Positions 1 to 39,050 of a DNA stretch of 39,050 nt are shown one piece after another. The notes beneath the pieces were generated by a model, which saw only the letters and a program-made list of their open reading frames with translations, had not been told where the DNA came from and ran no database searches. Location: contig CAYYDH010000001.1 in the NCBI GenBank assembly GCA_964470615.1, forward strand, positions 1 through 39,050, read 5' to 3'. The position numbers and the translations under genes are program-made. The DNA is from an uncultured Candidatus Saccharibacteria bacterium (GTDB lineage: Bacteria; Patescibacteriota; Minisyncoccia; Minisyncoccales; GWA2-38-27). Every line of letters begins with the position of its first letter. Positions within the stretch are counted from its first letter, which is position 1.

Positions 1-272
1 GTGAAGAACAGGTTGTTGGGCGCCCACCAGAAATACACTAGCAGGAACCCGGCTACAGGCGTCAGGATGACAACGATAACGCCCAGGGCATCAGCCAATA
101 AGGCAATCACTGTCAACATCGAGCCTCGACCAAGTAAAAGGGTCGAGGACAAGTAGAGGATGGCTATCCCGCCCGCAAGCATTGATGCTTCGAGCAAGAT
201 AGACCAAAACAGAATCCAGCCTCTATTCGGAGGCCCCTGCTCTGCTTCTTGTGTTTTCTTTCTCCAGAACAT
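1..272 (-). CDS. hypothetical membrane protein, N-terminal part (the gene continues past the left edge)
   Basis: Hand translation of the minus strand from the ATG at 272..270 gives MFWRKKTQEAEQGPPNRGWILFWSILLEASMLAGGIAILYLSSTLLLGRGSMLTVIALLADALGVIVVILTPVAGFLLVYFWW..., with several hydrophobic helices. It is absent from the ORF track because there is no stop in the window. It is GC-richer than dnaN next door (34 of the first 60 nt are G/C by hand count). Confidence 0.45.
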   Translation of the reverse strand, partial: MFWRKKTQEAEQGPPNRGWILFWSILLEASMLAGGIAILYLSSTLLLGRGSMLTVIALLADALGVIVVILTPVAGFLLVYFWWAPNNLFF

Positions 273-377
273 GGCTTACCCTTTCTATAGGTATCATTGT
301 CTCTTGGTTAACAAAGAACAGTTGCCAAGAACCATTCTTGACGCTTAAATTATAGCATCTTTTATTTATTTTGTCAA

Positions 378-399
378 TAACAAAAGGGGCTCTGGCCCC
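378..399 (-). terminator. short intrinsic terminator downstream of dnaN
   Basis: GGGGC-TCTG-GCCCC hairpin at 386..399. Read on the minus strand it is followed by TTTTGTTATT. Confidence 0.5.
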
Positions 400-429
400 C
401 CTTGTCTTTCTTAAAGATAAAAGGTCGTA

Positions 430-1560
430 TTATGTCGCTTTTATCGGCATTACCACATAAAGATAACTTTGGTCGCCTACTGGCCTCAACACACCTGGTC
501 CAGAAGAACCGTTTAATTCAAGATTTATCTCCGCGCTCTTTATGTTTGCTAACCCGTCTAAAAGAAACTTATGGTTGAAAGAAACTTCTATCGCGCTGCC
601 CTTTATTTTTGCTGCCAAAGAAGACCTGTATTCTCCAGATTCAGGATTCTGGCTGAAAATCTCTATTTCTCCCTTCTTAGGTTCGGCTTTAATCTTCACT
701 TCGTTTATTTTCCCGCTGAATAAGCTAGCAGACTTAATTTGGTTTAAAAACTCTGGTCTTGAGCAAGAAATCTGGGTTGTGAATTTCTTGGGGATAATTT
801 CTCTGTAATTAGGGTATTCTCCTTCTATCAGCCGAGAAACTAACTGAGCTTGAGCGTGCTGGGTTTCTGCCATTGGAAGTTCAAACATCACTTGGTTTGA
901 AGAGAAATAAATTTTAAGTTCGCTACTTTTTGCTCCGAAAATGTTTATTATCTCCTTAGCTGCTTTCTGGGGAATAATTAAAGAGTAATCTTTTTTAAGG
1001 TCAGAGTGGTTCTTTAAAAATATCTTTTTCTCGCCTAGCCTGAAACTATCGGTGGCGGTAACGGTAATTAAATCTTTTTGGAACAGGAGATAGATGCCAG
1101 AAATCTCTGGCTTGGTGGTAGAAAGAGCGGCAATATCTACTACCTGGTTAAGACTTTGGCAAAAAGTAGCACTGTTTACTAGAATAAACTCTCCTTCGGT
1201 CACTTTGGGGATAATGGGAAATTCTTCGGCTGGGAAACCCTTGATCTGGGTTTTGTAGTTTTCGCATTCAAGAAAAACAGTATTGTTTTTTACCTCCACG
1301 CCTATTTTCTTGTTGGGAAGCAAATTAATAAAACTGGAAAAAAGGCGAGAGGGAATAGCTAAACTTCCTTCTTTTTCTGTTTTAGTTAAAATCCACCAAT
1401 TAACCCCTATTTCTAGGTCGGTAGCAGCCAGGTTTAAAAAGTTCTTTTCGCTGGAAATTAAAACATTATTTAAAATAGGTAAAGTCAAAGATTTAGACGA
1501 TATCCTTTCGATCATTCCCAGCCCCTCTTTTAGTTTTTCTTGAAGAATTGTTAATTTCAT
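430..1560 (-). CDS. dnaN: DNA polymerase III beta sliding clamp
   Basis: 376 aa and directly downstream of dnaA on the same strand. The N-terminus is typical of the clamp (MKLTILQEKLKEGL...SSKSLTLPILNNVLI) and the length fits three domains. Confidence 0.93.
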   Translation of the reverse strand: MKLTILQEKLKEGLGMIERISSKSLTLPILNNVLISSEKNFLNLAATDLEIGVNWWILTKTEKEGSLAIPSRLFSSFINLLPNKKIGVEVKNNTVFLECENYKTQIKGFPAEEFPIIPKVTEGEFILVNSATFCQSLNQVVDIAALSTTKPEISGIYLLFQKDLITVTATDSFRLGEKKIFLKNHSDLKKDYSLIIPQKAAKEIINIFGAKSSELKIYFSSNQVMFELPMAETQHAQAQLVSRLIEGEYPNYREIIPKKFTTQISCSRPEFLNQIKSASLFSGKINEVKIKAEPKKGEIEIFSQNPESGEYRSSLAAKIKGSAIEVSFNHKFLLDGLANIKSAEINLELNGSSGPGVLRPVGDQSYLYVVMPIKAT

Positions 1561-1774
1561 ATCTTTAATAAGTATTTAAATATCTTATTGTTATTATTAT
1601 AGAAAGGATTATTTCAACTTTTTAACTTCATTCTTAGTGGGGACAAAGAACATTTAGTTTGGGGAGTTTTTAATAATAATCTGTGGATTGTTTTTTATCT
1701 TTATTTTTCCTATTTTTCCCCCGCTTGTCTCCCCATTCTTTTTAACAAGAGAGTTCCCAGGTTATTAACATTCC
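1561..1774. promoter_or_regulatory. AT-rich dnaA-dnaN intergenic region, candidate oriC / unwinding segment
   Basis: 214 nt of non-coding sequence with long A/T runs at 1561..1620. It holds degenerate DnaA-box-like 9-mers: TGTGGATTG at 1682..1690 and TGGGGACAA at 1638..1646. Confidence 0.35.
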
Positions 1775-3127
1775 CTAACTGCTTAAAACCCGCTCTTTTA
1801 TCATTCCTATTTCTTCCTCCAGTTGTTTGTCTTTAGCGACCTCGTTTAAAATCTTTTTATAAGAATGGATAGCTGTGGTATGGTCTTTTCCGTTGAACTT
1901 TCTGCCGATAAAAGGGAAAGAGCTTTTTAATTCCTCTCTTAACAAATACATGGCTATCTGACGTGGCCTCACAATTTCCCTTTTTCGGGAAGGGCTTATA
2001 ATGTCTTTTTCCTTTAGGTCGTAGAATTCAGCCACAGTCTGGATTATTTTTTTGAAAGAAAGAAAGTTTGTCGGCGAAGAAAGGAGATTTTTAAGAAGAT
2101 TTTTGGCGACCTCAACGTCGGGTTGGTGCCCGTTTATCTTTTGGTAAACCGCTAAGCGGTTTAGGGCGCCCTCAAGCTCTCTGATGTTTCTTGTTATGGA
2201 ATTAGCGAGGTATTCGTAAATTTCTTCGCTGAAATCCACGCCTTTGCTTTGTGCCTTGGTTTTTAAAATGGCCACCCTGGTTTCGAAATCCGGGCTGCTT
2301 ATATCCGCTATCATGCCGCCCTCAAACCTTGATCTTAGTCTTTCAGCTAAAGACTGGATAGCTTTGGGCGGTCTGTCTGAAGAGATGATAATCTGCCTGT
2401 TAGCTTCGTAAAGAACATTAAAAATATGGAAAAACTCTTCCTGGGTTTTTTCTTTGCCAGCTAGAAACTGAACGTCATCAATAATTAAAACATCAATTGC
2501 CCGGTATTTTGTCTTGAGCAGTTCCATGCTGTGGTTTTTGATAGCTGAAACTACCTCTGAGGCAAACTTTTCAGTGGAAAGATAGCGGACCTTCTTTTTC
2601 GGAAAGCTTTTAACGATTTCGTTGCCCGTAGATTGCAATAGATGGGTTTTGCCAAGCCCTACTCCGCCGTATATGAACAAGGGGTTATAAACAGAACCAG
2701 GGCTTTTGGCTACAGCTGTGGCGGCAGCATGGGGCAGTTCGTTGAACGGTCCCACTACAAAAGATTCGAAAGTATAACGAGGGTTAAGATTAGTTTCTTT
2801 GTTTACCCTGAGCTCTAAAAACTCCAGCTGGTCGGTTTCTTCTGGCAAAGAGACAGCCGCTTTTTTAGTAGCTTTCGGGGTTGTTTTGCCGACAATATAA
2901 TCTATTTCTTTAATATCGTCGCTCAAGCTGTGGAGAATTTTGAATATCGGCTTGTTAAACTTATCTTCCAGCCAGCCTTTAACAAAAACATTCGGGACAG
3001 AAATGGTAACCCGTCCTTCTTTTTGGTTTGTGATTTCAGTATTTTTAAACCAAGTAGCAAAATTGGCCTGAGAAATATTTAATTGCATCTGGGCGAGAAC
3101 TGCCTGCCAGAGTTCTTGGTTGATCAT
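1775..3127 (-). CDS. dnaA: chromosomal replication initiator DnaA
   Basis: 450 aa with Walker A GGVGLGKTHL and Walker B LIIDDVQF. The C-terminal DNA-binding region is DnaA-specific (RQIAMYLLRE...GGKDHTTAIHSYKKI). Confidence 0.97.
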   Translation of the reverse strand: MINQELWQAVLAQMQLNISQANFATWFKNTEITNQKEGRVTISVPNVFVKGWLEDKFNKPIFKILHSLSDDIKEIDYIVGKTTPKATKKAAVSLPEETDQLEFLELRVNKETNLNPRYTFESFVVGPFNELPHAAATAVAKSPGSVYNPLFIYGGVGLGKTHLLQSTGNEIVKSFPKKKVRYLSTEKFASEVVSAIKNHSMELLKTKYRAIDVLIIDDVQFLAGKEKTQEEFFHIFNVLYEANRQIIISSDRPPKAIQSLAERLRSRFEGGMIADISSPDFETRVAILKTKAQSKGVDFSEEIYEYLANSITRNIRELEGALNRLAVYQKINGHQPDVEVAKNLLKNLLSSPTNFLSFKKIIQTVAEFYDLKEKDIISPSRKREIVRPRQIAMYLLREELKSSFPFIGRKFNGKDHTTAIHSYKKILNEVAKDKQLEEEIGMIKERVLSS

Positions 3128-3243
3128 ATTAGTTTAAAATAAAAAGGCATTATCATTTTGGCGGATTTTAAAGCTATAGTCAATTATAACACAGGCAAGG
3201 ACGGCTGAAAGTAAATACAAAACACCGTGCTCTGTTAACAAGC

Positions 3244-3263
3244 TGTGGATAATTTGTGGATTA
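3244..3263. promoter_or_regulatory. two tandem DnaA boxes upstream of dnaA
   Basis: TGTGGATAA at 3244..3252 is the exact reverse complement of the TTATCCACA consensus. TGTGGATTA at 3255..3263 has one mismatch. Confidence 0.7.
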
Positions 3264-3296
3264 ACGATTTCAGAGAATTTTTAAAAAAAGCAGAAG

Positions 3297-3325
3297 TTGA
3301 CCTCGCTTCTTTTTTTAGCTATAGT
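3297..3325 (+). promoter_or_regulatory. sigma70-type promoter of the rpmH-rnpA-yidC-jag operon
   Basis: TTGACC (3297..3302), a 17-nt spacer, then TATAGT (3320..3325). It lies 29 nt upstream of the rpmH ATG. Confidence 0.6.
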
Positions 3326-3353
3326 GGGATATTGTAAATAATAATATAAAAAC

Positions 3354-3488
3354 ATGTCGCTAACGTACAAACCAAAGAAAAAAAAGAGAAAAAAAACCCA
3401 TGGTTTTCGCTCCAGATCAAAAACCAATAAAGGAAAGCAGGTTTTGGCCAGAAGGAGAACCAAGGGGAGATGGAGAATAGCCGTCTAA
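3354..3488 (+). CDS. rpmH: 50S ribosomal protein L34
   Basis: Hand translation gives [44 protein letters not shown] (44 aa). This is the canonical L34 sequence, in the canonical position before rnpA. It falls below the ORF-track length cutoff. Confidence 0.93.
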
Positions 3489-3499
3489 AAGCTTAAATT

Positions 3500-3850
3500 A
3501 TGCTCCCAGAGAAGAATCGACTTAAGAAAAAAAAGGACTTTGAAAGGGTTTTTAAAGAAGGAAATGGTTTTAAGGAAGATTTCTTGTATCTTAAAATCAT
3601 AAGGAACGGCTTAAAATCCTCGCGGTTTGGTTTCGCAATCAGCAAAAAGTTTTCCAAGAAAGCAACCACAAGAAACCAAATAAAAAGAAGGATCCGAGAA
3701 CTGGTGAAAGCAAAATTGCCCCTGATGAAAAGAAATATAGACGGAGTAATAGTGGTTATCCCGGGCCTGGAGAAAAAAGACTTTTGGGAACTAGAGGAAG
3801 TAATTAATAAGCTTTTTTTAAAAGCAGGTTTAACAGAAATAAAAGATTAA
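3500..3850 (+). CDS. rnpA: RNase P protein component
   Basis: 116 aa and basic, with the N-terminus LPEKNRLKKKKDFERVFKEG typical of RnpA. Synteny is rpmH-rnpA-yidC. Confidence 0.9.
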   Translation: MLPEKNRLKKKKDFERVFKEGNGFKEDFLYLKIIRNGLKSSRFGFAISKKFSKKATTRNQIKRRIRELVKAKLPLMKRNIDGVIVVIPGLEKKDFWELEEVINKLFLKAGLTEIKD

Positions 3851-3859
3851 ATTCCCCCT

Positions 3860-4627
3860 ATGAGTTTCTTAAGCGGCCTTTTCTACGCAATTTTATACAA
3901 GCCAATTTTTAACCTCCTGATTTTATTCTACAAATACCTGCCTGGTAATGATTTTGGCGTGGCTATAATTATTTTGACCATTCTGATTAAGGCAGTTCTT
4001 TATCCGTTAGGAAGCAAGGCGATCAGATCTCAAAGGGCGCTTTCTGAACTGCAGCCAAAGATGAAAGAAATCCAGGAGAAGTATAAAAATGATAAGGAAA
4101 AACAGGTTAAAGCCATGATGGAGCTTTATCAGAAGGAAAAAATTAACCCCTTTTCTGGCTTTCTGCCTATTTTGATCCAACTGCCTATTTTGTTTGCTCT
4201 CTACCGGGTTTTTTGGAAGGGAATGGAGCCAGAAGTTTTATCCTCTTTTCTATACAATAACCCGATTTTTCATATTGATAAGATAAACCAGTCTTTCTTA
4301 GGGGCGATAAATCTTGGCCACTCTACTTCATTCGGCGGCCAATTAGTTTGGGCCAATGTTATTTTAGTTATTTTAGTCGGTATATCGCAGTTTATCCAGA
4401 TGAAAATGGTGATGCCGAAAATAAAGAAAACATCTCGGACAAAGGGCGATAGCTTGGGTCAGGTTTCTAATGTGATGCAGAAGCAGATGGTATACTTCCT
4501 CCCGATTTTTACCGTTTTTATTCTTTGGAGATTGCCAGCTGCCCTGGGTCTTTATTGGCTGGTGACAAATCTGTTCTCCATTATCCAGCAATATTTCATC
4601 TTTAAAAAAAGAGCAGCCCAGAATTAA
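3860..4627 (+). CDS. yidC: membrane protein insertase YidC/Oxa1 (short form)
   Basis: 255 aa and multi-TM. It carries the YidC core motifs (PLGSKAIRSQRALSELQPKMKEIQEKYKND...MMELYQKEKINPFSG) and fits the synteny. Confidence 0.9.
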   Translation: MSFLSGLFYAILYKPIFNLLILFYKYLPGNDFGVAIIILTILIKAVLYPLGSKAIRSQRALSELQPKMKEIQEKYKNDKEKQVKAMMELYQKEKINPFSGFLPILIQLPILFALYRVFWKGMEPEVLSSFLYNNPIFHIDKINQSFLGAINLGHSTSFGGQLVWANVILVILVGISQFIQMKMVMPKIKKTSRTKGDSLGQVSNVMQKQMVYFLPIFTVFILWRLPAALGLYWLVTNLFSIIQQYFIFKKRAAQN

Positions 4628-4629
4628 TC

Positions 4630-5100
4630 ATGATAAGTCCAACAGAACTAGAAGAAATAAGAAAAACAATAAAGGATTTTTTTCAAAGAACAGGGCTTGA
4701 TTTAGAAGTAGAAATCCACTCCTTAGACGAGGAAGTGCTTCCTATAAAGATAAAAACAAAAGAGCCGAAGATTTTAATCGGTCACTCAGGCCAAACTTTG
4801 TTTGATATCCAGCATCTCTTGAATATTATTTCCCGACGGAAAACTACGGCCGTTGATTTTCATGTCGACCTAGATATTAATGATTATAAGGAGAAAAAAA
4901 TAGAATACCTGCGAGAAATGGCTAGGTCGTTAGCCGATGAAGTGATGCTGACTAGAAAAGAAAAAGAGCTGGCCCCGATGCCAGCTTACGAAAGACGGAT
5001 TATTCACATTGAACTATCTAAAAGGGAGGGTGTGGAAACTGAAAGTCTTGGCGAAGGCCTAGAAAGAAGGATAGTAATCAAACTTTCTACATGCTTATAA
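4630..5100 (+). CDS. jag: Jag/KhpB-like RNA-binding protein (KH + R3H)
   Basis: 156 aa with an R3H-type C-terminus (PMPAYERRIIHIELSKREGVETESLGEG). It sits directly after yidC. Confidence 0.8.
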   Translation: MISPTELEEIRKTIKDFFQRTGLDLEVEIHSLDEEVLPIKIKTKEPKILIGHSGQTLFDIQHLLNIISRRKTTAVDFHVDLDINDYKEKKIEYLREMARSLADEVMLTRKEKELAPMPAYERRIIHIELSKREGVETESLGEGLERRIVIKLSTCL

Positions 5101-6301
5101 GCCCAGCGCTCAGAATTTTCATAGACCTGGCGCAAGGATAGGGTTTTGAAGCTGTCCCGCACCAATCTTTGAAAGGAGCGTTGTCGTTTAAATTACTGTC
5201 GCTTCTCGCCATTACATAAAGCTCGGTTTCCGGGCCCCAGTCTCCGCTGCACGTTTCTCTAAAAAACACAACCAGAAAAGGACCTTCTATTTTAACGGAC
5301 AGAAATTGATGCGGGGGGAAAATATCAGTTCCGGCAGCTGCGCCATCTCTTCCCCCCAAAGTAGTTGCGCCGATCGGGAAATCGGCTGTAAGGTCAATGC
5401 AATTAGAGTCCTTAAGATCGGTAGTATATTTCTTTTCTTTGGCAGCTGTTTCTGCTCCACCACGGTTATAATCTTGTATCTCAAATAGCTGGACATACCA
5501 GTCGCTGTTAGGGTTGTTGTCGCTCAAAACAAAAACCTTTACCGAAGATGGTTTTATCGAGACATTAAAAGTTCCGACAAGGGTGCCAAGGGCCTCCTCA
5601 AACTTGTAAACAATTTGGTTTTTTCCTCCGTAATTACTCTCTTCGTAAAGTATGGCGCCATATTTTTGGTTGTTAAAGGGCACAACATTAACTTCAACGA
5701 TTTTGTCCGTGAGTTCGTTGGGTACTGCTTCGCTGATTGCAGCCAACCAGCAACTTTCATTGATTTCCTTTAATCTGTTATCTAAATCAATTTTTGCAGC
5801 CTCTTTTTGTTCTGGGGGCAGATTTAAGGCTGCTTGCCTTGCAGTATCAAATCCCCTGGCGTCAACTGGTTTTGTGCAAAGCAAAACACCGGGCGAGAGA
5901 TGAGGAAGAATTGGTCCTGTTGGAAGTTCCTGGAGGTTGAGGAGTTGAGGGTTAATGGTATTGAAGATGAGCCAGGCGCAGAATAAAATAACCAGGCCTA
6001 ATATCACGGCTGTGATCTGATTCTTGGCATCATTTCTTTGTTCCGGCCGGCCAGCTGACGATAGATACCAAAAGCCAGCTTTTATTATGGCGCCCAAAGC
6101 GATTAGTCCGCTGATCCCAATTGCAAAATAAAAAACATACAGGACGTATTCATGGAATTGGACGTCGGTTGTTGTCGGTGGCGCACTTCCGGGCACTGTT
6201 ATATAGTCAACCTCTAAGGGAGTTGCAGATTGGATTGAACAGGGAGTTAAAAAAAACAAAACAGCTATAGAGAGAATTGTTGCTGCAAAAAGATTTTTCA
6301 T
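5087..6301 (-). CDS. secreted/membrane protein: T4SS-pilin-like (VirB2/TrbC-type) N-terminal module fused to an unknown C-terminal domain
   Basis: It has a signal peptide, then LEVDY, two hydrophobic helices flanking SSAGRPEQRNDAKNQI, then INPQLLNLQ. This N-module is shared with the next two ORFs. The C-terminal ~270 aa is unrelated to the other two and contains YEESNYGG. Confidence 0.6.
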   Translation of the reverse strand: MKNLFAATILSIAVLFFLTPCSIQSATPLEVDYITVPGSAPPTTTDVQFHEYVLYVFYFAIGISGLIALGAIIKAGFWYLSSAGRPEQRNDAKNQITAVILGLVILFCAWLIFNTINPQLLNLQELPTGPILPHLSPGVLLCTKPVDARGFDTARQAALNLPPEQKEAAKIDLDNRLKEINESCWLAAISEAVPNELTDKIVEVNVVPFNNQKYGAILYEESNYGGKNQIVYKFEEALGTLVGTFNVSIKPSSVKVFVLSDNNPNSDWYVQLFEIQDYNRGGAETAAKEKKYTTDLKDSNCIDLTADFPIGATTLGGRDGAAAGTDIFPPHQFLSVKIEGPFLVVFFRETCSGDWGPETELYVMARSDSNLNDNAPFKDWCGTASKPYPCARSMKILSAGLISM

Positions 6302-6302
6302 A

Positions 6303-7550
6303 TTATTTTATTTGGCCGATTATGTTTATTATTTGGTCGCAAATTCCCATTATTTCACCTGGCAGAGAGTTAATTTGGCTAGCCTGATTTTGAATTTCCG
6401 ATACCGGGCAAGGATTGCCGCCGGAGCATTTATCTGGTTGGCAGCCGCACAATTTATCGTGGCAACCGTATCTGGCGCCCGTGAGACAGCTTGGTTGGCA
6501 TTTTGCCCCGACGTCAGAAAAACATTGATCTGGCAATTTAGCTATCTCGGTTGTCGGTGCTTCTACTTTAGTTAAAGCAGTGGCTAGATCTTTAAGCTTC
6601 TGGATGAGCTGTGTTTTGTATTGCTTTTCTTGCTCTATTTTTTGTAATTCTCGTTCAAGCTGGTTAGTTGTTGCCGGCGACGCTACTTCATTCGCTTTTT
6701 CACGAGAGATTAAGGCGTTATAAAAAGCTATTTTTTTGTCTAGAACTAAAGTGACGTTTAAGTTTAAGTCTTTTGCTTCAGCTAAAGCCCTGGTCTTATA
6801 GTAAAGCATAATATCTCTCCAGCCGACAATCTCTTTTTGTAAAGCTCCTATTCTGACTGCGTCCGGACATGGGTGAGCACCTTTTGGATATTGACCGCCG
6901 CAAAGATTCGGATCGTTTCCTGCATCTGGCCCGGCATAACACCATTTAGCTTCGCAAGAAGCGTTAGCCTCCCCTCCATTGCACAAACAAAGAGAACGAG
7001 TTCGATCGCAGTCACATTTGTCAGTGAGGGATTTTATATCCTCGGCGTTTCCTTTAGCTTTGTCAGGCAGGGTCTTTACTATATCAGCCATATCTTTTAT
7101 TCTTCTTAAAAGATCAGAAGACGGAAGGTCGGGATCCGGGTAAGAAGTAGGGCTGACTTGCGGGAGGTTAATGTTAGTCAGGCTGAGCGAGATCAACTGG
7201 GGGTTGATGTTTACTAATATCAAGTAAGAGGCGAGCAAAAGTATAATGCCCCAAAAGACAGCGACAATTTTATCTCTCGCTGCCTTAATTTTTTCTGGGT
7301 TTCCAGCCGATGTTAAAAGAATAATGCCGCCCTGGGTTAAGTTCCAAAGAGCAGTAATACCAGCCCCGGCAATAAAGAAACCGTAGATATACTTAATAAA
7401 AAGAGGTACATCTACATCGTCTAAGTTTTGCGTGTCTAGCCCGCGATAATCAACCTCTAAGCTTCTGGCAGCAAGGGCAAAACCGAATATCAAAAACAGG
7501 CTGATAGTTGCTAGAAAAAAGACAGCGATTTTTAAAGGCTTTTTATTCAT
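6303..7550 (-). CDS. T4SS-pilin-like N-terminal module fused to a Cys-rich/coiled-coil domain
   Basis: N-module: signal peptide, LEVDY, TM, TSAGNPEKIKAARDKI, TM, INPQLISLS. Two Cys clusters follow (CDCDRTRSLCLCNGGEANASCEAKWC... and CFSDVGAKCQPSCLTGARYGCHDKLCGCQPDKCSGGNPCP), separated by a helical stretch. Confidence 0.6.
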   Translation of the reverse strand: MNKKPLKIAVFFLATISLFLIFGFALAARSLEVDYRGLDTQNLDDVDVPLFIKYIYGFFIAGAGITALWNLTQGGIILLTSAGNPEKIKAARDKIVAVFWGIILLLASYLILVNINPQLISLSLTNINLPQVSPTSYPDPDLPSSDLLRRIKDMADIVKTLPDKAKGNAEDIKSLTDKCDCDRTRSLCLCNGGEANASCEAKWCYAGPDAGNDPNLCGGQYPKGAHPCPDAVRIGALQKEIVGWRDIMLYYKTRALAEAKDLNLNVTLVLDKKIAFYNALISREKANEVASPATTNQLERELQKIEQEKQYKTQLIQKLKDLATALTKVEAPTTEIAKLPDQCFSDVGAKCQPSCLTGARYGCHDKLCGCQPDKCSGGNPCPVSEIQNQASQINSLPGEIMGICDQIINIIGQIK

Positions 7551-7553
7551 GGG

Positions 7554-9668
7554 CTATTTCCCGCAGCAGTAAAAGTTTATTTGATGCTTGCACTTTTGGG
7601 TTTCTCCGCCGGCAGCGTTTAAACAGTTATTCAAACACGTCTTATATTTTCCATTCAGGGCGACAGCATAAGGGGAAGCATCTCTCTGGATATCAGCTTG
7701 GGTCATATTGGTTTCTAAATAACATTGGTATAAACAATTCTGATAGTCTGTTTCTTCTAGACAGCACTTTTCAATGTCAGTTACCTCGCCGAGCGACCCA
7801 ATTGCTTCTATGCAACTTGGGAGTACCAGCTGTGGCTGATTTGGGTCTTCAACTAGTTTCTCAGGAGGAACGTCTGTGATGCAAGTTTTCATTTCAAAAC
7901 GAATAATTCTGTCTAGGTCGGCTAAAAGGTAAGGGACGACTTCGTCAACTATCGTTACAATCCCAATTCTTTCTTTTGGATCATTTTGCGGGCTAGCGCT
8001 ATTTTGCCCTGAGTTGTTGCCTTGTTGTTTCGGTGCGCTGACCACGCCAACTATTCCCTCTTGGTAGTTGCTATTATTTTGTTGGCCTTTGCCGTCAAAT
8101 ATCTCAACTATTTTTTGGAGCTGGTTTTTGATTTCGGTCTTCGGACAAGCGCCTTCAGGATATTGCCAGCTATTATCACCGCAACGTTTGGTGCACTGAC
8201 AGCAGCAATCGCCGGCCGGCCCGCAGTCGCAGCAAACTTCATCGCAAGGTTGGCAATCGCAGAAAGAATAACATCTCTGGGAGCTACACTGGCTAACTAA
8301 GACATGAAGATAATCAACTGCATTGTGTTCCTGCTCTCCTAAATTAATTAGTTTTTCTAACCTCTCAACAATTTTATTACCAAGCTTTTCAGACCGGTCA
8401 ATAATTTCTCCGATTGCTACTTCGGTGCAGTGCTCTTTCTCTCCTTGCGTTATGCCTTCGCCGAAATCAGGAGGGAGAAGAGACAGCTCTTCGGGCAAGA
8501 TTCCTGGTTGTTCTCCCAAGATGCTGCCGCTAATCGGGCAGTAGAGAGTGGCCCATTCTTGTAGCGGGTTTATCTTTTCCCAGAAACTAATATCTGCGAA
8601 TTGCCAGCCGTAAAAGTCGTAAAAATCTTTATTAAACAGAGTTTCGGCCAGAGAACTTAGCAGGTTCAACGGGCATTCCAGCATAAACTGCTTTGCTTCC
8701 TCTAGTTTCTTTATCTCTTCTTTTATCAAGCGTATTTCCTCATTAGCCTTTGTCAGTTCTTGGACTAAGCTAGTTTTGATAGTCGTTTGTTTGTTATCTT
8801 TGTCTTGTATCGTAATATTGGTGCCGAGAAAAAGAGCTTCTAGGTTTTTTTGTTCAAGCTCTTGGATTTTATCTCTGACCATATAGCAAGGATCGCTGGT
8901 GCAGCCAGGTTTGTCCCGGCAAACATTGTCTATACATCCTTCTCCGGGGTTATCCAGCCAGCAGCAGGGTTTAGGCTCTTTGCTCATATCAGAATTGTTG
9001 CAAGTGCACTGTTCAGTAAGTTTTTGGAGTTCTGTACTTTGATCTTTTAACAGTTGGCTAAGCGCCTTAACGCTGCTAGCAATATCCCGGATTCTTTCCA
9101 TTCTGGGCTTTCTTTTGCCTATTTCTGCTTGAGGCACCTGGCTTTCAAAAATACCCTTCTCGATTATTGTACCGAATGGGACCCTGGCGTCTATTACTGA
9201 ACGAACATTTGTCTGGGGAGGGTCAGGAAGCGGGATCGGGCTGGCAGTTGGACTTGGCGCCTCAATGGTTGGTATGGTCAAATTTGGGATGCTGGGGTTG
9301 ATTACCCTTAGCACTAAGACAGAACTGAATAGGATCAATAAGCCGAAAAAGACAGCAAAAAACTGATCTTTGGCTGATTTCATTTCCTCAGCCTTTCCAG
9401 AAGAAATGAGATAGCGGACGCCGGCAATAGTCAGCATTACCAAGGCTATTACTCCTGAAACCCAGATTAATAAGACAAAAATGTATTTTACAAAAGAATA
9501 AAGAATTTCTCCTTCGCTGACGCCTGTTTTTAAAAAGTCTTGAGGGGGGTCAGCGCCGAGAACACGTGGATAAGTTACTTCCAAGGCCAAAGCAAAATGA
9601 GTGGCAAAAAGCAAAAAGATAAGAAAAACAGAAAGAAATAGGATTTGTTTTTTGTGGCCTGCCTTCAT
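7554..9668 (-). CDS. T4SS-pilin-like N-terminal module fused to a large (about 570 aa) Cys-rich/coiled-coil domain
   Basis: N-module: signal peptide, LEVTYP, TM, SSGKAEEMKSAKDQF, TM, INPSIPNLT. At least three Cys-dense clusters follow, one with 14 Cys in 49 aa (nt 8142..8288). Confidence 0.6.
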   Translation of the reverse strand: MKAGHKKQILFLSVFLIFLLFATHFALALEVTYPRVLGADPPQDFLKTGVSEGEILYSFVKYIFVLLIWVSGVIALVMLTIAGVRYLISSGKAEEMKSAKDQFFAVFFGLLILFSSVLVLRVINPSIPNLTIPTIEAPSPTASPIPLPDPPQTNVRSVIDARVPFGTIIEKGIFESQVPQAEIGKRKPRMERIRDIASSVKALSQLLKDQSTELQKLTEQCTCNNSDMSKEPKPCCWLDNPGEGCIDNVCRDKPGCTSDPCYMVRDKIQELEQKNLEALFLGTNITIQDKDNKQTTIKTSLVQELTKANEEIRLIKEEIKKLEEAKQFMLECPLNLLSSLAETLFNKDFYDFYGWQFADISFWEKINPLQEWATLYCPISGSILGEQPGILPEELSLLPPDFGEGITQGEKEHCTEVAIGEIIDRSEKLGNKIVERLEKLINLGEQEHNAVDYLHVLVSQCSSQRCYSFCDCQPCDEVCCDCGPAGDCCCQCTKRCGDNSWQYPEGACPKTEIKNQLQKIVEIFDGKGQQNNSNYQEGIVGVVSAPKQQGNNSGQNSASPQNDPKERIGIVTIVDEVVPYLLADLDRIIRFEMKTCITDVPPEKLVEDPNQPQLVLPSCIEAIGSLGEVTDIEKCCLEETDYQNCLYQCYLETNMTQADIQRDASPYAVALNGKYKTCLNNCLNAAGGETQKCKHQINFYCCGK

Positions 9669-9685
9669 TTTTATAAAAAGTGTAT

Positions 9686-10147
9686 CTAAGTAGATTCTTC
9701 TGGTTCTGGGGTACTTTCTCCCCCGCTTTCAAAAACCATCTGGAAAATGACATCAAAGATCATAAACCCGCCGATAAAAACTAACCCGACGGCGTCAGCA
9801 ATCCAAAAATCATCTAATCCAAAACAGAGGAGAATTAGCCCCACCAAATCCAGAATCAGCGCCAAGGGGAATATTATTAAACCAACTGGGTTGGTAAAAC
9901 CACCCGGGGTGCTGTTTAAATGATAGTAGACAGCGATTGTCCAGGCCGGGGCAACGCCTCCCAAATAAGGGACTATTTCTGCTAAAAGTCCGAGCCCAAG
10001 CCTTTTGAGGAGCTTTGTTAAGAGTTTTTTAGCGCTTTTGGTTAAAACAACTTTGCCCCTGCCCTTTTTTTCTTCCTGTTCTGGACCGGCCTCAGGGGAC
10101 GTTTCAGCAGCACTTTGCGAAGTTTTTTCTTCTTTGTCGTCGGGCAT
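9686..10147 (-). CDS. small membrane protein with acidic termini (hypothetical, T4SS-operon member)
   Basis: 153 aa with a charged N-terminus, 3-4 hydrophobic segments and an acidic tail (GGESTPEPEEST). It is tightly packed between the VirB4 gene and the pilin-like genes. Confidence 0.5.
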   Translation of the reverse strand: MPDDKEEKTSQSAAETSPEAGPEQEEKKGRGKVVLTKSAKKLLTKLLKRLGLGLLAEIVPYLGGVAPAWTIAVYYHLNSTPGGFTNPVGLIIFPLALILDLVGLILLCFGLDDFWIADAVGLVFIGGFMIFDVIFQMVFESGGESTPEPEEST

Positions 10148-10152
10148 AGAGC

Positions 10153-11976
10153 TTATAACCCGCCCTCAAACTCCCTTTTTGCTTCTTTTATTCTGGCTAC
10201 TTCTTCGGGGGCGGTAGTAATGAGCTGATTCTCTGCGTAAGAAGCCACTACTTCAATTAACACTCTTTTCGGCCCTGCGATAAAGATCCCTTCACCCACC
10301 GGCGATTCTAAAAGTAAGAGTTTTTCTTCTTCGGTCAAGTTGAAGGCGCTTTTAACAGTATCAATGGTAGCAGTGCTTTGTTTCATCAAAAGTTTCAGCT
10401 CTGAATTATTTATGATTGGTTGGCCGTATTCAGATTTCATAAAGTCATTGACATCTTGAGTGACAGTGGTGACTCCCAGCCAATATTTTCTAGCTCTTTT
10501 CACTGTGCCGAAGAGAAAAGAGGCGCCATCCACGTTTTTTATCAGCCACCAGGCTTCGTCGATTATCAGCATCCTTCTTTTCATTTTCGAGGTAATGGTT
10601 TTCCAGATGTATCTTAAAACCATGAAAAGGGCCATTGGTCTAAGCTCGTCTTCCATGTCGCGGATGCCAAAAACAACAAAGCGGTTCTCAATGTTGATAT
10701 TAGAGGGCTGGTTGAAAAAACCAGAATACACTCCTTTAGTAAATCTTTGGATTCTTCTTACCAGAGAGTCTGTTCCTTCCATTGCAGAAAGGACTTCTTC
10801 TAAGTCGCTCATCGTTGGGAAGGGAAGCCCTTCTTTTTTGCCCCAGGTTGCAGGATCGGAATCTGGCGTTATATCCCTGGCTGCGTAAGTTTCAGTGATA
10901 GCAGTATCAATCATGCTGTCTTCTTCTGGTGTCAGCCCGCTTAACATTACTCGGATTAAACCTATCAGATTAACGATATTTGTTCTCAGGACGTCCTGAG
11001 GCATTTCCCCTTCTTTGGGCTGGGGTAGGTCGAAGGGATTAATATGGTTCGGCGATGAAAGAGAAATATTAAAGAAAGACCCTCCGACTGCATCAGAAAG
11101 GAACTTGTATTCATTTTCCGGATCAATTACCACCACATCAGTTCCCATCATCAAATACCTTAATATCTCCAACTTTATAGCATAGCTTTTGCCTCCGCCT
11201 GAAACTCCGAAAATAACCGAATTGGCATTGGCTAATGAGAATCGGTCAAAAAGCACGAGAGAGTTGTTATGGCGGTTGATTCCGTAGAGAATTCCTTCGT
11301 TGGAGCTTAGGTCAAAGGATACAAAAGGAAAGGAAGCAGAAAGCGGACTGGTATTCATTAAGGTGGTTACCATCAAGAGATCTAAAGCATAGGGGGAAGA
11401 ACAGGTAAATCCTTCTTTTTGCTGGTAAAGAGCGGGCTTAATGTATATTAGGCGAGATTCAAAGATTGAGCGTAGATTTGTTTCTACGTCTCTCAATTCT
11501 TCTTCATTGTCTCCGTAGACAGTAATGTACAAGCTGAAGCGGAACATTCTTTCTTGAGCGGTTTGAAGCTTGTCGCGCAGGTCTTCCAAATCCTGGTAAG
11601 CAACCTCTAGAGATGGGTCGCGAATCAATCCTTTTTCTTCCCTTTCTATTAGCTCAGCCTGGATCTCAGTAACCTTTTTACGGAGGTTTTTCAAAACCCT
11701 TTCGCTTTCAACCGGATGAAAGTGGAAAGAAATGTCTAAAGGCACATTCATGTTTATCAAGGGAGACAGCCAACCGGTATTCAAATATCGGGGATAGGAG
11801 AAAATAAAATAGGTTCGGGCCATTCTTTCACCCAGTTTCAGATAGTTTTGTTTCGCTTCAATAAAAGAAGGCGCGATAATATCGTTAATATTCAAGGGTT
11901 CTTCACTGGGAAGCGCCTCGTCGGCTCGTTTTGTTTTTGATAAAAAAGGAATCTTAAACATAATTTTACTATTCAA
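10153..11976 (-). CDS. VirB4/TrbE/PrgJ-type T4SS ATPase, ATPase (C-terminal) portion
   Basis: 607 aa with Walker A GVSGGGKSYAIK and Walker B RRMLIIDEAWW. The DUF87/AAA_10-like layout is typical of conjugative VirB4 ATPases. Confidence 0.85.
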   Translation of the reverse strand: MNSKIMFKIPFLSKTKRADEALPSEEPLNINDIIAPSFIEAKQNYLKLGERMARTYFIFSYPRYLNTGWLSPLINMNVPLDISFHFHPVESERVLKNLRKKVTEIQAELIEREEKGLIRDPSLEVAYQDLEDLRDKLQTAQERMFRFSLYITVYGDNEEELRDVETNLRSIFESRLIYIKPALYQQKEGFTCSSPYALDLLMVTTLMNTSPLSASFPFVSFDLSSNEGILYGINRHNNSLVLFDRFSLANANSVIFGVSGGGKSYAIKLEILRYLMMGTDVVVIDPENEYKFLSDAVGGSFFNISLSSPNHINPFDLPQPKEGEMPQDVLRTNIVNLIGLIRVMLSGLTPEEDSMIDTAITETYAARDITPDSDPATWGKKEGLPFPTMSDLEEVLSAMEGTDSLVRRIQRFTKGVYSGFFNQPSNINIENRFVVFGIRDMEDELRPMALFMVLRYIWKTITSKMKRRMLIIDEAWWLIKNVDGASFLFGTVKRARKYWLGVTTVTQDVNDFMKSEYGQPIINNSELKLLMKQSTATIDTVKSAFNLTEEEKLLLLESPVGEGIFIAGPKRVLIEVVASYAENQLITTAPEEVARIKEAKREFEGGL

Positions 11977-12598
11977 TTAATTCAGTTGGTATTTCTGGGT
12001 AATAACCTCTTTCTGCTTCAGTAGGATGGTATAGACTCCAGAACAATTCAATCAATTCTGGATTGTTCAAGGGAGCAGACCCTAAACCGCAGTTTCTTAA
12101 ACCATGCATGACAAATTCGACCCTTTGCATTAATTGGATTTTGGCGCGGGAGAAGCTTTCCTCGGTCAGAGCGGTTTTAACAAACCTTTTGGTCAGGTTG
12201 ATGCCCTGGGTTTCAGTAAGGAAAAAGGGCACAATGACATAAAAGGTTTTTTGCATAATCGTTCCTTCCTCTAATATTCCTTCTACGAAGTTATGATACT
12301 CGGATATTTGGAGCTTCAGCAAATCGTTATTTTCCCGACCTTCAATTTCTTTAAGCTTTGCTAGATACCCAGTCATATTAAGGCGCCTGGACTGGACAAG
12401 AATCTGGCAGGGAAAATCTAGCGAGTTCAGAAAGTTTTGGAATTGATAAATAATAGCATTTTGCTCGTCCTCTGATTTTAAGGCAAAGTTTAAAGACGGA
12501 ACTCCGATTACGGTCCTTAAGCTTTTGTCTTTTAAAATCAAAACTCCTTCTTTGATTTGCTCTATTTCTAAAAAGTCTTGGGTTGAAAGATTGGCCAT
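11969..12598 (-). CDS. VirB4 N-terminal-domain-like protein (a separate ORF overlapping the ATPase ORF by 8 nt)
   Basis: 209 aa. The pattern TQDFLEIEQIKEGVLILKD...VIGVPSLNFALKSEDEQNAIIYQFQNFLNSLDFPCQILVQS matches the N-terminal region of Gram-positive VirB4/TraE/PrgJ proteins. 209 + 607 aa is about the length of a full VirB4. Confidence 0.6.
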   Translation of the reverse strand: MANLSTQDFLEIEQIKEGVLILKDKSLRTVIGVPSLNFALKSEDEQNAIIYQFQNFLNSLDFPCQILVQSRRLNMTGYLAKLKEIEGRENNDLLKLQISEYHNFVEGILEEGTIMQKTFYVIVPFFLTETQGINLTKRFVKTALTEESFSRAKIQLMQRVEFVMHGLRNCGLGSAPLNNPELIELFWSLYHPTEAERGYYPEIPTELIE

Positions 12599-12599
12599 G

Positions 12600-13010
12600 C
12601 TATTTTTTTCTTGTTTCTAAGCGGGTGAACAGGTCGCCCAGCCGGCTTTTTTTAGAAACTCTTAAAGACGACTCTGCTGTTTGTATTTCTTCTGGTACTG
12701 GTGGCTTTTCGATAATAATCGGCGGAACATTTTTCTTTTTCCATAGGTAAACCTTTGGCTTAAAAAGAAAAAAGAACATATTTTTTATAAAAATCGGCAG
12801 TGGTATTTTTTCTACCTTCAAAAAGGCCAGGGCGCAGGCTATTCCCATGATAAAAATTGTTATGGCAATAAAAACCTGGAGAGATGGGATCATGAAATAA
12901 AGGAAAAGGCAAAACCCGCCAGCGCTTCCTACAAAGACAAACTGTTTAAAAGTTAATGGGCCGACTATTTTTCCCTCTTTTTCTATAAATTGGGGGACAG
13001 TGAAGTTCAT
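12600..13010 (-). CDS. PrgI-family (VirB3-like) small membrane protein
   Basis: 136 aa. The N-terminus VPQFIEKEGKIVGPLTFKQFVFV followed by two TM helices is the PrgI-family pattern. It sits immediately upstream of VirB4. Confidence 0.6.
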   Translation of the reverse strand: MNFTVPQFIEKEGKIVGPLTFKQFVFVGSAGGFCLFLYFMIPSLQVFIAITIFIMGIACALAFLKVEKIPLPIFIKNMFFFLFKPKVYLWKKKNVPPIIIEKPPVPEEIQTAESSLRVSKKSRLGDLFTRLETRKK

Positions 13011-13012
13011 AT

Positions 13013-13450
13013 TTATTCTATTGGTTCTCGATACGGATCATTTTTTGTTATTGTTTCTTTGGGCGGTTCAGGTTTTTCCTCTTGGCCCGTTGGCTTTATT
13101 TCAATTTCTGGAATTTCGCTTATTTTTGTTTGGTAAAGCGCCTCCAGACTTTCTCTAACTGGTAAGAAGATAGAATTGTTGATTCTCGCCGACAGTTGTT
13201 CAGCAACGTTTTTTTCCAGAATTAATTCCTTTTCAAAAACTTCGGCTAGTTCGCTTGGTAAGAGCAACCCCAGCAGGACATAGCCTGTTTGCTTGCTTAC
13301 TTCGAACATTACTTTCCCGTCGGTAATACCGACTTGGTTGCAGGCAGCGCCGATACTGACGCCTGATTTTTCAGCAAAGAGCACTTCCTGGAGATCCTTA
13401 GGGAGCTTATTGTATAAAATCCGAAGCTGTTCTTTAGGATAATTTGGCAT
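13013..13450 (-). CDS. hypothetical protein, first gene of the T4SS-like operon
   Basis: 145 aa with a helical domain and an acidic Pro/Glu tail. There is a 2-nt gap to the PrgI-like gene. No motif was recognised. Confidence 0.5.
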   Translation of the reverse strand: MPNYPKEQLRILYNKLPKDLQEVLFAEKSGVSIGAACNQVGITDGKVMFEVSKQTGYVLLGLLLPSELAEVFEKELILEKNVAEQLSARINNSIFLPVRESLEALYQTKISEIPEIEIKPTGQEEKPEPPKETITKNDPYREPIE

Positions 13451-13524
13451 TGCGGAAAACTAAAACAAGAAATGAAATAATTCGTTCCTTTATTTTATCA
13501 TAAACAAAAAAAGGCAACAAACTA

Positions 13525-13552
13525 TTGACAATCCTTCTTGGGGGGTTAAAGT
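13525..13552 (+). promoter_or_regulatory. candidate promoter of the greA transcription unit (long leader)
   Basis: TTGACA (13525..13530), a 16-nt spacer, then TAAAGT (13547..13552). It lies about 220 nt upstream of the greA ATG. Confidence 0.4.
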
Positions 13553-13730
13553 GAAAGCAGAGACACCAACATGGCAGATCAAGCAAGAAAAATCTATAGC
13601 ATCGCCATTTTTAGGACTATTATTCTTAATGGTGTGTTTTGCATCATCAGTGTAAAACCATCAATCCTATTAAGCGGGGAGGTCTCATTACCAAATATTA
13701 GTTAACATCTTAAGTCTAATTTGGAACCCG

Positions 13731-13755
13731 AGAGCCTCCCCAAAAGGGAGGCTCT
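13731..13755 (+). promoter_or_regulatory. 10-bp GC-rich hairpin in the greA leader (possible attenuator)
   Basis: AGAGCCTCCC-CAAAA-GGGAGGCTCT, a perfect stem. It is followed by UAGUUCUAAUAAAAAC and ends 16 nt before the ATG at 13772. Confidence 0.4.
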
Positions 13756-13771
13756 TAGTTCTAATAAAAAC

Positions 13772-14284
13772 ATGGACACAAAAAAAGCAGTTGAAGAAAA
13801 TAAGGCGGACGGAAAGAGGTTTTATCTCACCAAGCAAGGTCTGGAGAAAATGAAAAAAGAGTATCAAAAGCTCCTGGCTTTGAAGAACCTAAAAACAAGA
13901 AGCGGGGCTCCGGCTATCTTTCATTCTGAAGAGCTGGATCCTGAATACATGGCTTATTTCGAAGATATTGATTTACTGAAAGTGAAAATTGCTGATTTGG
14001 ATTATATAATAAAGAATGTCCAGATAATTAAAGCGCCCAATAAGAAAAGCCAGACTGAGATTAGTTTAGGAGCCAAAGTTTTAGTTCAAATAGACGGAGA
14101 GAATAACGATGAATTTGAAATTGTCGGTACGTTGGAAGCAAACCCGGCGCTAGGCAGAATTTCTAACGAATCCCCAGTGGGCCGGACCTTTTTAGGTCAT
14201 AAAGCTGGAGATCAGTTTGTAATTTCTTCTCCTATCAAGACGACTTATAAGATAAAGAAGATTATTTATCCTAAAGAAATCTAA
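13772..14284 (+). CDS. greA: transcription elongation factor GreA
   Basis: It has an N-terminal coiled-coil (LTKQGLEKMKKEYQKL) and the C-terminal Gre motif ISNESPVGRTFLGHKAGDQF. I prefer the ATG at 13772 over the track's TTG at 13721, because 13721..13771 is occupied by the hairpin. Confidence 0.8.
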   Translation: MDTKKAVEENKADGKRFYLTKQGLEKMKKEYQKLLALKNLKTRSGAPAIFHSEELDPEYMAYFEDIDLLKVKIADLDYIIKNVQIIKAPNKKSQTEISLGAKVLVQIDGENNDEFEIVGTLEANPALGRISNESPVGRTFLGHKAGDQFVISSPIKTTYKIKKIIYPKEI

Positions 14285-14287
14285 CCT

Positions 14288-14818
14288 ATGATTAGAAGGA
14301 TTTTTGGTGGCCAGGAGATTGTAATAAGAAAAATCTCAAAAAAAGATCTTGGCAAAGCGAAGGAGTTCTCGGATTTTATCAACTCTTTTGTAAAGGAAGA
14401 TGCTAAAGTTTTGATAAACAAAAAGCAAACCTTAGCTGAAGAAAAAAGCTGGTTAAAAAGCAACCTTAAGGATCAGAACTCAAAAAGAGTTAACTTAGTA
14501 GCTGAGCATAAAGACAAAATTGTCGGCAGCGCTCGCGTAGAATCTGGCCGCTGGCGTAAATCTCACGTCGGAGAGTTCGGGATAACCATTAGAAGCGGCT
14601 ACCGCGGTATTGGGCTAGGAAAGTACTTGGCTTCAGAAACTATTAAGCTAGCCAGGAAAGAATTAGGCGTGAAAATTATCAGGCTTTGCGTTTACTCTGA
14701 TAACAAACCGGCCATTTCCCTTTATAAAAAACTCGGCTTCAAAAAAGTAGCCGAAATACCAGAACAAATTCAATATAAAGGAAAATTAATAAGCGAGCTG
14801 ATAATGCTTTTGTTTTAA
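14288..14818 (+). CDS. GNAT family N-acetyltransferase
   Basis: 176 aa with the acetyl-CoA-binding motif RSGYRGIGLGKYL and the GNAT-type beta strands. Confidence 0.85.
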   Translation: MIRRIFGGQEIVIRKISKKDLGKAKEFSDFINSFVKEDAKVLINKKQTLAEEKSWLKSNLKDQNSKRVNLVAEHKDKIVGSARVESGRWRKSHVGEFGITIRSGYRGIGLGKYLASETIKLARKELGVKIIRLCVYSDNKPAISLYKKLGFKKVAEIPEQIQYKGKLISELIMLLF

Positions 14819-14834
14819 TTTTGTTCTTAGGCGG

Positions 14835-14855
14835 CAGGGGTTTCCCCTGTTTTTT
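14835..14855 (+). terminator. intrinsic terminator after the GNAT gene
   Basis: CAGGGG-TTT-CCCCTG followed by TTTTTTG. Confidence 0.7.
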
Positions 14856-14857
14856 GT

Positions 14858-14885
14858 TTGAAAAAGAACGGATAAGTGGTAATAT
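14858..14885 (+). promoter_or_regulatory. extended -10 promoter ending 6 nt before the esterase ATG
   Basis: TTGAAA (14858..14863), a 16-nt spacer, then TGgTAATAT (14877..14885). The ATG is at 14892 and no Shine-Dalgarno sequence lies between. Confidence 0.45.
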
Positions 14886-14891
14886 TTTAGT

Positions 14892-15665
14892 ATGGAAGAG
14901 CAAAGAAAAATGAAAGGCGCTGAACCGATTTTTATCGATAAAAAAGCCAAAATGGGCGTTTTAATGCTGCATGGCTTTACCAGCACGCCCTATCAGTTTC
15001 GAGAAATGGCAAAATACATGGCTGACAAAGGGCTAACTGTTTATGCTCCCTTGATTGCCGGGCATGGAACCTCGCCTGCCGATTTGAAAAATACTACACC
15101 GGATGACTGGAAGAAATCAGTCAAAGTCGCTTATCTTAAATTGAAAAGCAAAACCGGCAAAATTGTTATCGTCGGCAACTCTTTTGGCGGGAATCTGGCT
15201 TTCTGGTTAGCTAAGCATTTTAATAACTCGGTTACCGGAGTGGTTTCTTTGGGTACGCCGATTACTTTAAGATATCAATGGATTATCAAGGCAAGATATT
15301 ATCTTTACGGTTGGGCCAAGGAGTACTATCAGAAGCCCAAAAGAATCTACAAAACAGATTATACCGATATGGTTGATGAAATAACGTATCCGGCAATTCC
15401 CATTAAAAGCGTAAAAGAGTTCTTAGATTTTTTGAAAAACGAAACAATTCCTAATCTGAAGAAAATCACTGTCCCCACTTTTATTATCCATGCTAACGTC
15501 GATCCAGTGGTAAATCCGGAAAGCGCAGCCTATATCCACCAGCACTTGGGCTCAACCCATAAAATGATTTATTTCTTTGATAGTGACCAACACGTTGTTT
15601 TTAACGATAAGCGCAAGGAAGAATTATTTCACAGAATTTATAATTTCATTAAGGAAGTAACATGA
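14892..15665 (+). CDS. alpha/beta-hydrolase carboxylesterase (Est/YvaK-like)
   Basis: 257 aa with LMLHGFTSTP, the nucleophile elbow GNSFGG and a C-terminal His region. From memory it is colinear with Geobacillus-type Est carboxylesterases. Confidence 0.85.
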   Translation: MEEQRKMKGAEPIFIDKKAKMGVLMLHGFTSTPYQFREMAKYMADKGLTVYAPLIAGHGTSPADLKNTTPDDWKKSVKVAYLKLKSKTGKIVIVGNSFGGNLAFWLAKHFNNSVTGVVSLGTPITLRYQWIIKARYYLYGWAKEYYQKPKRIYKTDYTDMVDEITYPAIPIKSVKEFLDFLKNETIPNLKKITVPTFIIHANVDPVVNPESAAYIHQHLGSTHKMIYFFDSDQHVVFNDKRKEELFHRIYNFIKEVT

Positions 15666-17398
15666 TCGAAAAAACGATCCCAGAACTATTTTTTGAGACA
15701 GTAAGCAAATACTCTGCTAAAGCCTCTCTTTTGTATAAGAAAGATGGCGTTTACTTTCCTATCACCTATCAAGAACTGTCAGAAAAGGTTAAAACGCTGG
15801 CTGCGGGTCTCCAAAAGTTCGGCGTGAAAAAAGAAGATAAGATTGCCATTCTTTCAGAAAACAGGCCCGAGTGGGTAATCTGCGACTTGGCTGCGATGTT
15901 TGTCGGCGGAATCGTCGTTCCTCTGCATACAACTTTAAACCCAAAGATTGTCGCCAATATTTTAAACCACTCGCAGGCTAAAATTCTTTTTGTTTCTAAT
16001 AGTGATTTGCTGAATAAGGTTTTGTTGGAAAAAGAGAACTTAGAACACCTGGAAAAGATTATTTTATTTGGCAAGCTGACTGACGCTCAGAAAGAAAGAT
16101 TTAAAGGGAAAATATTCAGCTGGGAAAGCTTGTTTATAAGAAACCAGGCAATGTCCTGCGAGAAAGTATTTTCTGACCCGGACGACGTTTGCAGTATTAT
16201 TTATACTTCCGGTACCACTGGTAACCCGAAGGGGGCTTTGCTTACTCATAAAAACTTTCTGAGTAATGTTGAAGCAGTTACCCAAGTAATACCGCTTAAA
16301 AAAAGCGATGTTTTTCTCTCTTTTCTTCCGCTTTCCCATGTTCTGGAAAGATTGGCTGGTTACTATGCTCCTCTTTTTTCCGGTTCTACGATCGCCTACG
16401 CTGAAGGTATTAAACAATTAGCAGTTAACTTGAAGGAAGTCAGGCCGACTATCTTGATTTCTGTTCCGCGGGTTTTTGAAAAGTTCCACGATACGATTTG
16501 GGATAAGATCAGAACCTCAAAATACAAGAATAGGTTTTTTGAGTGGGCGTTAAAACAGCGGAAAAAAAGCCTGAGGTACAAGATTGCTAACTTATTGGTT
16601 TTTAGGACAATAAGGGAACACTTAGGCGGCAGATTGCGCTTGGCAGTTTCTGGCGGAGCATCTTTAAATGAAAAAATAGGCCGCTTCTTTTTGAAAATAG
16701 GTGTTGTGGTGTTGGAGGGATACGGCTTGACCGAAACTTCTCCCGTGGTTGCAGTAAATCGGGAAAAAGATTTCAAGTTTGGCACAGTTGGTAAGCAACT
16801 TCCCGGGGTTAAGGTAAAGATTTCCAGCGATAAAGAGATTTTAGTTAAAGGTCCGAATGTAACCCAAGGTTATTTTAAAAACGAAGAAGTGACTAAAAGA
16901 TCCTTTGGCAAAGATGGCTGGTTCTATACCGGCGACCTGGGGTTTCTTGACCGAGAAGGGTTTTTAACCGTTATCGGCCGCAAAAAAGAAATGATTGTGA
17001 CTTCTGGCGGGAAGAATGTTTGGCCAGAGGTGATCGAGAACATTTTGAACAAAGACAGGTTTATTGTTAATTCAATGGTAATAGGTCATGGCCAGAAGTT
17101 TATATCCGCCCTGATTGTTCCTGACTGGGAAGAAGTCAGCTTGTTCTTAAAAGAGAAAAGCCTGGTAGCGCAGGAACCAGAAAAACTAGTAAATAGCCCT
17201 GAAATCCTGCGTGTTTTCCAGGAGAGAGTAGATCAAAAGATAAACCCAGGAGTTTCCGATTACGAAAGAATCAGGCGATTTAAACTAATTGCTCAGGATT
17301 TTTCTCATGAAAGAGAAGAATTGACCCCGACTTTAAAGTTGCGTCGCCATATAATAGAACAGCATTATAAGACAGAGATTGAAGAGATGTATTCTTGA
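15662..17398 (+). CDS. long-chain-fatty-acid-CoA ligase (AMP-forming, ANL superfamily)
   Basis: 578 aa with the AMP-binding signature IIYTSGTTGNPKGALLTHKN, plus GYGLTE, TGDLG and KLRR motifs. Confidence 0.9.
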   Translation: MIEKTIPELFFETVSKYSAKASLLYKKDGVYFPITYQELSEKVKTLAAGLQKFGVKKEDKIAILSENRPEWVICDLAAMFVGGIVVPLHTTLNPKIVANILNHSQAKILFVSNSDLLNKVLLEKENLEHLEKIILFGKLTDAQKERFKGKIFSWESLFIRNQAMSCEKVFSDPDDVCSIIYTSGTTGNPKGALLTHKNFLSNVEAVTQVIPLKKSDVFLSFLPLSHVLERLAGYYAPLFSGSTIAYAEGIKQLAVNLKEVRPTILISVPRVFEKFHDTIWDKIRTSKYKNRFFEWALKQRKKSLRYKIANLLVFRTIREHLGGRLRLAVSGGASLNEKIGRFFLKIGVVVLEGYGLTETSPVVAVNREKDFKFGTVGKQLPGVKVKISSDKEILVKGPNVTQGYFKNEEVTKRSFGKDGWFYTGDLGFLDREGFLTVIGRKKEMIVTSGGKNVWPEVIENILNKDRFIVNSMVIGHGQKFISALIVPDWEEVSLFLKEKSLVAQEPEKLVNSPEILRVFQERVDQKINPGVSDYERIRRFKLIAQDFSHEREELTPTLKLRRHIIEQHYKTEIEEMYS

Positions 17399-17862
17399 GG
17401 ATTATTGGTTCGGCCCATAAGAACATGGTAGATAAAATGGCTACTAATAATATAGTGGTTGCCGGAATTATTTTTCACGCCGGGAAGGTTTTAATTCTTC
17501 GGAGAAGTATCGACGAAGATATTTTTCCGGGGATGTGGGAACTTCCTAGCGGGAAGAAAAAGGCGTCAGAGAACATAACCGACTGTCTTTTTAGAGAGAT
17601 ATTAGAGGAAACAGGCCTAATGATTAAAATAATTCAGCTTGTTTCTTTTTTTGAGTATAAAATTACGAGAGATAAGAGAATAACAGAATCAATTCAGATA
17701 AATTACCTAGCAGAACCGGTTAATTTTAAGGAAGTGATTAAGTTAAGCGAAGAACATCAAAAATTTGCCTGGGTTGGAAAAAGAGAAATAAAAAAATACA
17801 ATCTTTCGGCAGAAACAAGGAGCGTGGTTAGTCAGGCATTTGCCGTTGTTCCTAAAAAATGA
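17395..17862 (+). CDS. NUDIX hydrolase
   Basis: A complete Nudix box is present: GKKKASENITDCLFREILEETGL (GX5EX7REUXEEXGU). The start is uncertain, either the TTG at 17395 or the ATG at 17425. Confidence 0.85.
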   Translation: MRIIGSAHKNMVDKMATNNIVVAGIIFHAGKVLILRRSIDEDIFPGMWELPSGKKKASENITDCLFREILEETGLMIKIIQLVSFFEYKITRDKRITESIQINYLAEPVNFKEVIKLSEEHQKFAWVGKREIKKYNLSAETRSVVSQAFAVVPKK

Positions 17863-18036
17863 CTAAAGAATGTATTTATAAAATAAAATGATTCGAGAAA
17901 TAGAGGCCAAGCTTAAGGTTACAGCTTCCAGATTGATCTGGGGGTTTTTCTTTTTAGGATTTTTTGTGAGTATATTTGCTGTTATTTTTACCATGTTTTT
18001 TAATCATTTTAATTATCTAGGTTTTGAGAAAATTTA

Positions 18037-18831
18037 CTACTCAAATAATTTAAAAATTTTCCTCGCATTTTTATAGAAAACTTTTTTCCTTTCTTCTCCA
18101 GTAATGCTTAAAAGGTTTATTAGGTCAATATGTTTTTCAATATTACACATCGGCCAGTCGGTGCCAAAGATAACACTGGCGTCTCGGCGCTTGATTGTTT
18201 TAGTTAGAATCTTTTGGACTTTTTTAATGCCGCCGCTTGCTTTTATTACTTCTGGGTCTGCCAAAGCAGAAGTGTCAAAATAGATGTTTTCGAAACCGTT
18301 AGTAGTTTTAAAACAATAATCTAATTTAGGCCAAAAATAATGGGCGATAATAATCTTTAATTTTGGAAAACTTCGGGCAATTTTAGTTATGTATTTTGGA
18401 TCATTGTATTTTGCGCATTTTCTGTCGTTCGGGTTGATTCCCGTATGAATAATTAACGGGTAATTATATCTTAGACATAGCTTATAAACGGGCATCCATC
18501 TTTTGTCGGTAGGGTATACTGGATCATGGCCAGGGAAGATTTTAAAACCCTTAATTATTTTCTTGCTGAATAGCTCTTCAATCTTTAACAAATTCTTTTT
18601 GTTAATTTCATTGACCTTAAGGGTCCCTACAGTGGATAACCGCGGTTCGTCCTTTATCAGGCGGGCTATAGTGTCTAGATCCGCGCAATTAGAGTTTTTC
18701 TGGTTATCAGGGATAATAATCGCGTGCTCGACTCCATTTTTATCCATATTTAAAAGCAGCTCTTTTTTTATTTCAGAAAAAGCTTTCTTGCCCTTGTCGT
18801 AAGATAGATGAGTATGAACGTCTATTATCAT
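18037..18831 (-). CDS. metal-dependent amidohydrolase (TatD / amidohydrolase_2-like TIM barrel)
   Basis: 264 aa with the N-terminal MIIDVHTHL metal motif, internal IIHTG and IIAHY, and a C-terminal FGTDWP...NARKIF. Confidence 0.8.
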   Translation of the reverse strand: MIIDVHTHLSYDKGKKAFSEIKKELLLNMDKNGVEHAIIIPDNQKNSNCADLDTIARLIKDEPRLSTVGTLKVNEINKKNLLKIEELFSKKIIKGFKIFPGHDPVYPTDKRWMPVYKLCLRYNYPLIIHTGINPNDRKCAKYNDPKYITKIARSFPKLKIIIAHYFWPKLDYCFKTTNGFENIYFDTSALADPEVIKASGGIKKVQKILTKTIKRRDASVIFGTDWPMCNIEKHIDLINLLSITGEERKKVFYKNARKIFKLFE

Positions 18832-18932
18832 GTATTTTTAAGCTTATCACCAAAAATGAAAATTTAGAATATTGGCATAAGATAATAGTTAATGAAAACT
18901 TTGGTCCTAACGAGTCAGTAGAAAAAGATAGG

Positions 18933-19154
18933 TTGGCTTCTGCAAGGGGCGAGTTCTGCGTAGCAGGGAAATACTACTTTGTTATAGACACGGACAATAG
19001 TGTTTACCCTTGTACCTTTCTTTCTTCGCCGCAATTCAAGATCGGCGTATGGGAAAACGGCCAGATAAAGATTACAAGACCCGTTTCTCATGACGGCAGT
19101 TTTTGCGTGGCAGAAAGAGAGCTTATTACTAGCACGCTATCAGGCGTTGCTTAG
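18933..19154 (+). pseudogene. truncated C-terminal (SPASM/twitch-like) fragment of a radical SAM enzyme
   Basis: CVAGKYYFVIDTDNSVYPC matches the C-x-A-G...G/N-x-V-x-P-C auxiliary-cluster motif. No radical-SAM core precedes it. The frame stays open upstream into the amidohydrolase start region without an ATG. Confidence 0.5.
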
Positions 19155-19155
19155 G

Positions 19156-19179
19156 GCCGGCGCTTTGCGCTGGCTTTTT
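19156..19179 (+). terminator. intrinsic terminator
   Basis: GCCGGCGC-TTT-GCGCTGGC (one G-U pair) followed by TTTTT. Confidence 0.6.
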
Positions 19180-19186
19180 ATATAAT

Positions 19187-19215
19187 TTGACATTCTCCGT
19201 TTTAGTAGTTAGAAT
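19187..19215 (+). promoter_or_regulatory. promoter in front of the first GC-rich gene
   Basis: aaTTTGACA context: TTGACA (19187..19192), a 17-nt spacer, then TAGAAT (19210..19215). Confidence 0.5.
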
Positions 19216-19305
19216 AAATTTAGTTCGCCGAGAACGGCCTGCGCTTAGCTTGCCGAAGCATTCTCGGCTTTAAAAACAGATAATCAGGAAGAGGGAGAGA
19301 CAGAT

Positions 19306-20925
19306 ATGAACGGGAAACACGGGATCTGGCTGTTAGGACTGGTCACCTTTCTGGTTCTGGGCTCTGGAGCGGCAGCCGATGAAGCTACGGATGCTTTTGA
19401 GTCGCTTTATGGCGACGAAATGAAGCAAGTTTCATCTACGCCGTCGCCGGCAGACAACGTAGTTTTGGCAGCCAAACTTTTAGAGGCTGCCCGAGGAATT
19501 GCCGAACAACCAGCTTTTCTCACCGTGCTTTGCGAAAAGGTTTACGAGCTTGGCGCCGAGGATTTGACCGGGTATCCTGCTGCTGTATTTGCCATGGAGC
19601 TCCTGGCTGAAAAGGCGCCCGATAAGAAGGTAGAGTGTCTTCAGAAATGCGCTTCTCTTGTCCAGGGCGAGTACTCTAAGGTTCGCGACGAAGCGAAGAA
19701 AAGAACAGGCTGTTTGCTTGTTCTGGCGCTGAAGAACGTTGCTGATGCCCAGGTTTCTCTTGGTGACTTGGATAGTGCCACAGCGACGCTGAGACAAGCC
19801 ATGGACGTAGCTTCCTCCGCCGGTTTTTCTTCGTCAGCCCTTCAAGCCAAGCTGACCACGCTTTTGCGGCAGCAGGCGGCAGAGAAACAAACTACTGCTT
19901 TAAAGGTTAAGCTTGTAGCCAACCCCAACGACACTGCTTCGCGCAAGAAACTGGTTCATCTGTATTTGGTAGAATTGGACAATGCGGCCGAAGCAGCTAA
20001 CTTCCTTGGAGAGACCTTGGACGGAACGACGCGAAAGCATGTACCCGAAGCTAGCATGCCTATCGACGAAGTCCCGGAAACGGTTTGCCTGGGACTTGCC
20101 AAATGGTACGCTAGCTTAGCCGAAACACCGGTGATGACAAGCAGGGCTGCCATGCTTTGGCGAGCCAAAGCATACTATGAGAGATTTCTTGACCTTCATC
20201 GGGTGCAAGACCTTTCTAGGGCCGCTAATACTTTAGCCCTGAATAAGGTTGAGGAATCTTTGGCAAAACTCGGGCCAACGAGCCAGCAAAGCAATGGGTC
20301 AAGCTCTTGGATCGACTGCTTGAGGCTGGTCGAACTGCCAAGGCACGCAGTCAGCGGGAAGTGGGAGAGGAAAGGTACCCAGCTCTTCGTTGCCGAAGAG
20401 GGGAAAAGCTGTCTTGCCACTATTCCGCTTTCACCGGAATCAAGCTACCAACTGCAGGTTGTCTTCACGAAAGTATCGGGTAACGGTCAGGTTGGTGTTG
20501 CTCTGCCCATTAAGTCCGCGTCCTGCGACATTGTCCTGCAGCCTGATATTTTCGGACTCGAGAAGATAAAAGAGGAAAACGGCAAAGAGGGCGGGAAATG
20601 GGTTGGTTTCGGTCCAGTTGTCAGCGGACGGGACTACTGCCTGGATATCAAGGTTGAAATCCGCGGTAGCCAGGCTGCCATTGATACGGGCTTGGACGGC
20701 AAATGCCTTATTCAATGGCAAGGACCGTCTTCTTCGCTCCGAGCCACTCCAGGGTGGTCTTTGCCGGAAACCAAGTTCCTAAAGCTGCATGCCTGGAATG
20801 CTGCGGTCCTATTTCGCAGCGTACGTCTGAAGGCAGCTCCAGAGGAACCTAAGGTGCTCAGCCAAGCCTTGTTAGACTATATCAACAACAAGGCTGCGTT
20901 TTTCGGCGTAGCGCCTAAGAAGTGA
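19306..20925 (+). CDS. secreted protein: helical (TPR-like) N-domain plus beta-rich C-domain (possibly ConA-like/DUF1080-like)
   Basis: 539 aa with a signal peptide (MNGKHGIWLLGLVTFLVLGSGAAADE) and a GGGAGAG Shine-Dalgarno sequence 7 nt upstream. The C-terminal pattern is GKWERKGTQLFVAEEG...YQLQVVFTKVSGNGQVGVAL. GC is high (36/60 in 19321..19380). Confidence 0.7.
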   Translation: MNGKHGIWLLGLVTFLVLGSGAAADEATDAFESLYGDEMKQVSSTPSPADNVVLAAKLLEAARGIAEQPAFLTVLCEKVYELGAEDLTGYPAAVFAMELLAEKAPDKKVECLQKCASLVQGEYSKVRDEAKKRTGCLLVLALKNVADAQVSLGDLDSATATLRQAMDVASSAGFSSSALQAKLTTLLRQQAAEKQTTALKVKLVANPNDTASRKKLVHLYLVELDNAAEAANFLGETLDGTTRKHVPEASMPIDEVPETVCLGLAKWYASLAETPVMTSRAAMLWRAKAYYERFLDLHRVQDLSRAANTLALNKVEESLAKLGPTSQQSNGSSSWIDCLRLVELPRHAVSGKWERKGTQLFVAEEGKSCLATIPLSPESSYQLQVVFTKVSGNGQVGVALPIKSASCDIVLQPDIFGLEKIKEENGKEGGKWVGFGPVVSGRDYCLDIKVEIRGSQAAIDTGLDGKCLIQWQGPSSSLRATPGWSLPETKFLKLHAWNAAVLFRSVRLKAAPEEPKVLSQALLDYINNKAAFFGVAPKK

Positions 20926-20938
20926 GGAAACAAATTAA

Positions 20939-20978
20939 AGCGTGGTAGATGAAATCTTCTATCACGCTTTTTCTTTTT
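20939..20978 (+). terminator. intrinsic terminator
   Basis: An 11-bp stem, AGCGTGGTAGA / TCTATCACGCT (one G-U pair), followed by TTTTTCTTTTT. Confidence 0.7.
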
Positions 20979-21032
20979 GCTAGAATGTCGTTCTGGGGCG
21001 GTAAAACAACCGCTTCAAGAGATAGGTAAAAT

Positions 21033-21061
21033 TTGACTAAGATTTATGAATCTAGCATAAT
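21033..21061 (+). promoter_or_regulatory. promoter in front of the second GC-rich gene
   Basis: aaaaTTTGACT context: TTGACT (21033..21038), a 17-nt spacer, then CATAAT (21056..21061). Confidence 0.45.
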
Positions 21062-21123
21062 ATAATAAGAAGCACGGTGCAGTTCTTTGAGAATTGAAAA
21101 ACCAAACGGAAGGGAGAACCAAA

Positions 21124-22617
21124 ATGATGCGCGCAAGAACGATGCTGGGTTTGCTGCTGGTTGCAGGGATGGTAGGATTTGTTGTCGCAACGGCGTCTGC
21201 TGAAGCCCCGCAACAGTTTTTCCCTGGCCAAGAAATCCAGGTGAAAGATCAAATGGTCGGTCCGACGAGGCACTATGTTGTGTACTTGCCCAGCGACTAC
21301 GTAGCCGAACGCTCTTGGCCTGCTATTTTTTGCTACCACGGGAAAGGCGGCAGGCCGATAACGCTTCCCTACAAAGACTTTACCGACGGCAAGGGTTTTG
21401 TTCTTGTGGGTATGGACTATTTCTGGGACAGCATGAACGTCCACAGCGAAATCGGCCAGGATGTGCGGAATATCAAACGGCTTGTCCCGCAACTAGCCAA
21501 ACAGTTGAACCTGGATCCCAACCAGTTGTTTATCGCCGGCAACAGCGCCGGCGGATTCGCGGCCAGCGGTATTGCCGAAGCCACGCCGTCTTTTTGGGCA
21601 GGCGTTATGATTTTAGGCGCTGGACGATATGAAAATCTTCATAAGCGTCCAGCTATTCTTCCTGGCACAGGTTCTTCTTTCCCGATCTCGGGATTTGGTG
21701 TCGCAATGCCGAAAAGGCCCAAAGACGCCAATTCGCTCGCAGGTAGAGGCATCTATTTGGGGGCGGGTGAGCGGGATACAAATCTTTGGTGGGCCGAAAC
21801 AGCTAGAGATTATTACCAAAGTATCGGAGCCGATGTCACCTTCGAAACTTATAAAGGCGTCGGTCACGGAACTTATCCCGGTACAGAGGTAATAAAGAAC
21901 TGGCTCTATTCAAACGGGCCCTTGAAACAAGCAGAAAGCGGGATAGGCAAAGCCCAGGCTATGCAAAACTCCGGAGAACTGGGAAAAGCCTACGAGCTGT
22001 TTGTTGCGCTAGCTTCATTGACAGGAAACAATGAGAAGCTGGCCGAGATTCTGGGCCAGGCTGCTAAAGCAGCCAATCAGCTGGCCGGCGACGCTGAGGC
22101 AAGGATTGGAGCAGCTGAAACCGCGGCGGCCGATGGTCGCTACGAAGAAGCGCTCAAGATTCTTTCTCGGGTTTCCGCTTCCTACAAGGGCTCTAGTTTC
22201 GGCGGACGAGCAAAAGTCCTTATACCCAAGATGCGGGGCGAGGCGAATGCTAGGAAAAACGCTGAACAGTCCCGGGCGCTTGAGCTTGAGGGCAAGGCCA
22301 GAGAAGCAGAGAAGGTCAAAGATTACCTTACCGCCTTCAAGCTCTACGAGCAGTATCTTACGCTGTTCAAAGGGATTGCTCGGTATGAGTTCGTTAAGAA
22401 CCACTTTGAGTCGCTGAAAGCCGACCCAAAGATTCAGGACGTTCTCCACAAGCAGGAAGCTGATCGCGATTGCCCAGGATGGCTTAAGGAAGCAGACAGG
22501 CTTCTTGAAGAGGGCAAAAACGACGAGGCAAAGCGGCGCTTGCAGAGAATCTTAGATAAGTACGGAGATACGGATTGGGCCGGAAAAGCGAAAGAACGGC
22601 TCAAGAAATTGGACTAG
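21124..22617 (+). CDS. secreted alpha/beta-hydrolase (esterase/depolymerase-like) with a helical TPR-like C-terminal half
   Basis: It has a signal peptide (MMRARTMLGLLLVAGMVGFVVATASAEA), HGKGG, the nucleophile elbow GNSAGG and GVGHG. I prefer the ATG at 21124, which has a GGGAG Shine-Dalgarno sequence, over the TTG at 21094. GC is high (39/60 in 21541..21600). Confidence 0.8.
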   Translation: MMRARTMLGLLLVAGMVGFVVATASAEAPQQFFPGQEIQVKDQMVGPTRHYVVYLPSDYVAERSWPAIFCYHGKGGRPITLPYKDFTDGKGFVLVGMDYFWDSMNVHSEIGQDVRNIKRLVPQLAKQLNLDPNQLFIAGNSAGGFAASGIAEATPSFWAGVMILGAGRYENLHKRPAILPGTGSSFPISGFGVAMPKRPKDANSLAGRGIYLGAGERDTNLWWAETARDYYQSIGADVTFETYKGVGHGTYPGTEVIKNWLYSNGPLKQAESGIGKAQAMQNSGELGKAYELFVALASLTGNNEKLAEILGQAAKAANQLAGDAEARIGAAETAAADGRYEEALKILSRVSASYKGSSFGGRAKVLIPKMRGEANARKNAEQSRALELEGKAREAEKVKDYLTAFKLYEQYLTLFKGIARYEFVKNHFESLKADPKIQDVLHKQEADRDCPGWLKEADRLLEEGKNDEAKRRLQRILDKYGDTDWAGKAKERLKKLD

Positions 22618-22623
22618 CACTTT

Positions 22624-22653
22624 GAAGCGCTTCGACAACCGAAGCGCTTTTTA
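22624..22653 (+). terminator. intrinsic terminator ending the GC-rich island
   Basis: GAAGCGCTTCG-ACAAC-CGAAGCGCTT followed by TTTTATTAT. Confidence 0.75.
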
Positions 22654-22713
22654 TTATGCTAGCTAGCCTCGGCGCTTAGTGCTAGTTTTATTTTTGGGTG
22701 GAAATGTTAAAAT

Positions 22714-22742
22714 TTGACTTTCTAGATTTATATTATATAAAT
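22714..22742 (+). promoter_or_regulatory. promoter of the AT-rich radical-SAM operon
   Basis: aaaaTTTGACT context: TTGACT (22714..22719), a 17-nt spacer, then ATAAAT (22737..22742). The ATG at 22754 is only 11 nt further on and no Shine-Dalgarno sequence is present. Confidence 0.4.
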
Positions 22743-22753
22743 AAGTATCAGAT

Positions 22754-23920
22754 ATGAATAAATATTTATCAGTCCTGAAAGGTAAAACTATAAGTATTCC
22801 CTATAATAATGACCCGAACTTGATTAAAGAGCTTGGGGAATTTTTGGTCGGCTCGCGGAATTTCGATATTTACATTTACTTCGCGCCCAGTCTCTTTATC
22901 ACCAATGCGGGAAGAAAAATGCCAAACCTCAAAAGCTATATTCATAAAGGGAAGTTTAATACGAATAAATTTGACAAAGAACTTTCCGGCGCCTTGAAGC
23001 AGGCAAAAAAATATGGCTTCAAAACCAGCCTACTTTTGAATAATGTATTGCTCGGAATTCCCCACTCCAATAATGATATTAAAAAGACTATTCCTAAAAT
23101 ACAAAAATATTTAGAGCTATTGAATCACGATAAAATTTTAGATAGGGTGACCATATCAAATCCCTATCTTTTAGAGCTTATAAATTGGAAAAAGATGCCG
23201 AACGTTGAAATAAAAACTTCCGTTAACCTCCAAATTAAAAGCGCAAAATCCATAGAACTTTTGGATAATATTTCAAGGTTCTGGCTAAACAAAAAGGTTG
23301 ATTCCATTGAGATTCAGAAAGATTTACTCAGGAATATTGAGATGCTGCGGGCGATAAGGAGAAGAGTCGGCGGGAAAACCAAGCTTTCAATAATTGTAAA
23401 CGAGGGGTGTTTGATCGGTTGTCCCTATCAAATGGCCCACCAGCTTTATGCTTTTTCTTTCCCTTACGGCAATGGAAAAATTAAAAAAAATGATCTTTCC
23501 TTTAATATTGCAAAATGTAAATATATTACAAAGAAGGAGCCATGGCGCATTTTGGATTCAAATTGGATACTTCCCTCTTGGCTAAGACATTATTCAAAAA
23601 TTGTAGACGAATTCAAGTTAACGGATAGAGATGCTTCTACTGAAAATATAATGTATATAGTAAAAGCTTATACTACCGGCATTTACGATAAGAAAAATTT
23701 ATGCAGATTAATAAGCCTACTTAGCATGGAAAAATTTTCATTTCCTGAATCTGCCTTGCCAAAATATTTTTACAAGAAAATCTTGTCTGGAGCAGTAAAA
23801 AACAACAATTATTATAAAAAAATTTGGAAGAATATTTCTGCTTACAATAAATTGAAACCATCTATCGGTCTCAAAGGATTGCAAAAAGATAAACTATACC
23901 AATTTATAGGAAACAATTAA
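22754..23920 (+). CDS. peptidase-U32-family-like protein (TIM-barrel, putative Fe-S)
   Basis: 388 aa. The block order resembles U32 proteins: FKTSLLLNNVLLG, DRVTISNPYLLELI, VEIKTSVNLQIKS, VDSIEIQKDLLRNIEMLRAI, LSIIVNEGCLIGCPYQ. This was recognised by eye only. Confidence 0.4.
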   Translation: MNKYLSVLKGKTISIPYNNDPNLIKELGEFLVGSRNFDIYIYFAPSLFITNAGRKMPNLKSYIHKGKFNTNKFDKELSGALKQAKKYGFKTSLLLNNVLLGIPHSNNDIKKTIPKIQKYLELLNHDKILDRVTISNPYLLELINWKKMPNVEIKTSVNLQIKSAKSIELLDNISRFWLNKKVDSIEIQKDLLRNIEMLRAIRRRVGGKTKLSIIVNEGCLIGCPYQMAHQLYAFSFPYGNGKIKKNDLSFNIAKCKYITKKEPWRILDSNWILPSWLRHYSKIVDEFKLTDRDASTENIMYIVKAYTTGIYDKKNLCRLISLLSMEKFSFPESALPKYFYKKILSGAVKNNNYYKKIWKNISAYNKLKPSIGLKGLQKDKLYQFIGNN

Positions 23921-24005
23921 TACCCTTAATTTTATAAAAATCTTTTTAGCGACAAGCGATCAAAAAGGGAAAGATATAAAATCCTTAATCAGGACGGGAT
24001 TTTAC

Positions 24006-24848
24006 GTGTCATTCTCTGAAGATGTTTTTGAAAACGGCGATAAATACAACGAGTTGCTCCGGGCAGTTCCTCAAAACAGATTGCTGATAAACAATAAGAA
24101 AGATTTTCTAATTAATGAGAATGAAAAATTAGATGCCTTTCATAAGATTGCTGAAAAAATATCTTCGGCAAGAAAAAACGCCAGTAAAGAAGATATTTTA
24201 AGAATAGCCTCTTATAATGCCGCAAAGGTTTTCGACATGCAAAATGAGCTCCCGGATAAATATATATATAAAATTAGAAACTCATTATATATAAACGTTA
24301 CCAATCGTTGTACAAATAATTGTGATTTTTGTCCTCGTTTAATAGAGCCCGTGGTAAAAGGCCATTACCTAAAAATCAAAAAAGAGCCGGGCGCCAAAGA
24401 TATTATAGACCGCATAAATGCGTTAGGAGACCCTAGAAAATTCGACGAGATTATTTTTTGCGGGTATGGAGAGCCTACTACTCGATTGGATGTCGTAAAA
24501 GGAATCGCTAAATGGCTAAAAGATAAAGGTTGCAAGACAAGAATAAATACAAACGGGCACGCAAATCTCATCGCCAAAAAAGATGTACTCACTGAATTAA
24601 ATGGCTTGTTTGATATAATTTCCATAAGCCTCAATTTTCACTCATCAAAATTATATGATAAGCATTGCCATCCGGTCTTTAAAAATACATGGGATGGAAT
24701 TTTAGATTTTGCAAAAAAAGCCAGGGAAGTTTCGCCGAAGGTTATTCTATCCGTTGTCAGCGGAGCAAAAGATGTTGATGTAGAAAAATGCCGAAAAATT
24801 GCAGAGAAAATCGGCGTAAATTTCAGAGAAAGGACTTATTATAAATAA
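24006..24848 (+). CDS. radical SAM protein (TatD-associated type) with an in-frame TatD-C-terminus-like N-extension
   Basis: CX3CX2C motif CTNNCDFC, and FCGYGEPT. The N-terminal 77 aa (VPQNRLLINN...KEDILRIASYNAAKVFDM) look like the end of a TatD hydrolase with the ETD residues lost. The track start is a GTG at 24006. An internal ATG at 24237 would give an enzyme of about 203 aa. Confidence 0.7.
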   Translation: MSFSEDVFENGDKYNELLRAVPQNRLLINNKKDFLINENEKLDAFHKIAEKISSARKNASKEDILRIASYNAAKVFDMQNELPDKYIYKIRNSLYINVTNRCTNNCDFCPRLIEPVVKGHYLKIKKEPGAKDIIDRINALGDPRKFDEIIFCGYGEPTTRLDVVKGIAKWLKDKGCKTRINTNGHANLIAKKDVLTELNGLFDIISISLNFHSSKLYDKHCHPVFKNTWDGILDFAKKAREVSPKVILSVVSGAKDVDVEKCRKIAEKIGVNFRERTYYK

Positions 24849-24849
24849 T

Positions 24850-25692
24850 ATGCAAATCAATAAAGAAATAGAAATACCATTCGCGGCAATACAGCTTACA
24901 AACAGATGTAATTTGAACTGCCAATTTTGTTTTAGAAGAAGAGTCACCGAAGAATTGTTTCTGACTATAGAAAAAATCATAAAAAACCTTAAAGTATGCA
25001 ACGTGAAATCCCTTGTCTTGTCGGGTGGGGAGCCGCTTTTAAGAAGCGACATTAAAGAAATATTGAAATTATGTAGGGAACTAAAAATAGGAAGTGTGCT
25101 TCAGTCGAACGGCGTTATTTTAGAAAAAAATCTGCCGGAAATTTTGCCATATATAGATTGGCTTTCAGTTTCATTAGATGGAGATACGGCAGAAAAAAAT
25201 TCCTTAATGAGGAGCAGAGAGCAATTTAATGCAATCGTCAAAGTGCTCCCGCTTATTAAAAAAAATAATATAAACGTAAAGCTTGGGACGGTTGTCAGTA
25301 AAAAAAATTATGAAAATATCGAGGGCATTGGAAATTTAATAAAGCCGTACGTTACGATCTGGAAGTTGTACCAATTCTATCCCCGGTTCAATACTGCTGC
25401 CGGTGACAATCAGGAGCAGTTCATAATCGAAGATTACTTATTCAGAGAAGTGGCAGAAAAAATAAAGAAAAAATTTCCTGATATGCGTATCTCGACACAC
25501 ACAGTTGAAGAATTTAATAAAAGTCCCTGCTTGTTGATAGATCCGAATGGCAAAGTTTATGTCACTAAGGAGAATAAAGATTGCTTTATCGGTGACGTTC
25601 TAAACGATCCCGACGGCTTTATTAAAAATTATGAAAAAATGGGCATAGCTGAGGAAATACAAAAAAACTTTGAAAAAACATATAAAAATTAA
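24850..25692 (+). CDS. radical SAM protein, viperin-like architecture
   Basis: CNLNCQFCF (Cys20 at nt 24907), LSGGEPLL, SNGVIL, SVSLDGD. The C-terminal half has IWKLYQFYP and PCLLIDPNGKVYV, which line up with human RSAD2 blocks RWKVFQCL and SYLILDEYMRFL (recalled from memory). Confidence 0.75.
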   Translation: MQINKEIEIPFAAIQLTNRCNLNCQFCFRRRVTEELFLTIEKIIKNLKVCNVKSLVLSGGEPLLRSDIKEILKLCRELKIGSVLQSNGVILEKNLPEILPYIDWLSVSLDGDTAEKNSLMRSREQFNAIVKVLPLIKKNNINVKLGTVVSKKNYENIEGIGNLIKPYVTIWKLYQFYPRFNTAAGDNQEQFIIEDYLFREVAEKIKKKFPDMRISTHTVEEFNKSPCLLIDPNGKVYVTKENKDCFIGDVLNDPDGFIKNYEKMGIAEEIQKNFEKTYKN

Positions 25693-25703
25693 CCTATAAA
25701 AAT

Positions 25704-26348
25704 ATGAAAAACATAGGCCAATACGACGATGAATATTCTAAATGCCCTTGCTTTTGGGGTACGGAACCTGCGAAATATGTGAAACTAGTTCCAAAATATT
25801 TTTCTTCAGGTAGTGCATTAGATTTAGGAGCTGGAGAAGGGAAAAATAGCGCGTATCTCGCTTCTCTTGGTTTTAATGTTACGGCGATTGAAGTTTCGCT
25901 ATATGCTGTTAGAAACTTTATCAGTTGGCTTTTAAAAAATAAGGAGAAGAGCGATTCTATTGCGGAAAAAATTGACATAATCTGCGCAGACGTAAGAAAA
26001 CTGGACGGATTAATCAATAAAAAATATAATGTCGTAATTGCCTATGGGCTTTTGCATTGCTTCAAATCTAAAAGCGAGATAGCTGACTTTGTGAATAAAA
26101 TGAAAGATAAAACTGCAAAAGGAGGCATAAATGTTATCAGTACATTCACAGACGAGGCGCCAATACCAGAAATTCAGGATTATTTAGTCCCTACCCTATT
26201 GTCCAAAAATGAGCTAAAAGACACATTCTACAAAGATTGGGAAATTCTTGATTATGAACATGGCTTTATTGAGCACACTCATCCTACTTCTCAAACAATG
26301 CACAAGCACGGCCTATGCAGAATGATTGCGAAAAAAAATAAGCCATAG
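25704..26348 (+). CDS. class I SAM-dependent methyltransferase, TehB-like
   Basis: 214 aa with CPCFWGTEPAKYV, motif I LDLGAGEGKNSAYLA and VTAIEVS. Confidence 0.8.
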   Translation: MKNIGQYDDEYSKCPCFWGTEPAKYVKLVPKYFSSGSALDLGAGEGKNSAYLASLGFNVTAIEVSLYAVRNFISWLLKNKEKSDSIAEKIDIICADVRKLDGLINKKYNVVIAYGLLHCFKSKSEIADFVNKMKDKTAKGGINVISTFTDEAPIPEIQDYLVPTLLSKNELKDTFYKDWEILDYEHGFIEHTHPTSQTMHKHGLCRMIAKKNKP

Positions 26349-26354
26349 ACTAAC

Positions 26355-27875
26355 TTGGAAAAAGATATTTTCAGCGAAAATAATTCTCGAATTTTGCGAA
26401 AATGGCTAATCGATAATGTAAAATTTACCGACAATAATTTGGCACTCAAAAAATCTTTTTACGCAGTGATGAACCCTATAAACTTTTGCCCAGTTGGATG
26501 TCCTCATTGCTTGTATTCATCCTTAAAACTTAAGAAACCTTTAGAACAGATAAACAGAAAAACAATGATGCAATTTATAAAAATTGCCAATCAGGCTAAG
26601 ATAAAAATGCTTGTATTTTCTGGCGGCGGCGAGCCTTTCGAAAATTTATCTATAATACTGGATGGCGTAAAAAAAATTAAAACACTAGAAGATGTGGTTA
26701 TAATAACGAGCGGCTATTTCGCAAAAGACAAAAAAACCGCAGAGCTAGTTCTCGAAAAAATTTATAAAGCCGCTAATTCAGATAGAAAAAAAATTGGATT
26801 AGAACCGCTTATAATAACTCTAAGGATAAGCCGAGATAATTCGCAATGCAAAACTGTTCCACTAGAGAACATCTTACATATTTTAAGGTATTTTATCAAA
26901 AAAAATGACTTTTTAAATTTTAGGGCGCTCATCAGGACGATATTGGACTATAATGAGAATAACGATGTTGAGTTGGCAAAAGATTTAAATTTAGAACTTC
27001 TACCCCCAAAAAATAATAAAAATCTCTATAAAAATCTGCCTATTATAGACGGGCTACCGGTAAGATGGATGATTGACAAAAATTATAATATTGAAATCCC
27101 CGTGATTTACAAACCCCTATATTTCGTTGGCAGAGTATCTAACACGAATTCAAAAAACATTCATTCTCTGTGGGGAATAGTAGAATCTGAAAAAAAATCA
27201 GGAACCCCTCTAAACCTTTGCACGCGAGGCCCAAAGGGCGAAGGGCATAACTATTACGAAACGCTTTTCAAAGGTTATAAAAACTGGAAAAAATCACCGC
27301 TACCCGTGCTAGACGTGCCCAAAAATAAGATTAAAAAAGAACTAGCCTTGTACGTTCCTGCGTCTGGTGATCTGCTTATCAATAACGGAGCTCCAGATAT
27401 CGCACCTTCTTTAAATAAATTAAACAACTGGAACCAATTTTTAAAAATAATTTATTCAGATCCTGTAGAAAGGCTTTTAATCGAAAAAGGACCGTTTTTT
27501 GTCAAAAATATAGCAAAAGAGGTAGAAAAAGATATTGACGAAAAAATAGATAAAACCAACTTTGTTTTTTCTATATCTCTATTAAGTCTCGTTACCCCAT
27601 CCTTGCGATTATATGCTACAATCAGAGCAATCCAATATTATCTGGATAGAAATAAACTAAGGCTGAAAAATCATCTTGTTAAAAAAATAACGGAACTAGA
27701 CTGGATTGACCTGTATAGTCAACACAAACAAGGCCTTTTTACCAAGGGAAAAAAGAAAAAAAGATATATGGATCCAATAACAGGAGATGCACAAAATATT
27801 GTACTGGGATACGAATTTGATACCAACACTTCCATAAAAACGATAAATATGCTATTATCTCAATATAGTGGCTGA
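26355..27875 (+). CDS. large radical-SAM-like protein of unknown family
   Basis: 506 aa with CX3CX2C CPVGCPHC and FSGGGEPFEN. About 300 aa of unrecognised Lys/Asn-rich C-terminal sequence follows. The start is a TTG, 7 nt after the methyltransferase stop. Confidence 0.6.
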   Translation: MEKDIFSENNSRILRKWLIDNVKFTDNNLALKKSFYAVMNPINFCPVGCPHCLYSSLKLKKPLEQINRKTMMQFIKIANQAKIKMLVFSGGGEPFENLSIILDGVKKIKTLEDVVIITSGYFAKDKKTAELVLEKIYKAANSDRKKIGLEPLIITLRISRDNSQCKTVPLENILHILRYFIKKNDFLNFRALIRTILDYNENNDVELAKDLNLELLPPKNNKNLYKNLPIIDGLPVRWMIDKNYNIEIPVIYKPLYFVGRVSNTNSKNIHSLWGIVESEKKSGTPLNLCTRGPKGEGHNYYETLFKGYKNWKKSPLPVLDVPKNKIKKELALYVPASGDLLINNGAPDIAPSLNKLNNWNQFLKIIYSDPVERLLIEKGPFFVKNIAKEVEKDIDEKIDKTNFVFSISLLSLVTPSLRLYATIRAIQYYLDRNKLRLKNHLVKKITELDWIDLYSQHKQGLFTKGKKKKRYMDPITGDAQNIVLGYEFDTNTSIKTINMLLSQYSG

Positions 27876-27879
27876 GACG

Positions 27880-28041
27880 CTGCTGACACAGCTGAGCCTA
27901 AGGAAGAAAGCCTAACGGCAAGTAGAACCTTACGGGAGTTCCCGTCATAGAACTAAATGAAGTTAAAAAGCGAGGTGGCACCGCGGAAAGACCGCCCTTG
28001 CAAGGTTATCAATTTTTGGTAACTTAGCAAGGGCAATTTTT
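27880..28041 (+). promoter_or_regulatory. T-box riboswitch leader controlling aspS
   Basis: The T-box sequence is AGCGAGGUGGCACCGCGG (27970..27986). An antiterminator can be drawn as A1 GAGG/CCUU, a 7-nt bulge UGGCACC (27976..27982) and A2 GCGG/CCGC. A mutually exclusive 16-bp terminator hairpin lies at 27994..28034, followed by AAUUUUUA. Confidence 0.7.
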
Positions 28042-28063
28042 ATTAAAATTAAAAAAGAAAAAC

Positions 28064-29347
28064 ATGGAAAGAATATTAATAAATCAAATAGAAAAAAAAG
28101 AAGGACAGAAAATAACGATTAAGGGTCGCATTTTAAACATGAGAAATCTCGGCAATGTTGTGTTTTTAATCGTCCAAGACTATACCGGCACCATACAGGT
28201 TGTTTTCAATAAGAGCGTAGAAGTTAAGATTGGAGATTCTGTCGCCATAGAGGGTGTCGCAGAAAAAGAGCCAAGGTCTAAATACGGTTTTGAAATACAG
28301 GGTGGAACCATAGAGGTTGTTTCTTCTGTTGTTGAAGACCTTCCTTTTGATTTAGCAAAGAATGATTTAAATTTAAATTTATCCACCCTTTTGGATTATC
28401 GCACACTCTCCCTGAGGCATCCAAAAGTGCAGGCAATTTTTAAGCTTTATGACATCTTTTTAAAAGGATACGAAACCGTTATGCGCGAGGAAGGATTCAC
28501 AGAAGTTAAAACTCCCAAAATTTTGGGAGTTGCAACAGAGGGCGGAGCAAACTTTTTCAAAGTTAAATACTTTGGTAAGGAAGCAACATTGGCTCAGAGT
28601 CCACAATTCTACAAGCAGATAATGGTTGGCGTTTTTGAAAGGGTTTTTGAGATCGGGTCCACCTTTCGTGCAGAGCCTCATTTTACTACAAGACACGTCA
28701 ACGAATATATTAGTTTAGACGCTGAAATGGGATATATAAAAGATTTCTATGACGTTATAGAAATGCTTAACAAGGTTTTGAAGAAAATATTCTTGATGAT
28801 TGAAAAAGAGGGAAAGCAATACCTAAATATGTACAACATTAAAATTTCAGAAGTTCCAGATAATATACCCATGGTAAAATTATCTGAGATAAGAAAAATT
28901 GTAAAAGAAAAATACAATTATTCAATTCCTGATGGTACAGATATTGATCCAGAAGGCGAAAGATTGGCTGGCAAATACACAAAGGAAGAATTCAATTCAG
29001 ATTTCATATTCATTACCCATTATCCCTGGAAAGAAAAGCCATTTTATACAATGCAGAGCAAAGAAAATCCGGAGGAAACTTACGGCTTTGATTTGATATA
29101 CAAAGGATTGGAAATAGTTACGGGCAGTCAGAGAATACATACCTACAAAGAGTTGATGGGGAACATGGGAAAGAAGAAAATAAAACCAGATGGAATGGAA
29201 TTCTACCTAGAAACCTTTAAATATGCTATGCCTCCGCACGGCGGTTGGGGTTGGGGTTCAGAGAGAACCATTCAACAAATTTTAGAATTACCAAGCATAA
29301 AAGAAGCCATATTATTTCCGCGAGATGTAAAAAGGCTAGTGCCGTGA
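28064..29347 (+). CDS. aspS: aspartyl-tRNA synthetase, archaeal/eukaryal-type (short, class IIb)
   Basis: 427 aa with an N-terminal OB fold, QSPQFYKQIM, motif 2 FRAEPHFTTRHVNEYISLDAEM and motif 3 PPHGGWGWGSER. Asp versus Asn specificity was not proven by eye. Confidence 0.8.
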   Translation: MERILINQIEKKEGQKITIKGRILNMRNLGNVVFLIVQDYTGTIQVVFNKSVEVKIGDSVAIEGVAEKEPRSKYGFEIQGGTIEVVSSVVEDLPFDLAKNDLNLNLSTLLDYRTLSLRHPKVQAIFKLYDIFLKGYETVMREEGFTEVKTPKILGVATEGGANFFKVKYFGKEATLAQSPQFYKQIMVGVFERVFEIGSTFRAEPHFTTRHVNEYISLDAEMGYIKDFYDVIEMLNKVLKKIFLMIEKEGKQYLNMYNIKISEVPDNIPMVKLSEIRKIVKEKYNYSIPDGTDIDPEGERLAGKYTKEEFNSDFIFITHYPWKEKPFYTMQSKENPEETYGFDLIYKGLEIVTGSQRIHTYKELMGNMGKKKIKPDGMEFYLETFKYAMPPHGGWGWGSERTIQQILELPSIKEAILFPRDVKRLVP

Positions 29348-29365
29348 ATAGAGCAAAGAAACAAA

Positions 29366-29396
29366 AATGAGCCCCTCTACGGCTCATTTTTTATTT
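29366..29396. terminator. bidirectional intrinsic terminator between aspS and the chorismate-mutase-like ORF
   Basis: AATGAGCC-CCTCTAC-GGCTCATT, flanked by an A-run upstream and a T-run downstream. Confidence 0.7.
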
Positions 29397-29675
29397 TTTA
29401 ACTTCTTCAACAACCGACGTCAGAATATCTCTTGCAAGCTGACTATTTATTCTTAATTTTGCAGCCAGCTTATCCGCTTTTCCCATTATTTCTGATTCCC
29501 TGTTTTTATCTTCTATCGGTAAACCTTTTTTCAATTTTAAGTTTTTTATCTTATTCGTAACCTTAAACCTTTTTGCTAATAACTTAATTAAGTCAGCATC
29601 AATTTTATCAATTTCCTTCCTAATTTTCCTAATCGTAAATTTTTCATATTTTATCTCTAATAAGATTATAACAAT
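29391..29675 (-). CDS. AroQ-type chorismate mutase (CM_2), open frame without a canonical in-frame start
   Basis: Hand translation gives ...EKFTIRKIRKEIDKIDADLIKLLAKRFKVTNKIKNLKLKKGLPIEDKNRESEIMGKADKLAAKLRINSQLARDILTSVVEEVKK*. This matches the LRxxIDxIDxxLLxLLxxR...K....P..D..RE pattern. The only nearby ATG (29647..29645) is one frame off. The ORF is not in the ORF track. Confidence 0.6.
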   Translation of the reverse strand: MVIILLEIKYEKFTIRKIRKEIDKIDADLIKLLAKRFKVTNKIKNLKLKKGLPIEDKNRESEIMGKADKLAAKLRINSQLARDILTSVVEEVKK

Positions 29676-29821
29676 TCATTAAAAAACATTAAAGCGGTAT
29701 TCTTTTGGCGGGGGTAAGTATTAGTTGAGAAGTGCTTTACGTGTCGTAAATGAGCCATGGGTTTTTTATTCCGAAAGTGGTAAAATAATACTATAATAAG
29801 AGAATAGTTGGCAGAAATAAG

Positions 29822-30490
29822 ATGTCAGAAGAGGCTAAATTTAAAGAAACAATTTGGATAAAATTTTGGTATTCTTTAATAAAAACGGTGCTTGGGCCGT
29901 TTATTCGTTGGGTTTGGATAAAAAAAGTCGAAGGATTAAAAAATATCCCGGAGCAGAAACCTTGTATAATCGCCGCAAATCATTCTAGTTATTTTGATTT
30001 TTTGTCTTTGGCTGCGATATCAAAAAGAAGAATCTATTTTTTAGCCGCAGAGAAATTTTTTAAAGGAAAAATTTGGGGCCCTTTGGTCAGACTAACCGGA
30101 CAAATAAAAGTTGAGAGAAAAAGTAAAGATAAGTCCCAAGTTTATAATCTAGTTTTATCTGCTATAAAGCAGGGTTATATAATTGGTGTTTTCCCCGAGG
30201 GCACGAGATCTCGAAACGGCGAAATTCATCAGGTTTATGGCGGTATAGCTAGGTTCGTTTTGGCCACAAGGGTTCCCGTAGTACCGGTTGGTATCTCTGG
30301 CGCCTTTGAAATTCTTCCCCCGCACAAAAAAATCCCCCAAATTAAAAAAAATATAGAAATTAAGATCGGTCAGTCGATGGAATTTGGAAAATATTATGAT
30401 AAGGAACAATCCGAAAAAGTCCTTCAAGATATTTCTGACGAAATAATGCTTAAAATAGCAGAGCTATCCGGTAAAAAATATCAGAGATAA
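29822..30490 (+). CDS. plsC: 1-acyl-sn-glycerol-3-phosphate acyltransferase
   Basis: 222 aa with the HX4D motif NHSSYFD and FPEGTRS. Confidence 0.85.
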   Translation: MSEEAKFKETIWIKFWYSLIKTVLGPFIRWVWIKKVEGLKNIPEQKPCIIAANHSSYFDFLSLAAISKRRIYFLAAEKFFKGKIWGPLVRLTGQIKVERKSKDKSQVYNLVLSAIKQGYIIGVFPEGTRSRNGEIHQVYGGIARFVLATRVPVVPVGISGAFEILPPHKKIPQIKKNIEIKIGQSMEFGKYYDKEQSEKVLQDISDEIMLKIAELSGKKYQR

Positions 30491-30494
30491 AAAC

Positions 30495-31166
30495 ATGAGA
30501 GAAACTGTGATAATTGATTTAGATGGGACCATAATAAAGGGCCAAAGCCAAAGACTTTTACTAGATTTTCTTTTTAAAAAAAGAATAATAAGCCCTTTCC
30601 AGTGCCTTAAAATTTATTTGTGGTTTATTTTTTATAAAACAGGGCTTGCTAAAAATCCCGAAAATATAATGCGCTATGCTTTTAGTTTTTTTGCGGGCAA
30701 GGCGGTCGGCGAAATTGACGAAATCATCGATGACTTCTTTGAAACAGTACTTAAAAAATTTATTTTCCAAGAAATGATTGATATAATAAATAAACATAGA
30801 AAAGAAAACAGAGAATTACTGATTGTTTCGAATGCGGCAGTGATTATTGTCCAGAAAATTGCACGTTTTTTAGACATTAAAAATTGTATAGGAACTAGAT
30901 TGGAAATAGTTAATAATAAGTTTACTGGGAATATTCTAGGAGATATTGTTTACGGAAAAAATAAAATAAAATCTGCTGTAGGTTTTTTAACATCCCATAA
31001 CTTATTAATAGAAGATTGTTGGGTCTACGCAGATCATATTTCTGATTTGCCATTATTGGAAATTGCGAATTGTCCGATTGTCGTCAATGCAGATGGTAAG
31101 TTATATAAAGAGGCAAAAAAAAGAAATTGGCAGACCTTAATTTTTAAAAAAACGATAAAAATATAA
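30495..31166 (+). CDS. HAD-IB family hydrolase (SerB-like phosphatase)
   Basis: DxDxT motif IDLDGTI, IVSNA and a C-terminal YADHISDLPLL. Confidence 0.8.
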   Translation: MRETVIIDLDGTIIKGQSQRLLLDFLFKKRIISPFQCLKIYLWFIFYKTGLAKNPENIMRYAFSFFAGKAVGEIDEIIDDFFETVLKKFIFQEMIDIINKHRKENRELLIVSNAAVIIVQKIARFLDIKNCIGTRLEIVNNKFTGNILGDIVYGKNKIKSAVGFLTSHNLLIEDCWVYADHISDLPLLEIANCPIVVNADGKLYKEAKKRNWQTLIFKKTIKI

Positions 31167-32779
31167 TGAGTTTTACACCTTTTCAACTGTCTACTTTTAT
31201 AACTGCCTTTGTTAGTTTCTTTTTAGGGATAAGCGTATATTCTCGAGAAAGAAAATCAAGGGTTAACCTTTTTTGGTTTCTGACATCACTTTCAATTAGT
31301 CTATGGAGCGTTGGTTTGTTTGGTGTAGTTTTTTCAAAAAATGAAGGCAATGCATGGTTTTGGCAGCATATTCTAGATATCGGAGGAATAATTATACCGA
31401 TTTTTTATTTTAATTTTATTTTATATTTATTAAAAAAAGAGCTTTTTAGATTACGCATACTTACTGGAATTACTGGGCTAATTTTAGTAGCCTTAAGTTT
31501 TACAAGATTGTTTAAGATTGGAGTTTCGCTAAAATTCAATTTGAATTATTGGGTTGACCCAGGGAAACTATATTTTTTATTTCCCCTTACCTTCGTTCTT
31601 TTTGTGATAATCGCAACTGTTTTTATAATTAAGGAGTATCGTATATCTTCTAGCCCAGTTTTTAAAAAACAATTAAAAAACTTTTTATTTGCGCAGATTT
31701 TTGGTTTTGGAGGAGGTGTTACAAATTTTTTCCCTCAGTTTTTTAACTTATATCCCTTTGGTAATTATCTAGTTATTTTATATGTAATTTTTGTTAGCTA
31801 CGCTGCAATTCGGCATCAACTTTTTAATATTCGTATCATAGCGACAGAAATGTTAGTTTTTGCTATTTGGGTTTTTTTGTTAGCAAGAACCGCTCTTTCC
31901 GAAAATTATAATGATCTTATTATAAATTTAGGATTGGTAGTCATGGTAATAACTTTTGGTATATTGCTTATTCGTAGCGTAAACAAAGAAGTCCGCCAGC
32001 GCGAAAAGATGGAACATATGGCTAAAGAGCTTGAGAGGGCTTACGAAGTAGAGAAAAATGCACGAGTTCAGATTCAAGAACTCAGCGAAGCAAAAACCCA
32101 GTTTATTATGGCCACCCAGCATCATTTAAGAACTCCTCTTACTTCAATGAGAGGATACGTAGATCTCATTCTGACCGGAAGCTATGGCAAGGTTCCGACG
32201 AAGATTAAAGAGGCCATTTCTAAGCTTCAAATTTCTACAGTAAGACTGCTTAGAGTCGTCAATGAGCTCTTAGATGTCTCTCAGTTTCAGCTTGGGAAAA
32301 AGGTGGTGACTTTGCAGCCAGGCGTAGAAATAGAGCCCATTCTAAAAGAAGTGGTAGAAGAGCTTCGCTTTACAGCCGAAAGCAAGGGCCTTTATCTCAA
32401 ATTTAAAGAGCTAGAAGGGAAAATGCCTGCCATTCAAGCAGACGTGGAGAAGCTTAAGGTTGCCCTATTCAACCTTATTGATAACGGTATAAAGTATACT
32501 AGTAAAGGGGGGGTGACTGTCAGGGCAGAGGTTTCAGACAGCAAGGTACGGATTATGAGCAAAGATACTGGGATAGGAATTTCCAAAGAACGATTAGGCG
32601 CGCTGTTTGACAGCACTTTCGAAAGAGGGAAGGAGGCCAAAAAGGTTTTCTCAGCAGGCAGAGGAATAGGCCTTTATGTTTCCAGTCAGATTATCAGGGC
32701 GCATAACGGTAGAGTTTGGGCCGAGTCAGAGGGAGAGGGGAAAGGAACAACCTTTTGCCTAGAGTTGCCGATAAATTAA
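31166..32779 (+). CDS. sensor histidine kinase with a polytopic N-terminal membrane domain
   Basis: About 7 TM helices, H-box ATQHHLRTPLTSM, N-box NLIDNGIKYT, G1 DTGIGI and G2 GRGIGL. Confidence 0.9.
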   Translation: MSFTPFQLSTFITAFVSFFLGISVYSRERKSRVNLFWFLTSLSISLWSVGLFGVVFSKNEGNAWFWQHILDIGGIIIPIFYFNFILYLLKKELFRLRILTGITGLILVALSFTRLFKIGVSLKFNLNYWVDPGKLYFLFPLTFVLFVIIATVFIIKEYRISSSPVFKKQLKNFLFAQIFGFGGGVTNFFPQFFNLYPFGNYLVILYVIFVSYAAIRHQLFNIRIIATEMLVFAIWVFLLARTALSENYNDLIINLGLVVMVITFGILLIRSVNKEVRQREKMEHMAKELERAYEVEKNARVQIQELSEAKTQFIMATQHHLRTPLTSMRGYVDLILTGSYGKVPTKIKEAISKLQISTVRLLRVVNELLDVSQFQLGKKVVTLQPGVEIEPILKEVVEELRFTAESKGLYLKFKELEGKMPAIQADVEKLKVALFNLIDNGIKYTSKGGVTVRAEVSDSKVRIMSKDTGIGISKERLGALFDSTFERGKEAKKVFSAGRGIGLYVSSQIIRAHNGRVWAESEGEGKGTTFCLELPIN

Positions 32780-32808
32780 GGAAATAGTGGTATAATTACA
32801 ATAAGGGC

Positions 32809-33195
32809 ATGAAAAAGAATATTCTCCTTATTGAAGACGATCCCCAAATCATTGATGTCTATCAGATCGCACTGAAGGCCGCTGGTTTTAGAGTAGAGTC
32901 AATTGTCATGGGAGGGGAGGCGATAGAAAAGGTGAAAAAGGTAAAGAGCGGTCAGTTAAAAAAACCAGACCTAATATTACTTGACTTGATTCTGCCCGAC
33001 ATCAACGGCTTAGAAGTGTTGCAGGAGATCAGGAAATACGAAGAGACAAAAGACCTGTCCGTAGTTATTCTGAGCAATTATAATAGCGAGGGGTTGGAAA
33101 AGAATGGGTATGATTTAGGAAATGAACAGTACTTAGTAAAAGCCCAATACACCCCTACTCAATTAGTGGCTTTGATAAAAGGAATGTTGGAGTAG
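32809..33195 (+). CDS. stand-alone response-regulator receiver domain (CheY-like)
   Basis: 128 aa with LLIEDDP, the phospho-acceptor context DLILLDLILPDINGLEV, and a conserved K in LVKAQ. Confidence 0.9.
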   Translation: MKKNILLIEDDPQIIDVYQIALKAAGFRVESIVMGGEAIEKVKKVKSGQLKKPDLILLDLILPDINGLEVLQEIRKYEETKDLSVVILSNYNSEGLEKNGYDLGNEQYLVKAQYTPTQLVALIKGMLE

Positions 33196-33197
33196 CT

Positions 33198-34370
33198 TTA
33201 AAGAAGAGATTTTTTCAGGAAAAGAATAAGACCGGCTGAAACAACTGCCAAGGGAATAGCAATTAAGAAAGGAAACCATTTTCTAGGGATATTAGTCGCC
33301 GCCGCAGCAACGGCGGCTGTTTCTTTTTCGCTGGAAAGGTCGATTACAAAAGTTTCGTCATTAGGAGAGGGCTTGGGAGTAACCTGTTTAGTTTCTTTTG
33401 TTGAAATAATGTTTAGGGCACCAGGAGTCAGTTTGCTGCTCCAAGTCCAACCTTTAGAAGTTAGATTATATGATTGACCTAGTGGGGCCTTTTCATAGGA
33501 AACAGCGTCTTTTTTCTCCTTGGATGGAGAGAAAAGATTCAAGCCGTCACCGTCATTGTTTAAAGTAATCTTTGTTTCAGGCCGTTTGAGCACTAAAAAA
33601 CCGTTTTGAGGAATCTTTGTTCCGGCAGGAAAGAGATAGGGAGTGGTTTTTCCCGTTGTATCTTCAATCTTCCAGTCGGATAAATCTATTTCAAATCCAT
33701 TTTGGTTATAGATTTCTATCCATTCTTCAGTTGTGTCAGAGCCTTCGGGTGAAGGAAGAATTTCATTGAAGACAACACCAGCAGGATAAGTTTCTTCTGG
33801 TATTACCTGCGGCGTTAACAGGGGTGATGGCGTGGTCAAAACCGGCACAGGAGTACTAGGTGAAGCTTGAGATCCAGAGCTGTTTCCGTTTTTAGGTGTA
33901 CCGCCTGGGCTTTGACTAGTTTGCCAAGCTGAAGCGATTCGTTCCATTGTTTGTTTCGTAGTATTATCACCAGCTGGCCAACTATCTGAAAAGTTTGTTT
34001 CATCAATTAAATTGCCAGAACTGTCAAACAGCTTCAAATCTTCTCCGTTGTTTCCTAGGGCGCCTTTGTAAATAAGGTCAGCTGCAACGTCGGGTACAGT
34101 AGTATCGTCGGTTCTTTCCAAAAGAAAGAATCCGTTTGCCGGGATGCCACCAACCAATTTTATTTCTGGTGTCCCATCGCTGGCTTTTAAAACCCAGTCG
34201 TCAAGGTTTATTACGCTTGAAGTGTTGTTATAAAGTTCGATCCATTCATCGTTAGCTGAGCTTATCGTTCCCATCCAGGCAATTTCATTAATGGTTACGT
34301 CAAAAAAAGCGCCTTGGCTGATAAGAGGCGCCGTTAAAGATAATAATATGAGGAAATATTTTAACATCAA
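33198..34370 (-). CDS. secreted protein with two lamin-tail domains and a C-terminal TM anchor
   Basis: Signal peptide, then two copies of the LTD signature (INEIAWMGT...DEWIELYN and FNEILPSPEG...EEWIEIYN). These are separated by a Pro/Thr/Ser linker. The C-terminal helix is FPFLIAIPLAVVSAGLILFL. Confidence 0.7.
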   Translation of the reverse strand: MMLKYFLILLSLTAPLISQGAFFDVTINEIAWMGTISSANDEWIELYNNTSSVINLDDWVLKASDGTPEIKLVGGIPANGFFLLERTDDTTVPDVAADLIYKGALGNNGEDLKLFDSSGNLIDETNFSDSWPAGDNTTKQTMERIASAWQTSQSPGGTPKNGNSSGSQASPSTPVPVLTTPSPLLTPQVIPEETYPAGVVFNEILPSPEGSDTTEEWIEIYNQNGFEIDLSDWKIEDTTGKTTPYLFPAGTKIPQNGFLVLKRPETKITLNNDGDGLNLFSPSKEKKDAVSYEKAPLGQSYNLTSKGWTWSSKLTPGALNIISTKETKQVTPKPSPNDETFVIDLSSEKETAAVAAAATNIPRKWFPFLIAIPLAVVSAGLILFLKKSLL

Positions 34371-35410
34371 AGCAAGGGCTCTTGGCGGTCTTTGAACTTA
34401 AAACCCAAATGCTGATAAGCAATTTTAGTCGCCACCCGGCCGCGGGGAGTCCTTTCAATAAAACCAAGCTGCATTAAATAGGGCTCATAGATATCCAGAA
34501 TGGTGTCTTCTTCTTCAGAGGTAGCTGCAGAAAGCGTTTGGAGTCCGACTGGTCCGCCATTAAACTTCTTTATAACCGCTTCTAAAATCTTTCGGTCTCC
34601 GGCTTCTAAACCCAATTCGTCAACTTCAAGAAAAGACAAGGCTTTTTCAGCCATTTCTTTGGTGATTACTCCTTTTCCTTCTACTTGGGCGAAATCTCGG
34701 GCGCGTTTTAATAAACGGTTTGCCACGCGAGGAGTAAAGCGGGAACATTTGGCGATTATTTCCAAGGCGTCAGGGTCAGATTTAATCCCTAGTAAGTCGC
34801 TGGAGCGTTGAAGGATTTTTCTAATGCTTTCTTCGTCGTAAAAGTTTAACTGGAAAGTAGCGCCAAAGCGTGATCTCAAAGGAGCGGAAAGCATGGCTAC
34901 TCTGGTAGTGGCGCCGACAAAAGTGAATCGAGGCAGTTTGATTTCCATTGTCCTAGCCATAGGACCTTGGCCTAGAATTAAACTAAGTCGGAAATCTTCT
35001 AGCGCCGGATAAAGGAACTCTTCAATCATTTTATTCATCGCATGGCATTCATCGCAGAACAAAACATCACCTTCGTTCAGGTTGGTTAGGACAGCAGCCA
35101 AATCACCAGTTTTTTTAATAGCCGGTCCTGTCGTTGTTCTCATGTTTGTTCCTAATTCCTTGGCAATAAGGTAGGAAAGAGACGTTTTGCCTAAGCCGCT
35201 GTTGCCGTAGAATAAAATATGTTCACAAAAAGGCTCGTTGCGCTTTTTGGCAGCATCGATAATGATCTTGAGGTTCTTTTTAAGCTTGTCTTGGCCGATG
35301 AATTCATTCCAAACGCGAGGCCTTAAAGTCAAATCAAGGCCTTGGTCCTCTTCGGTCGGTCTCGGTGTCAGGGGTGATTTTTTCCCATCAGGGGTTGACA
35401 AATTTTCCAT
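34367..35410 (-). CDS. ruvB: Holliday junction branch-migration helicase RuvB
   Basis: 347 aa with LRPRVWNEFIGQ, Walker A GNSGLGKTSL, Walker B LFCDECH and a C-terminal TPRGR. Confidence 0.97.
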   Translation of the reverse strand: MENLSTPDGKKSPLTPRPTEEDQGLDLTLRPRVWNEFIGQDKLKKNLKIIIDAAKKRNEPFCEHILFYGNSGLGKTSLSYLIAKELGTNMRTTTGPAIKKTGDLAAVLTNLNEGDVLFCDECHAMNKMIEEFLYPALEDFRLSLILGQGPMARTMEIKLPRFTFVGATTRVAMLSAPLRSRFGATFQLNFYDEESIRKILQRSSDLLGIKSDPDALEIIAKCSRFTPRVANRLLKRARDFAQVEGKGVITKEMAEKALSFLEVDELGLEAGDRKILEAVIKKFNGGPVGLQTLSAATSEEEDTILDIYEPYLMQLGFIERTPRGRVATKIAYQHLGFKFKDRQEPLL

Positions 35411-35423
35411 AATCTGCTACAAT
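35395..35423 (+). promoter_or_regulatory. near-consensus sigma70 promoter pointing into the ruvB-pilB spacer
   Basis: TTGACA (35395..35400), an exactly 17-nt spacer, then TACAAT (35418..35423). The spacer contains the ruvB start codon on the other strand (35410..35408). Confidence 0.6.
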
Positions 35424-35429
35424 TGGAGG

Positions 35430-35598
35430 TTATAGGATTAAACTTGAGGCTGGGGGGCTTGGAGTTTTCCGCAGATGGATGATTTGGCGCGAGCGAAGTC
35501 AATCCTCGGGGAGGTTCTAAACTTTTGTACCACTTAAGTTAGACCCCCCAGCCTCAAGCTTAATTATGACCGGCCTCGCCTTTTGGCGGGGCCTTTTT
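35430..35598 (+). ncRNA. unclassified small transcript of about 165 nt (cis-antisense RNA, or mRNA for a 20-aa peptide)
   Basis: It is bounded by the promoter above and a plus-oriented intrinsic terminator. A perfect 15-bp closing stem (CTTGAGGCTGGGGGG 35443..35457 with CCCCCCAGCCTCAAG 35544..35558) encloses 86 nt. There is no plus-strand protein gene for 1.3 kb downstream. Confidence 0.5.
35572..35598 (+). terminator. intrinsic terminator, plus-strand oriented
   Basis: GGCCUCGCC-UUUU-GGCGGGGCC (one G-U pair) followed by UUUUUAUU. On the minus strand the same hairpin has an A-C mismatch and no U-tract. Confidence 0.7.
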
Positions 35599-36907
35599 AT
35601 TCTTCACCTGTTACCCTGTCTATCTCTTCTACGGTAGTCACTCCTTCTAAGACCTTAATGTACCCATCCTGATGCATCAAAAGCATTCCTTTTTTAATTG
35701 CTAATTCTTTCATTGCTACGACTGAGGGGGAGGTTAAGATAAACTTTTCCATTTCATTGTCAACAATAAACGCCTCAAAAATACCGGTTCTTTCGTGATA
35801 GCCGGTAAAGTTACAGTCTTTGCAGCCCTTGGCTTTAGGAATCTTTATGCCAGGTTTCAAAGGCGGGATCTTAATTTTCTTTGAAAGACCCTTAAGCGCA
35901 CCTTTCAACTTCTCCAATTCTTCAGGCGTTATTTCTTTTTTAGCCCCGCACTTTTTACAGACCTTTCTGACTAATCTTTGAGCCAGTGCCATGTTTATGG
36001 CTGGAGATATATTAACTGGTTTTTCTCCTAGCGCTTGGAGCCTGGCGATTGTGCCGGCAGCGTCGTTAGTATGGACTGTGGATAAAACTAAGTGGCCGGT
36101 TAGAGCAGCCTGGAGAGAAATTTGAGCTGTTTCCAAATCTCTGACTTCGCCAACCAATATTACGTCTGGGTCTTGCCTGACAATTGCTCGAAGTCCGTTG
36201 GCAAACGTATAGCCTTTAGAATTATCCACTTGGGTTTGGGAAACTCCTTTCAAATGATACTCAATAGGGTCTTCAATGGTAATAACTTTTATCTCTGGCG
36301 ATTCGATTTCCTGTAAGAAAGCGTAAAGAGTCGTGGTTTTACCAGAACCAGTAGGACCGGTGGCAATAATCATTCCATTCGGCTTTTTTATTTCCTTCCT
36401 AAAAATTTCCATTAAGTCTGGCCGTAGACCTAGGTCATTCATCGTAACTACCCATTTCGGGTTTAAGATTCTGAGAACGATTGATTCTCCGTATTCTGCC
36501 GGCAGAACAGAGGTTCTGACTTCAATTGATACTCCCTCAATCAGAATAGAAAATCGGCCATCTTGCGATACGCGAGTTATATTCAACTTTATTTCCGAAA
36601 GCAGTTTTATTCTTGAGAGAAGAGATTTATATATCTTCAAATCAAAATACAGGATATCGTGCAAGACGCCGTCAATCCTTAATCTAAACTTTGCCTGTTC
36701 TTGCTCCGGCTCTATGTGGATATCTGACCCCTCAAGAAAAAAAGAACCCGTTAAAATTAATTCAACGAGGTCAGACGTTTTTTTCGTCATCCATTTTTCA
36801 ACTTTTTTCTTAAAGTCAGAGATGTTTCTTATCTCTTTCTTGACGTCCTTCACCAAAAGCGGCTGGATTTCTACTTCACCGGTTATTTTTTTTACTTCAT
36901 CTAGCAT
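35597..36907 (-). CDS. pilB: GspE/PilB-family secretion/type IV pilus assembly ATPase (short form)
   Basis: 436 aa with Walker A GPTGSGKTTT, Asp/His boxes and the tetra-Cys motif CKKCGAKK...CKDCNFTGY. Confidence 0.9.
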   Translation of the reverse strand: MLDEVKKITGEVEIQPLLVKDVKKEIRNISDFKKKVEKWMTKKTSDLVELILTGSFFLEGSDIHIEPEQEQAKFRLRIDGVLHDILYFDLKIYKSLLSRIKLLSEIKLNITRVSQDGRFSILIEGVSIEVRTSVLPAEYGESIVLRILNPKWVVTMNDLGLRPDLMEIFRKEIKKPNGMIIATGPTGSGKTTTLYAFLQEIESPEIKVITIEDPIEYHLKGVSQTQVDNSKGYTFANGLRAIVRQDPDVILVGEVRDLETAQISLQAALTGHLVLSTVHTNDAAGTIARLQALGEKPVNISPAINMALAQRLVRKVCKKCGAKKEITPEELEKLKGALKGLSKKIKIPPLKPGIKIPKAKGCKDCNFTGYHERTGIFEAFIVDNEMEKFILTSPSVVAMKELAIKKGMLLMHQDGYIKVLEGVTTVEEIDRVTGEE

Positions 36908-36970
36908 TGTTTTATGTTAAGATATAGTTGCTTCTTCCAAATTATCTTATTATCCTATATTAGTCAACTT

Positions 36971-37417
36971 ATGAAAAGAAAGTTTCTGACAAAGAACTCG
37001 ACCCAGACAAAAAAACTAGCGGAAAAACTGGCTATAAAGATTTTGCAAGAGAAAAAAAGAGAAAAAGCCTTTGTTATCGGTCTGGAAGGGGAGCTGGGCG
37101 CCGGCAAAACCACTTTCCTGCAAGGATTTGCTAAAGGATTGAGTATCAAAGAAAGAATTCTCAGTCCGACCTTTATTCTGATGCGTCGTTTTTCTTTGAA
37201 GGGCGGCCGGAACTTCTACCACCTTGATTGTTACCGTATTGCTAAAGCAAAAGAGGTGCTAGATCTTGGGTTTAAGGATATTATTCTAGGGCCGCAAAAT
37301 ATTGTGGCAGTTGAATGGGCTGGTAAGATAAAAGAGATATTGCCTAAAAACGCTTTGAGAATAAAAGTCAGAGTTATTGGTGATAAAGAGAGAGAAGTTT
37401 CTGTCAGCAGCTGGTGA
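36971..37417 (+). CDS. tsaE: tRNA t6A37 biosynthesis ATPase TsaE
   Basis: P-loop GLEGELGAGKTTFLQG, SPTF and HLDCYR. I prefer the ATG at 36971 (MKRKFLTK...) over the track start at 36914. Confidence 0.85.
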   Translation: MKRKFLTKNSTQTKKLAEKLAIKILQEKKREKAFVIGLEGELGAGKTTFLQGFAKGLSIKERILSPTFILMRRFSLKGGRNFYHLDCYRIAKAKEVLDLGFKDIILGPQNIVAVEWAGKIKEILPKNALRIKVRVIGDKEREVSVSSW

Positions 37418-37597
37418 GAACAGCTTTTTTATTAATTGGGGAAAAATTGTTGCGTTTCTCTCCTGAAATTGTATAATTTATTAATCAGCAGGTTTGCGAA
37501 AAACATCGGTTTTTTGTTCAAACTTTTTAATAATTAATAATCAGCTCTTAGCTTCTATGGCAAGAGTAATTGCCTAATAGCAAATAGGCGGAAAAAT

Positions 37598-39050
37598 ATG
37601 AAAAAAGAAAAAGAAATATTAAAAGCCACTATTTTATCTATGACAGTAGTGGCGATTTTATTTTTATCAATTAATTACCTCGGGGTTTTCAGAGCTCCTT
37701 CGATAGTTATAGCAGCAAGCCCTACTCCTGCGCCGACTCCTGCTCCGACACCTACTCCTGCCCCTACTCCTGTCCCAACCCCTGCTCCCGACCCTACTCC
37801 TACTTCTGCCCCAACACCAGAACCAACCGCAGAGCCAACACCGGAACCGACAACAGAACCGACGCCAGAACCAGAACCTACTTCCACCCCTGCTCCAACT
37901 CCCACCCCTACTCCAACCCCAACCCCAACCCCAACCGCTTCCGTTACCCCGACGCCAAGTCCGACGCCTCCGCCTACAGCGGTCTGTGGTAATAACATTG
38001 TAGAAGGTTCTGAACAATGTGATGGCAATAATGATAATGCTTGTCCTGGTCAGTGTATAGCACCGGGAAATCCGAATCAATGTATGTGTCCAGTTTTAGA
38101 TTGCGACAGTTATTGCAAGGGTAAAACATATCATGATAGTGATGCGAACGAAGACCGGTTCTTCGAAGAAGGGATATGCAGTGTGGGAGCACCAGGTCCT
38201 TTAGCCCCTTCTCAGATTTCAGGAGGAGCTTTTCAAGCCACTGTGCAAACAAATACAGTGACAGAGCAAGGTTTTTTAAGTAAACTTCTGAGCTTTACTG
38301 GTTTTAATTTTTTCAAAAAAGAAGTAGAAAAAGAAGAAAAAACTAAAATTGAGACCGACGCTTGTCCCGAGATGAGTATTGTTTTTAAGAATCTTTTGAT
38401 AAAAAACGCCAACCCAAAGAGTTTAAAATCAGTAGACGTTATTTCTTTTAAGACAAGCATTCAAAACACAGGTTTTTATCCTGTTGCCAAAGGAGTGATT
38501 TATGCAAAGGTTTATCGGGAAAAACCAGAAAGAAAACCGCAGCAAAATGATTATTTTATAATTGACCTTATTGCTGCAGAAAATATCAATCTTTGGCCTA
38601 ATGAGGAAAAAGAAATTGAATTCAATTTGTCTTTGCCAGAGAGTACTATGAGCGGGAAATATAAGATTGGCTTGTATTTCGCCGGCTCAAAGCATTTTAG
38701 TTGGGCTGGAGAGAATTTTGTTTCTAATTTCCCGGCAAAGGAAATTTCTTTTGACATCCAAGGATCAGAAAATGGTTTTTGGTTTGACAACGACAGTATC
38801 CAGGTAAATGAATATAAGATTAATCATTCTACTTTCTTCCCAACCCTTAGCCAGGGCGATGTTTCAATTTCTCTGCCTCTGAAAAGTTCTTTGAGCGGAG
38901 GAGTTGCCGATCTTTCAGCAGAGATTTATTCCTACGACTTACTGGACGAAAACTCCAAGATTGCTCAGTACAGCCAAAAAAGGGATGCTTCTTTAAAACC
39001 CTCGGAGCAGTTGGTAGAATTTGAATTTTTAGGTCTGAAACCGGGCGCCG
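37598..39050 (+). CDS. cell-surface protein (partial, continues past the right edge): TM anchor, Pro/Thr linker, Cys-rich repeat, CARDB-like beta-sandwich region
   Basis: Hand translation from the ATG at 37598 gives [27 protein letters not shown]..., then about 85 aa of (P/T/A/E) repeats, then [24 protein letters not shown], then beta-rich sequence. The frame stays open to the window end, so it is absent from the ORF track. Confidence 0.8.
37718..37977 (+). repeat. low-complexity Pro/Thr-coding repeat region
   Basis: Imperfect ACNCCN repeats, including about four tandem CCAACC units near 37913..37936. They encode a (TP)n linker. Confidence 0.8.

Follow-up and report, generated by a model that had tools for sequence, protein, structure and literature searches.

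A stripped-down type IV secretion operon with three pilin-fusion proteins beside a patescibacterial replication origin

The operon and its VirB4 engine

The window analysed here is a whole contig of 39,050 bp, so that the absence of components reported below is valid for the contig and is not claimed genome-wide. The original prediction of eight packed minus-strand ORFs was confirmed by the ORF listing, which places all of them at positions 5087-13450 with spacings, in transcription order, of 2, 1, -8 (an overlap), 5, 17, 3 and 1 nt. Upstream of the first gene, a 270-bp intergenic region (13451-13720) separates the operon from the divergent greA gene and is the expected promoter site. A scan of this region for the sigma-70 consensus found no minus-strand site and site counts not above those of shuffled sequence; promoter and terminator scans were uninformative on co-transcription of the eight genes. 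At the other end, the 3' end of the last gene runs 14 nt into the convergent jag gene, and the operon abuts, as had been proposed, an origin block composed of dnaN, dnaA, rpmH (3354-3488), rnpA, yidC and jag, with two DnaA boxes at 3244-3263 and a cumulative GC-skew minimum near 2 kb. The locus is a real eight-gene operon of the stripped-down type IV secretion system (T4SS) that the ultra-small Patescibacteria retain beside the replication origin.

The second gene (12600-13010, minus strand) codes for a PrgI/VirB3-like protein of 136 aa that matches PF12666 (E 3.2e-7, 31.2 bits against a cut-off of 27) and contains transmembrane helices at residues 24-42 and 46-64, suggesting a membrane anchor for VirB4. 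It is followed by a 209-aa ORF (11969-12598, minus strand) that matches the N-terminal part of full-length VirB4 models in NCBIfam (VirB4_plasma positions 104-253, E 1.5e-9; conju_CD1110 positions 5-119, E 7e-6) and also matches TrsD/TraD (E 0.0047); an orthologue in a related locus (L081) carries PF26593 (TraC-like). It is a TrsD-like protein, equivalent to the VirB4 N-terminal domain encoded as a separate gene. The ATPase itself (607 aa, 10153-11976, minus strand) matches conju_CD1110 (positions 183-732 of 752, E 7e-107, 358.5 bits against a cut-off of 325) and the Pfam family P-loop_TraG (E 2.7e-31), has intact Walker A (GVSGGGKS at 257) and Walker B (MLIIDE at 469) motifs, and is 61-78% identical to 80 proteins from Patescibacteria metagenome-assembled genomes. 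This VirB4-family protein, with its central and C-terminal P-loop domains, is the motor of the system. A frameshift as the cause of the VirB4 split is ruled out, because the two ORFs are separate in 74 of 74 loci and occur in all three relative frames; the split is therefore old and genuine. The order PrgI/VirB3-like, TrsD-like, ATPase is also that of TrsC-TrsD-TrsE in pGO1/pIP501.

Two small proteins complete this part of the operon. The first gene (13013-13450, minus strand) encodes a soluble protein of 145 aa, lacking a transmembrane helix, in which a low-complexity linker connects a helical domain of ~110 aa with an invariant C-terminal D-x-Y-R-E-x-I-E motif (G61, Y140 and E142 are invariant in family alignment A3). 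At least 50 of 80 related loci have an orthologue of it immediately before prgI, ~8 further orthologues were recovered via the C-terminal motif, and no match was found in Pfam, NCBIfam or PDB sequences; it may be a cytoplasmic accessory or adaptor. The fifth gene (9686-10147, minus strand) encodes a small polytopic membrane protein of 153 aa with two to three hydrophobic transmembrane helices. Members of this family always follow virB4: 54 loci have a positional orthologue (97-211 aa), for 31 of which homology was detectable with phmmer, and the family is marked by the motifs SPEG..LD..G...DDF and GE.IP..G..P.WT..VY.L, which appear in swapped order in this genome (a circular permutation). None of its members reached E 0.1 against VirB6/TrbL or other known T4SS families, and the listed Pfam and PDB-sequence matches are scattered and weak. 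Both small proteins are conserved and lineage-specific, without a match to any known family.

The pilin-fusion trio

The three remaining genes, all on the minus strand, encode pilin-fusion protein 1 (704 aa, 7554-9668), protein 2 (415 aa, 6303-7550) and protein 3 (404 aa, 5087-6301). All share the same architecture: a leader, a hairpin of two hydrophobic helices joined by a short K/R-rich loop, and an ectodomain. Against PF18895 (T4SS_pilin, cut-off 26.6), protein 3 scores 45.4 bits (E 8.8e-12) and protein 1 scores 30.3 bits (E 4.6e-7). Protein 2 stays below the cut-off (14.4 bits, E 0.041), matches NF045849 (E 0.0015) and shows clear BLASTP homology to both other proteins (E 3e-24 and 9e-17), the match with protein 1 (E 3e-24) extending over 356 residues. 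Profile searches thus support the PrgI, VirB4 and pilin assignments that had been made, the third pilin module by homology to its neighbours.

Protein 1 has hydrophobic segments at 9-27, 63-81 and 105-123 and a 570-aa ectodomain with two Cys-rich/coiled-coil modules, all of its 36 cysteines lying beyond residue 220; orthologues of this ectodomain were found in 17 loci, first in the array every time. The AF2 model of protein 2 (mean pLDDT 82.8, and 90 or above in most blocks of the ectodomain from about residue 150) contains two helices (231-286 and 292-327) and Cys-rich beta elements (185-205 and 352-376), a predicted Cys-knotted long antiparallel coiled-coil stalk that gave no significant match to PDB folds. 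In 32 homologues, 14 columns are invariant, eight of them Cys, and in orthologues an M23 peptidase interrupts the first Cys knot (in P0065, between the position of query C190 and the remainder of the knot). In the AF2 model of protein 3 (pLDDT 75.2), the hairpin (helices 49-81 and 86-116) and a helical segment precede the beta-rich part of the ectodomain, a beta domain from 184. This ectodomain is probably betagamma-crystallin-like: Foldseek returned weak, repeated betagamma-crystallin hits (3so1 and 3hzb; probability 0.7-0.9, E 0.07-0.25) and a Y-x4-Y-x-G motif (YEESNYGG) is present in the sequence. Protein 3 also matches NF045849 (E 1.2e-9).

The pil1-pil2-pil3 order and ectodomain orthology are kept in 11 loci, with pil1-pil2 in five more, even where the cassette has been relocated 4-8 kb away. 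This argues against interchangeable variants, and the three proteins are distinct orthologous components. Median ectodomain identity is 31-35% versus 67% for VirB4, a fast evolution that fits surface or host contact. No description of such large pilin-fusion surface proteins was found in the accessible literature on the Patescibacteria T4SS.

The hairpin is linked to classical VirB2 by topology and only transitively. Direct profile comparison with MPF_T VirB2 was negative (hhalign probability 0.8%), no match was obtained with solved pilins, and the link to TrbC/VirB2 runs through one multi-hairpin protein that matches both Pfam families. The modules also match, at E 1.2e-9, a family of Mollicutes ICEs (MPF_FATA) that NCBI names "pilin-like", so the earlier statement that Gram-positive T4SSs have no VirB2 pilin does not hold absolutely. 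Canonical VirB2 filaments are five-start, an arrangement hard to reconcile with a domain of 300-600 aa on each subunit, and no small stand-alone pilin is encoded on the contig. It could be argued that the trio are plain membrane-anchored surface adhesins or wall proteins, in which the hairpin is only an anchor and which lie beside VirB4 by synteny. At 404-704 aa they are well outside the size of a pilin, direct homology to bona fide VirB2 is not demonstrable, and the cassette is absent between virB4 and jag in 24 of 58 related loci and 4-8 kb away in others; core and cassette can therefore occur apart, and it is their adjacency that suggests a link in function. This explanation is nevertheless quite unlikely, given that the module is a specific conserved family (PF18895, 12,539 representative clusters) found near virB4 in 1,135 assemblies (PMC12102498) and linked, if transitively, to TrbC/VirB2, that the gaps to the neighbouring operon genes are of 1-17 nt, and that the pilin genes of Southlakia epibionticum lie within its T4SS cluster and are essential like the remainder (PMC10633639).

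Conservation beside the origin and missing components

The proposed synteny comparison showed that the arrangement recurs in ~60 species-level Nealsonbacteria/Paceibacteria genomes, in the order unk145-prgI-trsD-virB4-(small TM)-(pilin cassette)-jag/yidC/rnpA-dnaA-dnaN (unk145 being the 145-aa protein). Among the 80 related loci, virB4N is a neighbour in 77, prgI in 70 (in the same position as here), jag in 58 and dnaA in 51, and the site beside oriC does not change across these ~60 genomes. VirB4 and DnaA have equal median identity (67%) and co-vary (r = 0.75, n = 46); the operon is therefore vertically inherited and not a mobile element.

No T4CP, relaxase, VirB6/TrbL, VirB8, SLT, CHAP or M23 domain was detected on the contig by Pfam/NCBIfam scans of non-overlapping ORFs of at least 100 aa taken as genes (overlapping alternative-frame ORFs were left out), nor was an integrase or element boundary seen in the 39-kb window. 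The predicted lack of VirD4, relaxase, VirB6 and VirB8 next to the operon thus stands for the contig, although the transcriptionally downstream stretch before the contig end is only 5.1 kb and not the 8 kb originally given. In 16 relatives, the 25 most frequent of 75 flanking families are housekeeping ones (PBP, YebC, RuvC, TyrRS, KsgA) and include no integrase, T4CP, relaxase, VirB6 or VirB8.

An ordinary conjugation system (an ICE or its remnant), with genes for relaxase, coupling protein, VirB6, VirB8 and hydrolase at other sites in the genome, would agree with the conjugative VirB4 families (CD1110 and Mycoplasma ICE VirB4) being the top curated models for the ATPase, with the contig covering 39 kb only, and with VirD4-like T4CPs being present in 2,918 of 3,035 Patescibacteria genomes, nearly always distant from virB4 (PMC12102498). 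It is highly improbable, however, in view of the fixed oriC-adjacent site, the VirB4 divergence that tracks DnaA and the absence of integrase, relaxase, T4CP and element boundary from the window and from the most frequent flanking families of 16 relatives; only 109 relaxases were found across the 3,035 genomes, and S. epibionticum can do without the distant T4CP but not without the T4SS (PMC12102498).

Function and relation to known patescibacterial systems

The best explanation, with a probability of about 0.6, is that the locus is the core operon of the Patescibacteria-clade T4SS, carried on the chromosome and inherited vertically, and that it serves episymbiotic host attachment and probably macromolecule exchange rather than conjugation. 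The system derives from monoderm MPF_FATA conjugation machinery, this copy belonging to a Nealsonbacteria-like member of Paceibacteria. A VirB4 hexamer docked at the membrane, with PrgI and the small polytopic protein as its anchors, may extract the hairpin modules from the membrane at the expense of ATP, in the way that VirB4 extracts the VirB2 pilin, and assemble them into a wall-spanning surface structure whose Cys-rich coiled-coil stalk and crystallin-like domains would contact the host cell. The wall-related M23 enzyme built into protein 2 orthologues counts for such a surface apparatus. VirB2 polymerisation in known systems requires a VirB6-like platform, and its absence from the contig counts against a pilus-assembly mechanism.

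Two other roles have been considered. An import machine analogous to archaeal Ced/Ted, in which the VirB4 motor and the pilin-type proteins make up a conduit and uptake of host DNA, nucleotides or other macromolecules is primary and attachment is not, would draw on the precedent of domesticated, chromosomal, relaxase-less T4SS derivatives that import DNA with VirB4 and VirB2-like/VirB6-like proteins (PMC9905601). Import from the host has been proposed by the survey authors and a FEMS review (PMC12102498; PMC12857230), and Patescibacteria lack nucleotide and amino-acid synthesis (PMC12102498; PMC10633639). The ATPase does match CedB weakly (E 6.4e-12), but this score is far below those of the conjugative VirB4 families, the operon showed no channel protein of the CedA/VirB6 type, the bulky ectodomains speak against a simple hollow pilus, and uptake via any Patescibacteria T4SS is without experimental evidence. 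Import as the primary function is thus unlikely, and it overlaps the attachment and exchange role without excluding it. The system has also been suggested to "may instead export proteins" (PMC10633639), in which case it would inject effectors into the host with the fusion proteins as needle or tip, and T4CP-less protein-secreting T4SSs do exist (Ptl and Brucella VirB; PMC12102498; PMC12857230). Here, however, neither a candidate effector nor a secretion signal came to light (the C-terminal YRE.IE motif occurs in the 145-aa family only) and chaperone or adaptor families were not detected, which makes effector export improbable.

The headline claim is known, since the system was described in papers from 2023-2025. 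Loci of this kind, which the original prediction mentioned as noted in CPR surveys, have an MPF_FATA-type VirB4 and VirB2-like PF18895 pilins beside dnaA/dnaN/rnpA (PMC12102498; PMC10633639; PMC12857230). Quinonero-Coronel 2025 reported TrsD, PrgI, pilin arrays, the lack of relaxase and dnaA proximity in a phylum-wide survey that included Nealsonbacteria genomes and also concluded a non-conjugative role (PMC12102498). That the function is not established, as had been stated, is only partly true: Wang 2023 showed that an orthologous T4SS, pilin array included, is essential for epibiotic growth of S. epibionticum (PMC10633639), while assembly, filament or substrate has been observed for no Patescibacteria T4SS and a review grants only the "potential to elaborate conjugative pili" (PMC12857230). 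In Paceibacteria parasitising methanogens, genes for T4SS-pilin-domain proteins are among the most highly expressed ones encoding extracellular proteins of unknown function (PMC10936435). The locus is a good example of this known Patescibacteria-clade T4SS and not a discovery, to which the ordered pilin-fusion trio, its ectodomain types, the M23 insertion and the two small families are added here as details.

Operon layout, motor proteins and origin context

The operon at 5087-13450 (minus strand) is, with a probability of 0.9 or higher, a Patescibacteria type IV secretion system (T4SS). The ORF coordinates and spacings confirm the original prediction of eight tightly packed minus-strand ORFs, which code, in transcription order, for proteins of 145, 136, 209, 607, 153, 704, 415 and 404 aa and are separated by 2, 1, -8, 5, 17, 3 and 1 nt; the convergent jag gene overlaps the last of them (pil3) by 14 nt. 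Consensus scans for promoters and terminators did not exceed the background (14 vs. 13.1 and 9 vs. 11.4, respectively, in shuffled sequence), and no minus-strand promoter was found upstream of the operon by consensus scan. Because these scans are uninformative, it is the spacing that argues for co-transcription.

The 136-aa protein contains two transmembrane (TM) helices and matches the Pfam family PrgI with 31.2 bits (threshold 27). The 607-aa protein is a VirB4 ATPase with intact Walker A (GVSGGGKS) and Walker B (MLIIDE) motifs, which matches P-loop_TraG (E 2.7e-31) and scores 358.5 bits against conju_CD1110, an NCBIfam family of VirB4-like conjugal ATPases (equivalog cut-off 325), aligning to positions 183-732 of the 752 in the model. 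The N-terminal part that is missing from this ORF is found in the 209-aa protein, which matches positions 5-119 of the CD1110 model, positions 104-253 of the Mycoplasma ICE VirB4 model and, weakly, TrsD. The HMM searches therefore agree with the prediction of a PrgI protein followed by a split VirB4, with PrgI and CD1110 above their cut-offs and model matches for the N-domain. All 74 of 74 related loci encode N-domain and ATPase as separate ORFs, which occur in each of the three possible frames relative to one another, and hence the split is ancient and real. Judging from these matches, the 209-aa and 607-aa proteins are the counterparts of TrsD and VirB4 in the pGO1/pIP501 monoderm T4SS subclass.

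Two small proteins accompany this motor. The first gene of the operon (13013-13450) codes for the 145-aa protein, which is soluble, is kept in at least 58 loci and ends in an invariant D.YRE.IE peptide behind a low-complexity linker. A role of this peptide as a general secretion or targeting signal was considered and rejected, since the motif is confined to the 145-aa family in these loci. The 153-aa protein (9686-10147) belongs to a small TM family that follows virB4 in 54 loci, also in those without the pilin cassette (pil1-pil3), and that has two conserved motifs. In the 153-aa protein these motifs run in the order GE.IP..G..P.WT..VY.L then LD..G...DDF...GG.M, which is reversed in most orthologues, and on sequence this swap suggests that a small membrane protein has been circularly permuted. 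Profile searches with both families gave no meaningful match in Pfam, NCBIfam or PDB sequences, and member-by-member Pfam scans gave scattered weak matches only; no match to VirB6, TrbL or CedA was obtained for any operon protein or for 34 small TM orthologues, at a level of similarity below which remote homology may remain. Both proteins behave as core parts of the motor module, and neither is named in the Patescibacteria T4SS literature compared.

The operon abuts the origin gene block, as had been predicted, an arrangement borne out by dnaA, dnaN, rpmH, rnpA, yidC and jag together with DnaA boxes and GC skew. The probable oriC region (3128-3499) contains DnaA boxes at 3244-3263, between dnaA and rpmH (3354-3488, coding for 44 aa); the box at 3244 (TGTGGATAA) is perfect and that at 3255 has one mismatch. 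Cumulative GC skew reaches its minimum near 2 kb and then rises to ~34 kb. The boxes and the skew minimum place the operon 2-10 kb from the probable origin and, since it is a minus-strand operon located to the right of this origin, it would be on the lagging-strand side and transcribed towards the origin, head-on to replication. Its orientation relative to the origin is identical in all related loci.

Inheritance and genomic neighbourhood

A scan of one genome per species yielded 80 loci with VirB4 proteins 61-78% identical to that of the operon, all of them from Patescibacteria MAGs (labelled Nealsonbacteria, Paceibacterota, Parcubacteria or generically); one of the 80 is a complete 639-kb Nealsonbacteria genome (a Nealsonbacteria relative is on record as the complete genome CP179888.1). 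The best curated VirB4 models for the ATPase are of the MPF_FATA type (CD1110 and Mycoplasma ICE). The TrsD-like gene is kept beside virB4 in 77 of the 80 loci and the PrgI/VirB3-like gene in 70. The synteny comparison proposed with the original prediction revealed the same gene order throughout the related loci: the 145-aa gene, prgI, trsD-like, virB4, the small TM gene and the pilin cassette come first, after which jag/yidC/rnpA, on the opposite strand, lead on to dnaA and dnaN. The site adjoining jag-yidC-rnpA-dnaA is fixed in 58 loci, median identity is 67% for both VirB4 and DnaA, with a correlation between the two of r = 0.75 (n = 46), and the commonest flanking families in 16 relatives are housekeeping ones (class A PBP, YebC, RuvC, TyrRS and KsgA). 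Neither relaxase nor type IV coupling protein (T4CP) is among the 25 most frequent flanking families of 16 related loci, and the marks of a conjugative element (a relaxase with a T4CP, or an integrase) were seen neither on the contig nor among these most frequent families, nor do the related loci point to a variable site or to discordance with the host. Because order and site are fixed, VirB4 tracks DnaA and the flanks are housekeeping, the operon is a vertically inherited chromosomal system, and not a mobile element.

The window comprises a complete contig of 39,050 bp, whose gene content was scanned with Pfam or NCBIfam, taking non-overlapping ORFs of at least 100 aa as genes and leaving out overlapping alternative-frame ORFs. 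No T4CP, relaxase, TrbL/VirB6, VirB8, SLT, CHAP or M23 domain was found in the 39-kb contig, and no integrase either. The predicted lack of T4CP, relaxase, VirB6, VirB8 and wall hydrolase thus stands for the contig, although not for the 8 kb claimed on the downstream side, where the contig ends after 5.1 kb. Besides dnaN, dnaA, rnpA, yidC, jag and greA, the contig carries metabolic genes, radical-SAM genes, an AsnRS/AspRS-type synthetase, a two-component pair, ruvB, a PilB-type ATPase and tsaE. No RNA gene was detected on it with Rfam or by tRNA scanning.

Several features of these surroundings deserve mention in their own right. An island of ~50% G+C (19000-22700; the rest of the contig has 30-44%) contains a 539-aa ORF without family match (19306-20925) and a 507-aa ORF (21094-22617) that combines an esterase/PHA-depolymerase-like alpha/beta-hydrolase part with TPR repeats, and it may have been acquired horizontally. 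It is followed by a low-G+C block (22754-27875, 32-36%) with all genes on the plus strand, coding for three radical-SAM proteins (24006-24848, 24850-25692 and 26355-27875), a TehB-like methyltransferase (25704-26348) and an unassigned 388-aa ORF, which could be a peptide- or cofactor-modification cluster. A PilB/GspE-type ATPase, the motor of type IV pili (35597-36907, minus strand; T2SSE E 2.3e-111), is located 22 kb from the operon, and no further pilus genes were recognised beside it. Next to ruvB, a 390-aa protein (33198-34370, minus strand) contains two lamin-tail domains (LTD, E 2.7e-30), with further LTD proteins encoded repeatedly in the regions that flank related loci. At the contig end, a truncated plus-strand gene (37598-39050) codes for a secreted protein with a signal peptide, a ~110-aa Pro/Thr-rich linker, a Cys-rich segment and a large uncharacterised domain; the repetitive linker DNA at 37.7-38.0 kb produces spurious ORFs on the opposite strand.

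In many relatives (loci L004, L008, L010, L011, L013, L016 and others), the operon is directly preceded by a co-directional ORF of ~650 aa, ~2 kb from the 145-aa gene. Class A PBP domains (Transgly plus Transpeptidase) are present in 12 flanking ORFs of 16 loci, among which may be the ~650-aa ORFs, and CHAP or LysM proteins occur within 10 kb in a few relatives. The contig has instead a divergent greA upstream of the operon and no wall enzyme nearby.

The pilin-fusion trio

The last three genes of the operon, pil1 (7554-9668), pil2 (6303-7550) and pil3 (5087-6301), code for proteins of 704, 415 and 404 aa that have in common an N-terminal region of ~125 aa, composed of a leader, an LEV.Y motif, a hydrophobic helix, a SAG.PE...AK loop, a second helix and an INPQ motif. 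AF2 models predict hairpins of residues 48-80 and 85-115 in pil2 and 49-81 and 86-116 in pil3, and A-x-A-type sites read from the sequence precede the conserved LEV.Y motif, suggesting that the leader could be cleaved there. The Pfam family T4SS_pilin (PF18895) scores above threshold in two of the three proteins, and the third, below threshold, is homologous to both by BLASTP, in agreement with the three tandem pilin-module proteins that had been predicted.

Whether these modules are VirB2-like depends on the kind of evidence. Hydropathy and the AF2 models show the topology of VirB2/TrbC, in which a leader precedes two hydrophobic helices that a short basic loop connects on the cytoplasmic side. 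On the other hand, hhalign of the hairpin profile against eight plasmid MPF_T VirB2/TrbC proteins gave a probability of 0.8% (E 0.07), even though it paired the helices in register; the Pfam family TrbC/VirB2 (PF04956) has no match at E <= 1 in pil1-pil3, and the hairpin module profile matched no solved pilin among PDB sequences at E <= 10. A connection exists through P0105, a homologue of 1,775 aa with at least 14 tandem hairpins that matches both PF18895 (E 6e-92) and PF04956 (E 1e-23 for the whole protein, with the best stretch at residues 10-106, that is, the first module), this first module being matched in turn by the clade module profile (probability 86%, E 4.9e-6). The VirB2/TrbC likeness of the original prediction is thus suggested by topology, PF18895 and this intermediate, and finds no support in direct hhalign, PF04956 or PDB comparison; as far as these profiles indicate, the link to classical VirB2/TrbC is only transitive, through P0105, and the pilin label, taken from family names and topology, is plausible. 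P0105 and four other homologues (P0084, P0107, P0110 and P0189) carry from 3 to ~16 tandem pilin-type hairpins per polypeptide, without internal leaders. Such proteins may have arisen from the pilin hairpin as polytopic, VirB6-like forms, or they may be gene-calling read-through of tandem arrays.

The fused ectodomains (280-570 aa) separate pil1-pil3 from the small, essentially hairpin-only VirB2/TrbC pilins, and no small stand-alone pilin was found on the 39-kb contig. A custom HMM identified 120 hairpin-module ORFs in 55 loci of the clade, with a median of 498 aa, 116 of them longer than 200 aa and only 4 under 150 aa; an exhaustive search with the 98-aa module among 1.84 billion representative proteins returned 12,539 clusters at E <= 1e-3, and 142 of the best 150 of these have a length of at least 300 aa.

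The three ectodomains differ from each other and evolve fast, with a median identity of 31-35% vs. 67% for VirB4. Antigenic variation was rejected as an explanation, because each ectodomain has its own orthologues in fixed order: 11 loci keep the succession pil1-pil2-pil3 and 5 more keep pil1-pil2, relocated cassettes included. The three proteins are therefore distinct components. The distance between virB4 and jag is bimodal, with 24 loci at no more than 0.94 kb and 34 loci at 3.7-9.6 kb, which shows that the pilin cassette can be separated from the rest; several genomes have it 4-8 kb upstream instead.

The AF2 model of pil2 (mean pLDDT 82.8, with most ectodomain blocks from about residue 150 at 90 or more) shows that the hairpin is followed by a pair of helices and a Cys-rich beta knot; a long antiparallel coiled coil (231-286/292-327) comes next, and a second Cys knot and C-terminal helices complete the protein. 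Among 32 homologues, 8 Cys are invariant. pil1 contains 36 Cys and two pil2-like Cys-rich/coiled-coil modules. In pil3 (pLDDT 75), a beta-rich C-terminal domain with a Y-x4-Y-x-G motif gave weak, repeated betagamma-crystallin matches against PDB. Foldseek searches of PDB with the pil2 and pil3 models returned nothing at E <= 0.001, and VirB5/TraC-like folds were not among the matches of the two models. Fold matches of the pil2 coiled coil (XaxA and others) were rejected as generic.

In some relatives the pil2 orthologue contains an M23 peptidase (P0065, locus L081, 6827-8665; P0074). P0065 is the positional orthologue of the 415-aa pil2, with the M23 domain inserted exactly within the first Cys knot and the rest collinear; P0029 is a further pilin-M23 fusion. 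The missing wall hydrolase can therefore reside in the pilin-fusion protein itself.

Extra Cys-rich secreted proteins (20-39 Cys), with a signal peptide and without pilin hairpin, are encoded between virB4 and jag in loci L065, L033, L027, L043, L050, L046 and others. A C..EIP(I/V)GE motif is common to them and to the second module of pil1 (704 aa), and in other genomes this module seems, from the motif, to be a gene of its own.

Proposed mechanism and relation to known systems

In characterised T4SSs, VirB4 dislocates VirB2 from the membrane and drives pilus assembly. By analogy with this role, the split VirB4, anchored by PrgI and probably also by the small TM protein, would extract the hairpins of the three fusion proteins from the membrane, and these would be assembled into a surface structure that spans the wall and contacts the host through the ectodomains; this assembly and host-contact mechanism is tentative, at somewhat less than even odds. 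A more specific version, which we hold to be unlikely, is that the T4SS of Nealsonbacteria-like Paceibacteria has an architecture not described before, where a VirB6-less split-VirB4 motor builds the three hairpin-anchored proteins into one hetero-oligomeric wall-spanning host-contact organelle, in which the hairpin would be a VirB4-extractable handle for the ectodomain and not a thin-pilus unit. Its parts would be the double Cys-rich protein (pil1), a Cys-knotted coiled-coil stalk with M23 in relatives (pil2) and a betagamma-crystallin-like tip (pil3). If hairpins were indeed handles for VirB4 export of large ectodomains, the known roles of VirB4 and VirB2 would be widened, and the fusion proteins would be antibody or tag targets for imaging the symbiont-host interface in Nealsonbacteria-methanogen co-cultures.

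The classical VirB2/TrbC pilin forms a lipid-containing extracellular filament that depends on VirB4 and VirB6. The trio resembles classical MPF_T pilins (e.g., Agrobacterium VirB2) in its leader and two helices with a short basic loop; however, classical precursors have ~100-120 aa (98-121 aa in 8 VirB2/TrbC genes) vs. 404-704 aa here, and they need VirB6 and VirB5, neither of which was found in the window. The archaeal Ced/Ted systems are, like the operon, domesticated chromosomal T4SS derivatives with a monoderm-type envelope, without relaxase or T4CP, that combine a VirB4-like ATPase with a VirB2-like hairpin, the TedC leader being cleaved by signal peptidase (PMC9905601). In contrast to the window, where nothing matched it, they own a VirB6-like CedA/TedA channel; their ATPase is unsplit, and their small pilins form lipid-containing pili by cryo-EM. 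Similarity of the ATPase to CedB is marginal (E 6.4e-12 vs. 7e-107 for the conjugative family).

The Mycoplasma ICE (Mbov_0395, pilin-like, and Mbov_0397, VirB4; CDS15-CDS17) also has a minimal set without VirB1 and VirB8. Its VirB4_plasma is the best NCBIfam match of the N-domain (E 1.5e-9; ATPase, E 4.4e-90), and the hairpin modules match its "pilin-like conjugal transfer protein" family (E 1.2e-9), all these scores being below the equivalog cut-offs. The Mycoplasma hairpin protein has ~80 aa, and the corresponding proteins are termed VirB3-like in an ICE review. Unlike the operon, this ICE is mobile, its VirB4 is full-length, and it also codes for a T4CP (CDS5) and for a VirB6-like protein with eight TM segments (CDS16). 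With the MPF_FATA systems of pGO1/pIP501 the operon shares the order VirB3-like, TrsD, VirB4 (TrsC-TrsD-TrsE) and the monoderm type, without outer-membrane core proteins; relaxase, T4CP, VirB1-type hydrolase, VirB6-like and VirB8-like proteins are present in those systems and were not detected in the window, and the window has pilin-type modules, which those systems lack.

The central claim of the original prediction, a minimal T4SS-like operon with pilin-type proteins, is correct and had already been published for Patescibacteria by Wang et al. (2023) and Quinonero-Coronel et al. (2025). In Southlakia epibionticum, Tn-seq showed that the T4SS cluster is essential for growth on the host; it contains a series of predicted pilins, without recognisable relaxase or coupling protein, and Gram-positive conjugative T4SSs were remarked to lack pili (PMC10633639). 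The T4SS is thus essential for epibiotic life in the only genetically tractable member. In a survey of 3,035 genomes, Nealsonbacteria among them, the VirB4 proteins of Patescibacteria formed one monophyletic clade within MPF_FATA; VirB4 was accompanied most often by TrsD, PrgI/VirB3 was also found, and 383 assemblies contained 441 VirB2 arrays with 2-11 genes each. VirB6 and VirB8 were rarely detected and relaxases hardly ever, T4CPs were frequent yet encoded far away, and the system was near dnaA/dnaN/rnpA in Paceibacteria and Microgenomatia (PMC12102498). A 2025 review restates these points, and no pilus is reported for any Patescibacteria T4SS (PMC12857230). T4SS-pilin-domain proteins are highly expressed in methanogen-parasitising Paceibacteria, ranking among the top unknown-function genes encoding extracellular proteins (Kuroda et al. 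2024; PMC10936435).

The locus adds no new system: it is a Paceibacteria version, compact and well conserved, in which two conserved accessory proteins without a name accompany three distinct surface components that have been modelled, and the residual novelty is the architecture of the pilin-fusion trio. In the Patescibacteria T4SS literature compared, neither the fusion of large ectodomains to the hairpins, nor their arrangement as an ordered trio, nor the M23 insertion, nor either of the two small families is discussed. The locus shares with the Patescibacteria clade (S. epibionticum SEML1_0006-0019) a VirB4 with adjacent TrsD-like and PrgI/VirB3 genes, a tandem PF18895 VirB2-like array beside virB4, the lack of a relaxase and of a nearby T4CP, and a chromosomal site, which in Paceibacteria is at dnaA/dnaN/rnpA. 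A VirB6-like gene and a peptidase/lysozyme gene, both present in the S. epibionticum cluster, are absent from that of the window, and whereas the pilin array is there one of divergent paralogues, it is here an ordered trio of ectodomain fusions of 404-704 aa.

Follow-up and report, generated by a model that had tools for sequence, protein, structure and literature searches.

A conserved trio of modular pilin-like proteins with large heads in a Patescibacterial type IV secretion locus

Introduction

Arrays of VirB2-like pilin genes close to virB4 and dnaA were described between 2023 and 2025 for type IV secretion system (T4SS) loci of Patescibacteria (PMC12102498, PMC10633639, PMC12857230). In the accessible portions of two of these articles (PMC12102498, PMC10633639; Quinonero-Coronel et al. 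2025, Wang et al. 2023) the arrays are defined by PF18895 (T4SS_pilin) and comprise 2-11 tandem, divergent genes (about 25% identity) beside virB4, their products being treated as small VirB2-like pilins. They often adjoin dnaA, rnpA and dnaN, and the systems are MPF-FATA-like without a relaxase. In Southlakia such a pilin array is essential (PMC12102498, PMC10633639, PMC12857230), and T4SS_pilin-domain proteins are among the top-expressed unknown extracellular genes of Paceibacteria parasitising methanogens (PMC10936435).

Canonical VirB2, TrbC and TraA (Pfam PF04956 and relatives) possess a signal peptide, a two-helix hairpin and a short polar loop and are encoded together with VirB4. Pilins of the VirB2 type are about 70-120 aa long and headless, and some are cyclised head-to-tail. 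Mbov_0395 of Mycoplasma ICEs consists of an 80-aa hairpin only and is located on a mobile element. Bulky functional modules attached to a small pilin module occur in modular type IV pilins, e.g. PilB and PilC of S. sanguinis (Raynaud et al. 2021, PMC8179133).

Here we describe three genes that share the Pfam family of the published Patescibacterial arrays and the general layout of canonical pilins, but whose products bear heads of 280-570 aa.

Results and Discussion

Locus and gene neighbourhood

The window is a stretch of 39,050 nucleotides (contig CAYYDH010000001.1) of an uncultured Patescibacterium. The genes for the 404-, 415- and 704-aa proteins are adjacent on the minus strand, downstream of a VirB4 ATPase gene from which they are separated by a gene for a 153-aa protein, with dnaA nearby (Table 1). 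Gaps in this stretch are only 1-17 nt long. The T4SS context is a VirB4/PrgI operon: the ATPase exceeds the cut-off of the NCBIfam model conju_CD1110 (358.5 bits, cut-off 325), and a detached VirB4 N-terminal domain covers model positions 104-253 (Mbov_0397 VirB4) and 5-119 (CD1110), with TrsD at E 0.0047. The orthologue of this domain in the related locus L001 matches PF26593 (TraC-like). In this operon we recognised neither a VirB6 nor a VirB5 homologue.

Two conserved genes of the operon gave no family match, the 153-aa membrane protein in Pfam and NCBIfam and the 145-aa protein in profile searches including NCBIfam. A gene of similar size occupies the position of the former in L001 and L003, and tblastn detected similarity in L003, L004, L012 and L016 and none in L001. 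For the latter, 12 of 19 related loci have a homologue upstream of the PrgI gene, and most of the remaining loci are truncated on that side.

Table 1. Features of the locus (positions in the window).
Feature	Position	Strand	Evidence
Modular pilin-like protein, 404 aa (module, helical hairpin, predicted beta/gamma-crystallin-like beta domain)	5087..6301	-	ORF list, PF18895 45.4 bits
Beta-rich head of 404-aa protein (~aa 203-401), Y218-x4-Y223-x-G225	5099..5695	-	Foldseek, family alignment
Pilin module of 404-aa protein (aa 28-123)	5933..6220	-	PF18895, in-house N-module profile
Modular pilin-like protein, 415 aa (module, unit 1, coiled-coil-like helices, unit 2)	6303..7550	-	ORF list, BLASTP to 704-aa protein (E 3e-24 over aa 7-311)
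Cys-knot unit 2 of 415-aa protein (~aa 312-395; QCFSDV...NPCPVSEIQNQASQI)	6366..6617	-	hhalign
Cys-knot unit 1 of 415-aa protein (~aa 144-240; KCDCDRT...HPCPDAVRIGALQKEI)	6831..7121	-	hhalign
Pilin module of 415-aa protein (aa 30-122)	7185..7463	-	in-house N-module profile 111.9 bits
Modular pilin-like protein, 704 aa (signal peptide, PF18895 hairpin, Pro-rich linker, long helical head)	7554..9668	-	ORF list, PF18895 30.3 bits
C-terminal Cys-rich domain of 704-aa protein (aa 596-704)	7557..7883	-	11 conserved Cys
Cys-knot unit 2 of 704-aa protein (~aa 425-525), contains 14-Cys stretch	8094..8396	-	hhalign
Cys-knot unit 1 of 704-aa protein (~aa 189-281): helix, QCTC...DPC, helix	8826..9104	-	hhalign
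Pro-rich linker of 704-aa protein (~aa 126-161), predicted disordered	9186..9293	-	pLDDT <50 at aa 126-161
Pilin module of 704-aa protein (aa 29-125)	9294..9584	-	PF18895, BLASTP, AF2, in-house profile
Small membrane protein, 153 aa, conserved, between virB4 and trio	9686..10147	-	Pfam/NCBIfam searches
VirB4-type ATPase, C-terminal ATPase part	10153..11976	-	PF19044 2.7e-31; conju_CD1110
VirB4 N-terminal domain, detached, TrsD-like	11969..12598	-	NCBIfam
PrgI/VirB3-like protein	12600..13010	-	PF12666 31.2 bits vs cut-off 27
145-aa protein, first gene of conserved operon	13013..13450	-	homologues in related loci

The shared pilin module

As originally predicted, the three tandem paralogues share a module of about 125 aa: BLASTP reveals homology over the N-terminal ~125-130 aa (36-37% identity, E 7e-18 and 9e-17). 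Each protein starts with a Sec-type signal peptide, followed by a LEVxY motif and a two-helix membrane hairpin, and the motifs quoted beforehand (LEVxY, the SAG.PE...AK loop and INP) are present. The module of the 704-aa protein runs from a LEVTYP N-terminus through membrane helix 1, the loop SSGKAEEMKSAKDQ and membrane helix 2 to INP; an LE(V/I)xY N-terminus is conserved among family members. The signal peptide and the two helices are the only hydrophobic segments and lie in the first ~128 aa, the large C-terminal heads being free of any further one. In the AF2 models, aa 52-88 and 93-123 form a helical hairpin.

The proposed assignment of the module to the T4SS pilin family holds. PF18895 exceeds its cut-off of 26.6 bits in the 404- and 704-aa proteins; the whole 415-aa protein is sub-threshold (14.4 bits, E 0.041), but it is clearly homologous to the other two, and its isolated N-module matches at the permissive limit of E<=1. 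At this limit all 25 N-modules of the family matched PF18895 (best E 9.5e-13). The best curated match to the hairpin was NF045849, the Mbov_0395 pilin-like conjugal transfer protein, which the 404-aa module just misses (37.7 bits, cut-off 40). The VirB4 partner of Mbov_0395 is of the same broad type as ours, which the Mbov_0397 family matches too; unlike Mbov_0395, the trio is chromosomal and bears heads. The link to canonical pilins is weak: Pfam TrbC/VirB2 was reached by only 2 of 25 N-modules (E about 1e-3), and the three proteins show no significant sequence match to VirB2, TrbC or TraA, their polymerisation being putative. Because of the C-terminal head, head-to-tail cyclisation is impossible for the trio.

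The module serves as a general carrier and in relatives is fused to Peptidase_M23 (P0060, P0097, P0106), NlpC/P60 (P0203), YkuD (P0063) and Fib_succ_major domains. Head and module always go together: among the best 150 of 326 clusters (E<=0.001), most matches that cover the profile from its start begin at about aa 145-165, and six of eight distant members checked have PF18895 at the N-terminus.

The peptidase, NlpC/P60 and YkuD fusions are in line with an alternative in which the hairpin is a non-polymerising anchor of envelope proteins. The heads would then be wall-spanning structural or wall-remodelling parts of the T4SS channel, replacing VirB1, VirB8, an extended VirB6 or surface adhesins such as the Gram-positive PrgB. 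Pili are generally absent from Gram-positive-type T4SSs (PMC12102498), the N-module profile found none of the solved conjugative pilins by sequence, and with the in-house N-module profile no short stand-alone module that could represent a major pilin was found in the window, a result that fits headed pilin subunits as well. We nevertheless consider such an anchor rather unlikely. What is strictly conserved is this hairpin with its loop motif and LE(V/I)xY, not just any membrane helix, which hints at a specific role of the module itself. Furthermore, it shows a weak relationship to TrbC/VirB2 and the pilin-like family of Mycoplasma ICEs, and the requirement for the pilin array in Southlakia also argues against a mere anchor.

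Cysteine-rich heads of the 704- and 415-aa proteins

All three heads had been described as divergent and extremely cysteine-rich. Strong enrichment applies to the 704-aa (36 Cys) and 415-aa (17 Cys) proteins, but not to the 404-aa protein (8 Cys, 2 of them in the signal peptide or membrane helix). Nor do the 704- and 415-aa heads simply diverge: they are homologous well beyond the module (BLASTP E 3e-24, aa 1-330 of the 704-aa protein), and the 415-aa protein is, in effect, a shorter 704-aa protein. We found 31 full-length homologues of the 704-aa and 49 of the 415-aa protein.

Both heads are helical stalks of two Cys-knot units each, a unit consisting of helix, Cys knot, PCP turn and helix. 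The repeat, expected to occur two or three times, is real and present twice per protein. Units 1 and 2 of the 415-aa protein align with each other by hhalign (94.6% probability, E 6.5e-8), and units 1 and 2 of the 704-aa protein align with the corresponding units of the 415-aa family (97.9%, E 5.5e-13 and 97.5%, E 7e-12, respectively). The supposed third copy, the C-terminal Cys-rich domain of the 704-aa protein, shows no hhalign relation to the units and ends in a conserved C(R/K)HxLNFYCC motif. The count of 14 Cys in 49 aa was exact (aa 461-509 of the 704-aa protein, nt 8142-8288; binomial P 7e-19, with 0.73% Cys in the remaining ORFs of the window as background). The AF2 model of this protein (pLDDT 70, pTM 0.65) consists mainly of long helices; confidence is moderate, falling to pLDDT about 50-65 in the Cys knots. 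A proline-rich linker connects hairpin and head in each trio protein, with 10 Pro in 40 aa (aa 123-162) in the 704-aa protein.

The Cys-rich heads gave no Pfam match, no Foldseek hit at E<=0.001 and, among PDB sequences, a sole match to NrfC (E 0.64). Since the N-module fits the T4SS pilin family and these heads gave no match to an enzyme or ferredoxin family, the original prediction stands on both points.

Most likely, the head cysteines form disulfides which would rigidify the stalks. Conserved core positions are Cys 221, 223, 236, 250, 256 and 261 in unit 1 and 461, 466, 470, 492, 496 and 508 in unit 2 of the 704-aa protein. In total the conserved core comprises about 26 Cys, and the extra ones of the hyper-Cys stretch differ between lineages. 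Some cysteines are gained and lost in pairs (C619-C635, r = 0.92), as disulfides would give, and CPR bacteria are enriched in MdbA-like thiol-disulfide oxidoreductases with VKOR (bioRxiv 10.1101/335083), i.e. extracytoplasmic disulfide-forming enzymes. With an even Cys count in only 56% of family members, an all-disulfide state is a tentative assumption. The frequent odd counts, the dense CxC, CC and CCCxC patterns and the weak, non-significant resemblance to NrfC would rather suit binding of metal (Zn, Fe-S or metallothionein-like). The heads might then serve extracellular metal binding or electron transfer towards a methanogen host; for Nealsonbacteria, which live as anaerobic ectosymbionts on Methanothrix, there has been speculation about direct electron transfer (bioRxiv 10.1101/2022.04.20.488981). 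Pfam, however, yielded no Fer4, metallothionein or other metal-cluster match, no CxxCH motif was seen on reading the sequence, and both the lineage variability of the extra Cys and the paired gain and loss of some Cys make metal binding improbable.

The crystallin-like head of the 404-aa protein

The head of the 404-aa protein (32 homologues; AF2 pLDDT 72.9) is predicted to adopt a Greek-key, beta/gamma-crystallin-like fold. The faint likeness to crystallins recorded in the original prediction gained support from Foldseek, which matched the modelled head to gamma-B crystallin (4w9a, E 5.3e-5, probability 1.0, TM (target) 0.66) and to the microbial domains 3hzb and 3so1 (E about 0.04). The predicted fold resembles that of lens gamma-B crystallin and of the microbial proteins clostrillin, flavollin and Protein S. 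The tyrosine motif noted before is conserved in the family in the form Y-x4-Y-x-G and is followed, as in beta/gamma-crystallins, by a conserved Ser. Unlike these proteins, the head gave no match to Pfam Crystall at E<=1, and the calcium motif N/D-N/D-x-x-S/T-S is not intact ('IKPSSV'). We know of no other case of a crystallin-like fold fused to a T4SS pilin module.

Conservation and selection among relatives

Distant relatives retain the trio in its order, and the three genes evolve under purifying selection. All 19 related loci show the order 704-like, 415-like and a third pilin-module gene, the latter with a 404-like head in 18 of them, and the order holds down to about 25-35% head identity. 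In most of these loci virB4 lies upstream and jag-yidC-rnpA-dnaA downstream. The three paralogues fall into separate orthologue families. Pairwise dN/dS of the three genes (0.058, 0.10 and 0.08) is not above that of the housekeeping neighbours yidC, rnpA and jag (0.04-0.11), and the hyper-Cys stretch has a value of 0.02.

The genes had been interpreted as host-recognition modules diversified by duplication, i.e. an interchangeable, antigenic-variation-like repertoire similar to the Bartonella Trw or Anaplasma VirB2 paralogues. In its favour, the N-modules share about 36% identity but carry different heads, at long distance the heads change much faster than neighbouring genes (24-43% identity, as against 72-78% in VirB4 and about 70% in DnaA), and adaptation to different hosts has been proposed in the published discussion of Patescibacterial arrays. 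Separate orthologue families, a fixed order and copy number of three and dN/dS values in the housekeeping range all speak against this interpretation, and the heads differ in fold instead of being versions of one fold. It is already disfavoured and in our view very improbable: the trio consists of ancient, fixed paralogues and not of recent diversifying duplicates.

Proposed assembly

We propose, with a probability of about 0.6, that the trio is a fixed set of modular VirB2-like pilin subunits of an oriC-proximal chromosomal T4SS, building a heteromeric host-contact assembly. The T4SS is probably of the Gram-positive, MPF-FATA-like type and belongs to a Nealsonbacteria-type Patescibacterium. 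After cleavage of the signal peptide both ends of the hairpin would face the exterior, as they do in VirB2 and TraA, and the heads would therefore be extracytoplasmic. The VirB4 ATPase may act on the hairpins, and the three different subunits would join via their pilin modules into one extracellular structure, such as a short pilus, stalk or tip complex, with the heads turned towards the surface of the host cell for attachment. Relatives may present peptidoglycan hydrolase heads for envelope remodelling. What points to a hetero-oligomer is the conserved 1:1:1 gene content. The function of a tip adhesin, suggested originally, is a plausible candidate. If each subunit bears a large head, a VirB2-type helix would become crowded, unless the heads can spread apart on their linkers.

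Functionally, this assembly would resemble the minor-pseudopilin tip GspI/J/K, a trimer likewise composed of a defined set of three different pilin-like subunits, or modular type IV pilins, which share the design of a bulky module on a linker, probably at the filament tip. Type IV pilins belong to an unrelated filament superfamily, and their class III signal peptide and single N-terminal helix are absent in the trio; the likeness is thus an analogy and not a homology.

Tandem VirB2-like arrays are already known, but the accessible portions of the articles on Patescibacterial arrays contain no mention of large modular heads, be they Cys-rich helical units or crystallin-like, or of a fixed orthologous trio. 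Compared to the 2-11 genes of the arrays described there, the array reported here is invariant in number and order across its lineage. With the same three genes in one constant order in all related genomes that we examined, the trio looks like a fixed surface assembly that touches the host.

Genomic context of the pilin-like genes

The window represents the chromosomal origin region of a Patescibacterium with dnaN, dnaA, rnpA, yidC and jag. A minus-strand operon with intergenic gaps of just 1-17 nt converges on jag and ends with three adjacent genes encoding pilin-like proteins of 404, 415 and 704 aa (the trio), whose predicted coordinates proved exact (see table). VirB4, PrgI and a TrsD-like gene are located directly upstream of the trio, an arrangement kept in related loci. 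The VirB4 protein exceeded the cut-off of the CD1110 family and also matched the Mycoplasma VirB4 family (NCBIfam). VirB6 (assembly platform) and VirB5 (tip) were not recognised among the operon ORFs, to which this Pfam and NCBIfam search was confined and in which the small membrane ORFs 9686-10147 and 13013-13450 received no family assignment. A match to the VirB5/TraC helical-bundle family was found neither for the trio in Pfam nor for the 704-aa model in the PDB (Foldseek).

VirB4 is split into two ORFs overlapping by 8 nt, in related loci as well. The 209-aa ORF matches the N-terminal region of the VirB4 models alone (Mbov_0397 positions 104-253, CD1110 5-119) and, weakly, TrsD. In the related loci L010 (3914-7708) and L013 (3793-7578) the VirB4 ATPase gene contains an in-frame insert of ~640 aa without stop codons, which starts directly after the Walker A motif GAGKS, ends with VHNS and includes LAGLIDADG-like blocks. 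This is very probably a P-loop intein with a homing endonuclease. At the other end of the operon, the 404-aa gene and the convergent jag/khpB gene share 14 nt at their 3' ends (5087-5100), and a terminator-like hairpin was detected inside jag. Promoter and terminator scans yielded no more sites than in shuffled sequence.

A GC-rich island (GC 0.47-0.52, flanks 0.30-0.44) comprising two large ORFs may have been acquired horizontally; rRNA was rejected as its cause, as there was no Rfam match. Three radical-SAM ORFs and a TehB-like methyltransferase, preceded by a 388-aa ORF, may form a peptide- or cofactor-modification cluster. Neither tRNA genes (ARAGORN) nor Rfam families at gathering score were found in the whole 39 kb. 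A lamin-tail-domain (LTD) protein, which also flanks the related locus L001, and a PilB/T2SSE-type ATPase are further surface- or pilus-related genes nearby.

Table. Features of the window mentioned in the text
Feature	Position (nt)	Strand	Remark
Terminator-like hairpin	4986-4967	-	inside jag
404-aa trio gene	5087-6301	-	
415-aa trio gene	6303-7550	-	
704-aa trio gene	7554-9668	-	
153-aa membrane protein	9686-10147	-	between VirB4 ATPase and trio
VirB4 ATPase	10153-11976	-	607 aa, ATPase part
Detached VirB4 N-domain, TrsD-like	11969-12598	-	209 aa
PrgI/VirB3-like	12600-13010	-	operon member
ORF145	13013-13450	-	small membrane ORF, operon member
GC-rich island	19000-23000		
539-aa ORF	19306-20925		in island, no Pfam match
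507-aa ORF	21094-22617		in island, alpha/beta-hydrolase + TPR
Radical-SAM cluster	22754-27875		
388-aa ORF	22754-23920		no Pfam match
Radical-SAM ORFs	24006-24848, 24850-25692, 26355-27875		
TehB-like methyltransferase	25704-26348		
LTD protein	33198-34370	-	
PilB/T2SSE-type ATPase	35597-36907	-	

The N-terminal pilin module

The N-terminal ~125-130 residues are homologous across the trio (36-37% identity, BLASTP E 7e-18 and 9e-17). Each of these modules exhibits a signal peptide, the motif LE(V/I)xY, two hydrophobic helices connected by a short polar loop, and INP; no hydrophobic segment was detected by hydropathy downstream of the module in any of the three proteins. AF2 placed the helices of this hairpin at residues 52-88 and 93-123 of the 704-aa protein and at 51-81 and 86-116 of the 404-aa protein.

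The assignment of the shared module to a T4SS pilin family in the original prediction holds at the level of PF18895 (T4SS_pilin, gathering cut-off 26.6 bits). The 404-aa and the 704-aa protein scored above this cut-off (45.4 and 30.3 bits, respectively), and the whole 415-aa protein remained below it (14.4 bits, E 0.041). The latter is homologous to the other two (E 9e-17 and 3e-24), and at a permissive limit of E<=1 all 25 isolated modules sampled from the three families, that of the 415-aa protein included, matched PF18895 (best E 9.5e-13). The scores and the 25 matching modules therefore establish PF18895 membership of the N-modules as judged by profile matches.

Canonical VirB2 membership is not established by such matches. 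TrbC/VirB2 (PF04956) was matched by two of the 25 family modules (E about 9e-4) and by none of the three window proteins at E<=0.1. The nearest NCBIfam model was the 80-aa Mbov_0395 family pilin-like conjugal transfer protein of Mycoplasma ICEs (37.7 bits, cut-off 40). No solved conjugative pilin was found among PDB sequences with the N-module profile, and membrane helices of sensory-rhodopsin transducers appeared as chance matches (E>2). A tblastn search of the N-module against 72,556 plasmids gave no match. Within the 39-kb window the module is limited to the trio genes, and no short stand-alone pilin was found there.

The class III signal peptide (G/[FM]TLxE) and single N-terminal helix of type IV pilins are not present in the trio. 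The signal peptides are of the ordinary Sec type with small residues at the end, followed by LEVxY and two membrane helices. We dismissed 'LTPC' in the signal peptide of the 404-aa protein as a lipoprotein signal, since Pro at -1 misfits the lipobox and the Cys lacks conservation across the family. In VirB2 and TraA, according to the structures of the T and F pilus, both termini point outward and the loop lies on the cytoplasmic or lumenal side. By analogy with this topology, the trio heads, i.e. the C-terminal remainders of the proteins, would be extracytoplasmic.

The cysteine-rich heads of the 415- and 704-aa proteins

All three heads had been described as extremely cysteine-rich. With 8, 17 and 36 Cys in the 404-, 415- and 704-aa protein, respectively, and binomial P values of 1e-2, 2e-8 and 4e-19 (background 0.73% Cys in the other 29 ORFs of the window), this applies to the two larger proteins and not to the 404-aa head. 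The stretch of 14 Cys in 49 aa (nt 8142-8288) was confirmed and corresponds to aa 461-509 of the 704-aa protein.

The heads of both larger proteins contain repeated units of helix, Cys knot, PCP turn and helix, which we compared by profile-profile searches with family sub-alignments. Unit 1 matched unit 2 within the 415-aa family (94.6% probability, E 6.5e-8), and units 1 and 2 of the 415-aa family matched the respective units of the 704-aa family with 97.9% and 97.5%. The two 704-aa units connect to each other solely via the 415-aa family, and the Cys domain at the C-terminus of the 704-aa protein shows no relation to any unit. The predicted repeat is therefore real and comprises two units in each protein; the suggested third copy does not exist. 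The two proteins are homologous across the whole first half (BLASTP E 3e-24). The 704-aa protein is an expanded 415-aa version that has gained a middle region by insertion and a further domain at the C-terminus.

In the AF2 model of the 704-aa protein (pLDDT 70, pTM 0.65) the hairpin is followed by a disordered Pro-rich linker (aa 126-161) and by long helices predicted with very high confidence (aa 189-219, 265-331, 419-459, 510-525, 570-597), which are joined by Cys-rich knots of lower confidence. About 26 cysteines are conserved in the 704-aa family (28 aligned sequences, 36-90% identity). The stretch with 14 Cys is a lineage-specific elaboration of the unit-2 knot, with six core Cys and variable extras. 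Between close relatives it is among the most conserved parts of the protein (96% identity, omega 0.02).

Metal binding by these cysteines is the less favoured alternative to disulfide bonds. The Cys heads did not match ferredoxin, Fe-S or metallothionein-type families in Pfam, and the ferredoxin-like relationship named in the original prediction as a possible refutation was found neither in Pfam nor among PDB sequences nor by Foldseek. Whole trio proteins compared to PDB sequences gave no match or no significant one, with NrfC (E 0.64) as the sole match to a Cys head. Heme binding was discarded together with the ferredoxin reading, as no family matched and no CxxCH motif was seen on reading the sequence. 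The 704-aa model found nothing at E<=0.001 in the PDB or BFVD (viral structures) with Foldseek; its top matches, designed helical bundles and tape-measure proteins, reflect generic long helices. Disulfide stapling is favoured because the location is probably extracytoplasmic, because some cysteines are gained and lost in pairs (C619-C635, r = 0.92) and because MdbA/VKOR is enriched in CPR bacteria (bioRxiv 10.1101/335083). An even Cys count, present in 56% of family members, is uninformative as a disulfide test. Across 57 members of the 704-aa family, Cys236 (unit 1) and Cys470 (unit 2) tend to be present or missing together (r = 0.92), a possible sign of a disulfide that bridges the two units or of a common lineage history.

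The head of the 404-aa protein

The 404-aa head, modelled by AF2 from 19 sequences (pLDDT 72.9), shows a helical hairpin of its own, distinct from that of the pilin module, and behind it a beta domain. This domain matched gamma-B crystallin 4w9a (Foldseek E 5.3e-5, probability 1.0, TM (target) 0.66) as well as the microbial beta/gamma-crystallin domains 3hzb and 3so1 (E about 0.04, probability 0.97-0.99). The signature [YFW]-x4-[YF]-x-G is present as Y218-EESN-Y223-G-G225 and the family consensus reads YGAILYEExxFxGxS ... PSS with S253 invariant. Because of the Foldseek match and the family-conserved Y-x4-Y-x-G and downstream Ser, the faint reminiscence of beta/gamma-crystallins noticed earlier is upheld for the predicted fold, at which level a Greek-key beta/gamma-crystallin is supported. 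Pfam gave no family for the head alone at E<=1, hence no Crystall match. Where the calcium motif N/D-N/D-x-x-S/T-S of microbial members aligns, the sequence, as judged by reading alone, has I-K-P-S-S-V, with the Ser pair present and the acidic/amide pair absent, so that the motif seems not to be intact.

Spread of the heads and modular fusions

From 1.84 billion representative proteins, a profile built on the 704-aa head alone retrieved 326 clusters (50% identity) at E<=0.001, 97 of them at E<=1e-30. Among the best 150 of the 326, most matches to the profile start begin at about residue 145-165, which leaves room for a pilin-sized module in front. An N-terminal PF18895 domain is present in six of the eight distant members checked, some of which add an NlpC/P60 or Fib_succ_major domain. 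In relatives of the 415- and 404-aa proteins the module is fused to Peptidase_M23 or YkuD. Pfam gave no significant match to any of the three heads in the window, which represent sizeable uncharacterised families.

In view of these varied fusions, the hairpin behaves as a general carrier for extracytoplasmic functional domains. The topology together with the gene context suggests that the trio proteins may polymerise. In the main rival explanation to such an assembly, the hairpin would be no more than an anchor and the trio a set of wall-spanning or wall-remodelling T4SS parts, which is supported by the peptidoglycan-hydrolase heads on the module of relatives.

Conservation and selection

The three paralogues have separate orthologue families (31, 32 and 49 matches for the 704-, 404- and 415-aa protein, respectively), the named members of which are Candidatus Nealsonbacteria (Parcubacteria group). 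The order 704-like, 415-like, third gene, with a pilin module on all three, was found in all 19 related loci, of which 15 stem from the genome collection and the others from close relatives in one sample and from a 137-kb contig; 18 of the third genes carry a 404-like head. There are only two exceptions to the trio pattern: in L015 the third gene (3974-4273) has a different head, not recognisable as 404-like, and L017 contains an extra 404-like head without pilin module on the opposite strand (11962-12465, minus). Most of the 19 loci share ORF145-PrgI-TrsD-VirB4 upstream and jag-yidC-rnpA-dnaA downstream.

Over long distances the heads change faster than the neighbouring proteins: they retain 24-43% identity, compared to 72-78% in VirB4, about 70% in DnaA and about 55% in YidC. 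Pairwise omega values (Nei-Gojobori, versus a 90%-identical relative) were 0.058, 0.10 and 0.08 for the trio genes and 0.043, 0.064 and 0.11 for yidC, rnpA and jag, these ratios being rough because dS is about 1 and thus near saturation. There was no sign of diversifying selection in pairwise omega and none of copy-number variation across the 19 loci. The proposed diversification by duplication is not supported by the purifying omega values, the constant copy number and the fixed order; the trio is ancient and fixed. Otherwise, the original prediction was largely correct.

Relation to known systems and proposed function

Pilin subunits predicted within the T4SS cluster of Southlakia are essential (Wang et al. 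2023, PMC10633639). When PF18895 and further profiles were run against 3,035 Patescibacterial genomes, VirB2-like genes were found near virB4 in 1,135 assemblies, with 441 arrays of 2-11 pilin genes each, about 25% identical, located near dnaA, dnaN and rnpA and showing MPF-FATA affinity (Quinonero-Coronel et al. 2025, PMC12102498); a 2025 FEMS review repeats these array findings (PMC12857230). The locus belongs to this published class of VirB2-like pilin arrays. Large heads, Cys-rich units, a crystallin-like head and a fixed trio are not mentioned in the open-access text on such arrays that was covered. New within the class are the modular conserved heads and the fixed three-part composition. 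Canonical VirB2/TrbC/TraA are small mature subunits of about 70-120 aa without extra domains, whereas heads of 280-570 aa bring the trio proteins to 404, 415 and 704 aa. An unrelated filament family offers a parallel to the trio model in its modular type IV pilins and the GspI/J/K tip trimer (PMC8179133). The CPR 'Pam' pilus (bioRxiv 10.64898/2026.03.03.709456), an Ig-fold, donor-strand pilus, was rejected as the same system, being unrelated.

T4SS_pilin-domain proteins rank among the unknown extracellular genes with the highest expression in methanogen-parasitising Paceibacteria (Kuroda et al. 2024, PMC10936435), and Ca. Nealsonbacteria DGGOD1a is a Methanothrix ectosymbiont (bioRxiv 10.1101/2022.04.20.488981). 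Going beyond the demonstrated domain anatomy, operon context, conservation and purifying selection of the trio, the most economical model would be that the three subunits join through their hairpins to a heteromeric assembly. VirB4 would drive the assembly of this three-subunit structure, which would present two rigid stalks and a crystallin-like domain to the host surface. Tentatively, with a probability of roughly 0.3, we regard PF18895 hairpins as a general Patescibacterial 'display handle' and the trio as a heteromeric T4SS tip or spike, in which two disulfide- or metal-stapled helical stalks and a crystallin-like adhesin polymerise via VirB2-like modules. It would be the host-contact organ of the essential T4SS, with a methanogenic archaeon's sheath as its probable target here.

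To our knowledge, no secretion machine other than the T4SS has been demonstrated to be essential for the epibiotic life of a Patescibacterium. If the tip or spike reading is true, the structure would be previously undescribed and its subunits the first modular VirB2-family pilins. If the pilin-like genes bear large, conserved, structured heads and form a fixed three-part set, VirB2-type pilins would prove to be capable of modularity, like type IV pilins, and the genes would be concrete candidates for the host-contact surface of the T4SS and thereby targets for antibodies, cryo-ET labelling and binding assays.

Follow-up and report, generated by a model that had tools for sequence, protein, structure and literature searches.

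A rare, mobile gene cluster of CPR bacteria linked to aspartyl-tRNA synthetase: a possible pyrimidine-nucleoside antimetabolite pathway

The locus raises the question of what a U32-like protein, three radical SAM enzymes, and a methyltransferase, encoded side by side, might be doing together. In the window (the whole stretch of 39,050 nucleotides that was analysed), ORF calling confirmed five same-strand ORFs at 22754-27875, hereafter P1 to P5, separated by 85 nt after P1 and then by 1, 11, and 6 nt, as the first-pass annotation had reported. The Cys motifs that it had read were also found (CTNNCDFC in P2, CNLNCQFC in P3, and CPVGCPHC plus GGGEP in P5), and its failure to recognise a known pathway was borne out, no NCBIfam equivalog scoring above its cut-off except the uncharacterised TIGR04038 (P2).

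The five genes represent a real and very rare gene cluster of CPR bacteria, which are tiny symbionts. P5 falls into 31 clusters among 5.8 billion proteins, and the gene cluster is present in 4 out of 185,579 species genomes; the identical gene order was found again in dozens of metagenomic loci. The genes thus form one co-conserved unit outside this genome, a point that the annotation had left to be checked. The cluster is horizontally mobile in CPR/Patescibacteria, and the five ORFs of the window are one variant of it (type A). Its invariant core consists of P3, P4, and P5, the order of which is kept down to 27-33% identity in Parcubacteria, Saccharibacteria, a code-25 lineage, and soil lineages. 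The idea of a fixed five-gene operon has to be abandoned: P2 is accessory, and most relatives have a MilA/ThyA-like enzyme in place of P1. The cluster was absent from the viral contigs searched.

The placement of the locus in a variable region is supported, the region being both variable and mobile. The interval 23041-23100 does contain 18/60 G+C, and the AT bias is real; however, it is only moderate (34.1% G+C in the cluster, about 40% in the flanks, and 51% in the island at 19000-22650) and extends beyond the cluster, running on through aspS (36%) until about 32 kb. Similarly, promoter-like hexamers (TTAAAA-16/18-TATATT/TATTAT) do precede P1 at 22707..22736 on the forward strand, but they are consensus matches as frequent as in shuffled sequence (25 found vs. 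24.6 expected). The gene upstream of P1 ends with a terminator at 22624-22650, and homology to three sister loci (L014, L015, and L024) starts at 22712. The radical-SAM pseudogene thought to lie nearby was not found: the window harbors no other ORF with CxxxCxxC, and tblastn searches of the window with P1-P5 and their homologues from related loci retrieved nothing more outside the cluster.

The gene for P3 (24850..25692, forward strand) codes for a viperin/MoaA-like radical SAM enzyme of 280 aa, which is present in 28 of 40 loci. It was rightly described as viperin-like without being a canonical pVip: the viperin model NF038283 is its top NCBIfam match (PADLOC pVip, E=1.6e-29) and aligns over nearly its whole length to a protein of about equal size, but the score of 92 bits is half the curated cut-off of 180. 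Its matches in the PDB include GDGT-MAS, viperins, MoaA, and BlsE. A nucleotide substrate, as for pVip, is plausible and is still the best guess. Unlike pVip, P3 has no kinase partner in the window, belongs to a multi-enzyme cluster, and is dispensable in at least one locus (L027), where P4 and P5 persist. P4 (25704..26348, forward strand, 214 aa) is a TehB-like class I SAM methyltransferase (Pfam TehB, 6e-19; 3e-15 to the TehB homologue 3m70 in the PDB), found in 29 loci and always directly upstream of P5.

P5 (26355..27875, forward strand, TTG start, 506 aa), the signature gene product, had been considered half unknown; its closest fold is that of the radical SAM epimerase EpeE/YydG, followed by a C-terminal helical extension. 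The AF2 model (pLDDT 86) matches EpeE with a Foldseek E-value of 3e-9 and a TM-score of 0.65-0.70 relative to EpeE's length, and EpeE/YydG is also the best match in sequence (1e-10) among solved structures. P5 differs from it in lacking auxiliary Fe-S cysteines and a precursor peptide gene and in having a further helical domain (about 180 aa), and scores 35 with TIGR04078 (cut-off 300); its only invariant residues are the CxxxCxxC cysteines. Remote relatives of P5 appear joined to UPRTase, HD, PHP, His-phosphatase, and carbamoyltransferase domains, either as fusions or as run-ons, although the "fusions" may also be gene-calling run-ons.

The accessory protein P2 (ORF 24006-24848, forward strand, GTG start, 280 aa) is a TatD-associated radical SAM protein (TIGR04038, 247 bits, cut-off 129.7). 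It represents a truncated TatD-radical SAM fusion, within 23970..24848, in which the last 75 or so residues of the TatD domain are left from about 23970: Pfam TatD matches at positions 173-252 only, and the full-length fusion of locus L002 aligns to the window from its residue 149 (tblastn). The gene is missing in two loci (L014 and L021), and its product has 304-443 aa elsewhere.

P1 (22754..23920, forward strand, 388 aa) is a distant U32-fold TIM-barrel protein. Its AF2 model (pLDDT 84) has the U32 peptidase Mk0906 (5d88) as its top Foldseek match (E=1e-7), in agreement with the first-pass assignment, and the Pfam U32 model scores below the family threshold (E=0.09). The sequence IIVNEGCLIGCPYQ, taken for the end of the protein, is internal (residues 213-226). 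Two alignments of its homologues, which form 45 clusters, revealed C219, C223, H229, and C255 as invariant. P1 shares with the U32 hydroxylases TrhP, RlhA, and UbiU/UbiV the TIM-barrel fold, a conserved Cys cluster after a late beta-strand, and a genomic association with chorismate mutase and the supply of prephenate. It differs from them in its C-x3-C-x31-C pattern plus His, with three invariant Cys instead of four, in its low Pfam score, and in being embedded in a radical SAM/methyltransferase operon; moreover, those enzymes act on RNA or quinones, whereas the substrate proposed for P1 is a free nucleotide.

The chorismate mutase in question, missed in the first-pass annotation, is encoded just past aspS and belongs to the system. 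The gene (29391..29647, reverse strand; Pfam CM_2, 7e-17 on 29394-29636) is convergent with aspS, from which a bidirectional terminator-like hairpin separates it (29363..29391, no strand assigned); it is also matched by tblastn with the chorismate mutase of L002, and its ATG at 29647 is out of frame by one base in a homopolymer run. CM_2 genes adjoin the cluster in L002, L014, L015/L017, L020, and L025, with chorismate synthase and shikimate kinase in addition in L015, and never do so in loci with the ThyA-like protein. U32 enzymes use prephenate as the oxygen donor (PMC10990095, PMC6599085, PMC5727448); the restriction of this co-occurrence to P1 thus points to a prephenate-dependent C5 hydroxylation.

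P1 occurs in 10 loci and the ThyA-like protein in 18 others (type B), never the two together. The latter is far closer to the CMP 5-hydroxymethylase MilA (5e-28) than to thymidylate synthases (about 1e-6) and retains both the catalytic Cys and the Arg motif that binds phosphate. It is a close structural-family relative of MilA (mildiomycin) and BcmA (bacimethrin), but it is absent from this window, the residue that specifies the base is Asn, as it is in dUMP enzymes, instead of the Asp of MilA, and the cluster is without MilB/MilC-type partners.

The gene aspS (28064..29347, forward strand), regarded at first as a mere boundary, turned out to represent the most consistently linked gene. It codes for an archaeal-type non-discriminating aspartyl-tRNA synthetase (NF003483, 518 bits) with intact class II motifs. 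The T-box leader reported at the operon end is supported, although below the Rfam gathering score, and it overlaps the P5 stop codon: the T-box-type element (27865..28042, forward strand) carries GAC in the loop of a short Stem I and also contains the GGUGGCACCGCG box and, at 27995-28033, a terminator hairpin with a U-run; RF00230 scores 34 bits on 27865-28002 (E=3e-6, gathering score 93), and the fold has z=-3.0. L014 has the same element (38 bits), and in the window it lies within an 83%-identical block common to a cluster-less locus (L048).

In all 14 informative loci (those flanked by 4 kb or more on each side), an AspRS gene lies no more than 7 kb from P5. The linked genes come from at least three lineages, belong to both AspRS types, and vary in orientation. 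Extra copies are found in four lineages: L011/L012, L014, and L032 harbor two AspRS-type genes each, and L053 has one AspRS of bacterial type and one of archaeal type, along with an AsnRS-like paralogue. In this UGA=Gly genome, nearly all Gly codons of the cluster, the native AspRS, and an S66 peptidase are TGA, whereas the adjacent 436-aa AspRS and 439-aa AsnRS-like genes contain no TGA and have 37% GC against 22%, and therefore represent recent imports; the closest relatives of the 436-aa protein are other cluster-adjacent AspRSs. An S66 (MccF/LdcA-family) peptidase is adjacent in L014, L024, and L053 as an immunity-like neighbour. Cluster-less relatives with an 81-92% identical AspRS have unrelated neighbourhoods. 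Nevertheless, the adjacency among Parcubacteria may partly be inherited synteny, the window and L011 having several other neighbours in common. The AspRS of the window is of the ordinary housekeeping type, 92-93% identical to that of cluster-less relatives, and is the only one adjacent, so that there is no divergent resistant copy here.

How, then, should these data be read? That decaying genes without a common function came together by chance would fit the truncated TatD domain, the frameshifted chorismate mutase start, and the degenerate cluster of L020, but this is effectively refuted by the synteny of the core across lineages, with intact ORFs and invariant catalytic motifs. The role favoured initially was antiviral. 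In an anti-phage system of this viperin type, P3 would yield a 3'-deoxy-3',4'-didehydro pyrimidine nucleotide, decorated by P1 or the ThyA-like protein, P4, and P5 to give a chain terminator. Viperin models being the best matches of P3, several loci lying among restriction-modification, AbiEi, helicase/PIN, and integrase genes, and nucleotide-cleaning genes (NUDIX, Ham1, CYTH) being close by are all consistent with it. We nonetheless consider it unlikely, given the low score of P3, the locus retaining P4 and P5 without it, and the lack of the cluster in viral contigs; moreover, a viperin mechanism explains neither the universal AspRS linkage nor the imported copies nor the S66 peptidase.

An AspRS link would follow if the enzymes modified tRNA-Asp/tRNA-Asn (or rRNA), a tailored C5-modified pyrimidine in or near the anticodon loop altering recognition; AspRS would then co-evolve with the pathway and remain linked to it. 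Among RNA-acting U32 enzymes, all those characterised (TrhP, RlhA) hydroxylate U or C at C5 with prephenate (PMC10990095, PMC6599085, PMC5727448), the tRNAs of AspRS and of the AsnRS-like gene in L053 share G34-U35, and aspS is here a housekeeping gene under a T-box. This explanation also appears improbable, since the replacement of P1 belongs to a superfamily (ThyA/MilA) whose known members act on mononucleotides only, with the phosphate-binding motif kept; none of the five proteins has a Pfam RNA-binding domain (PUA, THUMP, TRAM), nine loci have no adjacent tRNA gene, and repeated AspRS import would not be expected. Finally, bacimethrin biosynthesis has a MilA-type hydroxymethylase and a methyltransferase as its core, and many cofactor pathways are absent in CPR bacteria, which would favour a pyrimidine-derived cofactor or antivitamin (e.g., bacimethrin-like or thiamine-pyrimidine-like), with the AspRS adjacency being regulatory or historical only. 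This is very unlikely: type A would give a 5-hydroxy and not a 5-hydroxymethyl group, no glycosidase or ThiD-like kinase turned up, an essential cofactor route should be far more widespread than this cluster, and the AspRS linkage and xenologous AspRS copies are left unexplained.

We tentatively propose, with a probability of about 0.4, that the cluster makes a pyrimidine-nucleoside antimetabolite by a pathway coupled to AspRS, along the lines of albomycin and microcin C. The albomycin pathway uses a cytidine together with a methyltransferase, a pair of radical SAM enzymes of which one is an epimerase, and a SerRS, AbmK, for supply and immunity; for microcin C, AspRS is encoded in some of the clusters, and MccF belongs to the S66 peptidases (PMC8323819, PMC9092360). 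The albomycin warhead (SB-217452) would share with the proposed product a pyrimidine nucleoside scaffold, and the clusters share a SAM methyltransferase (acting on the base in albomycin), two radical SAM enzymes (one of them an epimerase in albomycin, and P5 having the fold of a radical SAM epimerase), a cognate aaRS gene, serving aminoacyl-AMP supply and self-resistance in albomycin (PMC8323819, PMC9092360), and, in some relatives, a nearby carbamoyltransferase (L012; P0219). On the other hand, there is no demonstrated homology to AbmJ, AbmM, AbmI, or AbmF, nor are there PLP enzymes, an NRPS/siderophore carrier, or an exporter; the amino acid would be Asp instead of Ser, a C5 (hydroxy/hydroxymethyl) step and the prephenate link are additional, and the host is a CPR bacterium and not a Streptomyces. 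With microcin C, the proposed pathway shares AspRS as target or partner enzyme, the genes resembling its immunity determinants (MccF, plus an additional AspRS in some clusters; PMC8323819), and the prephenate link, pyrimidine (cytidine) variants having a base decoration that depends on prephenate via cxSAM. However, the prephenate user would be a U32-fold protein here and is a CmoA-like cxSAM synthase there, the radical SAM enzymes have no counterpart in that pathway, and the MccA peptide, ThiF-like MccB, and MccC pump are missing. More generally, exporters, carrier peptides, siderophore modules, and a ThiF-like MccB are lacking from the annotated neighbourhoods; as far as testable, none of the proteins has an orthologue among the enzymes of albomycin, microcin C, or agrocin, and an AbmF-like aminoacyl transferase is missing, except for one aaRS-core-like gene in L031. 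Nucleotide-related neighbours include a NUDIX gene after P5 in L053 and PNP_UDP in L031; an APH-type kinase occurs in L004 and, together with a PRTase, in L002.

According to this proposal, P1, as an Fe-S or metal protein, would hydroxylate C5 of a pyrimidine nucleotide with oxygen from prephenate supplied by the neighbouring chorismate mutase, the MilA/ThyA-type enzyme of type B performing the equivalent step through C5-hydroxymethylation; P3 and P5 would carry out radical chemistry on the ribose or a ribose substituent, and P4 a methylation, with P2 as an optional extra. The product would most likely be a nucleoside-type antimetabolite, either an aspartyl-adenylate mimic or a compound aspartylated via the Asp-AMP or Asp-tRNA provided by AspRS. 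Supply and/or self-protection, as for the SerRS AbmK, would in turn be the reason why AspRS genes persist beside the cluster, have been duplicated there, and have been acquired anew.

ORF calling recovered the five plus-strand ORFs of the cluster exactly as the first-pass annotation had them, i.e., P1 (22754-23920; 388 aa), P2 (24006-24848; 280 aa), P3 (24850-25692; 280 aa), P4 (25704-26348; 214 aa), and P5 (26355-27875; 506 aa), and the cysteine motifs quoted for their products were found in them. The intergenic gaps are 85, 1, 11, and 6 nt, followed by a 188-nt stretch that carries a T-box and precedes aspS, the gene for aspartyl-tRNA synthetase (AspRS); no tiny precursor ORF fits between the genes, in agreement with the annotation, which had seen no obvious precursor peptide. 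A terminator-like hairpin is located at 22624-22650, 3' of the upstream gene, and no plus-strand terminator-like site was detected within the five genes. The block is AT-rich, as claimed, with 34.1% GC versus about 40% in both flanks and 51% in the island at 19000-22650. Regarding the promoter-like element assigned to the cluster, hexamers do lie at 22707-22736, but their frequency is no higher than expected by chance, and the radical SAM (rSAM) pseudogene said to lie nearby was not found.

The GC-rich island harbors two ORFs, one of 539 aa without family (19306-20925) and one of 507 aa that is esterase-like with TPR (21094-22617), and it occupies the site where the closest relatives, L014 and L024, carry a second, divergent AspRS upstream of P1. 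Homology to the sister loci begins at 22712, and an independent assembly (L001) spans positions 22640-27946 only; the assemblies thus break at both cluster edges, which suggests either a strain-variable junction or a chimeric join. To the left of the island lie an amidohydrolase gene (18037-18831) and a NUDIX hydrolase gene (17395-17862), weakly similar to NudI/pyrimidine-NTP diphosphatases; since a NUDIX gene directly follows P5 on its 3' side in L053, that of the window may once have been part of the cluster neighborhood. Moreover, type IV secretion-like genes (pilin/TrbL, PrgI, and a VirB4/TraG-like ATPase) are found at 10153-13010, about 10 kb upstream of the cluster, and the same set directly follows the cluster in L010 (12607-17240) and L032, which could reflect either shared synteny or a delivery route.

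P1 resembles the U32 family in fold rather than in profile. The Pfam U32 model (PF01136) gave 12.4 bits (E = 0.09) over profile positions 2-71 only, under the gathering score of 22.4, and a profile search against PDB sequences retrieved no match; the fold search alone succeeded. The top Foldseek match in the PDB of its AlphaFold (AF2) model (pLDDT 84) is the U32 peptidase Mk0906 (5d88; E = 1e-7, TM-score 0.64 relative to target length), the second-best match being three orders of magnitude weaker, so that P1 is predicted to adopt the U32 TIM-barrel fold and, by fold, would belong to that family. According to the alignments, its invariant residues include C219, C223, H229, and C255, that is, three invariant cysteines versus the four expected of 4Fe-4S U32 enzymes, with a spacing unlike the usual U32 pattern. 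A P1 homolog (41% identity) was also found outside the cluster, in L052 (3197-6642), among glycosyltransferases and ahead of genes for a fusion of GTP cyclohydrolase II with a PfkB kinase and for an FRG-domain protein; the P1 family would therefore have a second, also nucleotide-flavored, setting.

As for the other four proteins, P2 belongs to the TatD-associated rSAM family TIGR04038 (247 bits, cut-off 129.7), for which we know of no function; its orthologs are TatD-rSAM fusions of 358-443 aa, and of the TatD domain the window protein retains just the tail. The best matches of P3 are viperins, at half the curated score: the NCBIfam pVip model NF038283 (cut-off 180 bits) gave 92 bits for P3 and 27.5 bits for P2, and the PADLOC pVip match of P3 (E = 1.6e-29) indicates relatedness only, so that a canonical pVip identity was rejected. 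P4 is a TehB-like methyltransferase. The P5 model (pLDDT 86) superposes best on the rSAM peptide epimerase EpeE/YydG (E = 3e-9, TM-score 0.65-0.70 relative to EpeE length); its only invariant cysteines are the three of the rSAM motif, and an extra helical domain is present. Its 35 bits against TIGR04078 (YydG) are far below the cut-off of 300 and place it outside the epipeptide RiPP family; because the gaps are too small for a precursor gene and auxiliary-cluster cysteines are absent as well, a RiPP reading was rejected. The Mqn, TYW, Que, MoaA, and PqqE models, which returned generic rSAM-level matches only, were discarded too. None of the five proteins reached an equivalog model of a characterized pathway, and among the curated thresholds applied for membership, TIGR04038 was the only one passed.

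Concerning the distribution of these genes, P5 is represented by 31 clusters among 5.8 billion proteins and P1 by 45, while 185,579 species genomes hold four copies of full-length P5 (under Saccharibacteria, Staskawiczbacteria, and one 'Pseudomonadales' MAG label). A phage origin was rejected, since 2.9 million viral contigs contain no relative. Forty loci from genomes and metagenomes were then compared by ORF calling and clustering: P5 occurs in 37/40, P4 in 29/40, P3 in 28/40, AspRS in 24/40 (30 genes), a ThyA-like protein in 18/40, P1 in 10/40, P2 in 6/40, and a chorismate mutase (CM_2) in 6/40 plus the window. The adjacency of P4 and P5 is constant across loci, P3 is absent once (L027), and P2 is absent in L014 and L021. 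From this pattern, the unit consists of a P3-P4-P5 core and one of two alternative partners. It is nearly certain that the cluster is a conserved functional unit. Its flanks contain integrase or recombinase genes in L002, L014, L018, and L027, and restriction-modification or abortive-infection genes in L004 and L014. L020 (1-3111) is a degenerate remnant, with an AspRS end, a 102-aa P1 fragment, P5, chorismate mutase, and an APH-like kinase, P2-P4 being deleted. The window copy may be eroding as well, given its truncated TatD part, a chorismate mutase start out of frame, and the absence of the upstream AspRS. The curated models, solved structures, and papers searched offered no description of this gene combination, which is best placed with the aminoacyl-tRNA synthetase (aaRS)-linked, nucleoside-tailoring kind, outside every named family.

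The most persistent companion of the cluster is AspRS, whose gene is at most 7 kb from P5 in all 14 loci where the flank reaches at least 4 kb on each side. This linkage is seen in every relative orientation, also in loci whose P5 is only 27-33% identical, and it involves at least three archaeal-type AspRS lineages (35-42% mutual identity) as well as the bacterial type in L006, L033, and L053, with the class II motifs kept throughout. Two AspRS-type genes each are found in L011/L012, L014, and L032, and L053 harbors a bacterial-type AspRS, an archaeal-type AspRS, and an AsnRS-like paralog; at the level of loci, L011/L012, L014, L032, and L053 would thus have an extra cognate aaRS besides the housekeeping one, the cluster of the window being adjacent to the housekeeping type only. 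L053 comes from a genome of 22% GC in which UGA encodes Gly (code 25), and in its P1, P3, P4, P5, NUDIX, native 606-aa AspRS, and S66 peptidase genes nearly all Gly codons are TGA (8-28 per gene). Wedged between these TGA-rich native genes, at 7185-9828, are two class IIb aaRS genes, a 436-aa archaeal-type AspRS and a 439-aa AsnRS-like gene (the latter under all curated cut-offs), which contain no TGA and have 37% GC and are therefore a clear case of very recent import from a standard-code organism. The nearest matches of the imported AspRS (50-60% identity) are cluster-adjacent AspRSs of other lineages. Furthermore, an S66 peptidase, a family that includes LdcA and the microcin C immunity enzyme MccF, is encoded next to the cluster or to its AspRS genes in three loci, which represent two distant lineages (L014 4261-5250, the contig start of L024, and L053 9875-end; 108 bits versus 378 for the LdcA model). 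Taken together, a functional link between cluster and AspRS appears highly probable.

In the window, aspS (28064-29347, plus strand) encodes an archaeal-type aspartate-tRNA(Asn) ligase (518 bits) with more than 120 homologs at least 70% identical, including Nealsonbacteria enzymes at 92-93% identity; by sequence, it is an ordinary Parcubacteria housekeeping type. The idea of a specialized AspRS clade for the clusters was therefore only partly borne out, all copies having the catalytic motifs. In cluster-less relatives, the AspRS genes have unrelated neighborhoods; the block common to the window and one such relative starts at 27846 and hence comprises T-box and aspS, and in the window the cluster behaves as an insertion (22712-27846) directly upstream of the T-box-aspS unit. 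Within the aspS leader region (27865-28042), the plus-strand segment 27865-28002 matches the T-box family RF00230 with 34 bits (E = 3e-6), the gathering score of 93 not being reached. Most of Stem I is missing, 74 model positions being replaced by 4 nt; a GGUGGCACCGCG box, a strong terminator hairpin, and a GAC in the small Stem I apical loop are present, and the leader is treated here as a putative reduced T-box. One of the same type occurs in L014 (11503-11640), the two scoring 34-38 bits, and such reduced CPR T-boxes would escape standard annotation. The T-box overlaps the P5 stop codon, and read-through into aspS is therefore likely. Rfam at gathering threshold and tRNA scans found nothing in the window, and in the nine loci scanned the cluster has no adjacent tRNA gene.

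The nature of the substrate is suggested by the two alternative partners. Type A loci, like the window, carry P1, type B loci carry the ThyA-like protein instead, and the two never occur together in one locus. The ThyA-like protein matches the CMP 5-hydroxymethylase MilA at 5e-28 and thymidylate synthases at about 1e-6, and all members have the catalytic cysteine and the MRAN phosphate-binding motif; thus it is predicted to modify C5 of a pyrimidine mononucleotide, with either base. The position equivalent to Asn177 of E. coli ThyA is an invariant Asn, being Asp in MilA, and the base may therefore be uracil instead of cytosine. In the simplest reading, P1 and the ThyA-like enzyme would be equivalent in their job, one hydroxylating and the other hydroxymethylating C5 of the same pyrimidine nucleotide. 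CM_2 genes lie beside type A loci only (L002, L014, L015/L017, L020, L025, and the window) and in no type B locus. In the window (29391-29647, minus strand; Pfam 7e-17), the sole ATG (29647) is one base out of frame with the domain, and one extra A in a homopolymer run would restore MKKFTIRKIRKEID..., the offset marking a recent pseudogene or else a sequencing error. In L015, the cluster is flanked by genes for chorismate synthase and shikimate kinase. A cluster-less Nealsonbacteria relative has prephenate dehydratase and aminotransferase genes near aspS (L048 1107-3303); in this lineage, prephenate metabolism is thus present apart from the cluster, which slightly weakens the case for a CM_2 dedicated to P1.

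Other neighbors likewise hint at nucleotides: besides the NUDIX gene that follows P5 in L053, they include an APH-type kinase with a phosphoribosyltransferase in L002, the APH-type kinase again in L004, and a PNP_UDP nucleosidase in L031. In L031 (9428-12042), between the ThyA-like gene and AspRS, this PNP_UDP-type nucleosidase lies with a second methyltransferase and a 322-aa protein similar to the catalytic core of methanogen-type SerRS or of amino acid-[ACP] ligases. Domains of the UPRTase, HD, PHP, histidine-phosphatase, or carbamoyltransferase type are attached to remote P5 relatives; as some may be run-on gene calls, these 'fusions' were downgraded to neighborhood hints. On balance, we favor a pyrimidine nucleotide as the substrate, with moderate confidence.

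Characterized U32 enzymes take oxygen from prephenate to hydroxylate either C5 of U or C in RNA or the rings of quinones (PMC6599085, PMC5727448, PMC10990095). In the pathway proposed here, the U32-fold enzyme would use prephenate to hydroxylate a free pyrimidine nucleotide, and the two unrelated rSAM enzymes and the methyltransferase would finish the warhead. This warhead would be a pyrimidine nucleoside or nucleotide with a modified C5, and AspRS would either be its target or aspartylate it. Retention, duplication, and import of the gene for one particular aaRS are a hallmark of clusters with a product that mimics the aminoacyl-adenylate, and the same is proposed by analogy with albomycin and microcin C here: the retained and repeatedly imported AspRS genes would serve the producers for self-protection or supply. 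We assign this AspRS-directed antimetabolite a tentative probability of about 35-40%. In albomycin biosynthesis, the SerRS AbmK supplies Ser-AMP and gives resistance, and the cytidine-derived warhead is built by a methyltransferase and two rSAM enzymes, one of them an epimerase (PMC8323819, PMC9092360). AspRS is the enzyme inhibited by microcin C-type compounds, whose cytidine variants depend on prephenate-derived cxSAM; the S66 peptidases include MccF, and an AspRS gene is present in some microcin C clusters (PMC8323819, PMC9092360). Unlike albomycin, however, the window has neither an AbmF-like aminoacyl-transfer enzyme nor an export/uptake-carrier module, no transporter is conserved across loci, and the sole aaRS-core-like candidate is the 322-aa gene of L031. 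Unlike microcin C, no MccA peptide, ThiF-like MccB, or MccC pump was found in the Pfam/NCBIfam-annotated neighborhoods (the window, L002, L004, L006, L007, L012, L014, L015, and L053; the other loci were compared by sequence clustering only). The absence of an exporter, a carrier, and an AbmF-like transferase is a weak point of the antimetabolite reading, as are the exclusively housekeeping AspRS beside the window cluster and the fact that, to our knowledge, U32 enzymes do not act on free nucleotides.

In principle, other scenarios can be depicted. A viperin-type antiviral nucleotide pathway would fit the identity of P3 and the defense-island flavor of the flanks, but it leaves the AspRS link unexplained and P3 is dispensable in L027; it therefore appears unlikely. 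Modification of tRNA-Asp/Asn or rRNA accounts for that link and has the U32 precedent in its favor, yet it is hard to reconcile with a mononucleotide-type ThyA/MilA enzyme, the absence of RNA-binding domains, and the repeated import of AspRS genes, and we give it a similarly low weight. A cofactor or antivitamin route seems distinctly improbable, and a chance juxtaposition, effectively excluded by the synteny, has a probability close to nil.

Patescibacteria (CPR), whose genomes are minimal, are considered poor producers of specialized metabolites. In the most far-reaching reading, which is plausible but less likely than not, CPR episymbionts would carry a new class of AspRS-directed nucleoside antimetabolite pathways. 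If so, it would be the first description of a target-linked natural-product pathway from Patescibacteria and a possible weapon in symbiont-host or symbiont-symbiont conflict. A conserved and mobile cluster rich in Fe-S proteins, tied to a single essential enzyme of translation, would suggest that AspRS, a validated antibiotic target, is the object of chemical warfare or control. It would also provide the first small-molecule nucleotide substrate for the U32 family, extending its prephenate-as-oxygen-donor chemistry past RNA and quinones; the natural swap between a U32 hydroxylase and a MilA-type hydroxymethylase offers a clear handle on this chemistry, and P1 and P5 would define two new protein families with testable substrates.

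Follow-up and report, generated by a model that had tools for sequence, protein, structure and literature searches.

Introduction

The 6S RNA of bacteria binds the sigma-70 holoenzyme and templates a product RNA. It is a rod-like molecule with regularly interrupted helices and a large central bubble, of which the 5' strand of about 8-13 nt is used as the template. In Legionella, the RNA RocR is a competence riboregulator. No class of the candidate phyla radiation is larger than the Paceibacteria (Parcubacteria), whose genomes are well under 1 Mb; a complete relative of the genome studied here, OZ246399.1, has about 0.65 Mb and includes the RNA at the locus called L089 below. Such small genomes keep little dispensable sequence. 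In the literature on non-coding and structured RNAs of CPR, Patescibacteria, Parcubacteria and Paceibacteria we found no description of an RNA like the one reported below. The gene was followed up in a stretch of 39,050 nucleotides (the window), where it lies on the plus strand opposite a ruvB and a pilB-type gene.

Results

The RNA gene and its promoter

The locus has the following features, numbered by their positions in the window:

34367..35410, minus strand: ruvB, 347 aa, with the domains RuvB_N, AAA_lid_4 and RuvB_C; divergent from the RNA gene
35395..35423, plus strand: promoter of the RNA gene (-35 TTGACA at 35395-35400, 17-nt spacer, extended -10 TGc-TACAAT at 35415-35423)
35429..35435, plus strand: predicted transcription start (about 35429-35431, placed by the -10 spacing) and short 5' leader
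35436..35457, plus strand: 5' strand of the closing helix P1, pairing with 35544-35565
35458..35461, plus strand: 5' strand of the junction (CUUG)
35462..35517, plus strand: long irregular arm (P2, internal loop, P3, tip)
35462-35470 with 35509-35517, plus strand: helix P2, 8/9 pairs covarying
35471-35479 and 35502-35508, plus strand: conserved internal loop (5' side GC-AG-AU-G-GA, 3' side AU-CCUC-G)
35475..35537, plus strand: 20-codon open reading frame (MDDLARAKSILGEVLNFCTT) with GGAG 10 nt upstream, judged non-coding
35480-35485 with 35496-35501, plus strand: helix P3 (P3/apical helix, 7/9 pairs covarying)
35518..35543, plus strand: 3' part of the junction, which includes the small hairpin P4 (35520-35524 with 35536-35540)
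35544..35565, plus strand: 3' strand of P1, pairing with 35436..35457
35572..35598, plus strand: separate intrinsic terminator (9-bp stem with 8 G-C pairs, UUUU loop, U5 tail)
35597..36907, minus strand: gene of a pilB-type (T2SSE family) ATPase, convergent and tail-to-tail with the RNA gene

The initial annotation had proposed an independent plus-strand unit, running from a promoter to a terminator and encoding an unclassified structured RNA, and this proposal was upheld by the conservation and covariation of the unit in relatives. Since the window alone would not prove a gene, the gene status rests on this comparison, which shows 35395-35598 to be a stand-alone gene for a predicted structured non-coding RNA. 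The core of the RNA has about 130 nt (35436-35567), and the predicted transcript about 170 nt when the leader and the extra terminator are included.

The near-consensus promoter that had been noticed on the plus strand between the two minus-strand genes was found in place, with TG at 35415-16, TACAAT at 35418-35423 and a match of 11/12. Matches of at least 11/12 occur three times in the window compared to 2.0 +/- 1.4 expected in shuffles, and because such a match is not rare in one window, the significance of the promoter rests on its conservation. Of the 71 relatives, 66 have an exact TTGACA-17-TAnAAT in the corresponding position. The RNA is driven by its own consensus promoter of the sigma-70 type, which is predicted to be very strong. 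As also claimed initially, the promoter spacer covers the ruvB start codon: the ATG (35410-35408 on the minus strand, read as CAT on the plus strand) takes up spacer nucleotides 8-10, and CAT is found at the same spacer position in 23 Nealsonbacteria-type loci. The -35 hexamer is at the same time codons 4-5 of ruvB. In the relatives, the start of the covariance model described below lies 3-45 nt past the -10 element.

Extent of the family and covariation

Similarity to relatives was detected with blastn before any model was built. A covariance model (R1) was then based on a seed of 22 sequences, and a broader model (R2) was used in addition. The window was scored by R1 with 116 bits (E = 3.6e-25, model positions 1-133), which is partly so by construction because the window copy belongs to the seed. 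With R1, one full-length match was obtained in each of 70 loci and in the window (E <= 1e-7), always on the strand opposite ruvB. R2 added 7 further loci, giving a total of 77 of the 80 related Parcubacteria loci; the three loci without a match have less than 110 nt upstream of ruvB and are cut by contig ends. The members come from Nealsonbacteria-, Staskawiczbacteria-, Minisyncoccales- and Harrisonbacteria-type genomes, and weaker matches were seen in Azambacteria and Kaiserbacteria. These data show a predicted RNA family, uncatalogued so far, that spans the Paceibacteria/Parcubacteria and is found in essentially every member examined. In DNA runs from lakes, the sequence of the window copy was confirmed at 3-5x depth with no variants, and co-occurring relatives carried their own copies of the RNA.

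The base pairing is maintained across the family. Standard pairs make up 94.7% of the 3059 pair cells compared to 79% in shuffles, 38 of the 44 base pairs change on both sides, and covariation scores 0.58, a value that drops to 0.27 in shuffles and to no more than 0.17 when the register is slid. Pairs of G-U outnumber those of A-C by 213 to 56, which fixes the strand of the RNA; at one position, 36 sequences have a G-C pair and 34 a G-U pair. The conservation of the stem and of the promoter in relatives, which had been named beforehand as a test of the proposal, was borne out for both. In the window, the unit folds at -83.4 kcal/mol (z = -7.4 against dinucleotide shuffles), and it is richer in G+C than its surroundings, as had been stated (50% in the unit, 40% in the window).

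Fold of the RNA

The predicted fold consists of a closing helix of about 22 bp, a three-way junction, which becomes a four-way junction in some lineages, and an irregular arm of about 25 bp. The closing helix P1 is nearly perfect and buries both ends of the RNA. In the window it contains the perfect 15-bp stem described initially (35443-35457 with 35544-35558), which is kept in relatives, followed by an A-C mismatch (35442/35559) and 6 outer pairs. Across the family P1 has a median length of 22 bp and a longest perfect run of 20 bp (median), and 19 of its 21 pairs change on both sides. A U-tract follows directly after P1 in 60 of the 71 relatives, so in these loci P1 itself is the terminator stem. 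This U-tract is absent from the window copy, where the plus-oriented terminator already recognised in the initial annotation stands separately: GGCCTCGCC-TTTT-GGCGGGGCC at 35572-35593 is followed by T5 (35594-35598), and the T-run shares 2 nt with the pilB stop codon (35597-35599). Similar extra hairpins occur in a few relatives (L013, L014, L031). The conserved promoter and the U-tract after P1 together point to selection on the expression signals.

The 5' strand of the junction has 2-4 nt in the Nealsonbacteria-type RNAs, 7-9 AU-rich nucleotides in the Staskawiczbacteria-type and 2-21 nt in the family as a whole. In the long arm, P2 leads to the internal loop, in which A35473-U35506, G35474-C35505 and G35477-C35504 are paired and AU is bulged; its AG, GG and CCUC are nearly invariant across the 71 sequences. 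Beyond P3, a G-G mismatch and two further pairs lead to a GCGA tetraloop (35489-35492). The apical loop is variable, being of the GNRA or UUCG type (GCGA, GAGA, UUAG, UUCG, UCCG) or carrying an inserted hairpin, which reaches up to about 90 nt in L003, L020 and L022. An internal CCUC-GGG-GAGG hairpin had been proposed for this region. Its letters are present, but it lies outside the conserved fold, in which the partner of CCUC is the AG..G upstream of it and GGGAGGUUC forms the 3' strand of P2.

On the 3' side of the junction, the sequence is kept among close relatives (UUCUAAACUUU.GUUCCUAAA), and the window copy is without 4 nt (UAAA) of this motif. The hairpin P4 is weakly supported in the Nealsonbacteria-type set and is a clear 7-8-bp hairpin with compensatory changes in the Staskawiczbacteria-type. 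Other lineages add a second hairpin on the 3' side or one on the 5' side, which leads to the four-way junctions.

Comparison with known RNA families

The scan of the window against Rfam 15 at the gathering score gave no match to any family, including 6S and SRP, and ARAGORN detected no tRNA or tmRNA anywhere in the window. This agrees with the earlier statement that the unit matches neither SRP RNA, 6S RNA, tmRNA, RNase P RNA nor a tRNA. Permissive Rfam scans of the window copy and of the relatives L112 and L072 yielded only inconsistent sub-threshold matches at the level of chance, such as GcvB through the terminator and miRNA precursors through the long hairpin. The novelty claimed is that of the RNA family, which is absent from Rfam and from the literature searched.

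Several structural elements were considered and rejected. Inspection by eye revealed no tandem G-A pairs of a K-turn and no T-loop, and the CCUAAG-like and GAUGG-like pieces of an 11-nt GNRA receptor do not lie opposite each other. A 5S rRNA has the wrong order of arms and no model match, and a fragment of rRNA was dismissed as there was no local match to the LSU or SSU models. A riboswitch that would control antisense transcription running on into pilB was discarded because the great stability of P1 leaves no room for switching. The 3' junction contains a -10-like UAAACU, which is not conserved in the family as a whole.

Expression data and possible targets

None of the public RNA runs contained the RNA sequence of the window. 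For one relative (L089), a single 235-nt contig labelled 'RNA-Seq' was found in a wastewater run at a depth of 2.2. Since it spans the promoter, this contig represents DNA carry-over or a ruvB-sense transcript and not the predicted RNA. Other RNA-Seq runs matched L089 only in conserved pieces of ruvB, and for L072 the RNA runs showed nothing on the RNA gene.

Possible base-pairing targets were analysed with RNAduplex, using the unpaired 3' junction and the leader against the 51 translation-initiation regions of the window. When the trivial cis complement at ruvB was set aside, no outlier was observed. With no target in trans standing out, a protein-binding role fits better than base-pairing.

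Discussion

Our preferred reading, for which we estimate a probability of roughly 0.45, is that the locus encodes a stable, abundant and trans-acting RNA that binds protein and belongs to a new family found throughout the Paceibacteria. The RNA would be synthesised on a large scale, be metabolically stable and act in trans as a scaffold or as a sequestering partner in a ribonucleoprotein. Recognition would involve the junction together with the conserved internal loop and the upper, G/C-rich part of P1. The extra hairpins at the junction, like the tip of the long arm, would be dispensable additions. The pattern resembles that of a ribonucleoprotein RNA, because the internal loop is nearly invariant, the apical loops vary and the expansion hairpins sit at the tip and the junction. 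As the P1 duplex is long and perfect, it is likely processed by RNase III or bound by a double-strand-binding protein. To our knowledge, however, a perfect duplex of 20-22 bp is unusual among stable ribonucleoprotein RNAs, whose stems are interrupted, and this counts against the reading.

The linkage to pilB is unbroken and mostly extends to ruvB, so the function could also be local. An RNA regulating the minus-strand pilB-ruvB-LTD unit in cis, by antisense pairing or promoter interference, is an unlikely explanation but one that deserves a full hearing. At the ruvB start, the promoter could be occluded or transcription could collide head-on; other routes would be a duplex with the read-through mRNA and subsequent RNase III cleavage, or P1 serving as a two-way terminator after pilB. 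The layout speaks for such a role. The RNA gene exactly fills the gap between pilB and ruvB and overlaps both, and its most constant neighbour is pilB, which is arranged tail-to-tail with it in all 11 RNA-anchored loci that have enough flank. In 63 of the 71 loci there is no ruvB-sense promoter of at least 10/12 between the end of pilB and the start of ruvB, so ruvB may need read-through across the RNA gene. This is not proven, since AT-rich -10-like hexamers in the RNA leader could give ruvB a weak promoter of its own. The L089 contig spanning the promoter is also what a ruvB-sense transcript would give.

The extent of the complementarity is smaller than first assumed. According to the initial annotation, the RNA would be fully complementary to the spacer and to the ruvB initiation region. 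As its predicted 5' end is separated from the ruvB ATG by about 20 nt on the upstream side of ruvB, it would cover most of the spacer (35430-35596), but the ribosome-binding region and the start of ruvB lie outside the RNA, with the 19 nt at 35411-35429 left uncovered beneath its -10 element and spacer. Moreover, ruvB is not adjacent in 5 of the 12 RNA-anchored loci, which argues that the function is not tied to ruvB and that a role in cis cannot be ruvB-specific. In the 4 readable loci of this kind, the next gene is LTD (2) or a ComEA-like HHH_3 gene (2), and yebC comes after it; L246, the fifth, does not extend far enough for the next gene to be read. The layout itself persists in these loci, with the start of the LTD or ComEA-like gene again abutting the RNA promoter, which is consistent with a cis effect. 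A possible cis-antisense role would not explain the conserved multi-helix fold, however, since the complementarity of an antisense RNA is automatic and needs no such structure. The excess of G-U over A-C pairs shows selection on the fold of the RNA strand only, and the nucleotides of the internal loop are nearly invariant across the whole class. A strong RNA promoter must still compete or collide with ruvB-LTD transcription, because the gene fills the space from pilB to the next gene and overlaps both. We regard this promoter competition as a secondary consequence of the layout that does not account for the fold; as a side role, the RNA may affect its neighbours by antisense pairing or promoter interference.

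A functional analogue of 6S RNA, which would mimic an open promoter and sequester the RNA polymerase holoenzyme, appears considerably less plausible. In this case P1 would represent the downstream DNA, the junction the bubble and the 25-bp arm the upstream DNA. The proportions fit: some 22 bp of closing helix lead to a junction, beyond which the arm corresponds to about 25 bp. A hairpin stands on the 3' side of the junction, as in many 6S RNAs. In the Staskawiczbacteria-type, the 5' side of the junction is U-rich and has 7-9 nt. The gene has a consensus promoter, is apparently single-copy and occurs lineage-wide, and no 6S gene was found in the window. Against this stands that neither RF00013 nor another 6S model matched the window copy, L112 or L072 at E <= 10. 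The 5' junction strand, with its 2-4 nt in the window and close relatives and its wide range in the family, is too short and too variable to be fit as a template. Whereas 6S stems are regularly bulged, P1 forms a perfect A-form duplex, and extra hairpins occur on either side of the junction.

We also think it rather improbable that the RNA is a subunit or regulator of a Paceibacteria-specific ribonucleoprotein serving the surrounding DNA-uptake/recombination cluster. This cluster comprises the PilB-type ATPase, a ComEA-like or lamin-tail (LTD) DNA-binding protein, RuvB and YebC, and the perfect duplex, conserved in sequence, and the junction would be read by one of its proteins or by a partner that binds double-stranded RNA.

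A highly diverged SRP (4.5S) RNA can be given very little credence. The size is similar, the ends are paired in a G/C-rich helix, the long hairpin has two internal loops and the 39-kb window yielded no SRP RNA. RF00169 and RF01854, however, gave no match at E <= 10 in any of the three members scanned (window copy, L072, L112). Instead of a conserved GNAR, the apical loop has GNRA or UUCG-type sequences or hairpin inserts of up to about 90 nt, the helix-8 signature AGCA/GGAA is absent and the internal loop reads AG..GG/CCUC, and the extra junction hairpins are without counterpart in bacterial SRP RNA.

The small open reading frame had been put forward as a possible micropeptide gene. The plus-strand frame at 35475-35537 and its GGAG exist, but the coding proposal did not stand. 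The ATG coincides with the bulge in the conserved internal loop and is lost in 38 of 71 homologues (kept in 33), the homologous frames end at early stops after 3-30 aa, the region contains indels whose lengths are not multiples of three, an insertion of 11 nt among them, and its substitutions follow the base pairing and not the codons. A small-protein gene or type I toxin (GGAG upstream of the frame), a mobile inverted-repeat element (perfect 15-bp repeat) and a plain terminator with no RNA product (P1 followed by Us) are all highly improbable, as the start codon and frame length are not maintained, as the 39-kb window has one copy and the loci of more than 90 genomes likewise have one each, at the syntenic position, and as a conserved consensus promoter is aimed into an element whose covariation reaches inner helices that a terminator does not need. 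The single copies give no pointer so far to a MITE or dispersed repeat, and a scan of all genomes with the 15-nt pattern of the inverted-repeat arms found only chance matches in GC-rich bacteria.

The RNA is likely important to the cells, because it is present near-universally at the same place, has a perfect or near-perfect promoter and keeps its fold by compensatory changes. If it is a new stable ribonucleoprotein RNA, as we prefer, it would join a very short list of lineage-wide bacterial housekeeping RNAs; a ribonucleoprotein serving the DNA-uptake/recombination cluster would make it a bacterial housekeeping RNA of a kind with no known counterpart. A missing regulator of the 6S or another type would offer a first handle on global regulation in organisms with few recognisable regulators. 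The RNA is also a practical marker for annotation, since current pipelines leave the spacer empty.

Among known systems, the SRP RNAs (ffs; RF00169, RF01854) resemble the RNA in size, in the G/C-rich paired termini and in an arm with two conserved internal loops. They differ in that the RNA described here is without the GNAR tetraloop and the symmetric and asymmetric loop sequences of helix 8, has a variable and expandable arm tip and carries one or more additional junction hairpins. With 6S RNA (ssrS; RF00013, RF01685) it shares the single-copy, strongly promoted, stand-alone gene of 130-200 nt, the long closing helix at the ends and a junction or bubble with a 3'-side hairpin that is followed by a second irregular helix. 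It differs in its perfect closing helix, in a junction that is three- or four-way depending on how many hairpins are present, and in giving no match to the models RF00013 and RF01685. Cis-encoded antisense RNAs of operon spacers and Legionella RocR may be compared for a transcription opposite a co-oriented gene pair in a DNA-uptake/recombination cluster, where read-through, if it occurs, would make a local regulatory effect inevitable by geometry; the tertiary-type architecture and the invariant loops exceed what an antisense RNA needs, and there is no homology to RocR or to any antisense RNA listed. As a class, the orphan structured RNAs OLE, raiA, GOLLD and ROOL are a parallel in the manner of their comparative discovery, their strong covariation and their restriction to lineages in which they are universal, whereas the RNA described here is unrelated to them in sequence and structure, matches none of their Rfam models, is smaller and is confined to the Paceibacteria of the CPR.

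A conserved RNA gene between pilB and ruvB

Comparison with related genomes shows that the plus-strand stretch 35395-35598 is a real, lineage-wide and strongly promoted gene for a structured RNA. The initial annotation had described it as an orphan promoter-to-terminator unit, and every sequence feature listed there was recovered. The promoter has TTGACA (35395-35400), a 17-nt spacer and a TG followed by TACAAT (35418-35423), matching the consensus at 11 of 12 positions, and the minus-strand ruvB reading frame begins within the spacer as had been proposed. The perfect 15-bp inverted repeat (35443-35457 with 35544-35558) is present, as is the terminator, a 9-bp G/C-rich hairpin with T5 at 35572-35598 that overlaps the pilB stop codon by two bases. 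The unit has 50% G+C compared to 40% in the window, and the plus-strand RNA folds with -83.4 kcal/mol (z = -7.4). Promoters of this quality or better occur three times in the 39-kb window and 2.0 +/- 1.4 times in shuffled sequences, which is not significant within one window, and the case therefore rests on the comparison with the relatives. The two others are TTGACA-17-TAGAAT at 19187-19215 on the plus strand and a perfect TTGACA-17-TATAAT at 377-349 on the minus strand.

Features of the RNA gene and its neighbours in the window (consensus fold)
34367-35410, minus: ruvB, with RuvB_N, lid and C domains
35436-35457 with 35544-35565, plus: closing helix P1
35458-35461, plus: 5' junction, CUUG
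35462-35470 with 35509-35517, plus: helix P2
35471-35479 and 35502-35508, plus: internal loop, nearly invariant, 5' AG..GG and 3' CCUC
35480-35485 with 35496-35501, plus: helix P3, capped by a G-G mismatch, 2 bp and a GCGA loop
35518-35543, plus: 3' junction with the small hairpin P4
35597-36907, minus: 'pilB', T2SSE-family ATPase, by domain match

The DNA at 35395-35410 is used twice, as the -35 hexamer corresponds to codons 4-5 (Leu-Ser) of ruvB on the opposite strand. The ruvB ATG occupies nucleotides 8-10 of the promoter spacer, and the same register is found in 23 Nealsonbacteria-type loci. No recognisable Shine-Dalgarno sequence precedes ruvB, where the sequence upstream of the start reads ...AACCUCCAAUUGUAGCAGAUU-AUG.

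Distribution of the RNA

The closest RuvB relatives (61-75% identity) are Patescibacteria MAGs named Nealsonbacteria, Staskawiczbacteria, Parcubacteria and Paceibacterota, and mislabelled 'Saccharibacteria' co-assemblies. When the unit was compared by blastn to 80 such loci, it matched with 70-80% identity on the opposite strand, immediately before ruvB. A covariance model (R1) built on a seed alignment of 22 homologues matched the window and 70 of the 80 loci exactly once each and at full length, with every match on the opposite strand to ruvB. The broader model R2 added seven loci; in the three that neither model matched, less than 110 nt of sequence precedes ruvB. Beside ruvB, R2 also matched in Minisyncoccales, including the complete chromosome OZ246399.1. 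A match was found in one Harrisonbacteria genome and weaker ones in two Azambacteria loci, and turning the filters off yielded additional weak matches among genomes of Azambacteria and Kaiserbacteria. R2 matched none of the non-CPR controls that this search had also returned. So far a dispersed repeat seems improbable: the window has a single copy, and more than 90 genomes have one copy each at the syntenic position of the locus.

The DNA runs that match the window are lake-water metagenomes. Four of these runs (X1, X3, X5 and X6) also hold contigs of other Parcubacteria at a depth above that of this genome. The similarity of these contigs is confined to the conserved core of the RNA (35449-35488), beyond which they diverge, for example with an apical UUCG loop instead of GCGA; therefore, several members of the family share one habitat.

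Covariation and anatomy

In the seed consensus fold, 29 of 44 pairs show compensatory changes. Pair statistics were computed on 71 sequences and controlled with column shuffles and by sliding the 3' partners over 1-3 columns. Standard pairs made up 94.7% of the pair cells (79% in column shuffles), and 38 of 44 pairs were changed on both sides (29.6 in column shuffles). The covariation score was 0.58, compared to 0.27 in shuffles and at most 0.17 with slid partners. The family alignment has 213 G-U pairs against 56 A-C pairs, and one pair of P2 is split between G-C (36 sequences) and G-U (34), which identifies the window plus strand as the one whose fold is selected. Conservation of the stem in relatives had been named beforehand as a test, and both P1 and the inner helices covary. 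The CCUC-GGG-GAGG hairpin that had also been proposed lies outside the conserved fold.

Family-wide, the median length of P1 is 22 bp, and the median for uninterrupted pairs is 20. Between one and three small hairpins sit at the junction, on either side of it, which makes it three- or four-way. The long arm is free to vary at its tip, ending in a GNRA or UUCG-type loop or in an added hairpin that can reach about 90 nt. Insertions exactly at the tip were seen in three related loci (L020:2735-2936, L022:2713-2909 and L003:2725-2867) and look like expansion segments; L022 has an additional hairpin at the 5' junction. In the P4 region (35530-35532) the window copy lacks four bases (UAAA) of a GUUCCUAAA motif that is otherwise well conserved in its closest relatives.

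The 20-codon reading frame at 35475-35537, suggested as a micropeptide gene, is present, and its ATG coincides with the bulge in the conserved internal loop. Only 33 of 71 homologues have a start codon, the frames range from 3 to 30 codons and the indels are not multiples of three. With neither frame nor start kept, a peptide gene is highly unlikely.

Genomic neighbourhood

The loci collected through RuvB are syntenic, with tsaE, pilB, the RNA on the opposite strand, ruvB and a lamin-tail-domain (LTD) gene. An RNA-anchored search with the pattern TTCTAAACTTT-N1-3-GTTCCTAA returned 42 stretches, twelve of which contain the RNA, all from CPR. Among these, pilB is tail-to-tail with the RNA in 11 of 11 loci with enough flanking sequence, and ruvB is not adjacent in five; the RNA is therefore locked to pilB and not specific to ruvB. 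On the promoter side of the RNA, in the place of ruvB, lies an LTD gene and then yebC in L261 (4319-6520) and L234 (3221-5306), or a ComEA-like HHH_3 gene and then yebC in L265 (1261-2880) and L275 (2466-3733). In L261, for example, the start of the replacement gene abuts the RNA promoter. Together with pilB, the LTD or ComEA-like gene and yebC look like a DNA-uptake and recombination gene cluster, into which the RNA is embedded.

Expression signals

The expression signals, too, are under selection. An exact TTGACA-17-TAnAAT precedes the RNA in 66 of 71 relatives, and the -10 element is extended by TGn in many loci of the Staskawiczbacteria type. In this group the leaders are long (20-45 nt), and 6-12 nt past the -10 they share a conserved (A/U)UAUUGA motif, for instance at L072:2943-2975 (minus strand) and in L053 and L060. 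P1 serves as the terminator stem in 60 of 71 relatives, where it runs directly into a U-tract. The window copy is among the other 11 and has a separate terminator hairpin in its place, as have at least two more (L014 and L031). For ruvB itself, a sense-strand promoter scoring at least 10/12 is missing from 63 of 71 loci in the interval from the last 230 nt of pilB to the ruvB start.

The window RNA was absent from the public RNA runs searched, and a search with the related locus L072 found nothing on the RNA. With another, L089, a 235-nt contig (L089:1322-1556, depth 2.2) was found in a wastewater run labelled 'RNA-Seq'. This contig contains 113 nt from the 5' end of the RNA gene, the promoter and 55 nt from the start of ruvB; since it crosses the promoter into ruvB, either carried-over DNA or a ruvB-sense transcript that runs across the RNA gene could explain it.

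Proposed function

The reading we favour from the sequence comparison is that the RNA acts in trans as a stable RNA, most probably by binding protein. Five observations point to this. The conserved positions cluster in an internal loop, the junction and the upper end of P1, and the size changes are found in the peripheral elements; both ends are protected inside P1; selection acts on only one strand's fold; among the translation-initiation regions of 51 window genes, none stands out as a base-pairing target; and the RNA persists where its upstream neighbour has changed. P1, a perfect duplex of two turns, may be processed by RNase III or bound by a dsRNA-binding partner.

The RNA gene overlaps the genes on both sides, and its promoter may therefore compete or collide with transcription of pilB, ruvB and the LTD gene. 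This is plausible as an additional role and, with lower probability, as the main one.

Comparison with known RNAs

An Rfam 15 scan of the window gave no match at the gathering scores, three diverse members gave only inconsistent chance matches at E <= 10, and ARAGORN found nothing. Our literature searches found no description of this RNA. SRP RNA, which the initial annotation could not match either, is excluded by its defining features and is very unlikely: the conserved GNAR loop and the helix-8 loops are missing and the arm tip is expandable. The nearest known RNA in overall proportions is 6S RNA. A 6S-type function is nevertheless improbable, since no 6S model matches, the 5' junction strand has only 2-4 nt here (2-21 nt family-wide), and P1 is a perfect duplex, not the bulged stem of 6S RNA.
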